Origin: Eledone cirrhosa
Lineage: Eukaryota
Direction: 5' to 3'
Assembly: GCA_964016885.1 (NCBI GenBank)
Contig: OZ024741.1
Location: 217,000,001 to 217,064,000, forward strand
DNA: 64,000 bases
This document shows, one piece after another, positions 1 to 64,000 of this stretch. The notes under the pieces are model-generated. The model was given only the letters and a program-made list of their open reading frames with translations, did no database searches and was not told where the DNA came from. Within the stretch, counting starts at the first letter, position 1. Every line of letters starts with the position of its first letter. A program made the position numbers and the translations under genes.

Positions 1-1385
1 ACCTATGTCTGACTTGGATGGGCATATTAATCTAATGGTGGGATTAGTTTCAAAGTTATTTTTGTGATCTTTCAGGTTAAATGTAGGGTTGCACGGGGTA
101 AGCGGTTCGGTCCTATCTGAAATTCCGAGTTTATTAACTATCTTGAGGCCCTCCATGTTTATGCTGGTGAGTGTAGATTCATATGTTTTTTTATATTTTT
201 TATGTAGTTCACGCTGAATAAAGTTATTGTATGTGTTAATGTCCATAGAGTATACGTTTGATGTTTTGTCTGCTTTTACTATGATACCGTTAATGTCTTT
301 TAGTTTTTTAAGTAATGTATTTAAGTCATTTTGCAATTTGTTGTGATTTGTTCTTTTTTTAAATTTAGTTTCACTTATCATGTTCATAAGGTCCAGCTCG
401 AAGGCATCGAGTGCGGGGTTGTTTGGCGGGTTTTTGCAGGATTTAAACCCGTAATTCTCCTTGGAAAATTCCCTTCTGTTGGTATTCGGTCCCTTATCGA
501 AATGGTAAGCTTTCCATCGGACCCTGCGGATGAAATCATTAGTCCGTCGTATCATGCCCAGTGTATAGTCCTTTTTTGTAGGTACAGGTTTGTTTTTTTA
601 GTGACATACCTATACAGTGCTTCTCCATGTTGTTGCCGTGCGTTAATGGTGTTGCTCGACCAGGTGGGAGCTAAATATACGGATTAACAAATAATAGTTA
701 AATGCAGTCCACTTAGGTGAAGTCCAGTTATGGTATTCCAGGTAGTGGATGATATTAACGCTTGGCTTGGTTTGACTCAACAAGGCGTTTTCATAGTGAT
801 GCTGCGGGTGTGCTGTAATTCCTATGTTGTAAACACTTGGAGTAATAATGAATCAGGAAAGAAGGTTTACATGGTTTGCTATAAAAAAAAGTTTTTAATC
901 ACATAGCTTACTGTCTAGAGATCGCTATCCGCCTAATTTTGCGTCACTCGATAATAATTGTTGTTGTTATTGTTCTAATTGAATGCCATAACTACTCCAT
1001 ATTTTCTTTTCTTTTCTTGCCTGTGTATTTTCTTCATTCTCGCATGCTCCGAAGATCTGACTGGTTATAATTCTGTATTGGCGATCGAGTGACGCAAAAT
1101 TAGGCGGATAGCGATCTCTAGACAGACCAGTTCAGTGAAACAAATGTAAGCTATGTGATTAAAAACTTTTTTGTATAGCAAACCATGTAAACCTTCTTTC
1201 CTGATTTATTATTACTCCAAGTGTTTACAACATAGGAATTACAGCACACCCGCAGCATCACTATGAAAACGCCTTGTTGAGTCAAACCAAGCAAACCAAG
1301 CCAAGCGTTAATATCATCCACTACCTGGAATACCATAACTGGACTTCACCTAAGTGGACTGCATTTAACTATTATTTGTTAATCC

Positions 1386-1390
<5 letters not shown>
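1..1390 (-). mobile_element. Penelope-like retroelement (Naiad-type), 5' part: RT N-terminus (ATG ~628) plus inverted pseudo-LTRs; continues off the left edge of the window
   Basis: Manual minus-strand translation gives ...FIRRVRWKAYHF...VKADKTSNVYSM...INMEGLKIVNKLGISDRTEPLTPCNPTFNLKDHKNNFETNPTIRLICPSKSDIG, homologous to ORFs 27674-28009 and 27003-27686. 676-952 is the reverse complement of 1085-1390, and the element ends in (TA)n. Confidence 0.85.
1040..1158 (+). ncRNA. Type I hammerhead ribozyme-like motif in the PLE pLTR (core variant CCGAAGA)
   Basis: Stem I tcgcatgct/agc(t)atgtga, core CCGAAGA, stem II tctgactggt...accagttcag around a long loop, then GAAA-caaatg-TA. Confidence 0.55.
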
Positions 1391-1429
<39 letters not shown>

Positions 1430-1434
<5 letters not shown>

Positions 1435-1580
1435 AGTATGTATGTATGTATGTATACGTACATACATATATGTATACAGACGTACAGTAGTATGTATATA
1501 TATACATACATGCACACATATATATATATATGCACGTATCGGTTTACCGAACATTTATTATAATGCTCGGTTTGTTTGTA
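1430..1580. repeat. Fragment of the dispersed repeat also found at 20520-20832, 23900-24400 and 46168-46810
   Basis: Shares 'tatgtatacagacgtacagtagtatg...tttaccgaacatttattataatgctcggtttgtttg' with the other copies. Confidence 0.8.
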
Positions 1581-1754
1581 ATATATATATATATGCATAC
1601 GTATATATATCGTAACATACAGCACGTCTTGTACTTTAAAACTCGCCAAGTCTGAACACATTCGTTTTCTTTTAGAGTAAGAAAAGGTTAGAGTGAGGGG
1701 GAGTGGGAAAAGATATAAAGGAAGAATCGACCCTAGTGATGGACTGGTACTTTT

Positions 1755-2620
1755 TCTTTCTTCTTTTTTATGTTTCGAAAAGATGAAAAGCAAAGTTGAC
1801 CTCGGCGAGATTTGAACTTAGTGAGCTCAGACTGCCGGGACCAGTACCGCAAAGCATTCTAACCACCATTCTAATGAGTCTACCTATTTGTCTCCTTTAC
1901 GTAAATCTAAGTACATAAATATCTTACAACAATATAAGAGTACGAAACACTATTACGTATAACATGTTATCTGAATCGGAACTGTAACTCTGCCGTTCAT
2001 ATTACAACTATATTTCTGAAAGGATTTCTCCGCCTTGATATCATAGCTAACATTAAGCTACTATTAAGCTTTTTATCATAATTCGGTAACGTGAACTTTA
2101 TCAGTGTTTCTGGGTCAAACAAATTGTGACTCACACTCTTTTACAATAGTTTTAAAAAACCAAGCGAACTGAAATACGGTCGATTTGATTGAGTCGGTAG
2201 AGCGTTGGATATTTCTTTTGGCTCAGGCTCTATGAGCTCAGGCTCTATGAGCTCTGAGTTCAAATTCTGCTGAGATCCACTTTGCTTTTCATTTCTTTCA
2301 GGGGCTTATAAAAGAAAATGCCAGCTCAGTAGTGATGTAGCCTTCTCATCTTGTATGATCCGCTGAATCAATAGAGAGAGAGAGAAAAATCGAGAAAATA
2401 TCTATGACTACTCACGACTGCATAATGCGTGTTTTGTCTTGGGCATTTATACTTGGCGGAGCCATCCCCTCTCCAGGTTTCAACACAGCTGAGAAGGGGA
2501 GGGAGGAAAAGATGAAAGCTAAAGTTCACCTCGGTGGGATTTGAACTCAGAGAGGTTTAGAACGAATACCACAAAGTATTCTATCTGACGTTTTAACGAC
2601 CCTGCCAATTCGTCGACAAT
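1755..2620. mobile_element. Cluster of old, degraded tRNA-derived SINE fragments
   Basis: Diverged matches to 'gatgaaaggcaaagttgacctcggcgggatttgaactcag' near 1785, 2255 (reverse) and 2510. Confidence 0.6.
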
Positions 2621-2718
2621 GTCTTTCCTCTTATTTCATTCATATTTTTACTGGTTTCACCCATTAGACAGTGGCCATTCTGGGGCACAACTTTCTAGAA
2701 TATAGTCGATTTCATTAT

Positions 2719-2903
2719 GTGGATTGGCAGTATCGGTAGAGAGTCGGACACCATGCTTTGAAACATAGAGATGCGTCCCTTTATGATCTGAGTTCAAATC
2801 CCGCCGAGGTTAACTTTGCCTTTCATCCTTACGGGGTCGATAAAGTAAAGTACCAGTAATGTACTGGGTAATTGCTGGCCTTGTGCCTAAAATAGAAACA
2901 ATT
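2719..2903 (+). mobile_element. tRNA-derived SINE, main family in the window (Nin/Deu-like central domain)
   Basis: A-box-like tggcagtatcgg, B-box gagttcaaatccc, then gccgaggttaactttgcctttcatccttacggggtcgataaa...gtaccag; more than 10 copies in the window. Confidence 0.85.
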
Positions 2904-3149
2904 ATTTATTTTATTAACTGATGTGACTCATCTTATTTTATTGACCTCAGAAAGAATAAGAAATAAAGTATACTTAGCCAAGATTTGAACTCAGAACGTA
3001 AAGGGATGTAACCAAATACCTAGCATCCAAATTTCATTCGGATTAAGTTTCATATTGTTTGGAATATTATAGAAAGATTAATCCTTTCGCTACCATATTT
3101 CTAGTAAAGGACAATATGTTGTTTAACCCTTTCGTTACCATATTTCTAA

Positions 3150-3241
3150 CTAGCTTCGCCCGGGAGAACAGTTAAGAGAAGACGGATAAAAGAGAAAATG
3201 ACTGTATAGGATGTGTTGTCTGGTATGAGGTGAGATCATAA

Positions 3242-3291
<50 letters not shown>

Positions 3292-3959
3292 AAAAAAACA
3301 ATCATAAATCTTCCTTATTAGGCTGGGGAGTAAACTGCCGATTGAATGGTAGCATTGGCCTTGGATTTTAGATGTTGCGAAATGACCATAGTCAGTATGG
3401 TTTTTTCAGCTTCAAAAGACGTCATCTGAAACACAGCAATATACCGCATAACATTGCTTCTGAAGTGTTTAGCTTCGGCAGTAGGGACTGTAAGTAGTAT
3501 ATGGATAAAAGATGGAGGGTAGATTAATTTCAAATAGTATCAATTTTTCTTCTTCTGTAAAATCAAAGACTGTAAAACTAATTTATAAAAGCTTTTGTTA
3601 AACCTTTCTATAGATCAAAGGATCTATTGTTGAAGCCGTTTCTAGACTTTCGTGGGACGTTACTCTCTTTCTCTCTCTTTCACTCCCTCTCTTTCTCTCA
3701 GTCTCTCTCTCTCTCTCTCCATCTCTATCTCTCTCTCTCTATCTCTCTCTCCCCCTCTCTCTCTCTCTCTCTCTGAATGTCTAACACTTTAACTGTATAA
3801 CGGCCTATCTCTCTCTTTCTGCTTCTCCCTATGTGTCTCTCTCTTGAGATGTGTGTGCATGTATTTGTGTGTGTGTGTGTGTATTTGTGTGTGTATGCGG
3901 TTTTTGTGTGATTCAACCAACTAATAAACATCTTTCTTTTATAGGTATATAGATATAGA
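3150..3959 (-). mobile_element. Non-autonomous Helitron with a Rep remnant, inserted at A|T of a 49-bp satellite unit
   Basis: 5' TCTATATCTATATACCTATAAAA and 3' cccgggcgaagCTAG. Rep-like remnant AVFQMTSF in ORF 3318-3533. Removing it restores tttctaa|tgaaagacactg. A related copy is at 29348-30062. Confidence 0.8.
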
Positions 3960-6596
3960 TGAAAGACACTGCCTATGTTGTTTAACCCTTTCATTACCAT
4001 ATTTCTAATAAAAGACACTGTCTATGTTGTTTAACCCTTTCATTACCATATTTCTAATAAAAGACACTGTCTATATTGTTTAACCCTTTCATTACCATAT
4101 TTCTAATAAAAGACACTGTCTATGTTGTTTAACCCTTTCATTACCATATTTCTAATAAAAGACACTGTCTATGTTGTTTAACCCTTTCATTACCATATTT
4201 CTAATAAAAGACACTGTCTATGTTGTTTAACACTTTCATTACCATATTTCTAATAAAAGACACTGTCTATGTTGTTTAACCCTTTCATTACCATATTTCT
4301 AATGAAAGACACTGTCTATGTTGTTTAACCCTTTCATTACCATATTTCTAATAAAAGACACTGTCTATATTGTTTAACCCTTTCATTACCATATTTCTAA
4401 TAAAAGACACTGTCTATATTGTTTAACCCTTTCATTACCATATTTCTAATAAAAGACACTGTCTATGTTGTTTAACCCTTTCATTACCATATTTCTAATA
4501 AAAGACACTGTCTATGTTGTTTAACCCTTTCATTACCATATTTCTAATAAAAGACACTGTCTATGTTGTTTAACCCTTTCATTACCATATTTCTAATGAA
4601 AGACACTGTCTATATTGTTTAACCCTTTCATTACCATGTTTCTAATAAAAGACACTGTCTATGTTGTTTAACCCTTTCATTACCATATTTCTAATAAAAG
4701 ACACTGTCTATGTTGTTTAACCCTTTCATTACCATATTTCTAATAAAAGACACTGTCTATGTTGTTTAACCCTTTCATTACCATATTTCTAATAAAAGAC
4801 ACTGTCTATGTTGTTTAACCCTTTCATTACCATATTTCTAATAAAAGACACTGTCTATGTTGTTTAACCCTTTCATTACCATATTTCTAATAAAAGACAC
4901 TGTCTATGTTGTTTAACCCTTTCATTACCATATTTCTAATAAAAGACACTGTCTATGTTGTTTAACCCTTTCATTACCATATTTCTAATAAAAGACACTG
5001 TCTATATTGTTTAACCCTTTCATTACCATATTTCTAATAAAAGACACTGTCTATGTTGTTTAACCCTTTCATTACCATATTTCTAATAAAAGACACTGTC
5101 TATGTTGTTTAACCCTTTCATTACCATATTTTTAATAAAAGACACTGTCTATGTTGTTTAACCCTTTCATTACCATATTTCTAATGAAAGACACTGTCTA
5201 TATTGTTTAACCCTTTGATTACCATATTTCTAATAAAAGACACTGTCTATGTTGTTTAACCCTTTCATTACCATATTTCTAATAAAAGACACTGTCTATG
5301 TTGTTTAACCCTTTCATTACCATATTTCTAATAAAAGACACTGTCTATGTTGTTTAACCCTTTCATTACCATATTTCTAATAAAAGACACTGTCTGTGTT
5401 GTTTAACACTTTCATTACCATATTTCTAATAAAAGACACTGTCTATGTTGTTTAACCCTTTCATTACCATATTTCTAATGAAAGACACTGTCTATGTTGT
5501 TTAACCCTTCCATTACCATATTTCTAATAAAAGACACTGTCTATATTGTTTACCCGTTTCATTACTATATTTCTAATGAAAGACACTGTCTATGTTGTTT
5601 AACCCTTTCATTACCATATTTCTAATAAAAGACACTGTCTATGTTGTTTAACCCTTTCATTACCATATTTCTAATGAAAGACACTGTCTATGTTGTTTAA
5701 CCCTTTCATTACCATATTTCTAATAAAAGACACTGTCTATGTTGTTTAACCCTTTCATTACCATATTTCTAATGAAAGACACTGTCTATGTTTTTAACCC
5801 TTTCATTACCATATTTCTAATAAAAGACACTGTCTATGTTGTTTAACCCTTTCATTACCATATTTCTAATAAAAGACACTGTCTATATTGTTTACCCCTT
5901 TCATTACTATATTTCTAATAAAAGACACTGTCTATGTTGTTTAACCCTTTCATTACCATATTTCTAATAAAAGACACTGTCTATGTTGTTTAACCCTTTC
6001 ATTACCATATTTCTAATGAAAGACACTGTCTATGTTTTTAACCCTTTCATTACCATATTTCTAATAAAAGACACTGTCTATGTTGTTTAACCCTTTCATT
6101 ACTATATTTCTAATAAAAGACACTGTCTATGTTGTTTAACCCTTTCATTACCATATTTCTAATAAAAGACACTGTCTATGTTGTTTAACCCTTTCATTAC
6201 CATATTTCTAATAAAAGACACTGTCTATGTTGTTTAACCCTTCCATTACCATATTTCTAATAAAAGACACTGTCTATGTTGTTTAACCCTTTCATTACCA
6301 TATTTCTAATGAAAGACACTGTCTATGTTGTTTAACCCTTTCATTACTATATTTCTAATGAAAGACACTGTCTATGTTGTTTAACCCTTTCATTACCATA
6401 TTTCTAATAAAAGACACTGCCTATGTTGTTTAACCCTTTCATTACTATATTTCTAATAAAAGACACTGTCTATGTTGTTTAACCCTTTCATTACCATATT
6501 TCTAATAAAAGACACTGTCTATATTGTTTACCCCTTTCATTACCATATTTCTAATAAAAGACACTGCCTATGTTGTTTAACCCTTTCATTACCATA
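3960..6596. repeat. 49-bp tandem satellite, ~54 copies (aaagacactgtctatgttgtttaaccctttcattaccatatttctaata)
   Basis: Period read directly (units start at 4011 and 4060); two diverged units also at 3080-3149. Confidence 0.97.
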
Positions 6597-6770
6597 TCTA
6601 TATATATAAAACTGAGGATGTCTGTCTGTGTGTGTGTGCTTTTGAATCCCTAAATCTCGAGAAGCACCCAACCGACTGTTTTCAAACTTTACACATGTAA
6701 TACTTATGTTTCAGGGAATGGTCTGAGCAAAAACATTTTCAAATTTTCAATGCCCTAGGGACCGCATTAG
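6597..6770 (+). mobile_element. 5' end of a second non-autonomous Helitron-like element
   Basis: Begins TCTATATATATAAAA...gtctgtgtgtg...ctcgagaagcacccaaccgactgttttcaaacttttacacatg right after the A of the satellite's accata|t. Confidence 0.6.
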
Positions 6771-9700
6771 GTGTATATATTGGTGTAGGTATATATAGCT
6801 ATGCTGTGTCTATATATTTCTGTAGATAAATGAAGTAATTCCGTATATAGCTATACTGTGTCTATATATTGGTGTAGGTATATATAGCTATACTGTGTCT
6901 ATTGGTGTAGGTATATATAGCTATACTGTGTCTATATATTGGTGTAGGTATATATATAGCTATACTGTGTCTGTATATTGGTGTAGGTATATATATAGCT
7001 ATGCTGTGTCTATATATTGGTGTAGGTATATATAGCTATACTGTGTGTATATATTGGTGTAGATATATAGTTATACTGTGTCTATATATTGGTGTAGGTA
7101 TATAGCTATGTTGTGTCTATATATTGGTGTAGGTATATATAGCTACACTGTGTCTATATATTGGTGTAGGTATATATAGCTATACTGTGTCTATATATTG
7201 GTGTAGGTATATATAGCTATGCTGTGTCTATATATTGGTGTAGATATATATAGCTACACTGTGTCTATATATTGGTGTAGATATATAGCTACACTGTGTC
7301 TATATATTGGTGTAGATATATAGCTACACTGTGTCTATATATTGGTGTAGATATATAGCTATGCTGTGTCTATATATTGGTGTAGATATATAGTTATACT
7401 GTGTCTATATATTGGTGTAGGTATATATAGCTATACTGTGTCTATATATTGGTGTAGGTATATATAGCTACACTGTGTCTATATATTGGTGTAGGTATAT
7501 ATAGCTATACTGTGTCTATATATTGGTGTAGGTATATATAGCTACACTGTGTCTATATATTGGTGTAGATATATAGCTATGCTGTGTCTATATATTGGTG
7601 TAGGTATATATAGCTATGCTGTGTCTATATATTGGTGTAGATATATAGCTATGCTGTGTCTATATATTGGTGTAGGTATATATAGCTACACTGTGTCTAT
7701 ATATTGGTGTAGGTATATATAGCTACACTGTGTCTATATATTGGTGTAGATATATAGCTATGCTGTGTCTATATATTGGTGTAGGTATATATAGCTATAC
7801 TGTGTCTATATATTGGTGTAGATATATAGCTATGCTGTGTCTATATATTGGTGTAGGTATATATATAGCTATACTGTGTCTATATATTGGTGTAGGTATA
7901 TATATAGCTATGCTGTGTCTATATATTGGTGTAGGTATATATAGCTATACTGTGTGTATATATTGGTGTAGATATATAGTTATACTGTGTCTATATATTG
8001 GTGTAGGTATATAGCTATGTTGTGTCTATATATTGGTGTAGGTATATATAGCTACACTGTGTCTATATATTGGTGTAGGTATATATAGCTATACTGTGTC
8101 TATATATTGGTGTAGGTATATATAGCTATACTGTGTCTATATATTGGTGTAGATATATATAGCTACACTGTGTCTATATATTGGTGTACATATATAGCTA
8201 CACTGTGTCTATATATTGGTGTAGATATATAGCTACACTGTGTCTATATATTGGTGTAGATATATAGCTACACTGTGTCTATATATTGGTGTAGATATAT
8301 AGCTATGCTGTGTCTATATATTGGTGTAGATATATAGTTATACTGTGTCTATATATTGGTGTAGGTATATATAGCTATACTGTGTCTATATATTGGTGTA
8401 GGTATATATAGCTACACTGTGTCTATATATTGGTGTAGGTATATATAGCTATACTGTGTCTATATATTGGTGTAGGTATATATAGCTACACTGTGTCTAT
8501 ATATTGGTGTAGATATATAGCTACACTGTGTCTATATATTGGTGTAGATATATAGCTATACTGTGTCTATATATTGGTGTAGGTATATATAGCTATGCTG
8601 TGTCTATATATTGGTGTAGATATATAGCTATGCTGTGTCTATATATTGGTGTAGGTATATATAGCTACACTGTGTCTATATATTGGTGTAGGTATATATA
8701 GCTATACTGTGTCTATATATTGGTGTAGATATATAGCTATGCTGTGTCTATATATTGGTGTAGATATATAGCTATACTGTGTCTATATATTGGTCTAGAT
8801 ATATAGCTATACTGTGTCTATATATTGGTGTAGATATATAGTTATACTGTGTCTATATATTGGTGTAGGTATATATAGCTATACTGTGTCTATATATTGG
8901 TGGAGGTATATATAGCTATGCTGTGTCTATATATTGGTGTAGGTATATATAGCTATACTGTGTCTATATATTGGTGTAGGTATATATAGCTATACTGTGT
9001 CTATTGGTGTATATATATATAGCTATGCTGTGACTATTGGTGTAGATATATAGCTATACTGTGTCTATATATTGGTGTAGATATATAGCTACACTGTGTC
9101 TATATATTGGTGTAGATATATAGCTATACTGTGTCTATATATTGGTGTAGGTATATATAGCTACACTGTGTCTATATATTGGTGTAGATATATAGCTATA
9201 CTGTGTCTATATATTGGTGTAGATATATAGTTATACTGTGTCTATATATTGGTGTAGATATATAGCTATGCTGTGTCTATATATTGGTGTAGGTATATAT
9301 AGCTATGCTGTGTCTATATATTGGTGTAGATATATAGTTATACTGTGTCTATATATTGGTGTAGATATATAGCTATGCTGTGTCTATATATTGGTGTAGG
9401 TATATATAGTTACACTGTGTCTATATATTGGTGTAGATATATAGCTACACTGTGTCTATATATTGGTGTAGGTATATATATAGCTATGCTGTGTCTATAT
9501 ATTGGTGTAGATATATAGCTATACTGTGTCTATATATTGGTGTAGATATATATAGCTATACTGTGTCTATATATTTGTGTGGATATATAGCTATGCTGTG
9601 TCTATATATTGGTGTAAGTATATATAGCTACACTGTGTCTATATATTGGTGTAGATATATATAGCTACACTGTGTCTATTGGTGTAGGTATATATAGCTA

Positions 9701-12700
9701 TGCTCTGTCTATATATTGGTGTAGGTATATAGCTACACTGTGTCTATATATTGGTGTAGGTATATATAGCTATGCTGTGTCTATATATTGGTGTAGGTAT
9801 ATATAGCTACACTGTGTCTATTGGTGTAGGTATATATAGCTATACTGTGTCTATTGGTGTAGGTATATAGCTATGCTGTGTCTATATATTGGTGTAGGTA
9901 TATATAGCTATACTGTGTCTATATATTGGTGTAGGTATATATAGTTATGCTGTGTCTATATATTGGTGTAGGTATATATAGCTACACTGTGTCTATATAT
10001 TGGTGTAGGTATATATAGCTATACTGTGTCTATTGGTATAGGTATATATAGCTATGCTGTGTCTATATATTGGTGTAGATATATAGCTACACTGTGTCTA
10101 TATATTGGTGTAGGTATATATAGCTACACTGTGTCTATATATTGGTGTAGGTATATATAGCTACGCTGTGTCTATATATTGGTGTAGGTATATAGCTATG
10201 CTGTGTCTATATATTGGTGTAGGTATATATAGCTATGCTGTGTCTATATATTGGTGTAGGTATATATAGCTATGCTGTGTCTATATATTGGTGTAGATAT
10301 ATAGCTATGCTGTGTCTATATATTGGTGTAGATATATAGCTACACTGTGTCTATATATTGGTGTAGGTATATATAGCTATACTGTGTCTATATATTGGTG
10401 TAGATATATAGCTATGCTGTGTCTATATATTGGTGTAGATATATAGCTATACTGTGTCTATATATTGGTGTAGATATATAGCTATGCTGTGTCTATATAT
10501 TGGTGTAGATATATAGCTATGCTGTGTCTATATATTGGTGTAGATATATAGCTATGCTGTGTCTATATATTGGTGTAGATATATAGTTATACTGTGTCTA
10601 TATATTGGTGTAGATATATAGCTATGCTGTGTCTATATATTGGTGTAGGTATATATAGCTATACTGTGTCTATATATTGGTGTAGATATATAGCTATGCT
10701 GTGTCTATATATTGGTGTAGGTATATATAGCTACACTGTGTCTATATATTGGTGTAGGTATATATAGCTATACTGTGTCTATATATTGGTGTAGATATAT
10801 AGCTATGCTGTGTCTATATATTGGTGTAGATATATAGCTATACTGTGTCTATATATTGGTCTAGATATATAGCTATACTGTGTCTATATATTGGTGTAGA
10901 TATATAGTTATACTGTGTCTATATATTGGTGTAGGTATATATAGCTATACTGTGTCTATATATTGGTGGAGGTATATATAGCTATGCTGTGTCTATATAT
11001 TGGTGTAGGTATATATAGCTATACTGTGTCTATATATTGGTGTAGGTATATATAGCTATACTGTGTCTATTGGTGTATATATATATAGCTATGCTGTGAC
11101 TATTGGTGTAGATATATAGCTATACTGTGTCTATATATTGGTGTAGATATATAGCTACACTGTGTCTATATATTGGTGTAGATATATAGCTATACTGTGT
11201 CTATATATTGGTGTAGGTATATATAGCTACACTGTGTCTATATATTGGTGTAGATATATAGCTATACTGTGTCTATATATTGGTGTAGATATATAGTTAT
11301 ACTGTGTCTATATATTGGTGTAGATATATAGCTATGCTGTGTCTATATATTGGTGTAGGTATATATAGCTATGCTGTGTCTATATATTGGTGTAGATATA
11401 TAGTTATACTGTGTCTATATATTGGTGTAGATATATAGCTATGCTGTGTCTATATATTGGTGTAGGTATATATAGTTACACTGTGTCTATATATTGGTGT
11501 AGATATATAGCTACACTGTGTCTATATATTGGTGTAGGTATATATATAGCTATGCTGTGTCTATATATTGGTGTAGATATATAGCTATACTGTGTCTATA
11601 TATTGGTGTAGATATATATAGCTATACTGTGTCTATATATTTGTGTGGATATATAGCTATGCTGTGTCTATATATTGGTGTAAGTATATATAGCTACACT
11701 GTGTCTATATATTGGTGTAGATATATATAGCTACACTGTGTCTATTGGTGTAGGTATATATAGCTATGCTCTGTCTATATATTGGTGTAGGTATATAGCT
11801 ACACTGTGTCTATATATTGGTGTAGGTATATATAGCTATGCTGTGTCTATATATTGGTGTAGGTATATATAGCTACACTGTGTCTATTGGTGTAGGTATA
11901 TATAGCTATACTGTGTCTATTGGTGTAGGTATATAGCTATGCTGTGTCTATATATTGGTGTAGGTATATATAGCTATACTGTGTCTATATATTGGTGTAG
12001 GTATATATAGTTATGCTGTGTCTATATATTGGTGTAGGTATATATAGCTACACTGTGTCTATATATTGGTGTAGGTATATATAGCTATACTGTGTCTATT
12101 GGTATAGGTATATATAGCTATGCTGTGTCTATATATTGGTGTAGATATATAGCTACACTGTGTCTATATATTGGTGTAGGTATATATAGCTACACTGTGT
12201 CTATATATTGGTGTAGGTATATATAGCTACGCTGTGTCTATATATTGGTGTAGGTATATAGCTATGCTGTGTCTATATATTGGTGTAGGTATATATAGCT
12301 ATGCTGTGTCTATATATTGGTGTAGGTATATATAGCTATGCTGTGTCTATATATTGGTGTAGATATATAGCTATGCTGTGTCTATATATTGGTGTAGATA
12401 TATAGCTACACTGTGTCTATATATTGGTGTAGGTATATATAGCTATACTGTGTCTATATATTGGTGTAGATATATAGCTATGCTGTGTCTATATATTGGT
12501 GTAGATATATAGCTATACTGTGTCTATATATTGGTGTAGATATATAGCTATGCTGTGTCTATATATTGGTGTAGATATATATAGCTATGCTGTGTTTATA
12601 TATTGGTGTAGATATATAGCTATGCTGTGTCTATATATTGGTGTAGATATATAGTTATACTGTGTCTATATATTGGTGTAGATATATAGCTATGCTGTGT

Positions 12701-15700
12701 CTATATATTGGTGTAGGTATATATAGCTATACTGTGTCTATATATTGGTGTAGATATATAGCTATGCTGTGTCTATATATTGGTGTAGGTATATATATAG
12801 CTATACTGTGTCTATATATTGGTGTAGGTATATATATAGCTATGCTGTGTCTATATATTGGTGTAGGTATATATAGCTATACTGTGTGTATATATTGGTG
12901 TAGATATATAGTTATACTGTGTCTATATATTGGTGTAGGTATATAGCTATGTTGTGTCTATATATTGGTGTAGGTATATATAGCTACACTGTGTCTATAT
13001 ATTGGTGTAGGTATATATAGCTATACTGTGTCTATATATTGGTGTAGGTATATATAGCTATACTGTGTCTATATATTGGTGTAGATATATATAGCTACAC
13101 TGTGTCTATATATTGGTGTAGATATATAGCTACACTGTGTCTATATATTGGTGTAGATATATAGCTACACTGTGTCTATATATTGGTGTAGATATATAGC
13201 TACACTGTGTCTATATATTGGTGTAGATATATAGCTATGCTGTGTCTATATATTGGTGTAGATATATAGTTATACTGTGTCTATATATTGGTGTAGGTAT
13301 ATATAGCTATACTGTGTCTATATATTGGTGTAGGTATATATAGCTACACTGTGTCTATATATTGGTGTAGGTATATATAGCTATACTGTGTCTATATATT
13401 GGTGTAGGTATATATAGCTACACTGTGTCTATATATTGGTGTAGATATATAGCTACACTGTGTCTATATATTGGTGTAGATATATAGCTATACTGTGTCT
13501 ATATATTGGTGTAGGTATATATAGCTATACTGTGTCTATATATTGGTGTAGATATATAGCTATGCCGTGTCTATATATTGGTGTAGGTATATATAGCTAT
13601 ACTGTGTCTATATATTGGTGTAGGTATATATAGCTATGCTGTGTCTATATATTGGTGTAGGTATATATAGCTATACTGTGTCTATATATTGGTGTAGGTA
13701 TATATAGCTATACTGTGTCTATTGGTGTATATATATATAGCTATGCTGTGTCTATTGGTGTAGATATATAGCTATACTGTGTCTATATATTGGTGTAGAT
13801 ATATAGCTACACTGTGTCTATATATTGGTGTAGATATATAGCTATACTGTGTCTATATATTGGTGTAGGTATATATAGCTACACTGTATCTATATATTGG
13901 TGTAGATATATAGCTATACTGTGTCTATATATTGGTGTAGATATATAGTTATACTGTGTCTATATATTGGTGTAGATATATAGCTATGCTGTGTCTATAT
14001 ATTGGTGTAGGTATATATAGCTACACTGTGTCTATATATTGGTGTAGATATATAGCTACACTGTGTCTATATATTGGTGTAGGTATATATATAGCTATGC
14101 TGTGTCTATATATTGGTGTAGATATATAGCTATACTGTGTCTATATATTGGTGTAGATATATATAGCTATACTGTGTCTATATATTTGTGTGGATATATA
14201 GCTATGCTGTGTCTATATATTGGTGTAAGTATATATAGCTACACTGTGTCTATATATTGGTGTAGATATATATAGCTACACTGTGTCTATTGGTGTAGGT
14301 ATATATAGCTATGCTCTGTCTATATATTGGTGTAGGTATATAGCTACACTGTGTCTATATATTGGTGTAGGTATATATAGCTATGCTGTGTCTATATATT
14401 GGTGTAGGTATATATAGCTACACTGTGTCTATTGGTGTAGGTATATATAGCTATACTGTGTCTATTGGTGTAGGTATATAGCTATGCTGTGTCTATATAT
14501 TGGTGTAGGTATATATAGCTATACTGTGTCTATATATTGGTGTAGGTATATATAGTTATGCTGTGTCTATATATTGGTGTAGGTATATATAGCTACACTG
14601 TGTCTATATATTGGTGTAGGTATATATAGCTATACTGTGTCTATTGGTATAGGTATATATAGCTATGCTGTGTCTATATATTGGTGTAGATATATAGCTA
14701 CACTGTGTCTATATATTGGTGTAGGTATATATAGCTACACTGTGTCTATATATTGGTGTAGGTATATATAGCTACGCTGTGTCTATATATTGGTGTAGGT
14801 ATATAGCTATGCTGTGTCTATATATTGGTGTAGGTATATATAGCTATGCTGTGTCTATATATTGGTGTAGGTATATATAGCTATGCTGTGTCTATATATT
14901 GGTGTAGATATATAGCTATGCTGTGTCTATATATTGGTGTAGATATATAGCTACACTGTGTCTATATATTGGTGTAGGTATATATAGCTATACTGTGTCT
15001 ATATATTGGTGTAGATATATATAGCTATGCTGTGTCTATATATTGTTGTAGATATATAGCTATACTGTGTCTATATATTGGTGTAGGTATATATAGCTAC
15101 ACTGTGTCTATATATTGGTGTAGATATATAGTTATACTGTGTCTATATATTGGTGTAGATATATAGTTATACTGTGTCTATATATTGGTGTAGATATATA
15201 GCTATGCTGTGTCTATATATTGGTGTAGGTTTATATAGCTATGCTGTGTCTATATATTGGTGTAGATATATAGTTATACTGTGTCTATATATTGGTGTAG
15301 GTATATAGCTATACTGTGTCTATATATTGGTGTAGGTATATATAGCTACACTGTGTCTATATATTGGTGTAGGTATATATAGCTACACTGTGTCTATATA
15401 TTGGTGTAGATATATAGCTACACTGTGTCTATATATTGGTGTAGGTATATATATAGCTATGCTGTGTCTATATATTGGTGTAGATATATAGCTATACTGT
15501 GTCTATATATTGGTGTAGATATATATAGCTATACTGTGTCTATATATTTGTGTGGATATATAGCTATGCTGTGTCCATATATTGGTGTAAGTATATATAG
15601 CTACACTGTGTCTATATATTGATGTAGATATATATAGCTACACTGTGTCTATTGGTGTAGGTATATATAGCTATGCTCTGTCTATATATTGGTGTAGGTA

Positions 15701-18700
15701 TATAGCTACACTGTGTCTATATATTGGTGTAGGTATATATAGCTATGCTGTGTCTATATATTGGTGTAGGTATATATAGCTACACTGTGTCTATTGGTGT
15801 AGGTATATATAGCTATACTGTGTCTATTGGTGTAGGTATATAGCTATGCTGTGTCTATATATTGGTGTAGGTATATATAGCTATACTGTGTCTATATATT
15901 GGTGTAGGTATATATAGTTATGCTGTGTCTATATATTGGTGTAGGTATATATTGCTACACTGTGTCTATATATTGGTGTAGGTATATATAGCTATACTGT
16001 GTCTATTGGTATAGGTATATATAGCTATGCTGTGACTATATATTGGTGTAGATATATAGCTACACTGTGTCTATATATTGGTGTAGGTATATATAGCTAC
16101 ACTGTGTCTATATATTGGTGTAGGTATATATAGCTACGCTGTGTCTATATATTGGTGTAGGTATATAGCTATGCTGTGTCTATATATTGGTGTAGGTATA
16201 TATAGCTATGCTGTGTCTATATATTGGTGTAGGTATATATAGCTATGCTGTGTCTATATATTGGTGTAGATATATAGCTATGCTGTGTCTATATATTGGT
16301 GTAGATATATAGCTACACTGTGTCTATATATTGGTGTAGGTATATATAGCTATACTGTGTCTATATATTGGTGTAGATATATATAGCTATGCTGTGTCTA
16401 TATATTGGTGTAGGTATATATAGCTATGCTGTGTCTATATATTGGTGTAGATATATAGCTATGCTGTGTCTATATATTGGTGAAGGTATATATAGCTACA
16501 CTGCGTCTATATATTGGTGTAGATATATATAGCTACACTGTGTCTATATATTGGTGTAGATATATAGCTATGCTGTGTCTATATATTGGTGTAGGTATAT
16601 ATAGCTATACTGTGTCTATATATTGGTGTGGGTATATATAGCTACACTGTGTCTATTGGTGTAGGTATATATAGCTACACTGTGTCTATATATTGGTGTA
16701 GGTATATATAGCTACGCTGTGTCTATATATTGGTGTAGGTATATAGCTATGCTGTGTCTATATATTGGTGTAGGTATATATAGCTATACTGTGTCTATAT
16801 ATTGGTGTAGATATATATAGCTATGCTGTGTCTATATATTGGTGTAGATATATAGCTACACTGTGTCTATATATTGGTGTAGGTATATATAGCTATACTG
16901 TGTCTATATATTGGTGTAGATATATATAGCTATGCTGTGTCTATATATTGGTGTAGGTATATATAGCTATGCTGTGTCTATATATTGGTGTAGATATATA
17001 GCTATGCTGTGTCTATATATTGGTGTAGGTATATATAGCTACACTGTGTCTATATATTGGTGTAGATATATATAGCTACACTGTGTCAATATATTGGTGT
17101 AGAGATATAGCTATGCTGTGTCTATATATTGGTGTAGGTATATATAGCTATACTGTGTCTATATATTGGTGTAGGTATATATAGCTATGCTGTGTCTATA
17201 TATTGGTGTAGGTATATATAGCTACACTGTGTCTATATAATGGTGTAGGTATATATAGCTATACTGTGTCTATTGGTGTAGGTATATATAGCTATGCTGT
17301 GTCTATATATTGGTGTAGATATATAGCTACACTGTGTCTATATATTGGTGTAGGTATATATAGCTACACTGTGTCTATATATTGGTGTAGGTATATATAG
17401 CTACGCTGTGTCTATATATTGGTGTAGGTATATAGCTATGCTGTGTCTATATATTGGTGTAGGTATATATAGCTATACTGTGTCTATATATTGGTGTAGA
17501 TATATATAGCTATGCTGTGTCTATATATTGGTGTAGATATATAGCTACACTGTGTCTATATATTGGTGTAGGTATATATAGCTATACTGTGTCTATATAT
17601 TGGTGTAGATATATATAGCTATGCTGTGTCTATATATTGGTGTAGGTATATATAGCTATGCTGTGTCTATATATTGGTGTAGATATATAGCTATGCTGTG
17701 TCTATATATTGGTGTAGGTATATATAGCTACACTGTGTCTATATATTGGTGTAGATATATATAGCTACACTGTGTCAATATATTGGTGTAGATATATAGC
17801 TATGCTGTGTCTATATATTGGTGTAGGTATGTATAGCTATACTGTGTCTATGTATTGGTGTAGATATATAGCTATGCTGTGTCTATATATTGGTGTAGGT
17901 ATATATAGCTACACTGTGTCTATATATTGGTGTAGGTATATATAGCTACACTGTGTCTATTGGTGTAGGTATATATAGCTACACTGTGTCTATATATTGG
18001 TGTAGGTATATATAGCTACACTGTGTCTATATATTGGTGTAGGTATATATAGCTATGCTGTGTCTATATATTGGTGTAGGTATATATAGCTATACTGTGT
18101 CTATATATTGGTGTAGATATATAGTTATACTATGTCTATATATTGGTGTAGGTATATATAGCTATGTTGTGTCTATATATTGGTGTAGATATATATAGCT
18201 ACACTGTGTCTATATATTGGTGTAGGTATATATAGCTATGCTGTGTCTATATATTGGTGTAGATATATATAGCTATGCTGTGTCTATATATTGGTGTAGA
18301 TATATATAGCTATGCTGTGTCTATATATTGGTGTAAATATATATAGCTATGCTGTGTCTATATATTGGTGTAGGTATATATAGCTATGCTGTGTCTATAT
18401 ATTGGTGTAGATATATAGCTACACTGTGTCTATATATTGGTGTAGATATATAGCTATACTGTGTCTATATATTGGTGTAGGTATATATAGCTATGCTGTG
18501 TCTATATATTGGTGTAGATATATAGCTACACTGTGTCTATATATTGGTGTAGGTATATATAGCTATGCTGTGTCTATATATTGGTGTAGGTATATATAGC
18601 TATACTGTGTCTATATATTGGTGTAGGTATATATAGCTATGCTGTGTGTATATATTGGTGTAGGTATATATAGCTATGCTGTGTCTATATATTGGTGTAG

Positions 18701-19781
18701 ATATATATAGCTACACTGTGTCTATATATTGGTGTAGATATATATAGCTATGCTGTGTCTATATATTGGTGTAGGTATATATAGCTATGCTGTGTCTATA
18801 TATTGGTGTAGATATATAGCTATACTGTGTCTATATATTGGTGTAGGTATATATAGCTATGCTGTGTCTATATATTGGTGTAGATATATAGCTACACTGT
18901 GTCTATATATTGGTGTAGGTATATATAGCTATGCTGTGTCTATATATTGGTGTTGGTATATATAGCTATACTGTGTCTATATATTGGTGTAGGTATATAT
19001 AGCTATGCTGTGTGTATATATTGGTGTAGGTATATATAGCTACACTGTGTCTATATATTGGTGTAGGTATATATAGCTATGCTATGTGTATATATTGGTG
19101 TAGGTATATATAGCTATGCTGTGTCTATATATTGGTGTAGATATATATAGCTACACTGTGTCTATATATTGGTGTAGATATATATAGCTATGCTGTGTCT
19201 ATATATTGGTGTAGGTATATATAGCTATGCTGTGTCTATATATTGGTGTAGATATATAGCTCTTCTGTGTCTATATATTGGTGTAGGTATATATAGCTAT
19301 ACTGTGTCTATATATTGGTGTTGGTATATATAGCTACACTGTGTCTATATATTGGTGTAGGTATATATTGCTATGCTGTGTCTATTGGTGTAGGTATATA
19401 TAGCTACACTGTGTCTATATATTGGTGTAGGTATATATAGCTATACTGTGTCTATTGGTGTAGGTATATAGCTATGCTGTGTCTATATATTGGTGTAGGT
19501 ATATATTGCTATGCTGTGTCTATATATTGGTGTAGATATATAGCTATACTGTGTCTATATATTGGTGTAGGTATATATAGCTATACTGCGTCTATATATT
19601 GGTGTAGATATATAGCTATGCTGTGTCTATATATTGGTGTAGATATATAGCTATACTGTGTCTATATATTTGTGTAGGTATATATAGCTATGCTGTGTCT
19701 ATATATTGGTGTAGGTATATCTAGCTGTACTGTGTCTATATATTGGTATAGGTATATATAGCTACACTGTGTCTATTGGTG

Positions 19782-19816
<35 letters not shown>

Positions 19817-19900
19817 ATATATTTATAGCTATACTGCGTCTATTGGTGTATATATATATATATAGCTGTACTGTGTCTATATATTGGTGTAGGTATATTT
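6770..19900. repeat. ~33-39-bp satellite (consensus gctatactgtgtctatatattggtgtaggtatatata), ~13 kb, roughly 360 units, with higher-order duplications
   Basis: Direct reading; the rare variant atttgtgtggatata recurs at ~9574, 11640, 14185 and 15547. Confidence 0.97.
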
Positions 19901-19964
19901 GAAGAAGAAGAAGAAGAAGAAGAAGAAGAAGAAGAAGAAGAAGAAGAAGAAGAAGAAGAAGAAG

Positions 19965-19994
<30 letters not shown>
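19901..19994. repeat. (GAA)n microsatellite terminating the satellite
   Basis: About 31 perfect GAA units. Confidence 0.95.
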
Positions 19995-19995
<1 letters not shown>

Positions 19996-20141
19996 TTTTC
20001 TCCACCACCGCCATCATCTATATCATAAGAATTAGCCGATATGTCATGCCTCCATATTTTGAATATTAATTAATGTTGTAGTTGTTACATTGGCTATGGT
20101 ACAGCTTTTCTTGAACTGTAACTAATGTAGCAATCTTTCTC

Positions 20142-20247
<106 letters not shown>

Positions 20248-20519
20248 ACTCCCTCTATCTCTATCTCTATCTCTCTCTCCCTCCCTCCCTCTCTCTCTCA
20301 CTCTTTATATATATATATATATATTTAATATAGAAATGGCTTCTACAGGACTAGAACTGTTTCATTCGGAGGAAATCATCAGGAAAGCCGACTGTCAATG
20401 TGTTATGGTGGTATTTATACATTTTCTGGCGGTAGGGGAGGGTGGTCATTGGCTGATGGATTTAAAGAAAGTGGATCCTTTAAAAAAAACTATATTTAGA
20501 GAAAAAAAAAATATATATA

Positions 20520-20832
20520 TAAATGGAAAAAAATGAAATTTCATTTCTCACTCTTAGTACGGCTGATACTTAAATATAAGTATGTATACGTACATACATA
20601 TATGTATACAGACGTACAATAGTATGTATATACATACATACATGCACACATATATATATGTACGTATAAATTTACCGAACATTTATTATAACGCTCGGTT
20701 TGTTAACAGCCCGAATTATTAACCGTACAGTGTTCGGCAACCATCGTTGCCATTTTGTTCAACACTGACAAAGGAATGATGAACTAGTTTCTAGCTTATT
20801 AGCTGTCATCAGTACCGTATACTTTCCTGTCA
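20520..20832 (-). mobile_element. Hammerhead-bearing dispersed repeat (probable PLE pLTR remnant), copy 1
   Basis: Minus 20776-20818 reads acggta-CTGATGA-cagctaataagcta-GAAA-ctag-TT-catcat; same family as 23900-24275 and 46168-46510. Confidence 0.7.
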
Positions 20833-21120
20833 GTAAAAAAATTCGTTATAACGGTATTCGTTATAACGGAATTTTACCTGTATGTCTATTTATACAATTC
20901 ATTTTTGAATTTGTTTTGCGAGATTTCTATCTGAAAACGTTTGTTTAAACAGATATTGTTATACTTTGGGAGGGTCATGCTGCCAATAAAAATACACGTA
21001 CCTTGGTTTTCACTTCATTTTATTATAAGTTTCCGAAAAACATCCCAGTTAGATAATGAGGATTTCATACGAATGAAACAGATCTAGCTGTAGAAAGTGT
21101 GTTAAGATACCAGGTGTACT

Positions 21121-21204
<84 letters not shown>

Positions 21205-21205
<1 letters not shown>

Positions 21206-21396
21206 ACGAGTAGGACCCCGACGGCTGAGCTCAAGCCGTTTCGACGGCTAATTCTGGACTCCAGAATTAGCCGTCGAAACGGCTTGAGCTCAGCCGTCGG
21301 GGTCCTACTCGTTCCTATTACCCACTCTACTACCTTAAGTATTGAATACTTTGGTGCGTTATGGTCCATCTGGTTCCTTACCACATTTCCTTCGTT

Positions 21397-21410
<14 letters not shown>
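21205..21410. repeat. ~109-bp palindrome (21205-21313) plus tail; family also at 21735-21858 and 45955-46147
   Basis: aacgagtaggaccccgacggctgagctcaagccgtttcgacggctaattctgga-c-tccagaattagccgtcgaaacggcttgagctcagccgtcggggtcctactcgtt, flanked by (TA)n. Confidence 0.85.
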
Positions 21411-21428
<18 letters not shown>

Positions 21429-21467
21429 ATATTAAATAAATGGAAACTATATTTATAAAACCATATT

Positions 21468-21530
21468 TATTTTATTATATATATTTCAAGGGTACCAAAA
21501 GACTTTGGTACGCTTTCTTCAGATAAAATA
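21468..21530 (-). ncRNA. Minimal type I hammerhead ribozyme, intact core
   Basis: tattttat-CTGAAGA-aagcgtaccaaa/tttggtaccctt-GAAA-tatata-TA^-ataaaata; all core nucleotides present. Confidence 0.8.
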
Positions 21531-21698
21531 CAAAGTTTGTTTTATAAATAGAGACATACCCAGGAAAATCATACCTTATTAGTTGGATATTCTCCGGATA
21601 TCATTGAATATTTACACCAGAAAGCTGTTGAGTGCTCTAAATCAGTTATAAACATATTTATATTTGTCGGATTTCCAACAAATTAAATATCCCTTCTA

Positions 21699-21737
<39 letters not shown>

Positions 21738-21863
21738 CAAAGGAAATGTGGTAAGGAACCAGATGGACCATAACGCACCAAAGTACTCAATACTTAGGGA
21801 GTGGACGAATTAGCCGTCGAAACGGCTTGAGCTCAGCCGTCGGGGTCCTACTCGTTCTCATAT

Positions 21864-21895
<32 letters not shown>

Positions 21896-21909
21896 CCTTC
21901 AGTTCTACT

Positions 21910-22008
<99 letters not shown>

Positions 22009-22239
22009 CGTCTCTCTATCTATTTATCTATTTATCTACCTATCTATCTCCCTGTAATGTGTTGTCAGAAATATCTCTACCCTCTACCAACCAAAAATCA
22101 CTCTTAAGAAACTTAGAAACTTACACGCTTAAACTTTCTGCTGATACAATTTCCGTTTTTTTTAATGTTTTTGTTATTTTTGTGTTGTCTTTTTGGGCGG
22201 GGGTGGTCACATTTTAATTTTGTTCTTCAAGCTTCTCTT

Positions 22240-22295
<56 letters not shown>

Positions 22296-22459
22296 TTCTC
22301 TTTCTTTCTCTCTCTTTCTCTCTCTTTCTCTCTCTCACTCTGCCTGTGTGTCTCTTTCTTCCTCTATCTCTCTCACTCTTTCTGTCTATATCTTTCTCTC
22401 TTTCCTTTTCTGTCTCTCACTCTCTTTCTTTCTCCCCCTCTCTCTCCCTCTCTCCCTCA

Positions 22460-22536
<77 letters not shown>

Positions 22537-22758
22537 TATATATTACATTTTATTTTATTTTATGATGTATATTCTAATTTTTATTTTATATTTCTTTATT
22601 ACTTCTTTCCATAGAACTCGTTTAATCATCAATCGTATATTTATGGTTGTTGTTACTGTTGTTGTTGTTGTTGTTACTGTTGCTAATGCTGTAGCTTTTG
22701 TTTCTGCTGCTGCTGTTGTTGTTGTCGTTGCTGCTGCTAATGGTGTCATTTCTATATA

Positions 22759-22828
<70 letters not shown>

Positions 22829-22935
22829 ATTGCTGCTGCTGCTGCTGCTGCTGCTGCTCCCGCTGCTGCTAATTCTGTCATTTCTATATATGCTGCTGCT
22901 GTTGTTGTTGCTTTTGTTGTTATTGTTGTTGTTGT
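21910..22935. repeat. Compound microsatellites (CT)n, (TA)n, (GTT)n, (GCT)n
   Basis: Direct reading; they account for the low-complexity ORFs at 22165-22978. Confidence 0.9.
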
Positions 22936-23256
22936 TCCAGGTAAATTCCTCTTAACAGGTGAACTAGACAAACCTTAGCTCTATAACTTCCTAGTGTTTA
23001 AGAAACTGCAAAATACAATACCTTAATCTTAAAACACAAAAAAACAATCGTTAATCTAAATTTAGGTAAAACTTTTTTAATTATGTCTAAGAAACAATTT
23101 ATTTTTAAATTAGTTTCTTCTAGAAATTTATGATTATTTTACATATTTTATTTTCATTTATTTGTTTATTTATTTATTTATTTATTATTTTATTATTATT
23201 TATTTATTTTTCTTTTGGCAAATGAAAATTCATTCAGTTTCCGGATTTCCGTTAAT

Positions 23257-23394
23257 ATGAGAAGAAGAATATACATAGTTTTTCAATATGTTCCGTATTT
23301 ATATTTCCATCTTATATTGTTGGTGTTCTGCATTGGAGTAGATTCTAGAATTGAGGATAAAAGAATGGTAAATGACCTGGGTAAGCTTTGTCAG
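23257..23394 (+). CDS. Putative exon 1 (signal peptide) of the LPMO-like/mucin gene
   Basis: MRRRIYIVFQYVPYLYFHLILLVFCIGVDS|RIEDKRMVNDLGKLCQ: basic N-region, hydrophobic core, V-x-S cleavage-like site. Ends CAG|GTAGGT in phase 0, matching the phase-0 acceptor at 30528. An alternative donor GTAAGC at 23381 would be phase 1. Confidence 0.55.
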
Positions 23395-23622
23395 GTAGGT
23401 AACTCCTCTTTACTTCTTTATCGAAAAGGAATCGTTAATATCGTTAAATACCTGGGCAACCTTCCTCCAGTATTCTCTTCTGACTTCTCCCTTCTCACTT
23501 TCGCCATCTCACCATTATATTTCTCTTTCACCACGAAAATAAGCATCAAACTAACATATTTCTTCATTGTACTGTGTCGTTTGCTCTGTTATTTCTGTTT
23601 ACATTTCACATACGTATATATA

Positions 23623-23740
23623 AAGGCGTGTGGCTCAGTGGTTAGAGAATTGGATTCGCAATCGTAAGGTTGTGAGTTCGATTCCTGGACAGGGCGATGC
23701 GTTATGTCCTTGAGCAAGACACTTTATTTCACGTTGCTCC
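23623..23740 (+). mobile_element. tRNA-derived CORE-type SINE head, truncated
   Basis: A box tggctcagtggtta, B box gagttcgattcc, CORE-like ccttgagcaagacacttta. Confidence 0.7.
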
Positions 23741-23899
23741 TTCTACCAGGAGTGGCGACCGATAGATAGTATTAGCAATTGGAAAGACCAACGGAAACAG
23801 TGTTTCGTCGGTCCGATTTGACGAAAGTCGATCGTTCCTCTATATATATATATATATATGTGTGTGTATGTATGTATATATGTATATATGTATATATAT

Positions 23900-24385
23900 A
23901 TAAATGGAATAGAATGAAACGAAATTTCATTTCTCACTCTTAGCCGGCACTTACTTAAATGCAAGTATGTATGTATGTATACGTACATACATATATGTAT
24001 ACAGACGTACAGTAGTATGTATATATATACATACATGCACACATATATATATGCACGTATCGGTTTACCGAACATTTATTATAATGCTCGGTTTGTTTGT
24101 TTGTAAACAAACAAACAGCCCGAATTACGCCGTACAGTGTTTAGGAAACCACGTCACCTTTTTGTTCAACACTGACACAGGAACAATGTACTAGTTTCAA
24201 GCTTATTAGCTATCGACAGCATCGTATACCTTCCTGCCAGATGGTTGAACGTCTGAAAGTATATACTTTCCTTATGCATTATAATAAATGTTCGGTAAAC
24301 CGATACGTGCATATATATATGTGTGCATGTATGTATATATATATACATACTACTGTACGTCTGTATACATATATGTATGTACATG

Positions 24386-24400
<15 letters not shown>
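23900..24400. mobile_element. Hammerhead-bearing dispersed repeat, copy 2, with a partial inverted arm (24278-24400)
   Basis: Minus 24183-24225 reads acgatg-CTGTCGA-tagctaataagctt-GAAA-ctag-TA^-cattgt. The arm gcattataataaatgttcggtaaaccg is the reverse complement of 24060-24087. Confidence 0.75.
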
Positions 24401-24445
<45 letters not shown>

Positions 24446-24480
24446 CAAAAGGGATATTCAATTTGTTGGTAATTCAACAA

Positions 24481-24539
24481 ATTTTATCTGATGAAAGCGT
24501 ACCAAAGTTTTGGTACCCTTGAAATATATATAATAGAAT
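24481..24539 (+). ncRNA. Minimal type I hammerhead ribozyme, intact core (same family as 21468-21530)
   Basis: attttat-CTGATGA-aagcgtaccaaa/tttggtaccctt-GAAA-tatata-TA^-atagaat. Confidence 0.8.
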
Positions 24540-24859
24540 AAATATGGTTTTATAAATATAGTTTCCATTTATTTAATATCATTGTGTATATATATATATA
24601 TATAGTATTAATATATAATAGAAAAAAAGAATCAGTGTTGCATCATATGCATATTTAATTCCATATTACATATGTTTCACTGTCGATCAGCTCGAGCAAC
24701 AATCTTTAATGATCGAACCTGACTCTGAATGAAACTAGGATCGAGGTCTGAGTCAGCATACAGTTGGCTTTGCCTGAACATATGAATTTCCGTTCGAAGT
24801 TGCTCCTATGGTGATCGGATGATCTTCTGTAGGAACCACAATCGATAATCCATGCAGTA

Positions 24860-25112
<253 letters not shown>

Positions 25113-25699
25113 TTAGAAAACCCCATCAAGTTCAAGGAGTCTTTGGACAAATTCCTTCAAGAAATCTCGGATAAGCCTCCGAATTATTTTATTTAATTTA
25201 GAGATTCTCTTTATAAAAGCTTTACTATTCATTAATTTTCATTTAATTCCTAGAATCAAACTGTAGTTATATTTACTCTCAAAAGTTTTATTTCATTAAT
25301 TTAATGAAAGGTTATATTTACTTCTGTATTTACTTATTTTGATATATAGTTTCCTTTTAATGATAGTCTATATATTATTAATTTACATATTTCATATTTA
25401 ATATATTTTAGCAAGCTAGTCACAAAGAAATTTTTACGGACAATGTAAAGAAAAGGAAGATAACTCATTCACCATATACAAGCATTTGTAACTCATTTCT
25501 ATTCTCACGTCCAGCGATATTTCGAAAGACATAAATCATCTATTGTATTTATCATAATTGATGTCTAGTTAAATATTGAACTGTCCTAATCAAAGCATAG
25601 AATAACGATACTCTTAATGAAATTATTCTAATACATATAAATAACAATAAATTATTACTACAATAAGGCAAAACTTATATATATATTTAAATTATTAAC

Positions 25700-28600
25700 T
25701 GTCAATATTTTTTCGAAACTTGTACATTGCCTGGAAAGTTTTACCAATTTTATGGTGACAACTACTAAATAATTCATTTTTTTTTGTTGATTAAATTATC
25801 ATAATTTGTAATTATCTGTAGAATCTCAAGGTTACAAAGATTGCAAATTTGCGAAATATTTGAGTTCCGATAGGAAGCAGCATTCTTTAATTTCGTCCAA
25901 GAGATGGAGTATTTAATATTATTGTCCTTTAAAGACCATATTAGTTGTGAAAGTGAAGTTGAAAATTTCTCATATGGTCTATTGAAAGAGTGGCTATGAT
26001 TAAACCAACGATCCTTAAATTTAGATGAGGTGGCACCTATGTAGTTATATATATTATTATTTGTCTTAATGGTACATTTATATACTAGATTTTTGTCAAG
26101 GCAATTATTTTGTAAAGGACATTCAGACCTCTTTCTAGAATTACATTTCTTCTCAATGTTATTTACAGACGTTAAACTATTCCCATTGTTATTTAAAGAT
26201 ATTCTACTATTATTCGTGTTTAAAGTTATTCCCATTAACTAATATATTGTTATTATTTTGTTGCAAATTATAGGTTGGTTCAAATTAAGATTTTTATTAT
26301 TTATTTTTGCTATATTTTGAGCAATATTCATAGTTGTTGAATAAGAAAGTTTAACTGTGTGTCTATTTAAGATAGAGTAATATTTATGTGACCTAGGGAA
26401 GCATTATCCAAAGCTTTAAAAAAATAAATGTGCTACAGGTGTTTTAATAGCTAAAGATGCTGGCGGAGCATACTAAATTATAGATCTAGTTATTATTTTT
26501 TTTCCCCGATTTATTCATCAAGTTGTTTTTATATTCATTTTTATTATGATTACTGCGATTATAATTAATTTTATTTTTAGTATTTTTTTTATATACCCAA
26601 TATTATTGTTATATCCAGCTTTATGTAACGCTTCATTATAATATACAGCCTTACTATTAAATATGGATCTATTAGCAGACAGCCTAGATATTCGTTGTTG
26701 CACACTGTTGACTATTGCATTCTTAACACTTTTAGGATGATTAGAATAAAAACTAACATAATTTAAGTTCTCATTGACTTTATGGAAAAGATAATAAAGG
26801 CCTGAGTTCAAATTTAGAGTCACATCTAACAAATTAACTATTTTATTATTATTTTCTAGTTCTAATTTCAGGTCGTAATTTTTAAAAAATTCTATAATTA
26901 CATTCTTTACTCTATTTAATTCGCTATTGTTATGTTTTTCTACAATAAATAGTATGTCGTCCCTATATAAACCTCCGGTAATCTCCGGCAGTTTTCTATT
27001 TATCATGTTAAAATGCCCACAAGATCTGTAACTTGCGCCGAATCTGACGAACCCATAGTAATGTCAAAATTCTTCTGTCTATTCGCCCTGGTCCAAAGAT
27101 CATTATTAAAATCAATCAAAATTCGCCTTGCTGTTAATATAATATTTATCGCATCAATAGATAGGTCTGTGTGCTTATATGCATATGATAGCGCCTTATT
27201 TAATAGATCAGGAGTTATCGAGGAATAATAACTCGCTATATCCATTTGAATGAACTTATAATTATTTTTATTTTTTATATTATTGAACCAATCTATGACT
27301 TCACTAGTGCATTTCCATAGATTTAGCCGTAACCTCAATTTAAGTGTTGGTAAAATCCTATCTATTAAATTTTTACTAATTATTCCAAGATCTGATTTAG
27401 AAGGTGCTATAAGTCTAACTGGTAATTCCTCTTCGAAATTTCTTTTATGGTCTTTAAAATTTATCCGCGGTTGCTTTGGTATGAAAGGTTCAGTCTTCCG
27501 CTCTATTCCAAGATTGGTGATAATTTTAAATGCATCATTATTAATATCCAATAAATCCTCACTTGGGGCCTTTTTATAATTTTTCCTCAATTCTTTTAAA
27601 ATTAAGTTGTTATATTTTGTTCTTTCCATCCCATATAGGTTGTTCGTTTTATCTGATTTCACTAATAATTTATTTATTTTTTGCATGTCATTAATTTTTT
27701 CCTGAGGTATTCTTGGCCTCTATATGCGGTTTTTTTTAATTTAATGTTCCTTAATATATTTATAATTTCGTTTTCGAAATTAGCCAAGAGTTTGTTGTAA
27801 GGAGGATTTTTCCTAGATCTAAAAATATGATCGAAATTATGGTTGGTGTTTTTCTTATCAATATTCTCTTTATTTTCAAAGTAGAAAGCACGCCACCGCA
27901 GTCTTCTTATGAAGGAGTTGGTTTTTCCAATAAGTTGTCTCATATATTCTTCGTTTGATGGTATTGGTATATCCTTGAGAGATGTATAAATCCTGAAGAA
28001 TTCCATCATTTATTAGTAATCTATTGCAGAAGAAGCGCTCAACCTTCTGGGAGCTAAATATGACCAAATATTAATATGGTTCGTTGATTACTCAACGAAT
28101 ACAGTTTTATAATAGATTAGAAGGACTCAACAGAAAAGTTTTCCTGGAGTTTTTAATATTATTCAAAATGTTAACAAATGACAAATATTCGCATAATCAA
28201 AGTATATACTTTATTATATATATTTCAAAGCTACTGTGCTGTTTTTTTTTTCAGTACGTCCTCATCAGACAAAATATATGATTTGATATATGACATACCG
28301 CTACGGTCTTGATTATTCAATTCCCGTATTGGCAGTGATTTATTTCATCAAATCTCAACGTTTTTATACCACAAATAATAGGATAAACTTAAAGAAGAAA
28401 AGGACGTAGAGCAAATTAGAGATATAGAAAAGAAGAGGAAAGGCAATAAATAAATAAAAACAAGAAATAAATAAATAAATAAATAAACGTTGAGATTTGA
28501 TTAAATAAATCACTGCCAATACGGGAATTGAATAATCAAGACCGTAGCGGTATGTCATATATCAAATCATATATTTTGTCTGATGAGGACGTACTGAAAA

Positions 28601-28776
28601 AACAGCACAGTACCTTTTAAATACATATAATAAAGTATATATTTTGATTATGCGAATATTTTTCATTTGTTAACATTTTGAATAATAAAAACTCCAGGAA
28701 AACATAGCTGTTGAATGCTTCTAATCTATTGTAAAACTGTATTTGTTGAGTAATCAATGAACCATATTAATCTTTG

Positions 28777-28785
<9 letters not shown>
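25700..28785 (-). mobile_element. Near full-length degenerate Penelope-like element (Naiad-type RT plus GIY-YIG) with inverted pLTRs, in intron 1 of the host gene
   Basis: Frameshifted ORFs 27674-28009, 27003-27686 (KDHKRNF..PVRLIAPSKS, MDIASYYSS, ITMGSSDSAQ), 26518-27006 (GLYRDD) and 25774-26235 (C..RSECPLQNNC, VYKC, YIGAT, CNLCNLE). 28066-28345 is inverted at 28488-28780. Confidence 0.9.
28204..28279 (-). ncRNA. Minimal type I hammerhead ribozyme in the PLE pLTR; inverted copy at 28569-28640 has GAAA>TAAA
   Basis: atatattttgt-CTGATGA-ggacgtactg...cagtagcttt-GAAA-tatata-TA^-ataaagtatat; stem I is 11 bp including GU pairs. Confidence 0.8.
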
Positions 28786-28813
<28 letters not shown>

Positions 28814-29295
28814 TTCTAGCTCTCTCTATCTATCTATCTCCCTCTCCCTTTCTTCTCTTTCTACCTACTCTTCCTGTAATTTAGACTATTTAGACAGTGC
28901 CTCATATGTTCTCAGAGGCTAGATGAGTCGCCATTCGTTCTGTATCCTTTCTTTGTAGGACTACAGTCCAAACTATTTATTTCTATATTTCTCTCTTCTT
29001 CACTTTGCATATTGTGCTTATATCTCTTCCTTTTCCGTTGAAGTACATTCGTTTGTAGCTTTTGGAGGTGAGGGAAGCATTATTTGTGTATTTCGTCAAA
29101 AGGTACAGTTCGTCCTATGCCTCCCTGTTACCGTCTCATGTTCGGTAGAATGACTAGTCACGTCTTTAATACACCAAAACTATAAAGATTTCCACAAGTT
29201 GATTGAAAAGGAGCTGTCCGTTTTTCCGTTGTTTTTCCTCCGTTGTCATTGTCTTTGACGCCCTCTTATATATGTATATATATATATACATATAT

Positions 29296-29347
<52 letters not shown>

Positions 29348-29348
<1 letters not shown>

Positions 29349-30062
29349 TATAAAAGAAAGATGTTTATTGGTTGGTTGGTCGGTTGGTTGAATCACACGA
29401 AAACCACACACACATACACACACACACACAAATACATGCACACACATCTAAAGAGAGAGACACAGAGAGAGAGGCAGAAAGAGAGATAGGCCGTTATACA
29501 GAGAGAGATATAATTAAAGTGTTAGATATTCAGAGAGAGAGAGTAACGTCCCACGAAAGTCTAAGAAACGGCTTAAACTATAGACGTTTTGATCTATAGA
29601 AAGGTTTAACAAAAGCTTTTATAAATTCGTTTTACATTCTTTGATTTTACAGAACAAAGAAAAATTGATATTATTTGAAACCCTCCAGCTTTTATCCATA
29701 TACTACTTACAGTCCGTACAACCGAAGCTAAACACTTCAGAAGCAATGTTATGTGGTATATTGCTGTTTCAGATAACGTCCTTTGGAGTTGAAAAAGATC
29801 ATACTGACTATGGTTATTTCACATTTAAAATCCAAGGCCAATGCTACCATTTAATCGGCAGTTTACTCCCCAAGCCTAATAAGGAAGTTTTATGATTGTT
29901 TTTGTTTTATGTCTCTCTGACACACACACACACACACACACGCGCGCGCGCGCACACACTACGTCTCACCTCATACCAGACAACACATCCAATACAGTCG
30001 TTTTCTCTTTCATCCGTCTTCTCTTAACTGTTCTCCCGGGCGAAGCCGGGTACCTCATCTAG
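29348..30062 (+). mobile_element. Non-autonomous Helitron with a Rep remnant
   Basis: ORF 29641-29895 contains FQITSFG...FTFKIQGQCYHLIGSLLP (Helitron Rep N-region); 3' hairpin cccgggcgaagccggg followed by tacctcatCTAG|T. Confidence 0.85.
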
Positions 30063-30122
<60 letters not shown>

Positions 30123-30283
30123 AGAGAGAGGGGAGCGAGAAGGGGGCAGAGAAGAACAGACAGATAGATAATAATACTGGCAGAAAACGCTGACGTCTGG
30201 CATAGATGAAAACATTTCAGACCAATTTTCTTAAATTGTATCACAAACAGACAGGAATACCTCCCATTATAATATAGATCCAT

Positions 30284-30470
30284 GGCGGTGGATTGGCAGT
30301 ATCGGTAAAAGGTCGGACGCTATGCTTTGCAGTAAAGAGTTACGGCCCTTTATGGTCTGAGTTCAAATCCCGCCGAGGTTAACTTTGCCTTTCATCCTTA
30401 CGGGGTCGATAAAATAAAGTACCAGTAATACACTGGGATAATTGCTGGCATTGTGCCAAAAGTAGAAATA
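30284..30470 (+). mobile_element. SINE, full length, with an ~18-bp target-site duplication (attataatatagatccat)
   Basis: TSD copies at 30266-30283 and 30471-30488. Confidence 0.9.
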
Positions 30471-30527
30471 ATTATAATATAGATCCATGTTTTGTTTGTA
30501 AATGATTTCTTTGTGTTTCTATTTCAG

Positions 30528-30816
30528 GTATTTTCCAACCAAACTATTGTTACACGTAACGTAACGGTAGTATATTCAAGACATTCAAAATCATTTACAG
30601 CTTCCTTCCCAGTAAAAGACATTTATCGCTCGACTTTAAAACTTAACGTGTGTCCAAGAAAAGACAATAGTACGAGAGCAACGCAGGCATGCTTTCTCCA
30701 GAACCCAGTGAAGGACACAGATCTTACTACAACCAAATCGTTCTTAATAGCAGTATCAAAATTGCCAGTACGGATAAATTGTTCCCACTGTGTTCTGCAA
30801 TGGATTTTGAAAATAT
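30528..30816 (+). CDS. Exon 2: AA15 LPMO-like (chitin-binding type-4) domain, degenerate
   Basis: Acceptor tttcag|GTA and donor T|GTAAGT. The translation ...LKLNVCPRKDNSTRATQACFLQNPV...KLPVRINCSHCVLQW matches the remembered AA15 pattern F.LCP....ATQEC...LP....C..CVLQW. Confidence 0.75.
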
Positions 30817-31053
30817 GTAAGTGTCTTATTTCAATATATATGTATTGTTGTAGTTGTTGTGGTAGTTGTCATAATAATGTAACCATATATATCTCCTATC
30901 TTTTATATTATATTTCTTTATTAACCACATAGGACTCGCATTAAGGAAACATTAAAAAACAGTACAGGACGATGCAGTGGGATGATGTTGTTGTTGTGTG
31001 TAAAATAAAATTTATAACAGAGGCTAAAAAATAAACTTTTAAAATAAACAGTA

Positions 31054-31100
<47 letters not shown>

Positions 31101-32466
31101 GCCATAAAAATAAGCCATAAACACGCTTGCCATACCAGTAGTAACCTACAGTTACAATGTCATCAACTGGTCAAGCACAGAGATCCGTAGGCTCGATACA
31201 AAAGTTCGAAAATTCTTAACCATGCACAGAATGCATCACCCTAAAGCAGATATAGATAGAATATATCTCCCTAGGAAAGAAGGAGGACGTGGGTTAATCC
31301 AGTTAGATATTGCGTTGAAAACTGCAACAATTGGATTATCTACATATCTAAGGGAATCAGATGATTGGATGATCAAACTCGTTTTGAAACACGAAAGCAT
31401 CAAAAGATCATATTCCATTACAAAAGATGCACAAAGATACAGTAATGGACTACAAATTTCAGAAGTCCCATTTACTGCTGAAATGGAAAACACAGAAAAA
31501 GCAAAGCAGGTAAAAGTAACTGCAAAGAAAGAACTGCTACAGAAACTGGCTAAGAAATGGCAAGAAAAGCCTCTGTGTGGAAAATACCCAGAGCGAGCTA
31601 ACAATCCTGATGTTGACAAAACTTTAACCCATCAGTGGTTGGCATCCTCTGGACTGAAATCGGAGACTGAAGGACTGATTATATCGGCACAAGATCAGTG
31701 TCTGCCAACAAAAAATTACCAAGCCAACATAATAAAAAATGGGTGCAGCCCATTATGCCGTGTATGCAAAAAACAACCAGAGACCATTGACCATATAATT
31801 TCAATGTGCAGTCCTATAGCTCCAACCGAATACCTAAACAGGCATGACAGAGCTGCACAATACATACATTGGATAATGTGTAAGCATTTTGACCTGCCCT
31901 ATCAAAAGAATTGGTGGGAGCATCAACCACCTCCCATACTTGAAAAAGATCACATCTCAATCTTGTGGAACTTTAGCATCCAAACAGACCGAAAAATAGA
32001 TGCAAACAGACCTGATATAATATTGAAAGACTTTCAAAAGAGGGTATGCCTGCTAATTGATATGTCTGTTCCAATAGACAAGAATGTATCTATAAAAACA
32101 TTTGAAAAATTGAGCAAGTATAAGGACCTGGAGATAGAAATTGGAAAAATGTGGAAATTGAGAACTAAAACAATACCAGTGGTTGTAGGCGCTCTGGGAA
32201 TGATACCTAAGGGGTCTAATGATTACATATCGCAAATCCCAGGAAACCCGCGTATAGGAGAAATACAAAAGATAGTACTAATGGGAACTGCCCATATACT
32301 AAGGAAGATTCTGTCAATATAAGTACATCACAAGTCTAAACACTAAAGATGCATGTGTGAATATGTATGTTCTTTCTTGAACATGGCGGACCTTGTTGTC
32401 TCTTGAGGTCACTGGTTGTGACTTGGTGATAACTCGTATGAACATAAAGCAAGATAAATGCAACTG
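31101..32466 (+). mobile_element. 5'-truncated R4/Dong-clade non-LTR retrotransposon (RT C-terminus, CCHC finger, restriction-like endonuclease, 3' UTR)
   Basis: ORF 31222-32322: HPKADIDRIYLPRKEGGRGL, CRVC...ETIDHIISMC, RHD, NRPDII, LIDMSVP, KLSKYKDL; flanked by (AAT)n. Confidence 0.9.
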
Positions 32467-32490
32467 TAATAATAATAATAATAATAATAA

Positions 32491-32934
32491 AAGAGGACTT
32501 TAAAAAGAGGGTATGCCTGCTAATTGATATGTCCGTTCCAACAGACAAGAATGTATCTATAAAAACATTTGAAAAATTGAGCAAGTATAAGGACCTGGAG
32601 ATAGAAATTGGAAAAATGTGGAAATTGAGAACTAAAACAATACCAGTGGTTGTAGGCGCTCTGGGAATGATACCTAAGGGGTCTAATGATTACTTATCGC
32701 AAATCCCAGGAAACCCGCGTATAGGAGAAATACAAAAGATAGTACTAATGGGAACTGCCCATATACTAAGGAAGATTCTGTCAATATAAGTACATCACAA
32801 GTCTAAACACTAAAGATGCATGTGTGAGTATGTATGTTCTTTCTTGAACATGGCGGACCTTGTTGTCTCTTGAGGTCACTGGTTGTGACTTGGTGATAAC
32901 TCGTATGAACATAAAGCAAGATAAATGCAACTGT
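32491..32934 (+). mobile_element. Second, shorter 5'-truncated copy of the same R4/Dong element, in tandem
   Basis: Near-identical to 32025-32466, separated by and followed by (AAT)n. Confidence 0.9.
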
Positions 32935-32949
32935 AATAATAATAATAAT

Positions 32950-33329
32950 AATTGTTTCTACTTTTGGCACAAGGCCAGCAATTACCAAGTACATTACTGG
33001 TACTTTATTTTATCGACTTCATAAGGATGAAAGGTAAAGTTAACCTCGACGGGATTTGAACTCAGACCGTAAAGGGACGTAACTATGCTAGAAAGCATGG
33101 CGTCCAACCCTCTACCGATACTGCCAATAATAATAATAATTGTTTCTACTTTTGGCACAAGGCCAGCAATTATCCCAGTGCATTACTGGTACTTTATTTT
33201 ATCGACCCCGTAAGGATGAAAGGCAAAGTTAACCTCGGCGGGATTTGAACTCAGATCACAAAGGGCCGTAACTCTGTACTGCAAAGCATGGCGTCCGACC
33301 CTCAACCGATACTGCCAAACCACCGCCCC
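32950..33329 (-). mobile_element. Two tandem SINE copies (32950-33126, 33138-33329) in (AAT)n
   Basis: Reverse complements of the SINE at 2719. Confidence 0.85.
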
Positions 33330-33376
<47 letters not shown>

Positions 33377-33377
33377 G

Positions 33378-33932
33378 TTTCATTTATTGACCACAAGGGT
33401 CGACATATAGGGGACAATACAAAATACAGGGATAGTGGGGGTTTACATATACAACGTGTAAACAATATAAGTAACAATAACAAAATAATAATAATGATAA
33501 TAATAACATTAATAATAACAATTTCATAATAAGTAATAATAATAATGATTTCTTTATTAACCACAAGGGTTTACATAAAGTAGACATTAAGGACAGTACA
33601 GGACAATACAGGGCGGTACAAATGGGAATTTCTGCGTGTAAAAAAAACAAGAAACAGAGGATGTAATAATAGAACAATGAAAAAATTCCCCAATAGGGGG
33701 AAGACTTCCGAGGGACATTGGTGGAGAAAGCCCATTAAAAAGCCACAGTGACCCTGACCACCAGGGCAAGTGCCCTCTCCCAGTTTTCCACCTTTAATTT
33801 ACAGACACATACTCAGAGTAAGCCCATTCACTCGGGCCATTCTTGCCTCTCTCACCCATCTTTCAACAAAATGCTGGGAAGAGAGCATTTCCCTTTCTAC
33901 CCTGATTTTCCTTTTCAAATTAAATTTGAATA
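33378..33932 (-). mobile_element. 3' ends of Tx1/L1-like LINE(s)
   Basis: Minus translation FKFNLKRKIRVEREMLSSQHFVERWVREARMARVNGLTLSMCL*, followed by a UTR ending ccccttgtggttaataaag-like + (ATT)n; a shorter related end lies at 33378-33470. Confidence 0.55.
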
Positions 33933-33980
33933 AGTAATAATAATAATATTAACGCTTTCGGTTATTTTGATCTTCTACAG

Positions 33981-36900
33981 CTGAATTTTCTCCTAATGTC
34001 ATCCCTAAAGAATATGTCGGTTGTATTGACCTCGCCAAGACAGAGATATTAAACGAATTGGAACCCTTTGAAGGGATACAAAGCCCCGTCAGAAGAAATC
34101 AACAACCCTCGAACATGCAACAACCTTTACCCTATTATTATTATCCTTATTATTATCATCACATTGGTTGCTATGGTATCTACAATTATAACCACGTGCC
34201 CGGGATTAATTACTGGTGCGCAGTAAATTGTATACGTGGTTACTGCCCATACTCCCATTGCTCCTGTAACATTCCCTGCCAGGTGAAACCATCCTATGTC
34301 ATAATTCCCGGCATGATAGAGTGGTGTTACCTGAACTGTCACGCTGGGAACTGTCCAGAAAGCCACTGTAAATGTAACATTGACGAACAGAGTACCCCAT
34401 CTGACCAATCAGATCCCACAAATCCAGCACCAGCATCACAACCAAGTCCTCAACCACCAGCTCAAACGCCGACACAAGCACCACCACCACCACCACCTAC
34501 ACCGGCTCCAGCAGCGACACCACCACCATCACCAGCATCACCTCAACCATCAGGCTGTACCGTAAAGGATGACTATTCAGAAATACCTGGAATGCAAGAT
34601 TGGTGTGTCCTCAATTGTGGGTTGGGATTCTGTCCGGAAACTCATTGTGCGAGCTGCTCCGATATAGGGGAAACCACAGCGGGCCCACAAACAACACCAA
34701 CAACACCAACAACACCTACCACACCAACAACACCTACCACACCAACAACACCAACAACACCTACCACACCAACAACACCAACAACACAAACAACGCCTAC
34801 CACACCTACCACACCAACAACACCTACCACACCAACAACACCTACCACACCAATAACACCAACAACACCTACCACACCAACAACACCAACAACACCTGCC
34901 ACACCAACAACACCAACAACACCAACAACACCTACCACACCAACAACACCAACAACACCAACAACAACACCAACAACAACACCAACAACAACACCAACTA
35001 CAACACCAACTACAACGCCAACAACAACGCCAACAACAACACCAACAACAACACCAACAACAACACCAACAACAACACCAACAACAACACCAACAACAAC
35101 ACCAACTACAACACCAACTACAACACCAACTACAACACCAACAACAACACCAACAACAACACCAACTACAACACCAACTACAACACCAACAACAACACCA
35201 ACAACAACACCAACTACAACACCAACTACAACACCAACAACAACACCAACAACAACACCAACTACAACACCAACAACTACACCAACAACAACACCAACAA
35301 CAACAGCAACTACAACACCAACAACAACACCAACAACAACACCAACAACAACACCAACTACAACACCAACAACAACAGCAACTACAACACCAGCAACAAC
35401 ACCGACTACAACACCAACAACAACACCAACAACAACACCAACAACAACACCAACAACAACACCAACAACAACACCAACAACAACACCAACTACAACACCA
35501 ACAACAACACCAACAACAACACCAACTACAACACCAACAACAACACCAACAACAACACCAACAACAACACCAACAACAACACCAACAACAACACCAACAA
35601 CAACACCAACAACAACACCAACTACAACACCAACTACAACACCAACAACAACACCAACAACAACACCAACAACAACACCAACAACACCAACAACAACACC
35701 AACTACCACACCAACAACAACACCAACTACAACACCAACAACAACACCAACTACAACACCAACTACAACACCAACAACAACACCAACAACACCAACAACA
35801 ACACCAACAACAACACCAACTACGACACCAACAACAACACCAACAACAACACCAACTACAACACCAACAACAACACCAACAACAACACCTACAACAACAC
35901 CAACAACAACACCTACAACAACACCAACCACCACACCAACAACAACACCAACTACAACACCAACAACACCAACAACAACACCAACTACAACACCAACAAC
36001 AACACCAACAACAACACCAACTACAACACCAACAACAACACCAACAACAACACTAACTACAACACCAACAACACCAACAACAACACCAACTACAACACCA
36101 ACTACAACACCAACAACACCAACAACAACACCAACTACAACACCAACAACAACACCAACAACACCAGCAACAACAACACCAACAACAACACCAACTACAA
36201 CACCAACAACACCAACAACAACACCAACTACAACACCAACAACAACACCAACAACAACACCAACAACAACACCAACAACAACAACAACACCAACAACAAC
36301 ACCAACAACAACACCAACAACAACACCAACTACAACACCAACAACTACACCAACAACAACACGAACAACAACACCAACTACAACACCAGCAACAACACCG
36401 ACGACAACACCAACAACAACACCAACAACAACACCAACTACAACACCAACTACAACACCAACAACAACACCAACAACAACACCAACTACAATACCAACTA
36501 CAACACCAACTACAACACCAACAACAACACCAACAACAGCACCAACAACAACACCAACAACAACACCAACAACAACACCAACAACAACACCAACAACACC
36601 AACTACAACACCTACTACAACACCAACTACAACACCAACTACAACACCAACAAAAACACCAACAACAACACCAACAACAACACCAACAACAACACCAACA
36701 ACAACACCAACAACAACACCAACTACCACACCAACAACAACACCAACAACAACACCGACAACAACACCAACAACAACACCAACAGCAACACCAACTACAA
36801 CACCAACTACAACACCAACAACAACACCAACAACAACACCAACTACAACACCAACAACAACACCAACAACACCAACAACAACACCAACAACAACACCAAC

Positions 36901-39900
36901 TACGACACCAACAACAACACCAACAACACCAACAACAACACCTACAACAACACCAACCACCACACCAACAACAACACCAACTACAACACCAACTACAACA
37001 CCAACTACAACACCAACAACAACACCAACAACAGCACCAACAACAACACCAACAACAACACCAACAACAACACCAACAACAACACCAACAACACCAACAA
37101 CAACACCTACAACAACACCAACCACCACACCAACAACAACACCAACTACAACACCAACTACAACAACACCAACAACAACACCACCAACAACACCAACTAC
37201 AACACCAACAACAACACCAACAACAACACCAACAACAACACCAACAACAACACCAACAACAACACCAACTACAACACCAACAACACCAACAACAACACCA
37301 ACTACAACACCAACAACAACACCAACAACAACACCAACTACAACACCAACAACAACACCAACAACAACACCAACTACAACACCAACAACAACACCAACAA
37401 CAACACCAACTACAACACCAACTACAACACCAACAACAACACCAACAACAACACCAACCCCCACATCAACTACAACACCTACAACAACACCAACCACCAC
37501 ACCAACAACAACACCAACTACAACACCAACTACAACACCAACAACAACACCAACAACAACACCAACTACAACACCAACAACAACACCAGCTACAACACCA
37601 ACAACAACACCAACTACAACACCAACTACAACACCAACAACAACACCAACAACAACACCAACTACAACACCAACAACAACACCAACTACAACACCAACAA
37701 CAACACCAAATACAACACCAACAACAACACCAACAACACTAACAACAACACCAACAACAACACCAACTACGACACCAACAACAACACCAACAACAACACC
37801 AACAACAACACCAACTACGACACCAACAACAACACCAACAACAACACCAACAACAACACCTACAACAACACCAACCACCACACCAACAACAACACCAACA
37901 ACACCAACAACAACACCAACTACAACACCAACAACAACACCAACAACAACACCAACAACAACACCAACAACAACACCAACTACAACACCAACAACACCAA
38001 CAACAACACCAACTACAACACCAACTACAACACCAACAACACCAACAACAACACCAACTACAACACCAACAACAACACCAACTACAACACCAACAACAAC
38101 ACCAACAACAACACCAACTACAACACCAACAACAACACCAACTACAACACCAACAACAACACCAACAACAACACCAACAACATCACCAACAACACCAACA
38201 ACAACACCAACTACAACACCAACTACAACACCAACAACAACACCAACAACAACACCAACAACAACACCAACTACAACACCAGCAACAACACCGACTACAA
38301 CACCAACAACAACGCCAACAACAACACCAACACCAACAACACCAACAACAACACCAACTACAACACCAACAACAACACCTACAACAACACCAACAACAAC
38401 ACCAACAACAACACCAACTACAACACCAACAACACCAACAACAACACCAACAACAACACCAACAACAACACCAACAACAACACCAACTACATCACCAACA
38501 ACACCAACTACATCACCAACAACACCAACAACAACACCAACTACAACACCAACAACAACACCAACTACAACACCAACAACAACACCAACTACAACACCAA
38601 CAACAACGCCAACAACAACACCAACACCAACAACAACACCAACAACAACACCAACTACAACACCAACAACAACACCTACAACAACACCAACAACAACACC
38701 AACAACAACACCAACTACAACACCAACAACAACACCAACTACAACACCAACAACAACACCAACTACAACACCAACTACAACACCAACAACAACAACAACA
38801 CCAACTACAACACCAACTACAACACCAACAACAACACCAACAACAACACCAACTACAACACCAACAACAACACCAACTACAACACCAACTACAACACCAA
38901 CTACAACACCGACTACAACACCAACAACAACACCAACAACAACACCAACTACAACAACACCAACTACAACACCAACTACAACACCAACAACAACACCAAC
39001 TACAACACCAACTACAACACCAACTACAGCACCAACAACAACACCAACTACAACACCAACTACAACACCAACAACAACACCAACTACAACACCAACAACA
39101 ACACCAACTACAGCACCAACAACAACACCAACTACAACACCAACAACAACACCAACAACAACACCAACAACAACACCAACTACAACACCAACAACAACAC
39201 CAACAACAACGCCAACAACAACACCAACAACAACACCAACAACAACACCAACTACAACACCAACAACAACACCTACAACAACACCAACAACAACACCAAC
39301 AACAACACCAACACCAACAACAACACCAACAACAACACCAACAACAACACCAACTACAACACCAACAACAACACCAACTACAACACCAACAACAACACCA
39401 ACTACAACACCAACAACAACACCAACTACAACACCAACAACAACACCAACTACAACACCAACAACAACACCAACACCAACTACAACACCAACTACAACAC
39501 CGACTACAACACCAACAACAACACCAACAACAACACCAACTACAACACCAACAACAACACCAACTACAACACCAACAACAACACCAACAACAACACCAAC
39601 TACAACACCAACTACAACACCAACTACAACACCAACTACAACACCAACAACAACACCAACAACAACACCAACTACAACACCAACAACAACACCAACTACA
39701 ACACCAACTACAACACCAACTACAACACCGACTACAACACCAACAACAACACCAACAACAACACCAACTACAACACCAACAACAACACCAACAACAACAC
39801 CAACTACAACACCAACAACAACACCAACTACAACACCAACTACAACACCGACTACAACACCAACTACAACACCAACAACAACACCAACAACAACACCAAC

Positions 39901-40948
39901 TACAACACCAACAACAACACCAACTACAACACCAACTACAACACCAACTACAACACCAACTACAACACCAACAACAACACCAACAACAACACCAACTACA
40001 ACACCAACAACAACACCAACTACAACACCAACTACAACACCAACTACAACACCGACTACAACACCAACAACAACACCAACAACAACACCAACTACAACAC
40101 CAACAACAACACCAACTACAACACCAACTACAACACCAACAACAACACCAACTACAACACCAACTACAACACCAACAACAACACCAACAACAACACCAAC
40201 TACAACACCAACAACAACACCAACTACAACACCAACTACAACACCAACTACAACACCGACTACAACACCAACAACAACACCAACAACAACACCAACTACA
40301 ACACCAACAACAACACCAACAACAACACCAACTACAACACCAACAACAACACCAACTACAACACCAACTACAACACCAACAACAACACCAACTACAACAC
40401 CAACTACAACACCAACAACAACACCAACAACAACACCAACTACAACACCAACAACAACACCAACTACAACACCAACTACAACACCAACTACAACACCGAC
40501 TACAACACCAACAACAACACCAACAACAACACCAACTACAACACCAACAACAACACCAACTACAACACCAACTACAACACCAACAACAACACCAACTACA
40601 ACACCAACTACAACACCAACTACAACACCGACTACAACACCAACAACAACACCAACAACAACACCAACTACAACACCAACAACAACACCAACAACAACAC
40701 CAACTACAACACCAACTACAACACCAACAACAACACCAACAACAACACCAACTACAACACCAACACCAACAACAACAAATTCGAACCCTTTGAAGGGACA
40801 CAAAGCCCCGTCAGAAGAAATCAACAACCCTCGAACATGCAACAACCTTTGCCCTATTATTATTATCCTTATTATTATCATCACATTGGTTGCTATGGTA
40901 TCTACAATTATAACCACGTGCCCGGGATTAATTACTGGTGCGCAGTAA
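33981..40948 (+). CDS. Exon 3: end of the LPMO-like domain, Tyr-rich linker, three Cys modules (WCxxNCxxGxCPxxHC), ~2000-aa (TTTP)n mucin tract, hydrophobic C-terminus
   Basis: Acceptor cttctacag|CT completes the phase-1 codon and is in frame with ORF 34058-40948. PKEYVGCIDL resembles AA15 QExFxGCADI. Repeat variation is mostly at third positions (ACA/ACT/ACG/ACC, CCA/CCT/CCG) in the Thr/Pro frame. Confidence 0.8.
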
Positions 40949-41260
40949 ATTGTATACGTGGTTACTGCCCATACTCCCATTGCTCCTGTAACATTCCCTG
41001 CCAGGTGAAACCATCCTATGTCATAATTCCCGGCATGATAGAGTGGTGTTACCTGAACTGTCACGCTGGGAACTGTCCAGAAAGCCACTGTAAATGTAAC
41101 ATTGACGAACAGAGTTCCCCATCTGACCAATCAGATCCCACAAATCCAACACCAGCATCACAACCAAGTCCTTAACCACCTCCTCAAACGCCGACACAGG
41201 CACCACCACCTCCTCAAACGCCGACACAGGCACCACCACCACCACCACGCTGCCTACACC
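40778..41260 (+). repeat. Recent duplicate of 34056-~34505 (Tyr-rich segment and two Cys modules), shifted in frame, with CAA>TAA at 41173
   Basis: Offset is 6722 bp (not a multiple of 3); about six substitutions visible in the first ~400 bp. Confidence 0.92.
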
Positions 41261-44121
41261 AGTTGCAGCAGAGACACCATCACCACCACCACCGCTACCG
41301 CCTACACCAGTTGCAGCAGAGACACCACCACCACCACCACTACCACCAGCACCACCGCCGCCGCCACCTACACAAGTTGCAGCAGAGACACCACCGCCAC
41401 CACCGCCACCTACACCTACACAAGTTGCAACAGAGACACCACCACCACCGCTACCGCCACCTACACCAGTTGCAGCAGACACACCACCACCACCACCACC
41501 GCCACCGCCACCTACACCAGTTGCAGCAGAGACACCACAACCGTCACAACCACCACCACTACCGCCACCTACACCAGTTGCAGCAGAGACACCACCCCCA
41601 CCACCACCGCCACCTACACCAGTTGCAGCAGAGACACCACCACCACCACCACCGCCACCGCCACCTACACCAGTTGCAGCAGAGACACCACCACCGCAGC
41701 CACCACAACCACCATCACCACCACCACCGCCACCTACACCAGTTGCAGCAGAGACACCACCACCGCAGCCATCACAACCACCATCACCACCGCCACCTAC
41801 ACCAGTTGCAGCAGAGACACCACCACCGCAGCTGTCACAACCACCATCACCAGCGCCACCTACACCAGTTGCAGCAGAGACACCACCACCGCAGCCATCA
41901 CAACCACCATCACCACCGCCACCTACACCAGTTGCAGCAGAGACACCACCACCGCAGCTGTCACAACCACCATCACCAGCGCCACCTACACCAGTTGCAG
42001 CAGAGACACCACCACCGCAGCCATCACAACCACCATCACCACCGCCACCTACACCAGTTGCAGCAGAGACACCACCACCGCAGCCATCACAACCACCATC
42101 ACCACCGCAACCTACACCAGTTGCAGCAGAGACACCACCACCGCAGCTGTCACAACCACCATCACCAGCGCCACCTACACCAGTTGCAGCAGAGACACCA
42201 CCACCACAGCCGTCACAATCACCATCACCACCGCCACCGCCACCTACACCAGTTGCAGCAGAGACACCACCACCGCAGCCATCACAACCACCATCACCAC
42301 CTCCACCTACACCAGTTGCAGCAGAGACACCACCACCGCAGCCGTCACAACCACCATCACCATCACCACCTCCACCTACACCAGTTGCAGCAGAGACACC
42401 ACCACCACGGCCATCACAACCACCACCACCACCGCCACCTACACCAGTTGCAGCAGAGACACCACCACCGCAGCCATCACAACCACCACCACCACCGCCA
42501 CCTACACCAGTTGCAGCAGAGACACCACCACCACGGCCATCACAACCACCACCACCACCGCCACCTACACCATTGCAGCAGAGACACCACCACCGCAGCC
42601 ATCACAACCACCATCACCACCACCACCGCCACCTACACCAGTTGCAGCAGAGACACCACCACCACGGCCATCACAACCACCACCACCACCGCCACCTACA
42701 CCAGTTGCAGCAGAGACACCACCACCGCAGCCATCACAACCACCATCACCACCGCCACCGCCACCTACACCAGTTGCAGCAGAGACACCACCACCGCAGC
42801 CATCACGACCACCATCACCACCACCACCGCCGCCACAAACGTCACGACCACCATCACCACCACCACCACCACCACCACCGCCACCTACACCAGTTGCAGC
42901 AGAGACACCACCACCGCAGCCATCACAACCACCATCACCACCACCACCGCCACCTACACCAGTTGCAGCAGAGACACCACCACCACGGCCATCACGACCA
43001 CCATCACCACCACCACCGCCGCCACAAACGTCACGACCACCATCACCACCACCACCACCACCACCACCGCCACCTACACCAGTTGCAGCAGAGACACCAC
43101 CACCACAGCTGTCACAACCACCATCACCACCGCCACCTACACCAGTTGTAGCAGAGACACCACCACCGCAGCCGTCACAACCACCATCACCACCGCCACC
43201 TACACCAGTTGCAGCAGAGACACCACCACCACGGCCATCACAACCACCACCACCACCGCCACCTACACCAGTTGTAGCAGAGACACCACCACCGCAGCCG
43301 TCACAACCACCATCACCACCGCCACCTACACCAGTTGCAGCAGAGACACCACCACCGCAGCCATCACAACCACCATCACCACCACCACCGCCACCTACAC
43401 CAGTTGCAGCAGAGACACCACCACCGCAGCCATCACAACCACCATCACCACCACCACCGCCACCTACACCAGTTGCAGCAGAGACACCACCACCGCAGCC
43501 GTCACAACCACCATCACCACCACCACCGCCACCTACACCAGTTGCAGCAGAGACACCACCACCGCAGCCGTCACAACCACCATCACCACCACCACCGCCA
43601 CCTACACCAGTTGCAGCAGAGACACCACCACCGCAGCCGTCACAACCACCATCACCACCAGCCCCGTCATAAAACCAACAATAACTCCAACATCAACAAC
43701 ATCACCATCACCACCAACAACACCTACAATTCCAACCACAACTCCAACAACAACATCAACAACAAAACCTACCGCAACAACAACAACAACAACACCAACT
43801 ACAACGCCAATAACAACAACAACAACACCATCTACAACAACAACAACAATAACACCAACAACAACAATAACACCAACAAGTCCATCTACAACAACAACAA
43901 CAATAACAACAACAATAAAACCAACACCATCTGCAACAACAACAACAACACCATCTGTAACAACAACAACAATAACAAGAACACCGTCAATAACAACAAC
44001 AATAACAAGAACACCGTCAATAACAACAACAACAGCAACATCACCCTCTATACCAGACAATCCAACATTATCTACAATCCCCACCCCAACCACATTTAAA
44101 GACCAAAAATCACGAAATTGA
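41250..44121 (+). pseudogene. Pro-rich tandem repeat (PTPVAAETPPPQPSQPPSPPP, ~60-66 bp) and Thr-rich tail; frameshifted continuation of the duplicated exon
   Basis: Expanded from the PTPAPAATPPPSP motif at 34490-34550; the Pro frame switches between ORFs 41102 and 41263 at indels. Confidence 0.55.
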
Positions 44122-44325
44122 ACTTTATACACTCCAGAGACGTTACATATCCCAGAGACGTTGCACACCTGAAGACGTTATACACTCCAGAGACGTTACA
44201 TATTCCAGAGACGTTACATATCCCAGAGACGTTACACACCTGAAGACGTTATACACGCCAGAGACGTTACATATCCCAGAGACGTTACACACCTGAAGAC
44301 GTTATACACGCCAGAGACGCTGCAT
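44122..44325 (+). repeat. 18/19-bp minisatellite (ccagagacgttacatatc); candidate polyA signal AATAAA at 44503
   Basis: About 11 units read directly. Confidence 0.8.
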
Positions 44326-44644
44326 GCGACGGGGACGTCGCTGGCTACGACGATGCCCTTGTGGTCAGCCTTCTTGTGAAACACAGCGTAATTGCAGAGT
44401 TAGCAAACGACACGTATTTGTGCGGCACCCTCACCAGTGCTTCAGAGAGGCATTACGTCACCGTGTTTGACGGCATCGCAGCGAAATTCCATGTCTGTTA
44501 TCAATAAATCCCGGGGGTGGGGGAATATGTAAGACATGTACCTAGATACGCTCCTCCAGCTGACAGGAAAATATTACCATCAATACGAACGTTAATATAA
44601 AAACCAGCTTGGCAGTGGGCATTACGACATTATTAATATCAACA

Positions 44645-44952
44645 GGGCGGTGGATTGGCAGTATCGGTAGAGAGTCGGAAACCATGCTTTGAAGCATAGA
44701 GTTACGTCCCTTTATGATCTGAGTTCAAATCCCGCCGAGGTTAACTTTGCCTTTCATCCTTACGGGGTCGATAAAATAAAGTACCAGTAATACTCTGGGT
44801 AAGTGCATTACTGGTACTTTATTTTATCAACCCCGTAAGGATGAAAGGCAAAGTTAACCTCGGCTGGATTTGAACTCAGAATGGCAAGGGCCTTAACTCT
44901 ATGCGTCAAAGCATGGCGTCCGACCATCTACCGATACTGCCAATCCTCCGCC
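44645..44952. mobile_element. Tail-to-tail inverted SINE pair (44645-44801 +, 44803-44952 -)
   Basis: Two copies of the main SINE family abutting in opposite orientation. Confidence 0.85.
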
Positions 44953-45901
44953 ATTATAATTCAAATAATGAGAGAAAAAAGAAAAGAAATATAGAACTGC
45001 ATAAGAGGAAACCCACTACAGCCTCGGCAGGATGGTATACCTGAGCCGCGTCACGCGGTGGACAAGATGGTGAATGTGTGCCGCAGGGAGCTACCGGCGA
45101 TACCCAGTGTATCAGTAATTCTATCTCACAGGACAAGCTCTATACCATCGGCTGGGTGCTGTATCTGAGTTTCGCGCTTCGTTTGACAAAATGGTGACGT
45201 CGACGCTGCAGTGAATAGCCAGCGACACCCGCTGTATCAACCATGTTACCCTATGATGTCAAACTCCACAACGTTGGCCTGATGGTAGATTTTTAGTTGT
45301 GCCCCAAGATGGACAGGATGGGGAAAATAATGCCACAGAAAATAGCCAACGACACCAGCTGCATCAGCCATGCCAACCCACGATAACAAAGTCTACAGCG
45401 TTGGCCGGATGATAGATTTTTTTGGCTGTGTCCCATGGTGGAGAGGATTTTCACAGAAAACAGCCAACGATACTCGCTACATGAACCATTCCACCTCGCT
45501 GAAGTAAGTTCTACACCGTTCGTACCACAGAGTGACAAATGGCGAAAGTATTATATTTACACAGAATTTAATATAACTCGCTACAGTAATAAACATTGTA
45601 ATTCTTTTGATCCTTTGATTTATTTATTTAACTAATTTCAAACCATATTTTCATATATATATATTTAATTAGAAAGTAAACAACACAAAATAGAACTACT
45701 CCATTACCAAAGGTTTCTGGATCCCAGACAATATTAATATACGACTGGATCGGTTATCAGACAGAGATGTTATAGATAAACAATATGAAATGAGATTTAA
45801 AATCTGTAAAAAATTGGAAGGCTGGAAAAATAACGGGAAATGTACATAAGAAAAGAAGGGTAAGAAAAATAATATATATGCTTTTCCTTCGGAATTACCT
45901 A

Positions 45902-45954
<53 letters not shown>

Positions 45955-45955
<1 letters not shown>

Positions 45956-46810
45956 CGAGGGAAAAGTGGTAAGGAACCAGGTGGACCATAACGCACCAAA
46001 GTACTCAATACTTAGAGTAGTAGAGTGGGTAATAGGAGTAAGTAAGACCCCGACGGCTGAGCTCAAGCCGTTTCGACGGCTAATTCTGTACAGAATTAGC
46101 CGTCGAAACGGCTTGAGCTCAGCCGTCGGGGTCTTACTTACTCCTATATATATATATATATATATATATGGAAAAAAATGAAACGAAATTTCATTTCTCA
46201 CTCTTAGTACGGCTGATACTTAAATATAAGTATGTACATATATGTATACAGACGTACAGTAGTATGTATATATATATACATACATGCACACATATATATA
46301 TGTACGTATGGATTTACCGAACAATTATTATAATGCTCGGTTTGTTTGTAAACAAACATCCCGAATTAAGCCGTACAGTGTTTAGCAACCATCGTTGCCC
46401 TTTTGTTCAACACTGACAAAGGAACGATGTTCAAGCTTATTAGCTATCGTCAGCACCGTATACCTTCCTGCCAGATGATTGAACGTCTGAAAGTATATAC
46501 TTTCCCTATGCATATTAACGGCTGAGCAGCCTAATTTGCATATCGAGTAAGTTAATCGGCCGGGCGCACCGAAAACGATAAATGGAAAAAATGAAACGAA
46601 ATTTCATTTCTCACTCTTAGTACGGCTGTTACTTAAATATAAGTATGTATACGTACATACATATATGTATACAGATGTACAGTAGTATGTATATATATAC
46701 ATACATGCACACATATATATATGTGCGTAACAAACCGAGCATTATAATAAATGTTCGGTAAATCCATACGCACGTATATATATGTGTGCATGTATGTATA
46801 TATATACATA
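45955..46810. mobile_element. Palindromic repeat (46032-46147) followed by hammerhead-bearing repeat copy 3 and a partial inverted copy
   Basis: Same families as 21205 and 20520; the HHR at 46424-46459 (-) has lost stem III and the cleavage site. Confidence 0.75.
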
Positions 46811-47157
46811 GTACATATTCGTGAGGTAAGGATTGGTACGAATACCTTCAATTCGGTATTCGTACCAAATCTGGTGATTTTTAGTTATTGAAAGTAAATA
46901 TAAAATTGGCTTGAAAATGAAATCTATCAGGTGTTAAATTCATGTGTAACGAGGTGTGTAAATGTGTCTGATCTAAAATTAAACAACAACATTACATATG
47001 TCACAACAAAATGTCAGCTCTCTAAACACATTCAACTATTTATACTGGTACATTGTTTTTTAGAACGAGATCTTGTTCATAAATATAAGTTGAGAATAAA
47101 GAGATTTGACACACAAGCTACGTTTAACACACAATTATTTGACCAAACGTACGTCCA

Positions 47158-47390
47158 CCATTCCATATTGTATCGCTTATCACGTCTGCTTTACAAGCGT
47201 GAGTTCGAAATTCAAAGAAATATTTCAGGTGAATTTATTTTAGGCGTTCTGACTTTTATCTTCAAATATTTCGGCAAATTTGACACACAAGATATGTATA
47301 ATACACAATTATTTGACGACATTCCATAGTGTATCATTTATTATGTCTGCTTTACAAGCTGACAACCATGTGTTTGAATTTCAAGGGGAT
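47158..47390 (+). pseudogene. Two highly degraded tRNA-Val(TAC)-like pseudogenes (~47158, ~47320)
   Basis: ttccatattgtatcgcttatcacgtctgctttacaagcgtgagttcgaaa; the upstream flank is the reverse complement of the array spacer at 51070-51150. Confidence 0.6.
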
Positions 47391-47689
47391 ATTTTGTATA
47401 AATTTATTTTTGGTGTTTGGATTTTTATCTTCAAATATTTTAGCAAAATATTACTGTTGAAAATATATGGCTAATTTAGATAAAATATCTTTGTAAAGAC
47501 ATAAATTTCGAGTTTGTTTAAGTACTAGAAAACATTTGATGATAGGTTTGCTGGAATGGTGCTGACCTGCGTGATAAAACAATACGAGACTTAGAAGTTA
47601 AAGATAGGTAACTGATGGTATAAAAAAAGTTAGATAGTTAAACAACTGTCTACATTTACACATCTTTCACTGAATTGACCCGCATTCCT

Positions 47690-48110
47690 TTCGTCACAGT
47701 GCCGGACGCCTTCCATGCCATGCTGCTCTCAACGAGGTCGTAAAGCATGGCTTGGGCGATGCAGGCTTCCCTTCCCAGATCGAGCCGGTGAGGCTGGACC
47801 GAGGGGACGGCAAAAGGTCAGATGGCATGACCATCTTCCCGTTCCGCGGTGGCAAACCCCTCGTCTGGGATGCCACTTGCACCGACACTTTCTCCAGCCG
47901 CAACCTTGGCGGTGGAGACTTCTGGTGTCCTCGGTCCTAGGGCTACCTCCCTACTCACCACCATAGGCGCTGAGCTGGCCAGCCGCAGGTGTGAGCCTCG
48001 CGAGCTGGAATGACTTTTCCAGCGAGTCTCCCTTGCCGTCCTCCGGGGAAGCGCCGTCTCCATTCTGTCCACCGGGGCTGTGGGGAGGCCACCAATATGA
48101 TTGACTGACT
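47690..48110 (+). mobile_element. 3' fragment of a CRE-like non-LTR element (restriction-like endonuclease), internally deleted
   Basis: CHAALNEVVKHGLGDAGFPSQIEPVRLDRGDGKRSDGMTIFPFRGGKPLVWDATCTDT ... AVETSGVLGP...FQRVSLAVLRGSA; GC-rich island. Confidence 0.75.
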
Positions 48111-48525
48111 TGTCATTTTATCAGTCAGATGTTCTAATGATTCTATATAAGTAGTAAATCGCCACGTTTCAATACGTTGAAACAATTGTAAAAGTATGTG
48201 ATAAAGTAATATGTGTGGTTCAATGATGTAGTGGGGGTTATCATATCTGGTTATCAAGCAGAAGGCACTAGGCCCAAAGCACAATCACCTCCCCCCCCCT
48301 TCACCCACCCACCCCTCCTCTCTCTCTTCTGCGACACCAGAGCTCATGCCATCCCTTCCCCTTCCCGATCTTTTTCTTCTTTCTTTCCTCCTTTTTTTCT
48401 ATATTTTTTTCTATGTTTCGTTATTCTTTCTTTCATTTTGATTCCCCTTCTTTTTTATTATTTCTATATTGAAAATAAACGTATTATTATTAATATAATA
48501 GTACAAGGACGTATAACTAGTACAA

Positions 48526-48715
48526 GGGCGGTGGATTGGCAGTATCGGTAGAGGGTCGGTCGCCATGCATTCCAGCATAGTTACGTCCCTTTACGATCTG
48601 AGTTCAAATCCCGCCGAGGTTGACTTTGCCTTTCATCCTTACGGGGTCGATAAAATAAAGTACCAGTAATGCACTGGGTAATTGCTGGCCTTGTTCCTAA
48701 AGTAGAAACAATTAT
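48526..48715 (+). mobile_element. SINE, full length
   Basis: Main family consensus. Confidence 0.85.
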
Positions 48716-49318
48716 TATTAGAAAACAAAATTTGGTGAATGCGTTTAAAAAGCTGACATTTTGTTGTAAAATTTTCTATTATACATATTTTGTATGCCAA
48801 AAATATTTAGTCTTGACTTAGATTTATACAGATTCTCTCGACTTAGATAATCCAGTGTGACAGTGAATGAACCTAATGTTTATAAAATCAGTTCAGTTCT
48901 AAGATATTAAATATAGTTGATAAGCTCTAGGCAGGACAGGATTTATCGGGAGGACTGTGGGGGCTGAAACCTCTCCGAGCAGGGACCCACCTTTATTCAC
49001 GACTTATATTTAATATCTCGACTTATATAGTCTAAAAAACATAATGTGCGAGTATAAATAGGTGAATATGTTTAGAAAACTGACAATTTGTTGTGACATA
49101 TTTAATGTTATTGTTTAACTTTAGGTCAGACACATTTACACACCTGCCTACAAATGTGTTCTATACTTGAACATAACACCTGATGAATTTCATATTCAAA
49201 CCTATTCTATATACCTGGCTTTTCAATGATTATATAATCAGCTGTAACATCTAAAATAAAATAAAAAGTTTTAGGATGAAAATAAAAATGTTTTAGAAAA
49301 TATTTAGATACAAAAATA

Positions 49319-49390
49319 GATTCCAGCGAGTTTCCAACTCACGACCTTCTGCGTGTTAAGCAGATGTGATAACCACTGCACCATGGAACC
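49319..49390 (-). pseudogene. tRNA-Val(AAC) pseudogene
   Basis: Cloverleaf with T-loop GTTGGAA and acceptor- and D-arm substitutions. Confidence 0.7.
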
Positions 49391-49696
49391 ACAAGAGTGT
49401 TGCAGCACACCTATTGCTTTATGAAACACTTTTACATTTGTTTCAATTTAGCTAAAAATTTGTAAATTTAGAAACAGTTGATTAACGATATAAATACTAT
49501 GATATGACGGGTTACCTGTCTTTAGCTTGTTAGGTTGGTAATGTTGTATAAGACAGGTCAGCCCCTTCCATCATAGGTTATATATACAGCACTGGATATT
49601 GAAATCCTAGTCTAGATTAACAGAAGAAATACCTGAGCCCCTAACTAACACGATACTACACGAATTAAAAAAATATAACTGAAAACAAAAGATAAA

Positions 49697-49768
49697 GGTT
49701 CCAGCGAGTTTCGAACTCGCGACCTTTTGCGTGTGAAGCAGACGTGATAACCACTACACCATGGAACC
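49697..49768 (-). tRNA. tRNA-Val(CAC), one anticodon-stem mismatch
   Basis: GGTTCCATGGTGTAGTGGTTATCACGTCTGCTTCACACGCAAAAGGTCGCGAGTTCGAAACTCGCTGGAACC. Confidence 0.75.
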
Positions 49769-50317
49769 ACATGTAGACAGTATGATGAATAACTTTCTAT
49801 TATACATATTTTGTATATCTAAAATATTTAGTCTTGACTTCGATTCATACAGATGTTCTCGACTTAGAAAATCTAGTGTGATAATTTATAAACCTGAATA
49901 TGTTCAGCTCCAAGATATTAAATATAGTTATTCAGCTCTTAGCAGGGCAGGATTTATCGGGAGGAATGTGCGGGCTAAAACTTCTCCGAACAGGAACACC
50001 TCTATATTCTAAACTTACATTAATAAAGACGCCCTCAGTCTAAAAAACATAATGTGCCAGTATAAATAGGTGAATGTGTTTAGAAAACTAACATTTTGTT
50101 GTGACATATTTAATATTGTTGTTTAACAGACACATTTAAACACCAGCATACAAATGTGTTCTATACTTGAACATAATATCTGATGAATTTCATATTCAAA
50201 CCTAATCTATATAACTGGCTTTTCAATAATGGTATAATCAGCTGTAACATCTGAAATAAAGGGAAAAAAATAAGGGTAAAATAAATATGTTTCTAAAAAT
50301 ATTTAGATACAAAAATA

Positions 50318-50389
50318 GGTTCCAGCGAGTTTCAAACGCACGACCTTCTACGTGTTAAGCAGACGTGATAAACACTACACCATGAAACC
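50318..50389 (-). pseudogene. tRNA-Val(AAC) pseudogene
   Basis: Multiple substitutions; 999 bp from the 49319 copy. Confidence 0.7.
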
Positions 50390-50694
50390 ACATGATTATT
50401 CTGTCACACGTATTGCCTTATCAACACTTTTACATTTGTTTCAATTTAGCTAAACATGAGTAAATTTAGAAACAGTTGATTAACGATATAAATACCATGA
50501 TATGACGGTTACCTGTCTTTAGCTTGTTAGGTTGGTAGATTTGTATAACACAGGTCAGTCAACTTCCATCATAGGTAATATATACAGCACTGGGTATTGA
50601 AATCAGCGTCTTGCTAAGCGGAAGAAATACCTGAGCCTCTAACTAACACGGCACTACACGAATTAAAAATATATAACTGAAAACAAAAGATAAA

Positions 50695-50766
50695 GGCTCC
50701 AGCGAGTTTCGAACTCGCGACCTTCTGCGTGTGAAGCAGCCGTGATAACCACTACACCATGGAACC
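50695..50766 (-). tRNA. tRNA-Val(CAC), two substitutions
   Basis: 998 bp from the 49697 copy; A and B boxes intact. Confidence 0.7.
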
Positions 50767-51284
50767 ACATGTAGCCGACATGATGAATAACTTTCTATTA
50801 TACATATTTTGTATATCTAAAATATTTAGTCTTGACTTCGATTCATACAGATGTTCTCGACTTAGAAAATCTAGTGTGATAGTTTATAAACCTGAATATG
50901 TTCAGCTCCAAGATATTAAATATAGTTGTTCAGCTCTTAGCAGGGCAGGTTTTATCGGGAGGACTGTGGGGTAAAACCTCTCCGAACAGGGACCCCTCTT
51001 TATCCTCGACTTATATTTATACAGAAGCTCTCAGTCTGAAAAAGATAATGTGCCAGTACAAGTAGTTTAATGTGTCTAGTAAACTGACATTATGTTGTGA
51101 AATATTTAATGTTGTTGTTTAACTTTAGATCAGATACATTTACACACCTGTCTACAAATGTGTTCTACACTTAAACATAAAAAAGAGTAATGAAAGTTAT
51201 CAGAAGAATTTCATTTTCAAACATATTCTGTAAATATTGTCTTTCAATAAATAAAAAAAACATCAGCAATAGCATCTGAAATAA

Positions 51285-51497
51285 TGGTTTCTTAAATAGC
51301 CACAAAGCCAGCAATTGAGGGAGAGGAGGAAGTCGATTAAATCGATCCCAGTCCGTGACTGGTACTTTATTTTATCGACTCCATCAGGATGAAAAGCAAA
51401 GTTAACCTCGGCGGGATTTGAACTCAGATCATAAAGGGCCGTAACTCTATGCTTAAAAGCATAGCGTTCGATCCTCTACCGATACTGCCAATCCACC
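51285..51497 (-). mobile_element. SINE inserted in the tRNA array spacer with a 13-bp TSD (gcatctgaaataa)
   Basis: TSD copies at 51272 and 51498. Confidence 0.85.
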
Positions 51498-51570
51498 GCA
51501 TCTGAAATAACAGAATAAATTAAAGATGCAAATATAAAAAGTTCCTAAAAAATATTTAGTTACAAAAATA

Positions 51571-52073
51571 GGTTCCAGCGAGTTTCGAACTGACGACATT
51601 CTGCCTGTTCAGCAGATGTGATAACCACTACACCATGGAACTACCCGCTTATTTCGTCAAAGCAATTCCTTTATCAAACATATTGACATTTGTTTCAATT
51701 TAACGTATTTTGTGTCTTAAAGTCACCCTCCGTCTAGAAAAGATAATGTACCAGTATAAATTTTTAGGAAGGTCATGGGAGCAGAGTCATCAAACAACCA
51801 TTCCACAGGGTCCTGTCAGAACCAACTATCTCCAATTGATCTGCCTTAGGGAAGCAAGACCAACACAGATCAGGGATGAGCAAACCTATTCTATGTACCT
51901 GGCTTTTCAATAATTATATAATCAACAGTAACATCTAAAATAAAATAAAAATTTAAGGATGAAAATAAATATGTTTCTAAAAGTATTTAACTACATAATT
52001 ACGTTAGAGCGAGTTTCGAACTCACCACCTTCTGCGTGTTAAGCAGATGTGATAACCACTACACCATGAAACC
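51571..52073 (-). pseudogene. Two degraded tRNA-Val copies (51571-51642, 52002-52073)
   Basis: Recognisable bodies with stem mismatches. Confidence 0.65.
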
Positions 52074-52226
52074 ACATGGTTACTGCGAAAGATGAGTAAA
52101 TTTAGGACACTTTTACACAAAATAGAACAGATTTGTAGGGATATCTGTGTAAACGTGACCAACATAGTGGCATACCAGATTTAGACCTTGTGAGGCCCGT
52201 GGCAGTTGGGGTTTAGTCAGCCTCTA

Positions 52227-52332
<106 letters not shown>

Positions 52333-52486
52333 ATCCTGGGTTCAATTGGGAGTAACCACAGTAAGTAACGTACTCAATACATAGCAGAGACTTAATAGAA
52401 CAAAAGATTTGAATTTCTTCAAATAAAAGAAAAAAAATTAAGGATGAAAATAAAAATATTTCTAAAGTTATTTAAAAAATGATTTA

Positions 52487-52558
52487 GGTTCCAGCGAGTT
52501 TCGAACTCACGACCTTCTGCGTGTTAAGCAGATGTGATAACCACTACACCATGGAACC
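52487..52558 (-). tRNA. tRNA-Val(AAC)
   Basis: Complete cloverleaf, anticodon loop TT-AAC-AC. Confidence 0.8.
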
Positions 52559-52843
52559 ACATGAATACTGCGCAACACGTATTGCCTTATCAAACTTTTA
52601 CATTTGTTTCAATTTAGCTAAAGATGAATAAATGTAGAAACAGTTGAATAACGATCTAAATACTATGATATGAAGAGTCACCTATCTTCTAAGGTTGGTT
52701 GTGTTGTATAACACAGGTCAGCCCCCTTCCATCATGTTGTATAACACAGGTCAGCCCCCTTCCATACAGCAATGGAAATCATCGTCTAGATAAACGGAGG
52801 AACACGACACTACACGAATTTAAAAAAAGAAAAAAAACCCAAA

Positions 52844-52915
52844 GGTTCCAGCGAGTTTCGAACTCGCGACCTTCTGCGTGTGAAGCAGACGTGATAACCA
52901 CTACACCATGGAACC
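52844..52915 (-). tRNA. tRNA-Val(CAC), intact
   Basis: Perfect stems, loop TT-CAC-AC, downstream T-run on the coding strand. Confidence 0.85.
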
Positions 52916-53699
52916 ACATGTAGACCAAACGATAAATAACTTTCTATTATACCTATTTTCTGTCTAAAATATTTATTCGTGACTATTTATACAGATTCTC
53001 TCGACTTAGAAAACCTAGTGAGACAGTAAATAAACCTGAATATGTTTATAAAGCTCAGTTTAATTCTAATATATTTTATGTTGTTGTTGGCCTTTGGCAA
53101 TGCAGGATTTAGCTGGAGGACTGTGGTTTCTAAAACCCGGGGACTTCTCTGCTAACAAGTCCCCTTCTTCGAGCAGTACTCCACTTCAAACAGAGCTCCA
53201 GCTACCTTTAAGAACGGAACCCTGCTCATAACCGTAATTTTATCTTTTGGAGTGTATGTTTTTCAAAATGTAATTGATGTTGTTTTGTGCAAAGTCATCA
53301 GTGTTCTTTTACTTTAGTGACACCAGGTGGCGAAAGTAGGGAAGCTGCTGTATATGGTGTATAACGTATGTGTATGAGTGTAATCCAAACAATTTTGTAT
53401 GAGATAATACAATATGTTTTGATCCTGAGTTCGGATCCTACTGGAGCATCTGTTAGTATCTAATTTTTTTTTTTTTTATATTTTTATTTCCATCTTTCAT
53501 TTCTTCGTGTTGTTTTTATAGATTGAAAGACACGTTTTTTTTCGAGTAGGATAGAACACAACAGTAGGCCGGACACTTTTACACAAAATAGAACACATTT
53601 GTAGGGATATCTGTGTAAATGTGACCGACATCGGGGCAGGACCAGATTTAGTCCTTGTGAGGCCCGTGGCAGTCGGGGTTTAGTCAGCGTTTAACACAC

Positions 53700-53713
53700 T
53701 CACACATACATAC

Positions 53714-53801
<88 letters not shown>

Positions 53802-53813
53802 GTGTGTGCGCGC

Positions 53814-53888
<75 letters not shown>

Positions 53889-54648
53889 TGTGTGTGTGCG
53901 AGTACATCCTGGGTTCAATTCGGAGTAACCACAGTAAGTGAGGTACTCAATACATAGCAGACACTTAATAGAAGAAAAGATTTGAATTTCTTCAAACCCA
54001 TCAATCCACTAAAAGGTCATGGGTCAAAGAATTGTTCCTACTTTGGGCACAAGGCCAGCAATTATATCAGTGTATTACTGGTACTTTATTTTCTCGACTC
54101 CGTAAGGATGAAAGGCAAAGTTAACCTCGGCGGGATTTGAACTCAGTCCGTAAAGGGCCAGGTCAAATAATGGAGGTAGCAAAAGAATATTCATTGTGTA
54201 CACACACACACACACACACACACACACTCATACACACTCACACACACTCGCACATTCACACTCACACACACACACACACAGACACACTCACACACACTCA
54301 CACACTCACACTCACACACACAGACACACTCACTCACACACTTACACATACATACTCACACACTCACACATTCATACACTCACACTCACACACACATACA
54401 CATACATTCACTCACCCACTTACATATACACACTCACACACACTCACACACACTCACACACACACTCACACACTCTGACTCACAGACACACATACACATA
54501 CATAGTCATACACACACTAGCATATAACCCTACATACACACATAAATATATATACAAACATCAAGCACTATAACCACACATACACACGCAAATATATATA
54601 CACATTAAGCACTATAATTGATAAACAATAGCTACACATATATATATA
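53700..54648. repeat. ~0.95-kb block ((GT)n, unique sequence, SINE fragment, CA-rich) duplicated at 60700-61654; partial copy at 52106-52420
   Basis: Near-identical catcctgggttcaattcggagtaaccacagtaagtgagg...caagcactataaccacac. Confidence 0.85.
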
Positions 54649-55109
54649 CATTCATACCCATGCGTACAATATACACCATATACAGCAGCTCACCCTACAT
54701 TCGCCACCTGGTGTCGCTAAACTAAATGAACTCTGATAAAATAGCACAAAATAAAACATTCTCTCTAAAAGATGAAATTATGATTATGATCAGGGCTTTT
54801 GTTCTTAAAAAGTAACAGGAGCTCTGTGTGAAGGAGGGGTGTTCCTGTTCGAGGCAGGGGCCCTGTTTGAAGAGAAGGCCCAGGTCTTTCACACCCACAG
54901 TCCTCCCCATAAATCATGCTCTACCTAAGACTGAACAACTACATTAAATATATTAGAATTAAACTGAGCTTTATGAACACATTCAGCTTTATTTACTGTC
55001 ACACTAGGTTTTCTAAGTCGAGAGAATCTGTATAAATCTAATCAAGACAAAATATTTTAGACATACAATCTGGGTATAATAGAACATTATTTGTGGAATA
55101 TTTCTATAT

Positions 55110-55181
55110 GGTTCCATGGTGTAGTGGTTATCACGTCTGCTTAACACGCAGAAGGTCGCGAGTTCGAAACTCGCTGGAACC
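55110..55181 (+). tRNA. tRNA-Val(AAC), intact
   Basis: GGTTCCATGGTGTAGTGGTTATCACGTCTGCTTAACACGCAGAAGGTCGCGAGTTCGAAACTCGCTGGAACC followed by an oligo-T Pol III terminator at ~55190. Confidence 0.88.
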
Positions 55182-55637
55182 TATAACTGTTTTTTTTTTT
55201 TATTTGTATAGTGTGTATATATATATATATTGTGTGTGTATGTGTTTGTGTGTGTAGACAATCACGCTATTGCTACCTCCATTATTTTGACCAGGGTCTG
55301 ACGCCATGCTTTACAGCAAAGAGTTATGTCCCTTTATGGTCTGAGTTCAAATCCCGCCGAGGTTAACTTTGCCTTTCATCCTTACGGGGGTTCGATAAAA
55401 TAAAGCACCAGTAATACACTGGGATAATTGCTGGCCTTGTGCCAAATGTAGAAACAATTAATTTGACCTCATGTATTGGAAGAAATTCAAATTTTCTCTT
55501 CCCTATTCAGTCTCTGCTCTCAACTCTCTCTCTTCTTTCTCTCTCAACTCTCTCTCTATCTATCTATCTCACTCTCGCTCTCTCTCTATCTCTCTCTCTC
55601 GTGTATATATATATATGTATATATAAATATATATATA

Positions 55638-55738
55638 CAGGGTGTCCCCAAAAGATACATACACATTTGAACAGCATTCTAAAAAATATTGCCTGTACAG
55701 GTAATCAAAGTATGTATACATTATTTGGGGACACCCTG
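55638..55738. mobile_element. Tc1/mariner-type MITE
   Basis: TIRs CAGGGTGTCCCCAAA / TTTGGGGACACCCTG with TA on both sides. Confidence 0.85.
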
Positions 55739-56010
55739 TATATATATATATATATATGTGTGTGTGTATGTGTGTGTGTGTAGCTGTGTGTGTGTTATGT
55801 TGTTTAGCAATGGGCAAAACTAGTGGTTCCGGTTAGTAAACGATGATGCAATAAATTTTAAGCACTCAATGATATGCAAATCATCCATCGTAGATGTGTT
55901 ATCTCGAGGCTGATATTTAAATATATGTAATATATATAAATATATATAATATACATATATGTGTATATACATATGTATGTGTATATACATGTGTATGTGT
56001 ATATTCATGT

Positions 56011-56069
<59 letters not shown>

Positions 56070-56070
<1 letters not shown>

Positions 56071-59000
56071 TAGCTAAACTACCCGTCCTTTGGACGGTTC
56101 AAGTAGCTTTCGATGTAGCTCATTAAACTAAACAAAGTAAATTTGAATACATAGAAGAAAAACGTACTTTATGTAAACATGAAAACCTTAGGCACTATTC
56201 CAGCGAAATAATTAATATGTGAGCTCGGTGTCATCCGTTATACCATGTAACAACAGAAATCCAGTCTAGGTATAAATTTTTTTGACAACAGTAAAAGAGC
56301 ATCATGAAATAGAGAAGTGAAGTGAATAATAGACACTATTGTGTACATAGGTTGGAATAACAATACAGATTGGACATAACAGGGGGGAACTGATGGATGA
56401 GCAAATCGTTATAAAAAGTGGTGAATGTTGGGTGGGAGCACTCATTGTCTTTTGGATTATTGAAGAGTAGATTTATACACAACATTTTTGGTTTTCCCGT
56501 CAGGAGCATAAATAAATAGGTTGTCAGGATTACCAACTCGAGAACAGCCAACGTAAAACTGACCATGTGAAAAGCAATGGGTTCGAAGATCCAAACCAAC
56601 AACTTTAAGAGATTGGCCTTGAGATTTGTTTATAGTCATTGAAAAACTAAGCTTGAGTGGGAATTGTAACCTTTTCATGGGAAATGGACAATCAGAAAGG
56701 GTAAAGCTTCATTATAGACAATATTCAGGGTTGTTCCTCTGTTAGTGGTATCAATTGCAAATTTTATACCATCAGGATCGCACACTCGAGATGCAGCAAC
56801 ATACAGTTGCCCATGGCTGAATGCTGGATCATTCAAGTAGACACCGACTCGCTTGAAAGTCTGTCCTTGTGTCTTGTTGACAGTCATGGAGAAGGCCAAA
56901 TTGACGGGAAACTGTCTCCTTTGCCAAATGAATGGCAGCAGATCTTCACTTGGTCTGAACATGATCCTCGGAATGAGAACCGATTCCTCTCTGCCTGGGA
57001 GTTTAGCTTCTAAAACTCTTCCGTTAATCAATCTCTCAACAATCAATCTGGTACCATTGCAAAGACTCATTTTATGATTGATATTTCTAAGCAATATAAT
57101 CGTCATACTCTTTTTCAACCTCAAAATATGTGGGGGGAAATCCGGGTATTTGAAGTGAATTCAGATACTCAGTAGGAACATCCATATTGTTCTGCTGATT
57201 AGGCTCCATTGCATCCGCACTCTCAATCAACCATTCCTCTCCAGGAAACATTCTGGCTACTTGTGAATTTAATTCATCGACCGTTGCATTCGTATGAGTT
57301 AGAATAACGCGTTCCGATATCCAGGAGATATTCTGCCAAAAAGCATTCAAATTAGGGAACACCCAGTCAATCAATGCTTGGCGGTCCAGTGGCATGACCA
57401 AATGGTCTGGGATTCTTACAGTCTGATTATCACCAACGTGTGGCAATTCATCGTTTCCCAACTGCATCAACCATCGGCCGTATGTCTCAGCCTCTTCGTT
57501 TTGCCTGAACATACGAAGTCGTATATTATCGTGTAATCGCAAAACTCTGAAATGGCGCCACAACGGGGACTTTTTCAGACATGCATTGACAATTTGCGCT
57601 CTTTGAGCATTCCTAACAATTGGTAGCACCTGTCTGAAATCGCCACCAAGAACGATAGTCTTACCACCGAATGGCAGGTCACTACCGCAGATATCTCTCA
57701 AAGTTCTGTCCAATGCCATTGGAGCCTCGTCCCAAATAATCAGAGACGGATTGCGTATAAGGCCCGTGAGTTCACTTTGTCCTGTAATGTTACAGACACT
57801 CAACTCATCCGGAGCCAATGGAGCCTTGAAGCATGAGTGGAAGGTCCTTCCACCACTCAGCAAAGTGGCAGCGATCCCACTGGTGGCCACAGGGAGAGCA
57901 ATCTTCCTCTGAGCTCTGACTGCCGATAACATAGTATTGAAACAGAATGTCTTTCCGGTGCCTCCTGGAGCATCTATGAAAGCACAAAGTTGCTCATTAG
58001 TGGAAATCGAGTGGAGAACGCCATCGACCAATTCTCTCTGAGATTGGGTCAACATTGGCATACTTTCATCCACAATACGTTGCTGGTCCAGTGGATCAAA
58101 CTGGAATAGTTCCCTCCGATCGAGTGGCAACCGTCTAAGCTGCAATCTCATGTTCAATGTTAAGACACGTTGCCGCATTTCTTCATCGGGAATTGGCAAA
58201 TTGAAATCTCTTAAACATTTGAAATGAACTTCAAGCAGTTGCTCAATATTGAGCAAAATAATAGCTTTCATCAAATGTTCATCATCGACCTGAAGATGAT
58301 GCCTAAAATCATCAGCCATAATTCCCCAATGGCGTTCAAATAACTCACTTGGATCGGCAGGATTGCAGAATCCTAGAATCGTGACAAACAACTGCCTTAT
58401 TTGAGCTGGCATCTGTGTTGTTCCTGTGGCTTCCATGGCGTTATTCCATTCAGCGTCATCATGAAGGAGTCCCAGATGCTGACGCACAGCCTGGTATGTT
58501 TCATATTCCACGCCATTGATTGTTTTCAAATCAGCAAAGTTTTGTTTACCTCTCGATAAATCATTATGCAACAGAATTCGGAGATAAAACACATCACCAG
58601 ATGGGGGATGGACACTACAAACCCGTCCAATAGTCATGAATCTCAACTTTTGTTTTCTATCATTCCATTTCTTTCCCTTCTTATCCCACGTATAGTGCGA
58701 AGGGAAATCGCAGTAGAGTTGCCTTTGATCCGGGTTAAAAGCATGTTCCCTATTATGCTTGAACCACTCAGTCAATTCCGTCTTAGGGGGTGGTGCGTTA
58801 GCAATTCTTTCGACACCTCTTCTAGTGTCCTGAAAACAGACCATTTATCTATTCTCTAAGTGAACCGTCAGTTTCTGAACGCTGGGTTTGCGTTCATTGA
58901 GATCAAAATCGAACAATCTCCAGCAAGCTTCGCTAGGTCTAATCGAGCGAACATCCTGGAACCTGCCAACTTCATCTCCTTGGTTCGCCTCTTCATTCCT

Positions 59001-60450
59001 GACATTGATCATTGCCCGATCATGACCTTTGTAGACATATTTGAATAGATATTTGCAAGCTTTCACTGGGCTACAAATTTCCACATTAATATGACAACAA
59101 TATTTCATAATCAAATATGGATTGTATGACACAACCCATTGATTTGTAACCTGTCGACCGTTTACATTTTCGACCAAACCGCCATCTGCAGGCGACCGTC
59201 TTCTGTATGAAGGATGAGCATCCCCATCGTTCCAGGAAGTGTTCGTGACAAAAGATTTCGGAAAGTGCTTATTGCATTGGCCATTTTTCATGCAAGGCGC
59301 TTTCCGATTTGGCACTGCATCAGCCTTAATCACCAATGTTTGCTGCTGAACATTTTGCTGTTCAGCCACCAACATGAAATCCATAACATAAGGATTACAC
59401 TGTCTAAGCCATGATTGCAAATCACGGATCAAATCACTTAACCTTTGCCGTTCAAGTTCAGTTATATTTCCCGGCAACTTCATCCAACCGATCCTGATAT
59501 CCTCCTCCGATTCACTATAATCTGGATCGTTAACGTAAATTTGAGCGAATCGAGGCCTCTCTCCTAGGGTAACTTCTAAATTACCGATACAATGATACAA
59601 ACGGCCTTGAATGACTACATTCGGTTGCCATGCTCCACTCTCAAACATCTCACTAACTCTCTGCGATGCTAAAGCTAATGAATTGTTAATTTGCCGCGAA
59701 TATTTGCGCAGTAATCTACCTCGGTCTCCTTGATCACCCCACATACTTAGTATTTTAAACTCCGGTGACTCCTCATCATCCGGCATTCGCAAGGGTTCTA
59801 GTTGAACTGCTCCTTTATGACAGCACATTGTGGTCCACGTCAGTTCGTGCCTCCAAAGCAATACTCCACAATGTGGACACTCTGCTCGTCCATCAATCTG
59901 AAAATGACACGGTTGCCATGATCCATTTTTAATATCATCCGTTCGCCTTCTAGCCTCTTTACTGGAATGAGGAGCACTTTGGCGATACATTCTCTGGACT
60001 TCTGTATTGCGCTGGTGCTGTTCAGCCAGCTCCTCTTCATCCATCGCAGCACGCCGTTGCTGCTGAATTCCGGCCATCTGCTGATGATGCTCAGCCAGTT
60101 CGTCTTCAACCATCGCAGCACGCCGTCGCTGCTTGGCTCCAGTGTTTCGTTGGCGTTGTTCAGCCAGCTCCTCTTCATTCATGGCGGCACGCCTTCGCCT
60201 CTGAAGTTCGGCGTTCCGATTGCGCTGTTCGGTCCGTTTTTCTTCATTGCTGGCTGCACGCCGTCGCCGCTGTAGTTCGCTGTTTGATAAAGTCGAATTG
60301 CTTTTATTATCAGTATTCATTTCGAGCAATTGTCAAAAAATGACACAATAATAAATATAAAAGATGTTCGGCAATGTAAAGAAAGGTCCCTATTTACTCC
60401 TTTCACAACTCTGTGTATGTTAGACTGACAGACAGGCACACAGACAGATA
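56070..60450 (-). mobile_element. Degenerate autonomous-type Helitron (Rep-PIF1 helicase) with a chimeric 3' end; 5' boundary approximate
   Basis: ORFs 58845-60329 (CPHC..CC zinc finger, QGRLYH, RFAQIY, KYLFKYVYKG), 57087-58844 (GGTGKTF, WDEAPM, GDFRQVLP) and 56675-57124 (CNGTRL, RRQFPV, TVNKTQGQT, HGQLYVAASRV); 3' hairpin ccgtccaaaggacgg...CTAG|T. Confidence 0.92.
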
Positions 60451-60717
60451 AACTGCGTGGCGATTGTGGAACGCCGCACGTACACACACATACACGCATG
60501 GAAACGCGCACGCACACGCAAACTTACACACGCACCCGTGCACTTACACATACGCACACACTCACACATGTTAATAGTTTTAAACTTTCTGTAGAACGCT
60601 GCACGCACGCACACACACATAAACATAGGCGCACGTACATACACACGCACATATGTTAATAATTATTGCTTTCCTTCCCCTCTTATTTCCACACACATCA
60701 CACACACACATATATAC

Positions 60718-60819
<102 letters not shown>

Positions 60820-61122
60820 GTGCGTGTACATCCTGAGTTCAATTCGGAGTAACCACAGTAAGTGAGGTACTCAATACATAGCAGACACTTAATAGAAGAA
60901 AAGATTTAAATTTCTTCAAACCCATCAATCCACTAAAAGGTCATGGGGTCAAAGAATTGTTCCTACTTTGGGCACAAGGCCAGCAATTATATCAGTGTAT
61001 TACTGGTACTTTATTTTATCGACTCCGTGAGGATGAAAGGCAAAGTTAACTTCGGTGGGATTTGAACTCAGACCATAAAGGGCCAGGTCAAATAATGGAG
61101 GTAGCAAAAGAATATTCATTGT

Positions 61123-61176
<54 letters not shown>

Positions 61177-61654
61177 ATACACACTCACACACACTCAGAC
61201 CCTCACACATTCACACACTCACACACACACAGACACACTCAATCACACACATACACATACATACTCACACACATTCACACACACGCACACTCACACACAC
61301 AGACACACTCACACACACACACACTCTGACTCACAGACACACATGCACATACATAGTCATACACAAACACTCACACATTCACACACACACACTCACACAC
61401 ACAGACACACTCACTCACCCACTTACATATACATACTCACACACACTCACACACACACACTCACACACACACACTCACACACTCTGACTCACAGACACAC
61501 ATACACATACATAGTCATACACACACTAGCATATAACCCTACATACACACATAAATATATATACACACATCAAGCACTATAACCACACATACACACGCAA
61601 ATATATATACACATTAAGCACTATAATTGATAAACAATAGCTACACATATATAT

Positions 61655-62611
61655 ACTAGACATGAAAAATGCGCAAGCTCAAAAGTGCCACAGAATGTTA
61701 TAATAAACCTTCAAAAGTGTGGGACTAGAGTTGTTGCTAAAAAATATTGTAATCATTATATATCGTACATTCTGTGGCATCCTTTATAAAAATAGCTTAA
61801 ACCAACGAAGCCTTTATTTTTACGCTATTTCACTTAGTTAATTCTTAGAGTGTAACATATAAAAATATGATTTACAACTATAAAATAAATTAATTAATAT
61901 AATAACAGAGCTGCGGAGCTGAAATTTAGGAAATAATGGAGTATCGGATCCTGAGTTGGAGCCAGTCAATTTTTGGCCGACTCCGCAGCCCTGTATAATA
62001 CATTTCATATTAAAGTTATTAATAAACCTATTTTACACTTCATGCAAATTACCACGAGATATTGATATTAGATATAAGATACAGCGCAATATCTACAGCT
62101 GTAAAAGTACGAAAGCGAAGTAATAATAAGTGGCTTAAGGTAATTCCAATATGAAAGTTTGTAGTGATAAAAATTTGATAATGCAATACGATTGTTAATA
62201 TTATAGTTCTATGAAAATGTAACAATAGATAACTAAATTAGTTTACTATTAGTATATTTAAGAAATTATCATTATAGATTTGATCGTTCATATAAGCATC
62301 ATATTAAGTTTCAACACAATTATTTTGTTACTATGAGTATATGATAATAATATTACGTAATTATTTATAGCTGTTATTACATTAAACATAGATGTATTTA
62401 TTTTTATATGTTACACTCTAAGAATTAACTAAGTGAAATAGCGTAAAAATAAAGGCTTCGTTGGTTTAAGCTATTTTTATAAAGGATGCCACAGAATGTA
62501 CGATATATAATGATTACAATATTTTTTAGCAACAACTCTAGTCCCACACTTTTGAAGGTTTATTATAACATTCTGTGGCACTTTTGAGCTTGCGCATTTT
62601 TCATGTCTAGT
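61655..62611. mobile_element. Foldback/MITE-like element with ~212-bp essentially perfect inverted repeats
   Basis: 61655-61866 is the reverse complement of 62400-62611; AT-rich non-coding interior. Confidence 0.8.
61906..61993. mobile_element. Small hAT-type MITE nested in the foldback element
   Basis: TIRs cagagctgcggag / ctccgcagccctg; 8-bp flanks tataataa and tataatac. Confidence 0.7.
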
Positions 62612-63167
62612 TTAATATTTTTTTAAGGCAACGCTTGTAATAACTCTAGTTAAACAGGATATATATTAATAATAAATTATCGTTGTAATGTAATTAGATT
62701 ATGTAATTGTTATTATAAATTATCTTATAAATATTAGTGTAAGATGTATAAAAATATTTTCAGACTTTTAATATAAACAACTACAAAAAACAATCAATAT
62801 TAAATCAATATATTATACATAATAGAAAACATAAAATATACAATACAAAAACAAAATATTTACATACAATTGCAATTATCAGTGTATATACATTTTCTTT
62901 ATATTCCCTGAGCAAATTAATAAGATTTGTTTTTATTGTACATAATTTGATGACTTGTTGGAGTGTATTAAAAGATAGCAACAATTTGTGATTAAATTGT
63001 TATCTTAAGCAACTCACTTTTTAATAGTTGTTGGCTGAGCGAAATTGTAAAAGCCTATGAGCAAATATAAAAAAAAATACACAAACAACATTTCCTTGTG
63101 TTATTACAACATTAGATAAAATAATTGAGCAATGTCGTTATATTTTGCTCTTATTGCACATTAATAG

Positions 63168-63335
63168 TGTTTCTATTTTTCGGCACAAATCCATTACGGC
63201 AGTCCATTACTGGTACTTTATTTTATCGAATTAGTAAGTATGAAAGTCGAAGTTAACCTCGGCAGGATTTGATCTTAGAATGCAAAGGACCATAACAATA
63301 CTGCAAAGCATGGTGTCTGACGCTCTACCAATACT
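63168..63335 (-). mobile_element. Diverged SINE copy
   Basis: ctggtactttattttatcga...gttaacctcggcaggatttga. Confidence 0.75.
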
Positions 63336-63821
63336 TGTGTTGAGCTGGTCATTAATTTATGGTGGTCGTGCGTGGAGTAGAGCAATCGCTAGTTGAAATA
63401 TTATGAACAAAACATTTTTATTTGCCGAAGAACATATTTTCAATACTGTTTGTGAATGTGACGAAGGAAATACATTCTGATATGGAACAGTGTACAAAGT
63501 GTGTCTGTGAATAACATAATGTTACCTCATGTTGTTGTCAAGACATAATGGATTTCGTATATCCAGTTAGAAGATGAAACCTAGCCATCTCGGATTAGTT
63601 ATATTTCATGCCATGTGTAAACGTGTTTGAGGATAGCAAAATATGCGTGTTTCTTGTCTGGAAACTTTCTGCTAAACTGATTGGTTTCAGTATATATTTA
63701 ATATAATATTAATATATTTTGTAATATTATTAACTAGCGCTTCAGGCTTTGTCTATATACTGAAACAAATTTGTAAGTCATTACCTAATTAAACTCTTTG
63801 CTTGAAATGTTATCATTCTTC

Positions 63822-63875
<54 letters not shown>

Positions 63876-64000
63876 GGAGAGAGATTTATCTAGTCCTTCG
63901 CTCAAGATTAATCTATAAGTTTAGATGTCTGCCTTCGTTTAAGTAAATATTACAGTAAGATTTTTAATATAAACAACTACAAAAAACAATTAATATTAAA

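Follow-up and report, generated by a model that had tools for sequence, protein, structure and literature searches.

An apparently out-of-frame internal duplication in an AA15-like mucin-type gene of Eledone cirrhosa and its probably accidental hydrophobic tail

Introduction

A long open reading frame in the genome of Eledone cirrhosa (33971-40948) stays in one Thr/Pro register over 2029 codons before switching to a 56-residue tail and a stop. The tail is read from a second copy of DNA that also lies near the 5' end of the same frame, where it is translated differently. A preliminary description had proposed that this arrangement converted a secreted mucin into one held at the membrane by a TM or GPI anchor. 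The locus raises the question of whether the change of frame is real or a flaw of the assembly and, if it is real, whether the hydrophobic tail is a new membrane anchor or an accident of reading a low-complexity linker out of frame. Precedents can be cited on either side. In euAP3, a frameshifted C-terminus was fixed with few further changes (PMC1513400). Frameshifted short repeats commonly give hydrophobic, TM-like runs (PMC12871928), and off-frame reading of U-rich codons yields hydrophobic C-termini, most of which are neutral or degraded (10.1101/2022.07.20.500724; PMC12871928).

Here we analyzed 64,000 nucleotides of contig OZ024741.1 (assembly GCA_964016885.1, positions 217,000,001 to 217,064,000), referred to below as the window, which contains introns, microsatellites, satellites and transposons. 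Its dispersed short repeats resemble octopod ones. All coordinates are positions in the window, and features lie on the forward strand unless stated otherwise. The relatives mentioned by handle (P0002 and the like) belong to a set of 82 proteins recovered by a full-library protein search.

Results and discussion

The gene upstream of the tail can be modelled as three exons. Exon 1 (23257..23394), predicted from a scan for ATG and donor sites, runs from an ATG through a signal-peptide-like hydrophobic stretch to a phase-0 donor (GTAGGT at 23395). The hydrophobic stretch was judged by eye and the exon model rests on alignment, in which the final residues of exon 1 pair with P0037 and P0022 directly before exon 2. 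Exon 2 (30528..30816), located by tblastn of relatives, encodes an AA15/LPMO_10-like beta-sandwich core that lacks the second copper histidine. The unique 5' part of exon 3 (33981..34690) is open across its phase-1 splice to exon 2 and encodes the end of the LPMO-like domain, a Tyr-rich linker, six-cysteine modules and a Pro linker; it is followed by the mucin-type tract (34691..40777), in which 2004 of the 2029 codons specify Thr or Pro and no register slip occurs. Both introns have GT-AG borders and keep the phase, and joining the three exons yields an uninterrupted protein of 2464 residues. The gene is intact up to 40777, and the proposal that a secreted-type protein lies upstream of the tail was supported, with a predicted signal-peptide exon at its start. 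In the second intron, the 3' end of a non-LTR retrotransposon (31114-32952) has a weak zf-RVT match, and its final 467 bp are duplicated in tandem at 98.9% identity.

No Pfam family matched any exon of the gene, and the assignment of the head comes from profile and structure comparisons. Exon 2 aligned with 14 AA15-like proteins in hhalign at 97.3% (E 2e-11), and the head model (pLDDT 84), built from an alignment that included AA15 relatives, had 5msz (TdAA15A) as its top Foldseek row with a weak E of 0.079. AA15 LPMOs are defined by a His1 exposed after signal cleavage and by a second histidine, according to PMC5823890. With TdAA15A and the LPMO_10 family (PF03067), as described there, the predicted protein shares a putative signal peptide, the beta-sandwich and the CP..C and C..C.LQW cysteines, whereas it lacks His1, the second histidine, the N-terminal subdomain and the NxWG loop. 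No HG motif follows the signal stretch or occurs in any frame of intron 1, and the column aligned with the second brace histidine (His91 of TdAA15A, in the TANH motif) holds Tyr or Arg. P0037, P0022 and P0003 also lack both histidines, which points to a non-catalytic subgroup and not to fresh decay, and by these comparisons the head is probably a non-catalytic binding domain.

The six-cysteine modules lie at 34169-34267, 34277-34375 and 34556-34657. They follow the motif C-x14-WC-x3-C-x4-CP-x3-C-x-C and stand in tandem with Thr/Pro linkers between them, as they do in the AA15 and GH18 proteins P0002, P0010, P0022 and P0037. All 18 module cysteines are kept. A model of the first two modules (34169-34375) gave a strand, a helix and a strand (pLDDT 86.8); the module matched no Pfam family, and the pair matched no PDB entry by sequence or by fold. 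Among 52 scanned relatives, modules were joined to LPMO_10 in 10 and to a GH18 chitinase in 2, and these fusion partners suggest that the module binds chitin. Most relatives with a recognisable module (50/76) end within 15 residues of one. P0002 has the order LPMO-like end, three modules, Thr/Ser tract and two modules, of which the last are old, diverged copies.

A 2000-residue tract is absent from all the relatives, and so is a membrane tail. Word-index searches, which covered the longer proteins, returned no close orthologue, and an atlas search gave a single, uninformative row at 0.76. The end of P0037 (residues 361-461) is rich in Asn, Thr and Tyr and resembles a Thr/Pro tract read in a wrong frame, which suggests that off-frame ends or mis-predictions recur in the family. 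In the open literature (main texts, a limited set of terms) we found no paper on the gene, on the histidine-less group or on the cysteine module, and the accessible part of PMC1945033 does not describe the module. The AA15-like proteins without histidines but with six-cysteine modules may merit a study of their own.

Copy 1 of the duplicated segment (34052..34491), which comprises the Tyr linker, two cysteine modules and the start of the Pro linker, matches copy 2 (40774..41213) without gaps at an offset of 6722, with 11 differences in 440 nt; a gapped match continues to about 34526/41248. The duplication had been described as lying 6722 bp downstream, a distance that is not a multiple of 3 (6722 mod 3 = 2), and both points hold for the ungapped extent given here. 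The term exon duplication does not fit, since the join is exon-internal: the duplicated piece has its 5' edge 71 nt into exon 3 and brings along no splice sites of its own. Alignment of P0002 and P0010 in one frame makes the ancestral frame of the Tyr linker in copy 1 certain. In copy 2, which is identical to copy 1 over 40852-41115, the two cysteine modules are intact in the frame that is not read. This ancestral frame of copy 2 has gained a TAA (41173..41175) where copy 1 has CAA (34451), as had been noted, and the use of one DNA segment in two frames of a single open reading frame is true of the sequence as assembled.

The duplication joint (40774..40779) consists of an AAC common to the tract and to copy 1, followed by a three-A run, and is where the -1 shift occurs; a further A within 40777-40779 would restore the ancestral frame. 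The shared AAC stands at codon position 3 in the tract (ACA-ACA) and at position 1 in copy 1, so that any join made through it is bound to shift the frame by one base. The microhomology would thus account for both the place and the sign of the shift. A single haplotype fits either history of the locus: copy 2 may be the newer part, or the 3' part may go back to an older gene end or to a paralogue in tandem.

A simple-rule splice-site scan found no GT anywhere in the Thr/Pro tract and no acceptor at copy 2, and the lack of GT means that the joint cannot be bypassed by splicing from inside the tract. Under the same rule, the single acceptor-like site in 33900-44600 is the exon 3 acceptor at 33981, and the weak donors in exon 3 have no acceptor partner. 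We also considered off-frame reading of copy 1 through an alternative acceptor and rejected it: a TAA at 34050-34052 blocks that frame, and no acceptor-like site follows it.

We regard the frameshift at the joint as probably real, on the evidence of the register, the satellites and the lesions. The shift falls exactly at the breakpoint and in the register predicted by the AAC microhomology, which supports a real lesion. The competing explanation is that the assembly has lost one A from four at 40777. The gene would then encode a secreted protein of 2540 residues that ends at the TAA at 41173, 23 residues past two more modules, so that its stalk would be flanked on either side by binding modules, and the remainder would be decayed 3' UTR. 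Such an error would need a single base to open the frame to 41173, would explain why the copy-2 modules are intact, and would give the repaired protein the domain order of P0002; homopolymer length miscounts are, moreover, the main error of HiFi reads (PMC7545148). Against it, there is no reason for an error to fall on the breakpoint itself, and the end modules of P0002 are old and diverged, which leaves the parallel only suggestive.

Repeats and long reading frames in the window provide a comparison for single-base errors. Within the 49-bp satellite, full-length runs were scored for A4 in 43/43 cases and for C3 in 49/49, and two units of 53 are one base short, both in the same context. The 37-bp satellite showed no even-length interval among 346, that is, no single-base change. 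The 467-bp tandem copy in intron 2 aligns gap-free over 457 nt, with 5 mismatches, and 74 runs of at least 4 bases lie in frames that stay open (the upstream gene and two transposon ORFs). About 22 kb of unpolishable repeats therefore contain no comparable error, save the two 48-nt units of like context, and we consider an assembly error unlikely.

The repeats and other elements of the window are features in their own right. The two satellites occupy 3962-19898, with about 54 copies of the 49-bp unit, and the 37-bp satellite extends over 13 kb with units that vary by two-base steps only. Back-to-back inverted dispersed repeats occur at 28063-28778, 44646-44952 and 46040-46145, with a near-perfect palindrome at about 46095. 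A cluster of tRNA-Val genes or copies with AAC and CAC anticodons spans 49318-55182, where ARAGORN and Rfam each predict 8, with one site differing each way; the copies sit in duplicated blocks of ~80-86% identity. A Helitron-like ORF pair lies on the reverse strand (57087-60332), with a PIF1 helicase match (E 9e-62); one of its frames runs for 1082 codons and is interrupted only by a stop at 58845. An 860-bp block (53799-54617 / 60721-61582) is found on either side of the Helitron-like element at 86% identity.

Downstream of copy 2, a Pro-rich array (41253..43660) of 36 measured units has grown from the Pro linker, and -1 slips are found at its start (~41248), within one unit (42572) and at its end (~43660). 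Unit lengths are multiples of 3 in 35/36 cases, the exception being 68 nt. The array carries many amino-acid-changing variants and, by eye, no stop, a combination that is uninformative on selection. A Thr-rich stretch of 152 codons with a stop follows (43663..44121), with an AATAAA at 44503, and is probably the old C-terminus. Just past the old stop lies an 18-bp minisatellite (44134-44319), and a 48-codon ATG frame begins at 44324.

The ~3.3 kb behind copy 2 thus holds a TAA and three more -1 slips. The 3342 nt that follow the joint carry four lesions, against none in the 7224 nt that precede it (p 0.01 if uniform, in a post hoc test on tracts that are homogenised repeats). Two of the downstream lesions, a C-to-T change and the loss of a lone G, are not homopolymer events; loss of one base from a short run could account for three of the four slips, among them the joint, and all four are -1. 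The sequence beyond the TAA at 41173 is far more diverged than the unchanged cysteine modules of copy 2, a pattern that may mean that constraint ended at 41173 and that gene conversion would also explain.

The off-frame tail itself (40778..40948) comprises 56 residues and a stop at 40946-40948. Its best 19-residue window (40856-40912) has a mean Kyte-Doolittle hydropathy of 3.29, which confirms the hydrophobic helix of about 20 residues that had been described. The helix does not lie directly before the stop as had been stated: it ends 11 residues before the tail does, and those 11 residues are uncharged. Read off-frame, copy 1 already encodes the same hydrophobic peptide, residue for residue. 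TAT is used for each of the first eight Tyr residues in the linker (8/8); off-frame these codons become ATT or ATC and hence isoleucine, and the other wrong frame of the linker is also hydrophobic (1.65).

We estimated how often such a tail arises by chance by synonymous re-coding of the copy-1 peptide (20000 trials, A/T third-position weight 0.6-0.7, the gene's own being 0.66). The off-frame segment reached a hydropathy of at least 1.6 in 29-30% of trials and of at least 3.28 in 0.3-1.2%, or in 0.2% and 0.04% under two other weightings. Chance would thus often produce a membrane-like tail, but seldom one of this strength. As a baseline, among 57 off-frame peptides of at least 19 residues, 5 reached 1.6 and 1 reached 3.2, copy 1 included. 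We tentatively ascribe the rare strength of the helix to a (TAT)4 run that would predate the join. Off-frame hydrophobic tails of similar U-rich origin are described in 10.1101/2022.07.20.500724 and PMC12871928; here, in contrast, the chain has a predicted signal peptide and would already be in the translocon, so that it might escape capture by cytosolic BAG6.

The reading that we favour, with a probability of about 0.6, is a real out-of-frame join with an accidental hydrophobic tail. Repair or unequal crossover would have joined the tract to exon-3 DNA through the AAC, and the different codon positions of that AAC in the tract and in copy 1 would have put the join off by one. As assembled, the Tyr-rich linker with its TAT runs is then read as an Ile-rich sequence, with a stop at 40948 and a product of 2464 residues, and the 3.2 kb behind the stop would have become untranslated and gained a nonsense change and three slips. 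A cleavable signal peptide would bring the chain into the ER during synthesis, with the head on a long glycosylated stalk; at 0.25 nm per residue, a stalk of ~2000 residues would reach some 500 nm. In an expressed allele the helix would be likely to stop transfer, as is general behaviour at Sec61, so that the mucin would be tethered as a type I protein with an inner tail of 11 residues; alternatively, the product may be cleared by quality control. The stop lies in the last predicted exon, yet a 3.5-kb 3' UTR could lower the mRNA level. Weighing against the accidental reading are the low frequency of a helix this strong under synonymous re-coding, the P0002-like layout usual in the family that one more A would give, the slips readable as short-run losses, the two short satellite units and the unchanged cysteine modules of copy 2.

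The tail could plausibly act as a stop-transfer helix and type I anchor if expressed, with a sum of -5.8 kcal/mol on a translocon scale for the hydrophobic helix. No basic residues stand on its cytosolic side, which offers the 11 uncharged residues only. As assembled, and if the three-A reading is right, the Thr/Pro tract and the helix near the C-terminus are the features of a type I mucin. In membrane mucins of the MUC1/MUC4 type, a long Thr/Pro stalk likewise leads to one helix close to the C-terminus; the predicted protein differs from them in that SEA and EGF domains, a signalling tail and basic stop-transfer residues are all missing. No homology to them was found, and the likeness is one of analogy only.

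The claim of a TM or GPI anchor thus stands in part: type I attachment is plausible as assembled, whereas a GPI layout fails the rule check. GPI-anchored proteins have an omega site of C, D, G, N or S ~20-30 residues from the C-terminus and small residues from omega-1 to omega+2 (PMC2571997). The tail has none of these five residues 20-30 residues from its end and no spacer: residues 26-36 are P, I, L and T only, and the candidates at 16-25 would leave 31-40 residues, none with A, G or S at omega+2. No charge occurs in the final 30 residues, most of which are hydrophobic, and the omega+10 rule would set omega at N17, which is followed by P and R.

That the join was kept for tethering the mucin, with downstream decay after fixation, seems improbable to us. 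The upstream gene is intact, the tail frame is open for 56 codons and contains an unusually strong helix, the downstream DNA has decayed, and euAP3 offers a precedent. The comparison of the copies, however, shows no sign of selection on the tail. Three of the four differences within it alter amino acids and none lies in the helix, while the identity of the copies continues past the tail stop with 0 changes in 168 nt; a lack of changes both in the helix and behind the stop means that conservation does not track the new frame. The helix is followed by no basic residues, and the GPI layout is absent. A hydrophobic C-terminus occurred in one of the 82 relatives, many of which are fragments, and belongs to a chitinase cut mid-domain; a credible C-terminal anchor was found in 0/82. 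Exact look-up of the tail peptide and of two other peptides of the window gave no match. In euAP3 (PMC1513400), a one-base shift likewise swaps the C-terminus, but there the new end is conserved across a clade and evolves as coding sequence, whereas here the view is of one haplotype and the joint is an intragenic duplication. The earlier claim of a functional conversion to an anchored mucin is therefore not upheld: the tail was latent in copy 1, is unchanged, derives from TAT codons and has no anchored counterpart among the relatives.

A dead gene copy or null allele, in which neither end is made, would be in keeping with five lesions in the 3' part, the loss of the catalytic histidines and the 3.5-kb 3' UTR that would follow the stop if the AATAAA at 44503 is used. 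We find this still harder to credit, since the 7224 nt upstream contain no stop or slip, the splice sites are canonical and in phase, and the cysteines of the modules are complete. The histidine loss is common to P0037, P0022 and P0003 and thus a trait of the subfamily, and variants in the tract lean synonymous (35 vs 18 distinct contexts).

Programmed -1 frameshifting would yield two products, a tethered one from ribosomes that do not shift and a secreted one, terminated at 41173, from those that do. An X_XXY_YYZ-type heptamer (40786..40792; form as in PMC5009743) lies in the tail frame 8 nt past the joint, one of 2 in the CDS in the right frame. A -1 slip there would return translation to the ancestral frame, and the process would account for the intact modules of copy 2. 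Yet a heptamer arose by chance in 16% of shuffles, and this one was inherited unchanged from copy 1. A G in the last position, as here, makes a poor shifter. The fold test, placed 5-9 nt past the heptamer and with pseudoknots outside the model, gave no stable downstream structure (-5.4 kcal/mol, z +0.66; 145/200 shuffles fold as well), and we hold programmed frameshifting to be very improbable indeed.

Conclusion

We conclude that a real out-of-frame join with an accidental hydrophobic tail is the probable explanation of this locus. If the tail is an accident, or the shift an error, the locus illustrates that a linker rich in TAT yields a membrane-like tail whichever wrong frame is read, and that the presence of such a tail does not show function. 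A fixed and expressed allele, in which the Tyr-rich segment is used in both frames and a secreted, chitin-binding-like protein has become a surface-tethered mucin with a possible -1 secreted isoform, is doubtful. If it were true, the locus would show a membrane anchor at the moment of its birth, next to an ancestral frame that can still be read. Were such an allele fixed and used, the gene would show that a single step can create an anchor when a low-complexity linker is read in its latent off-frame, donor and product adjoining in the same gene.
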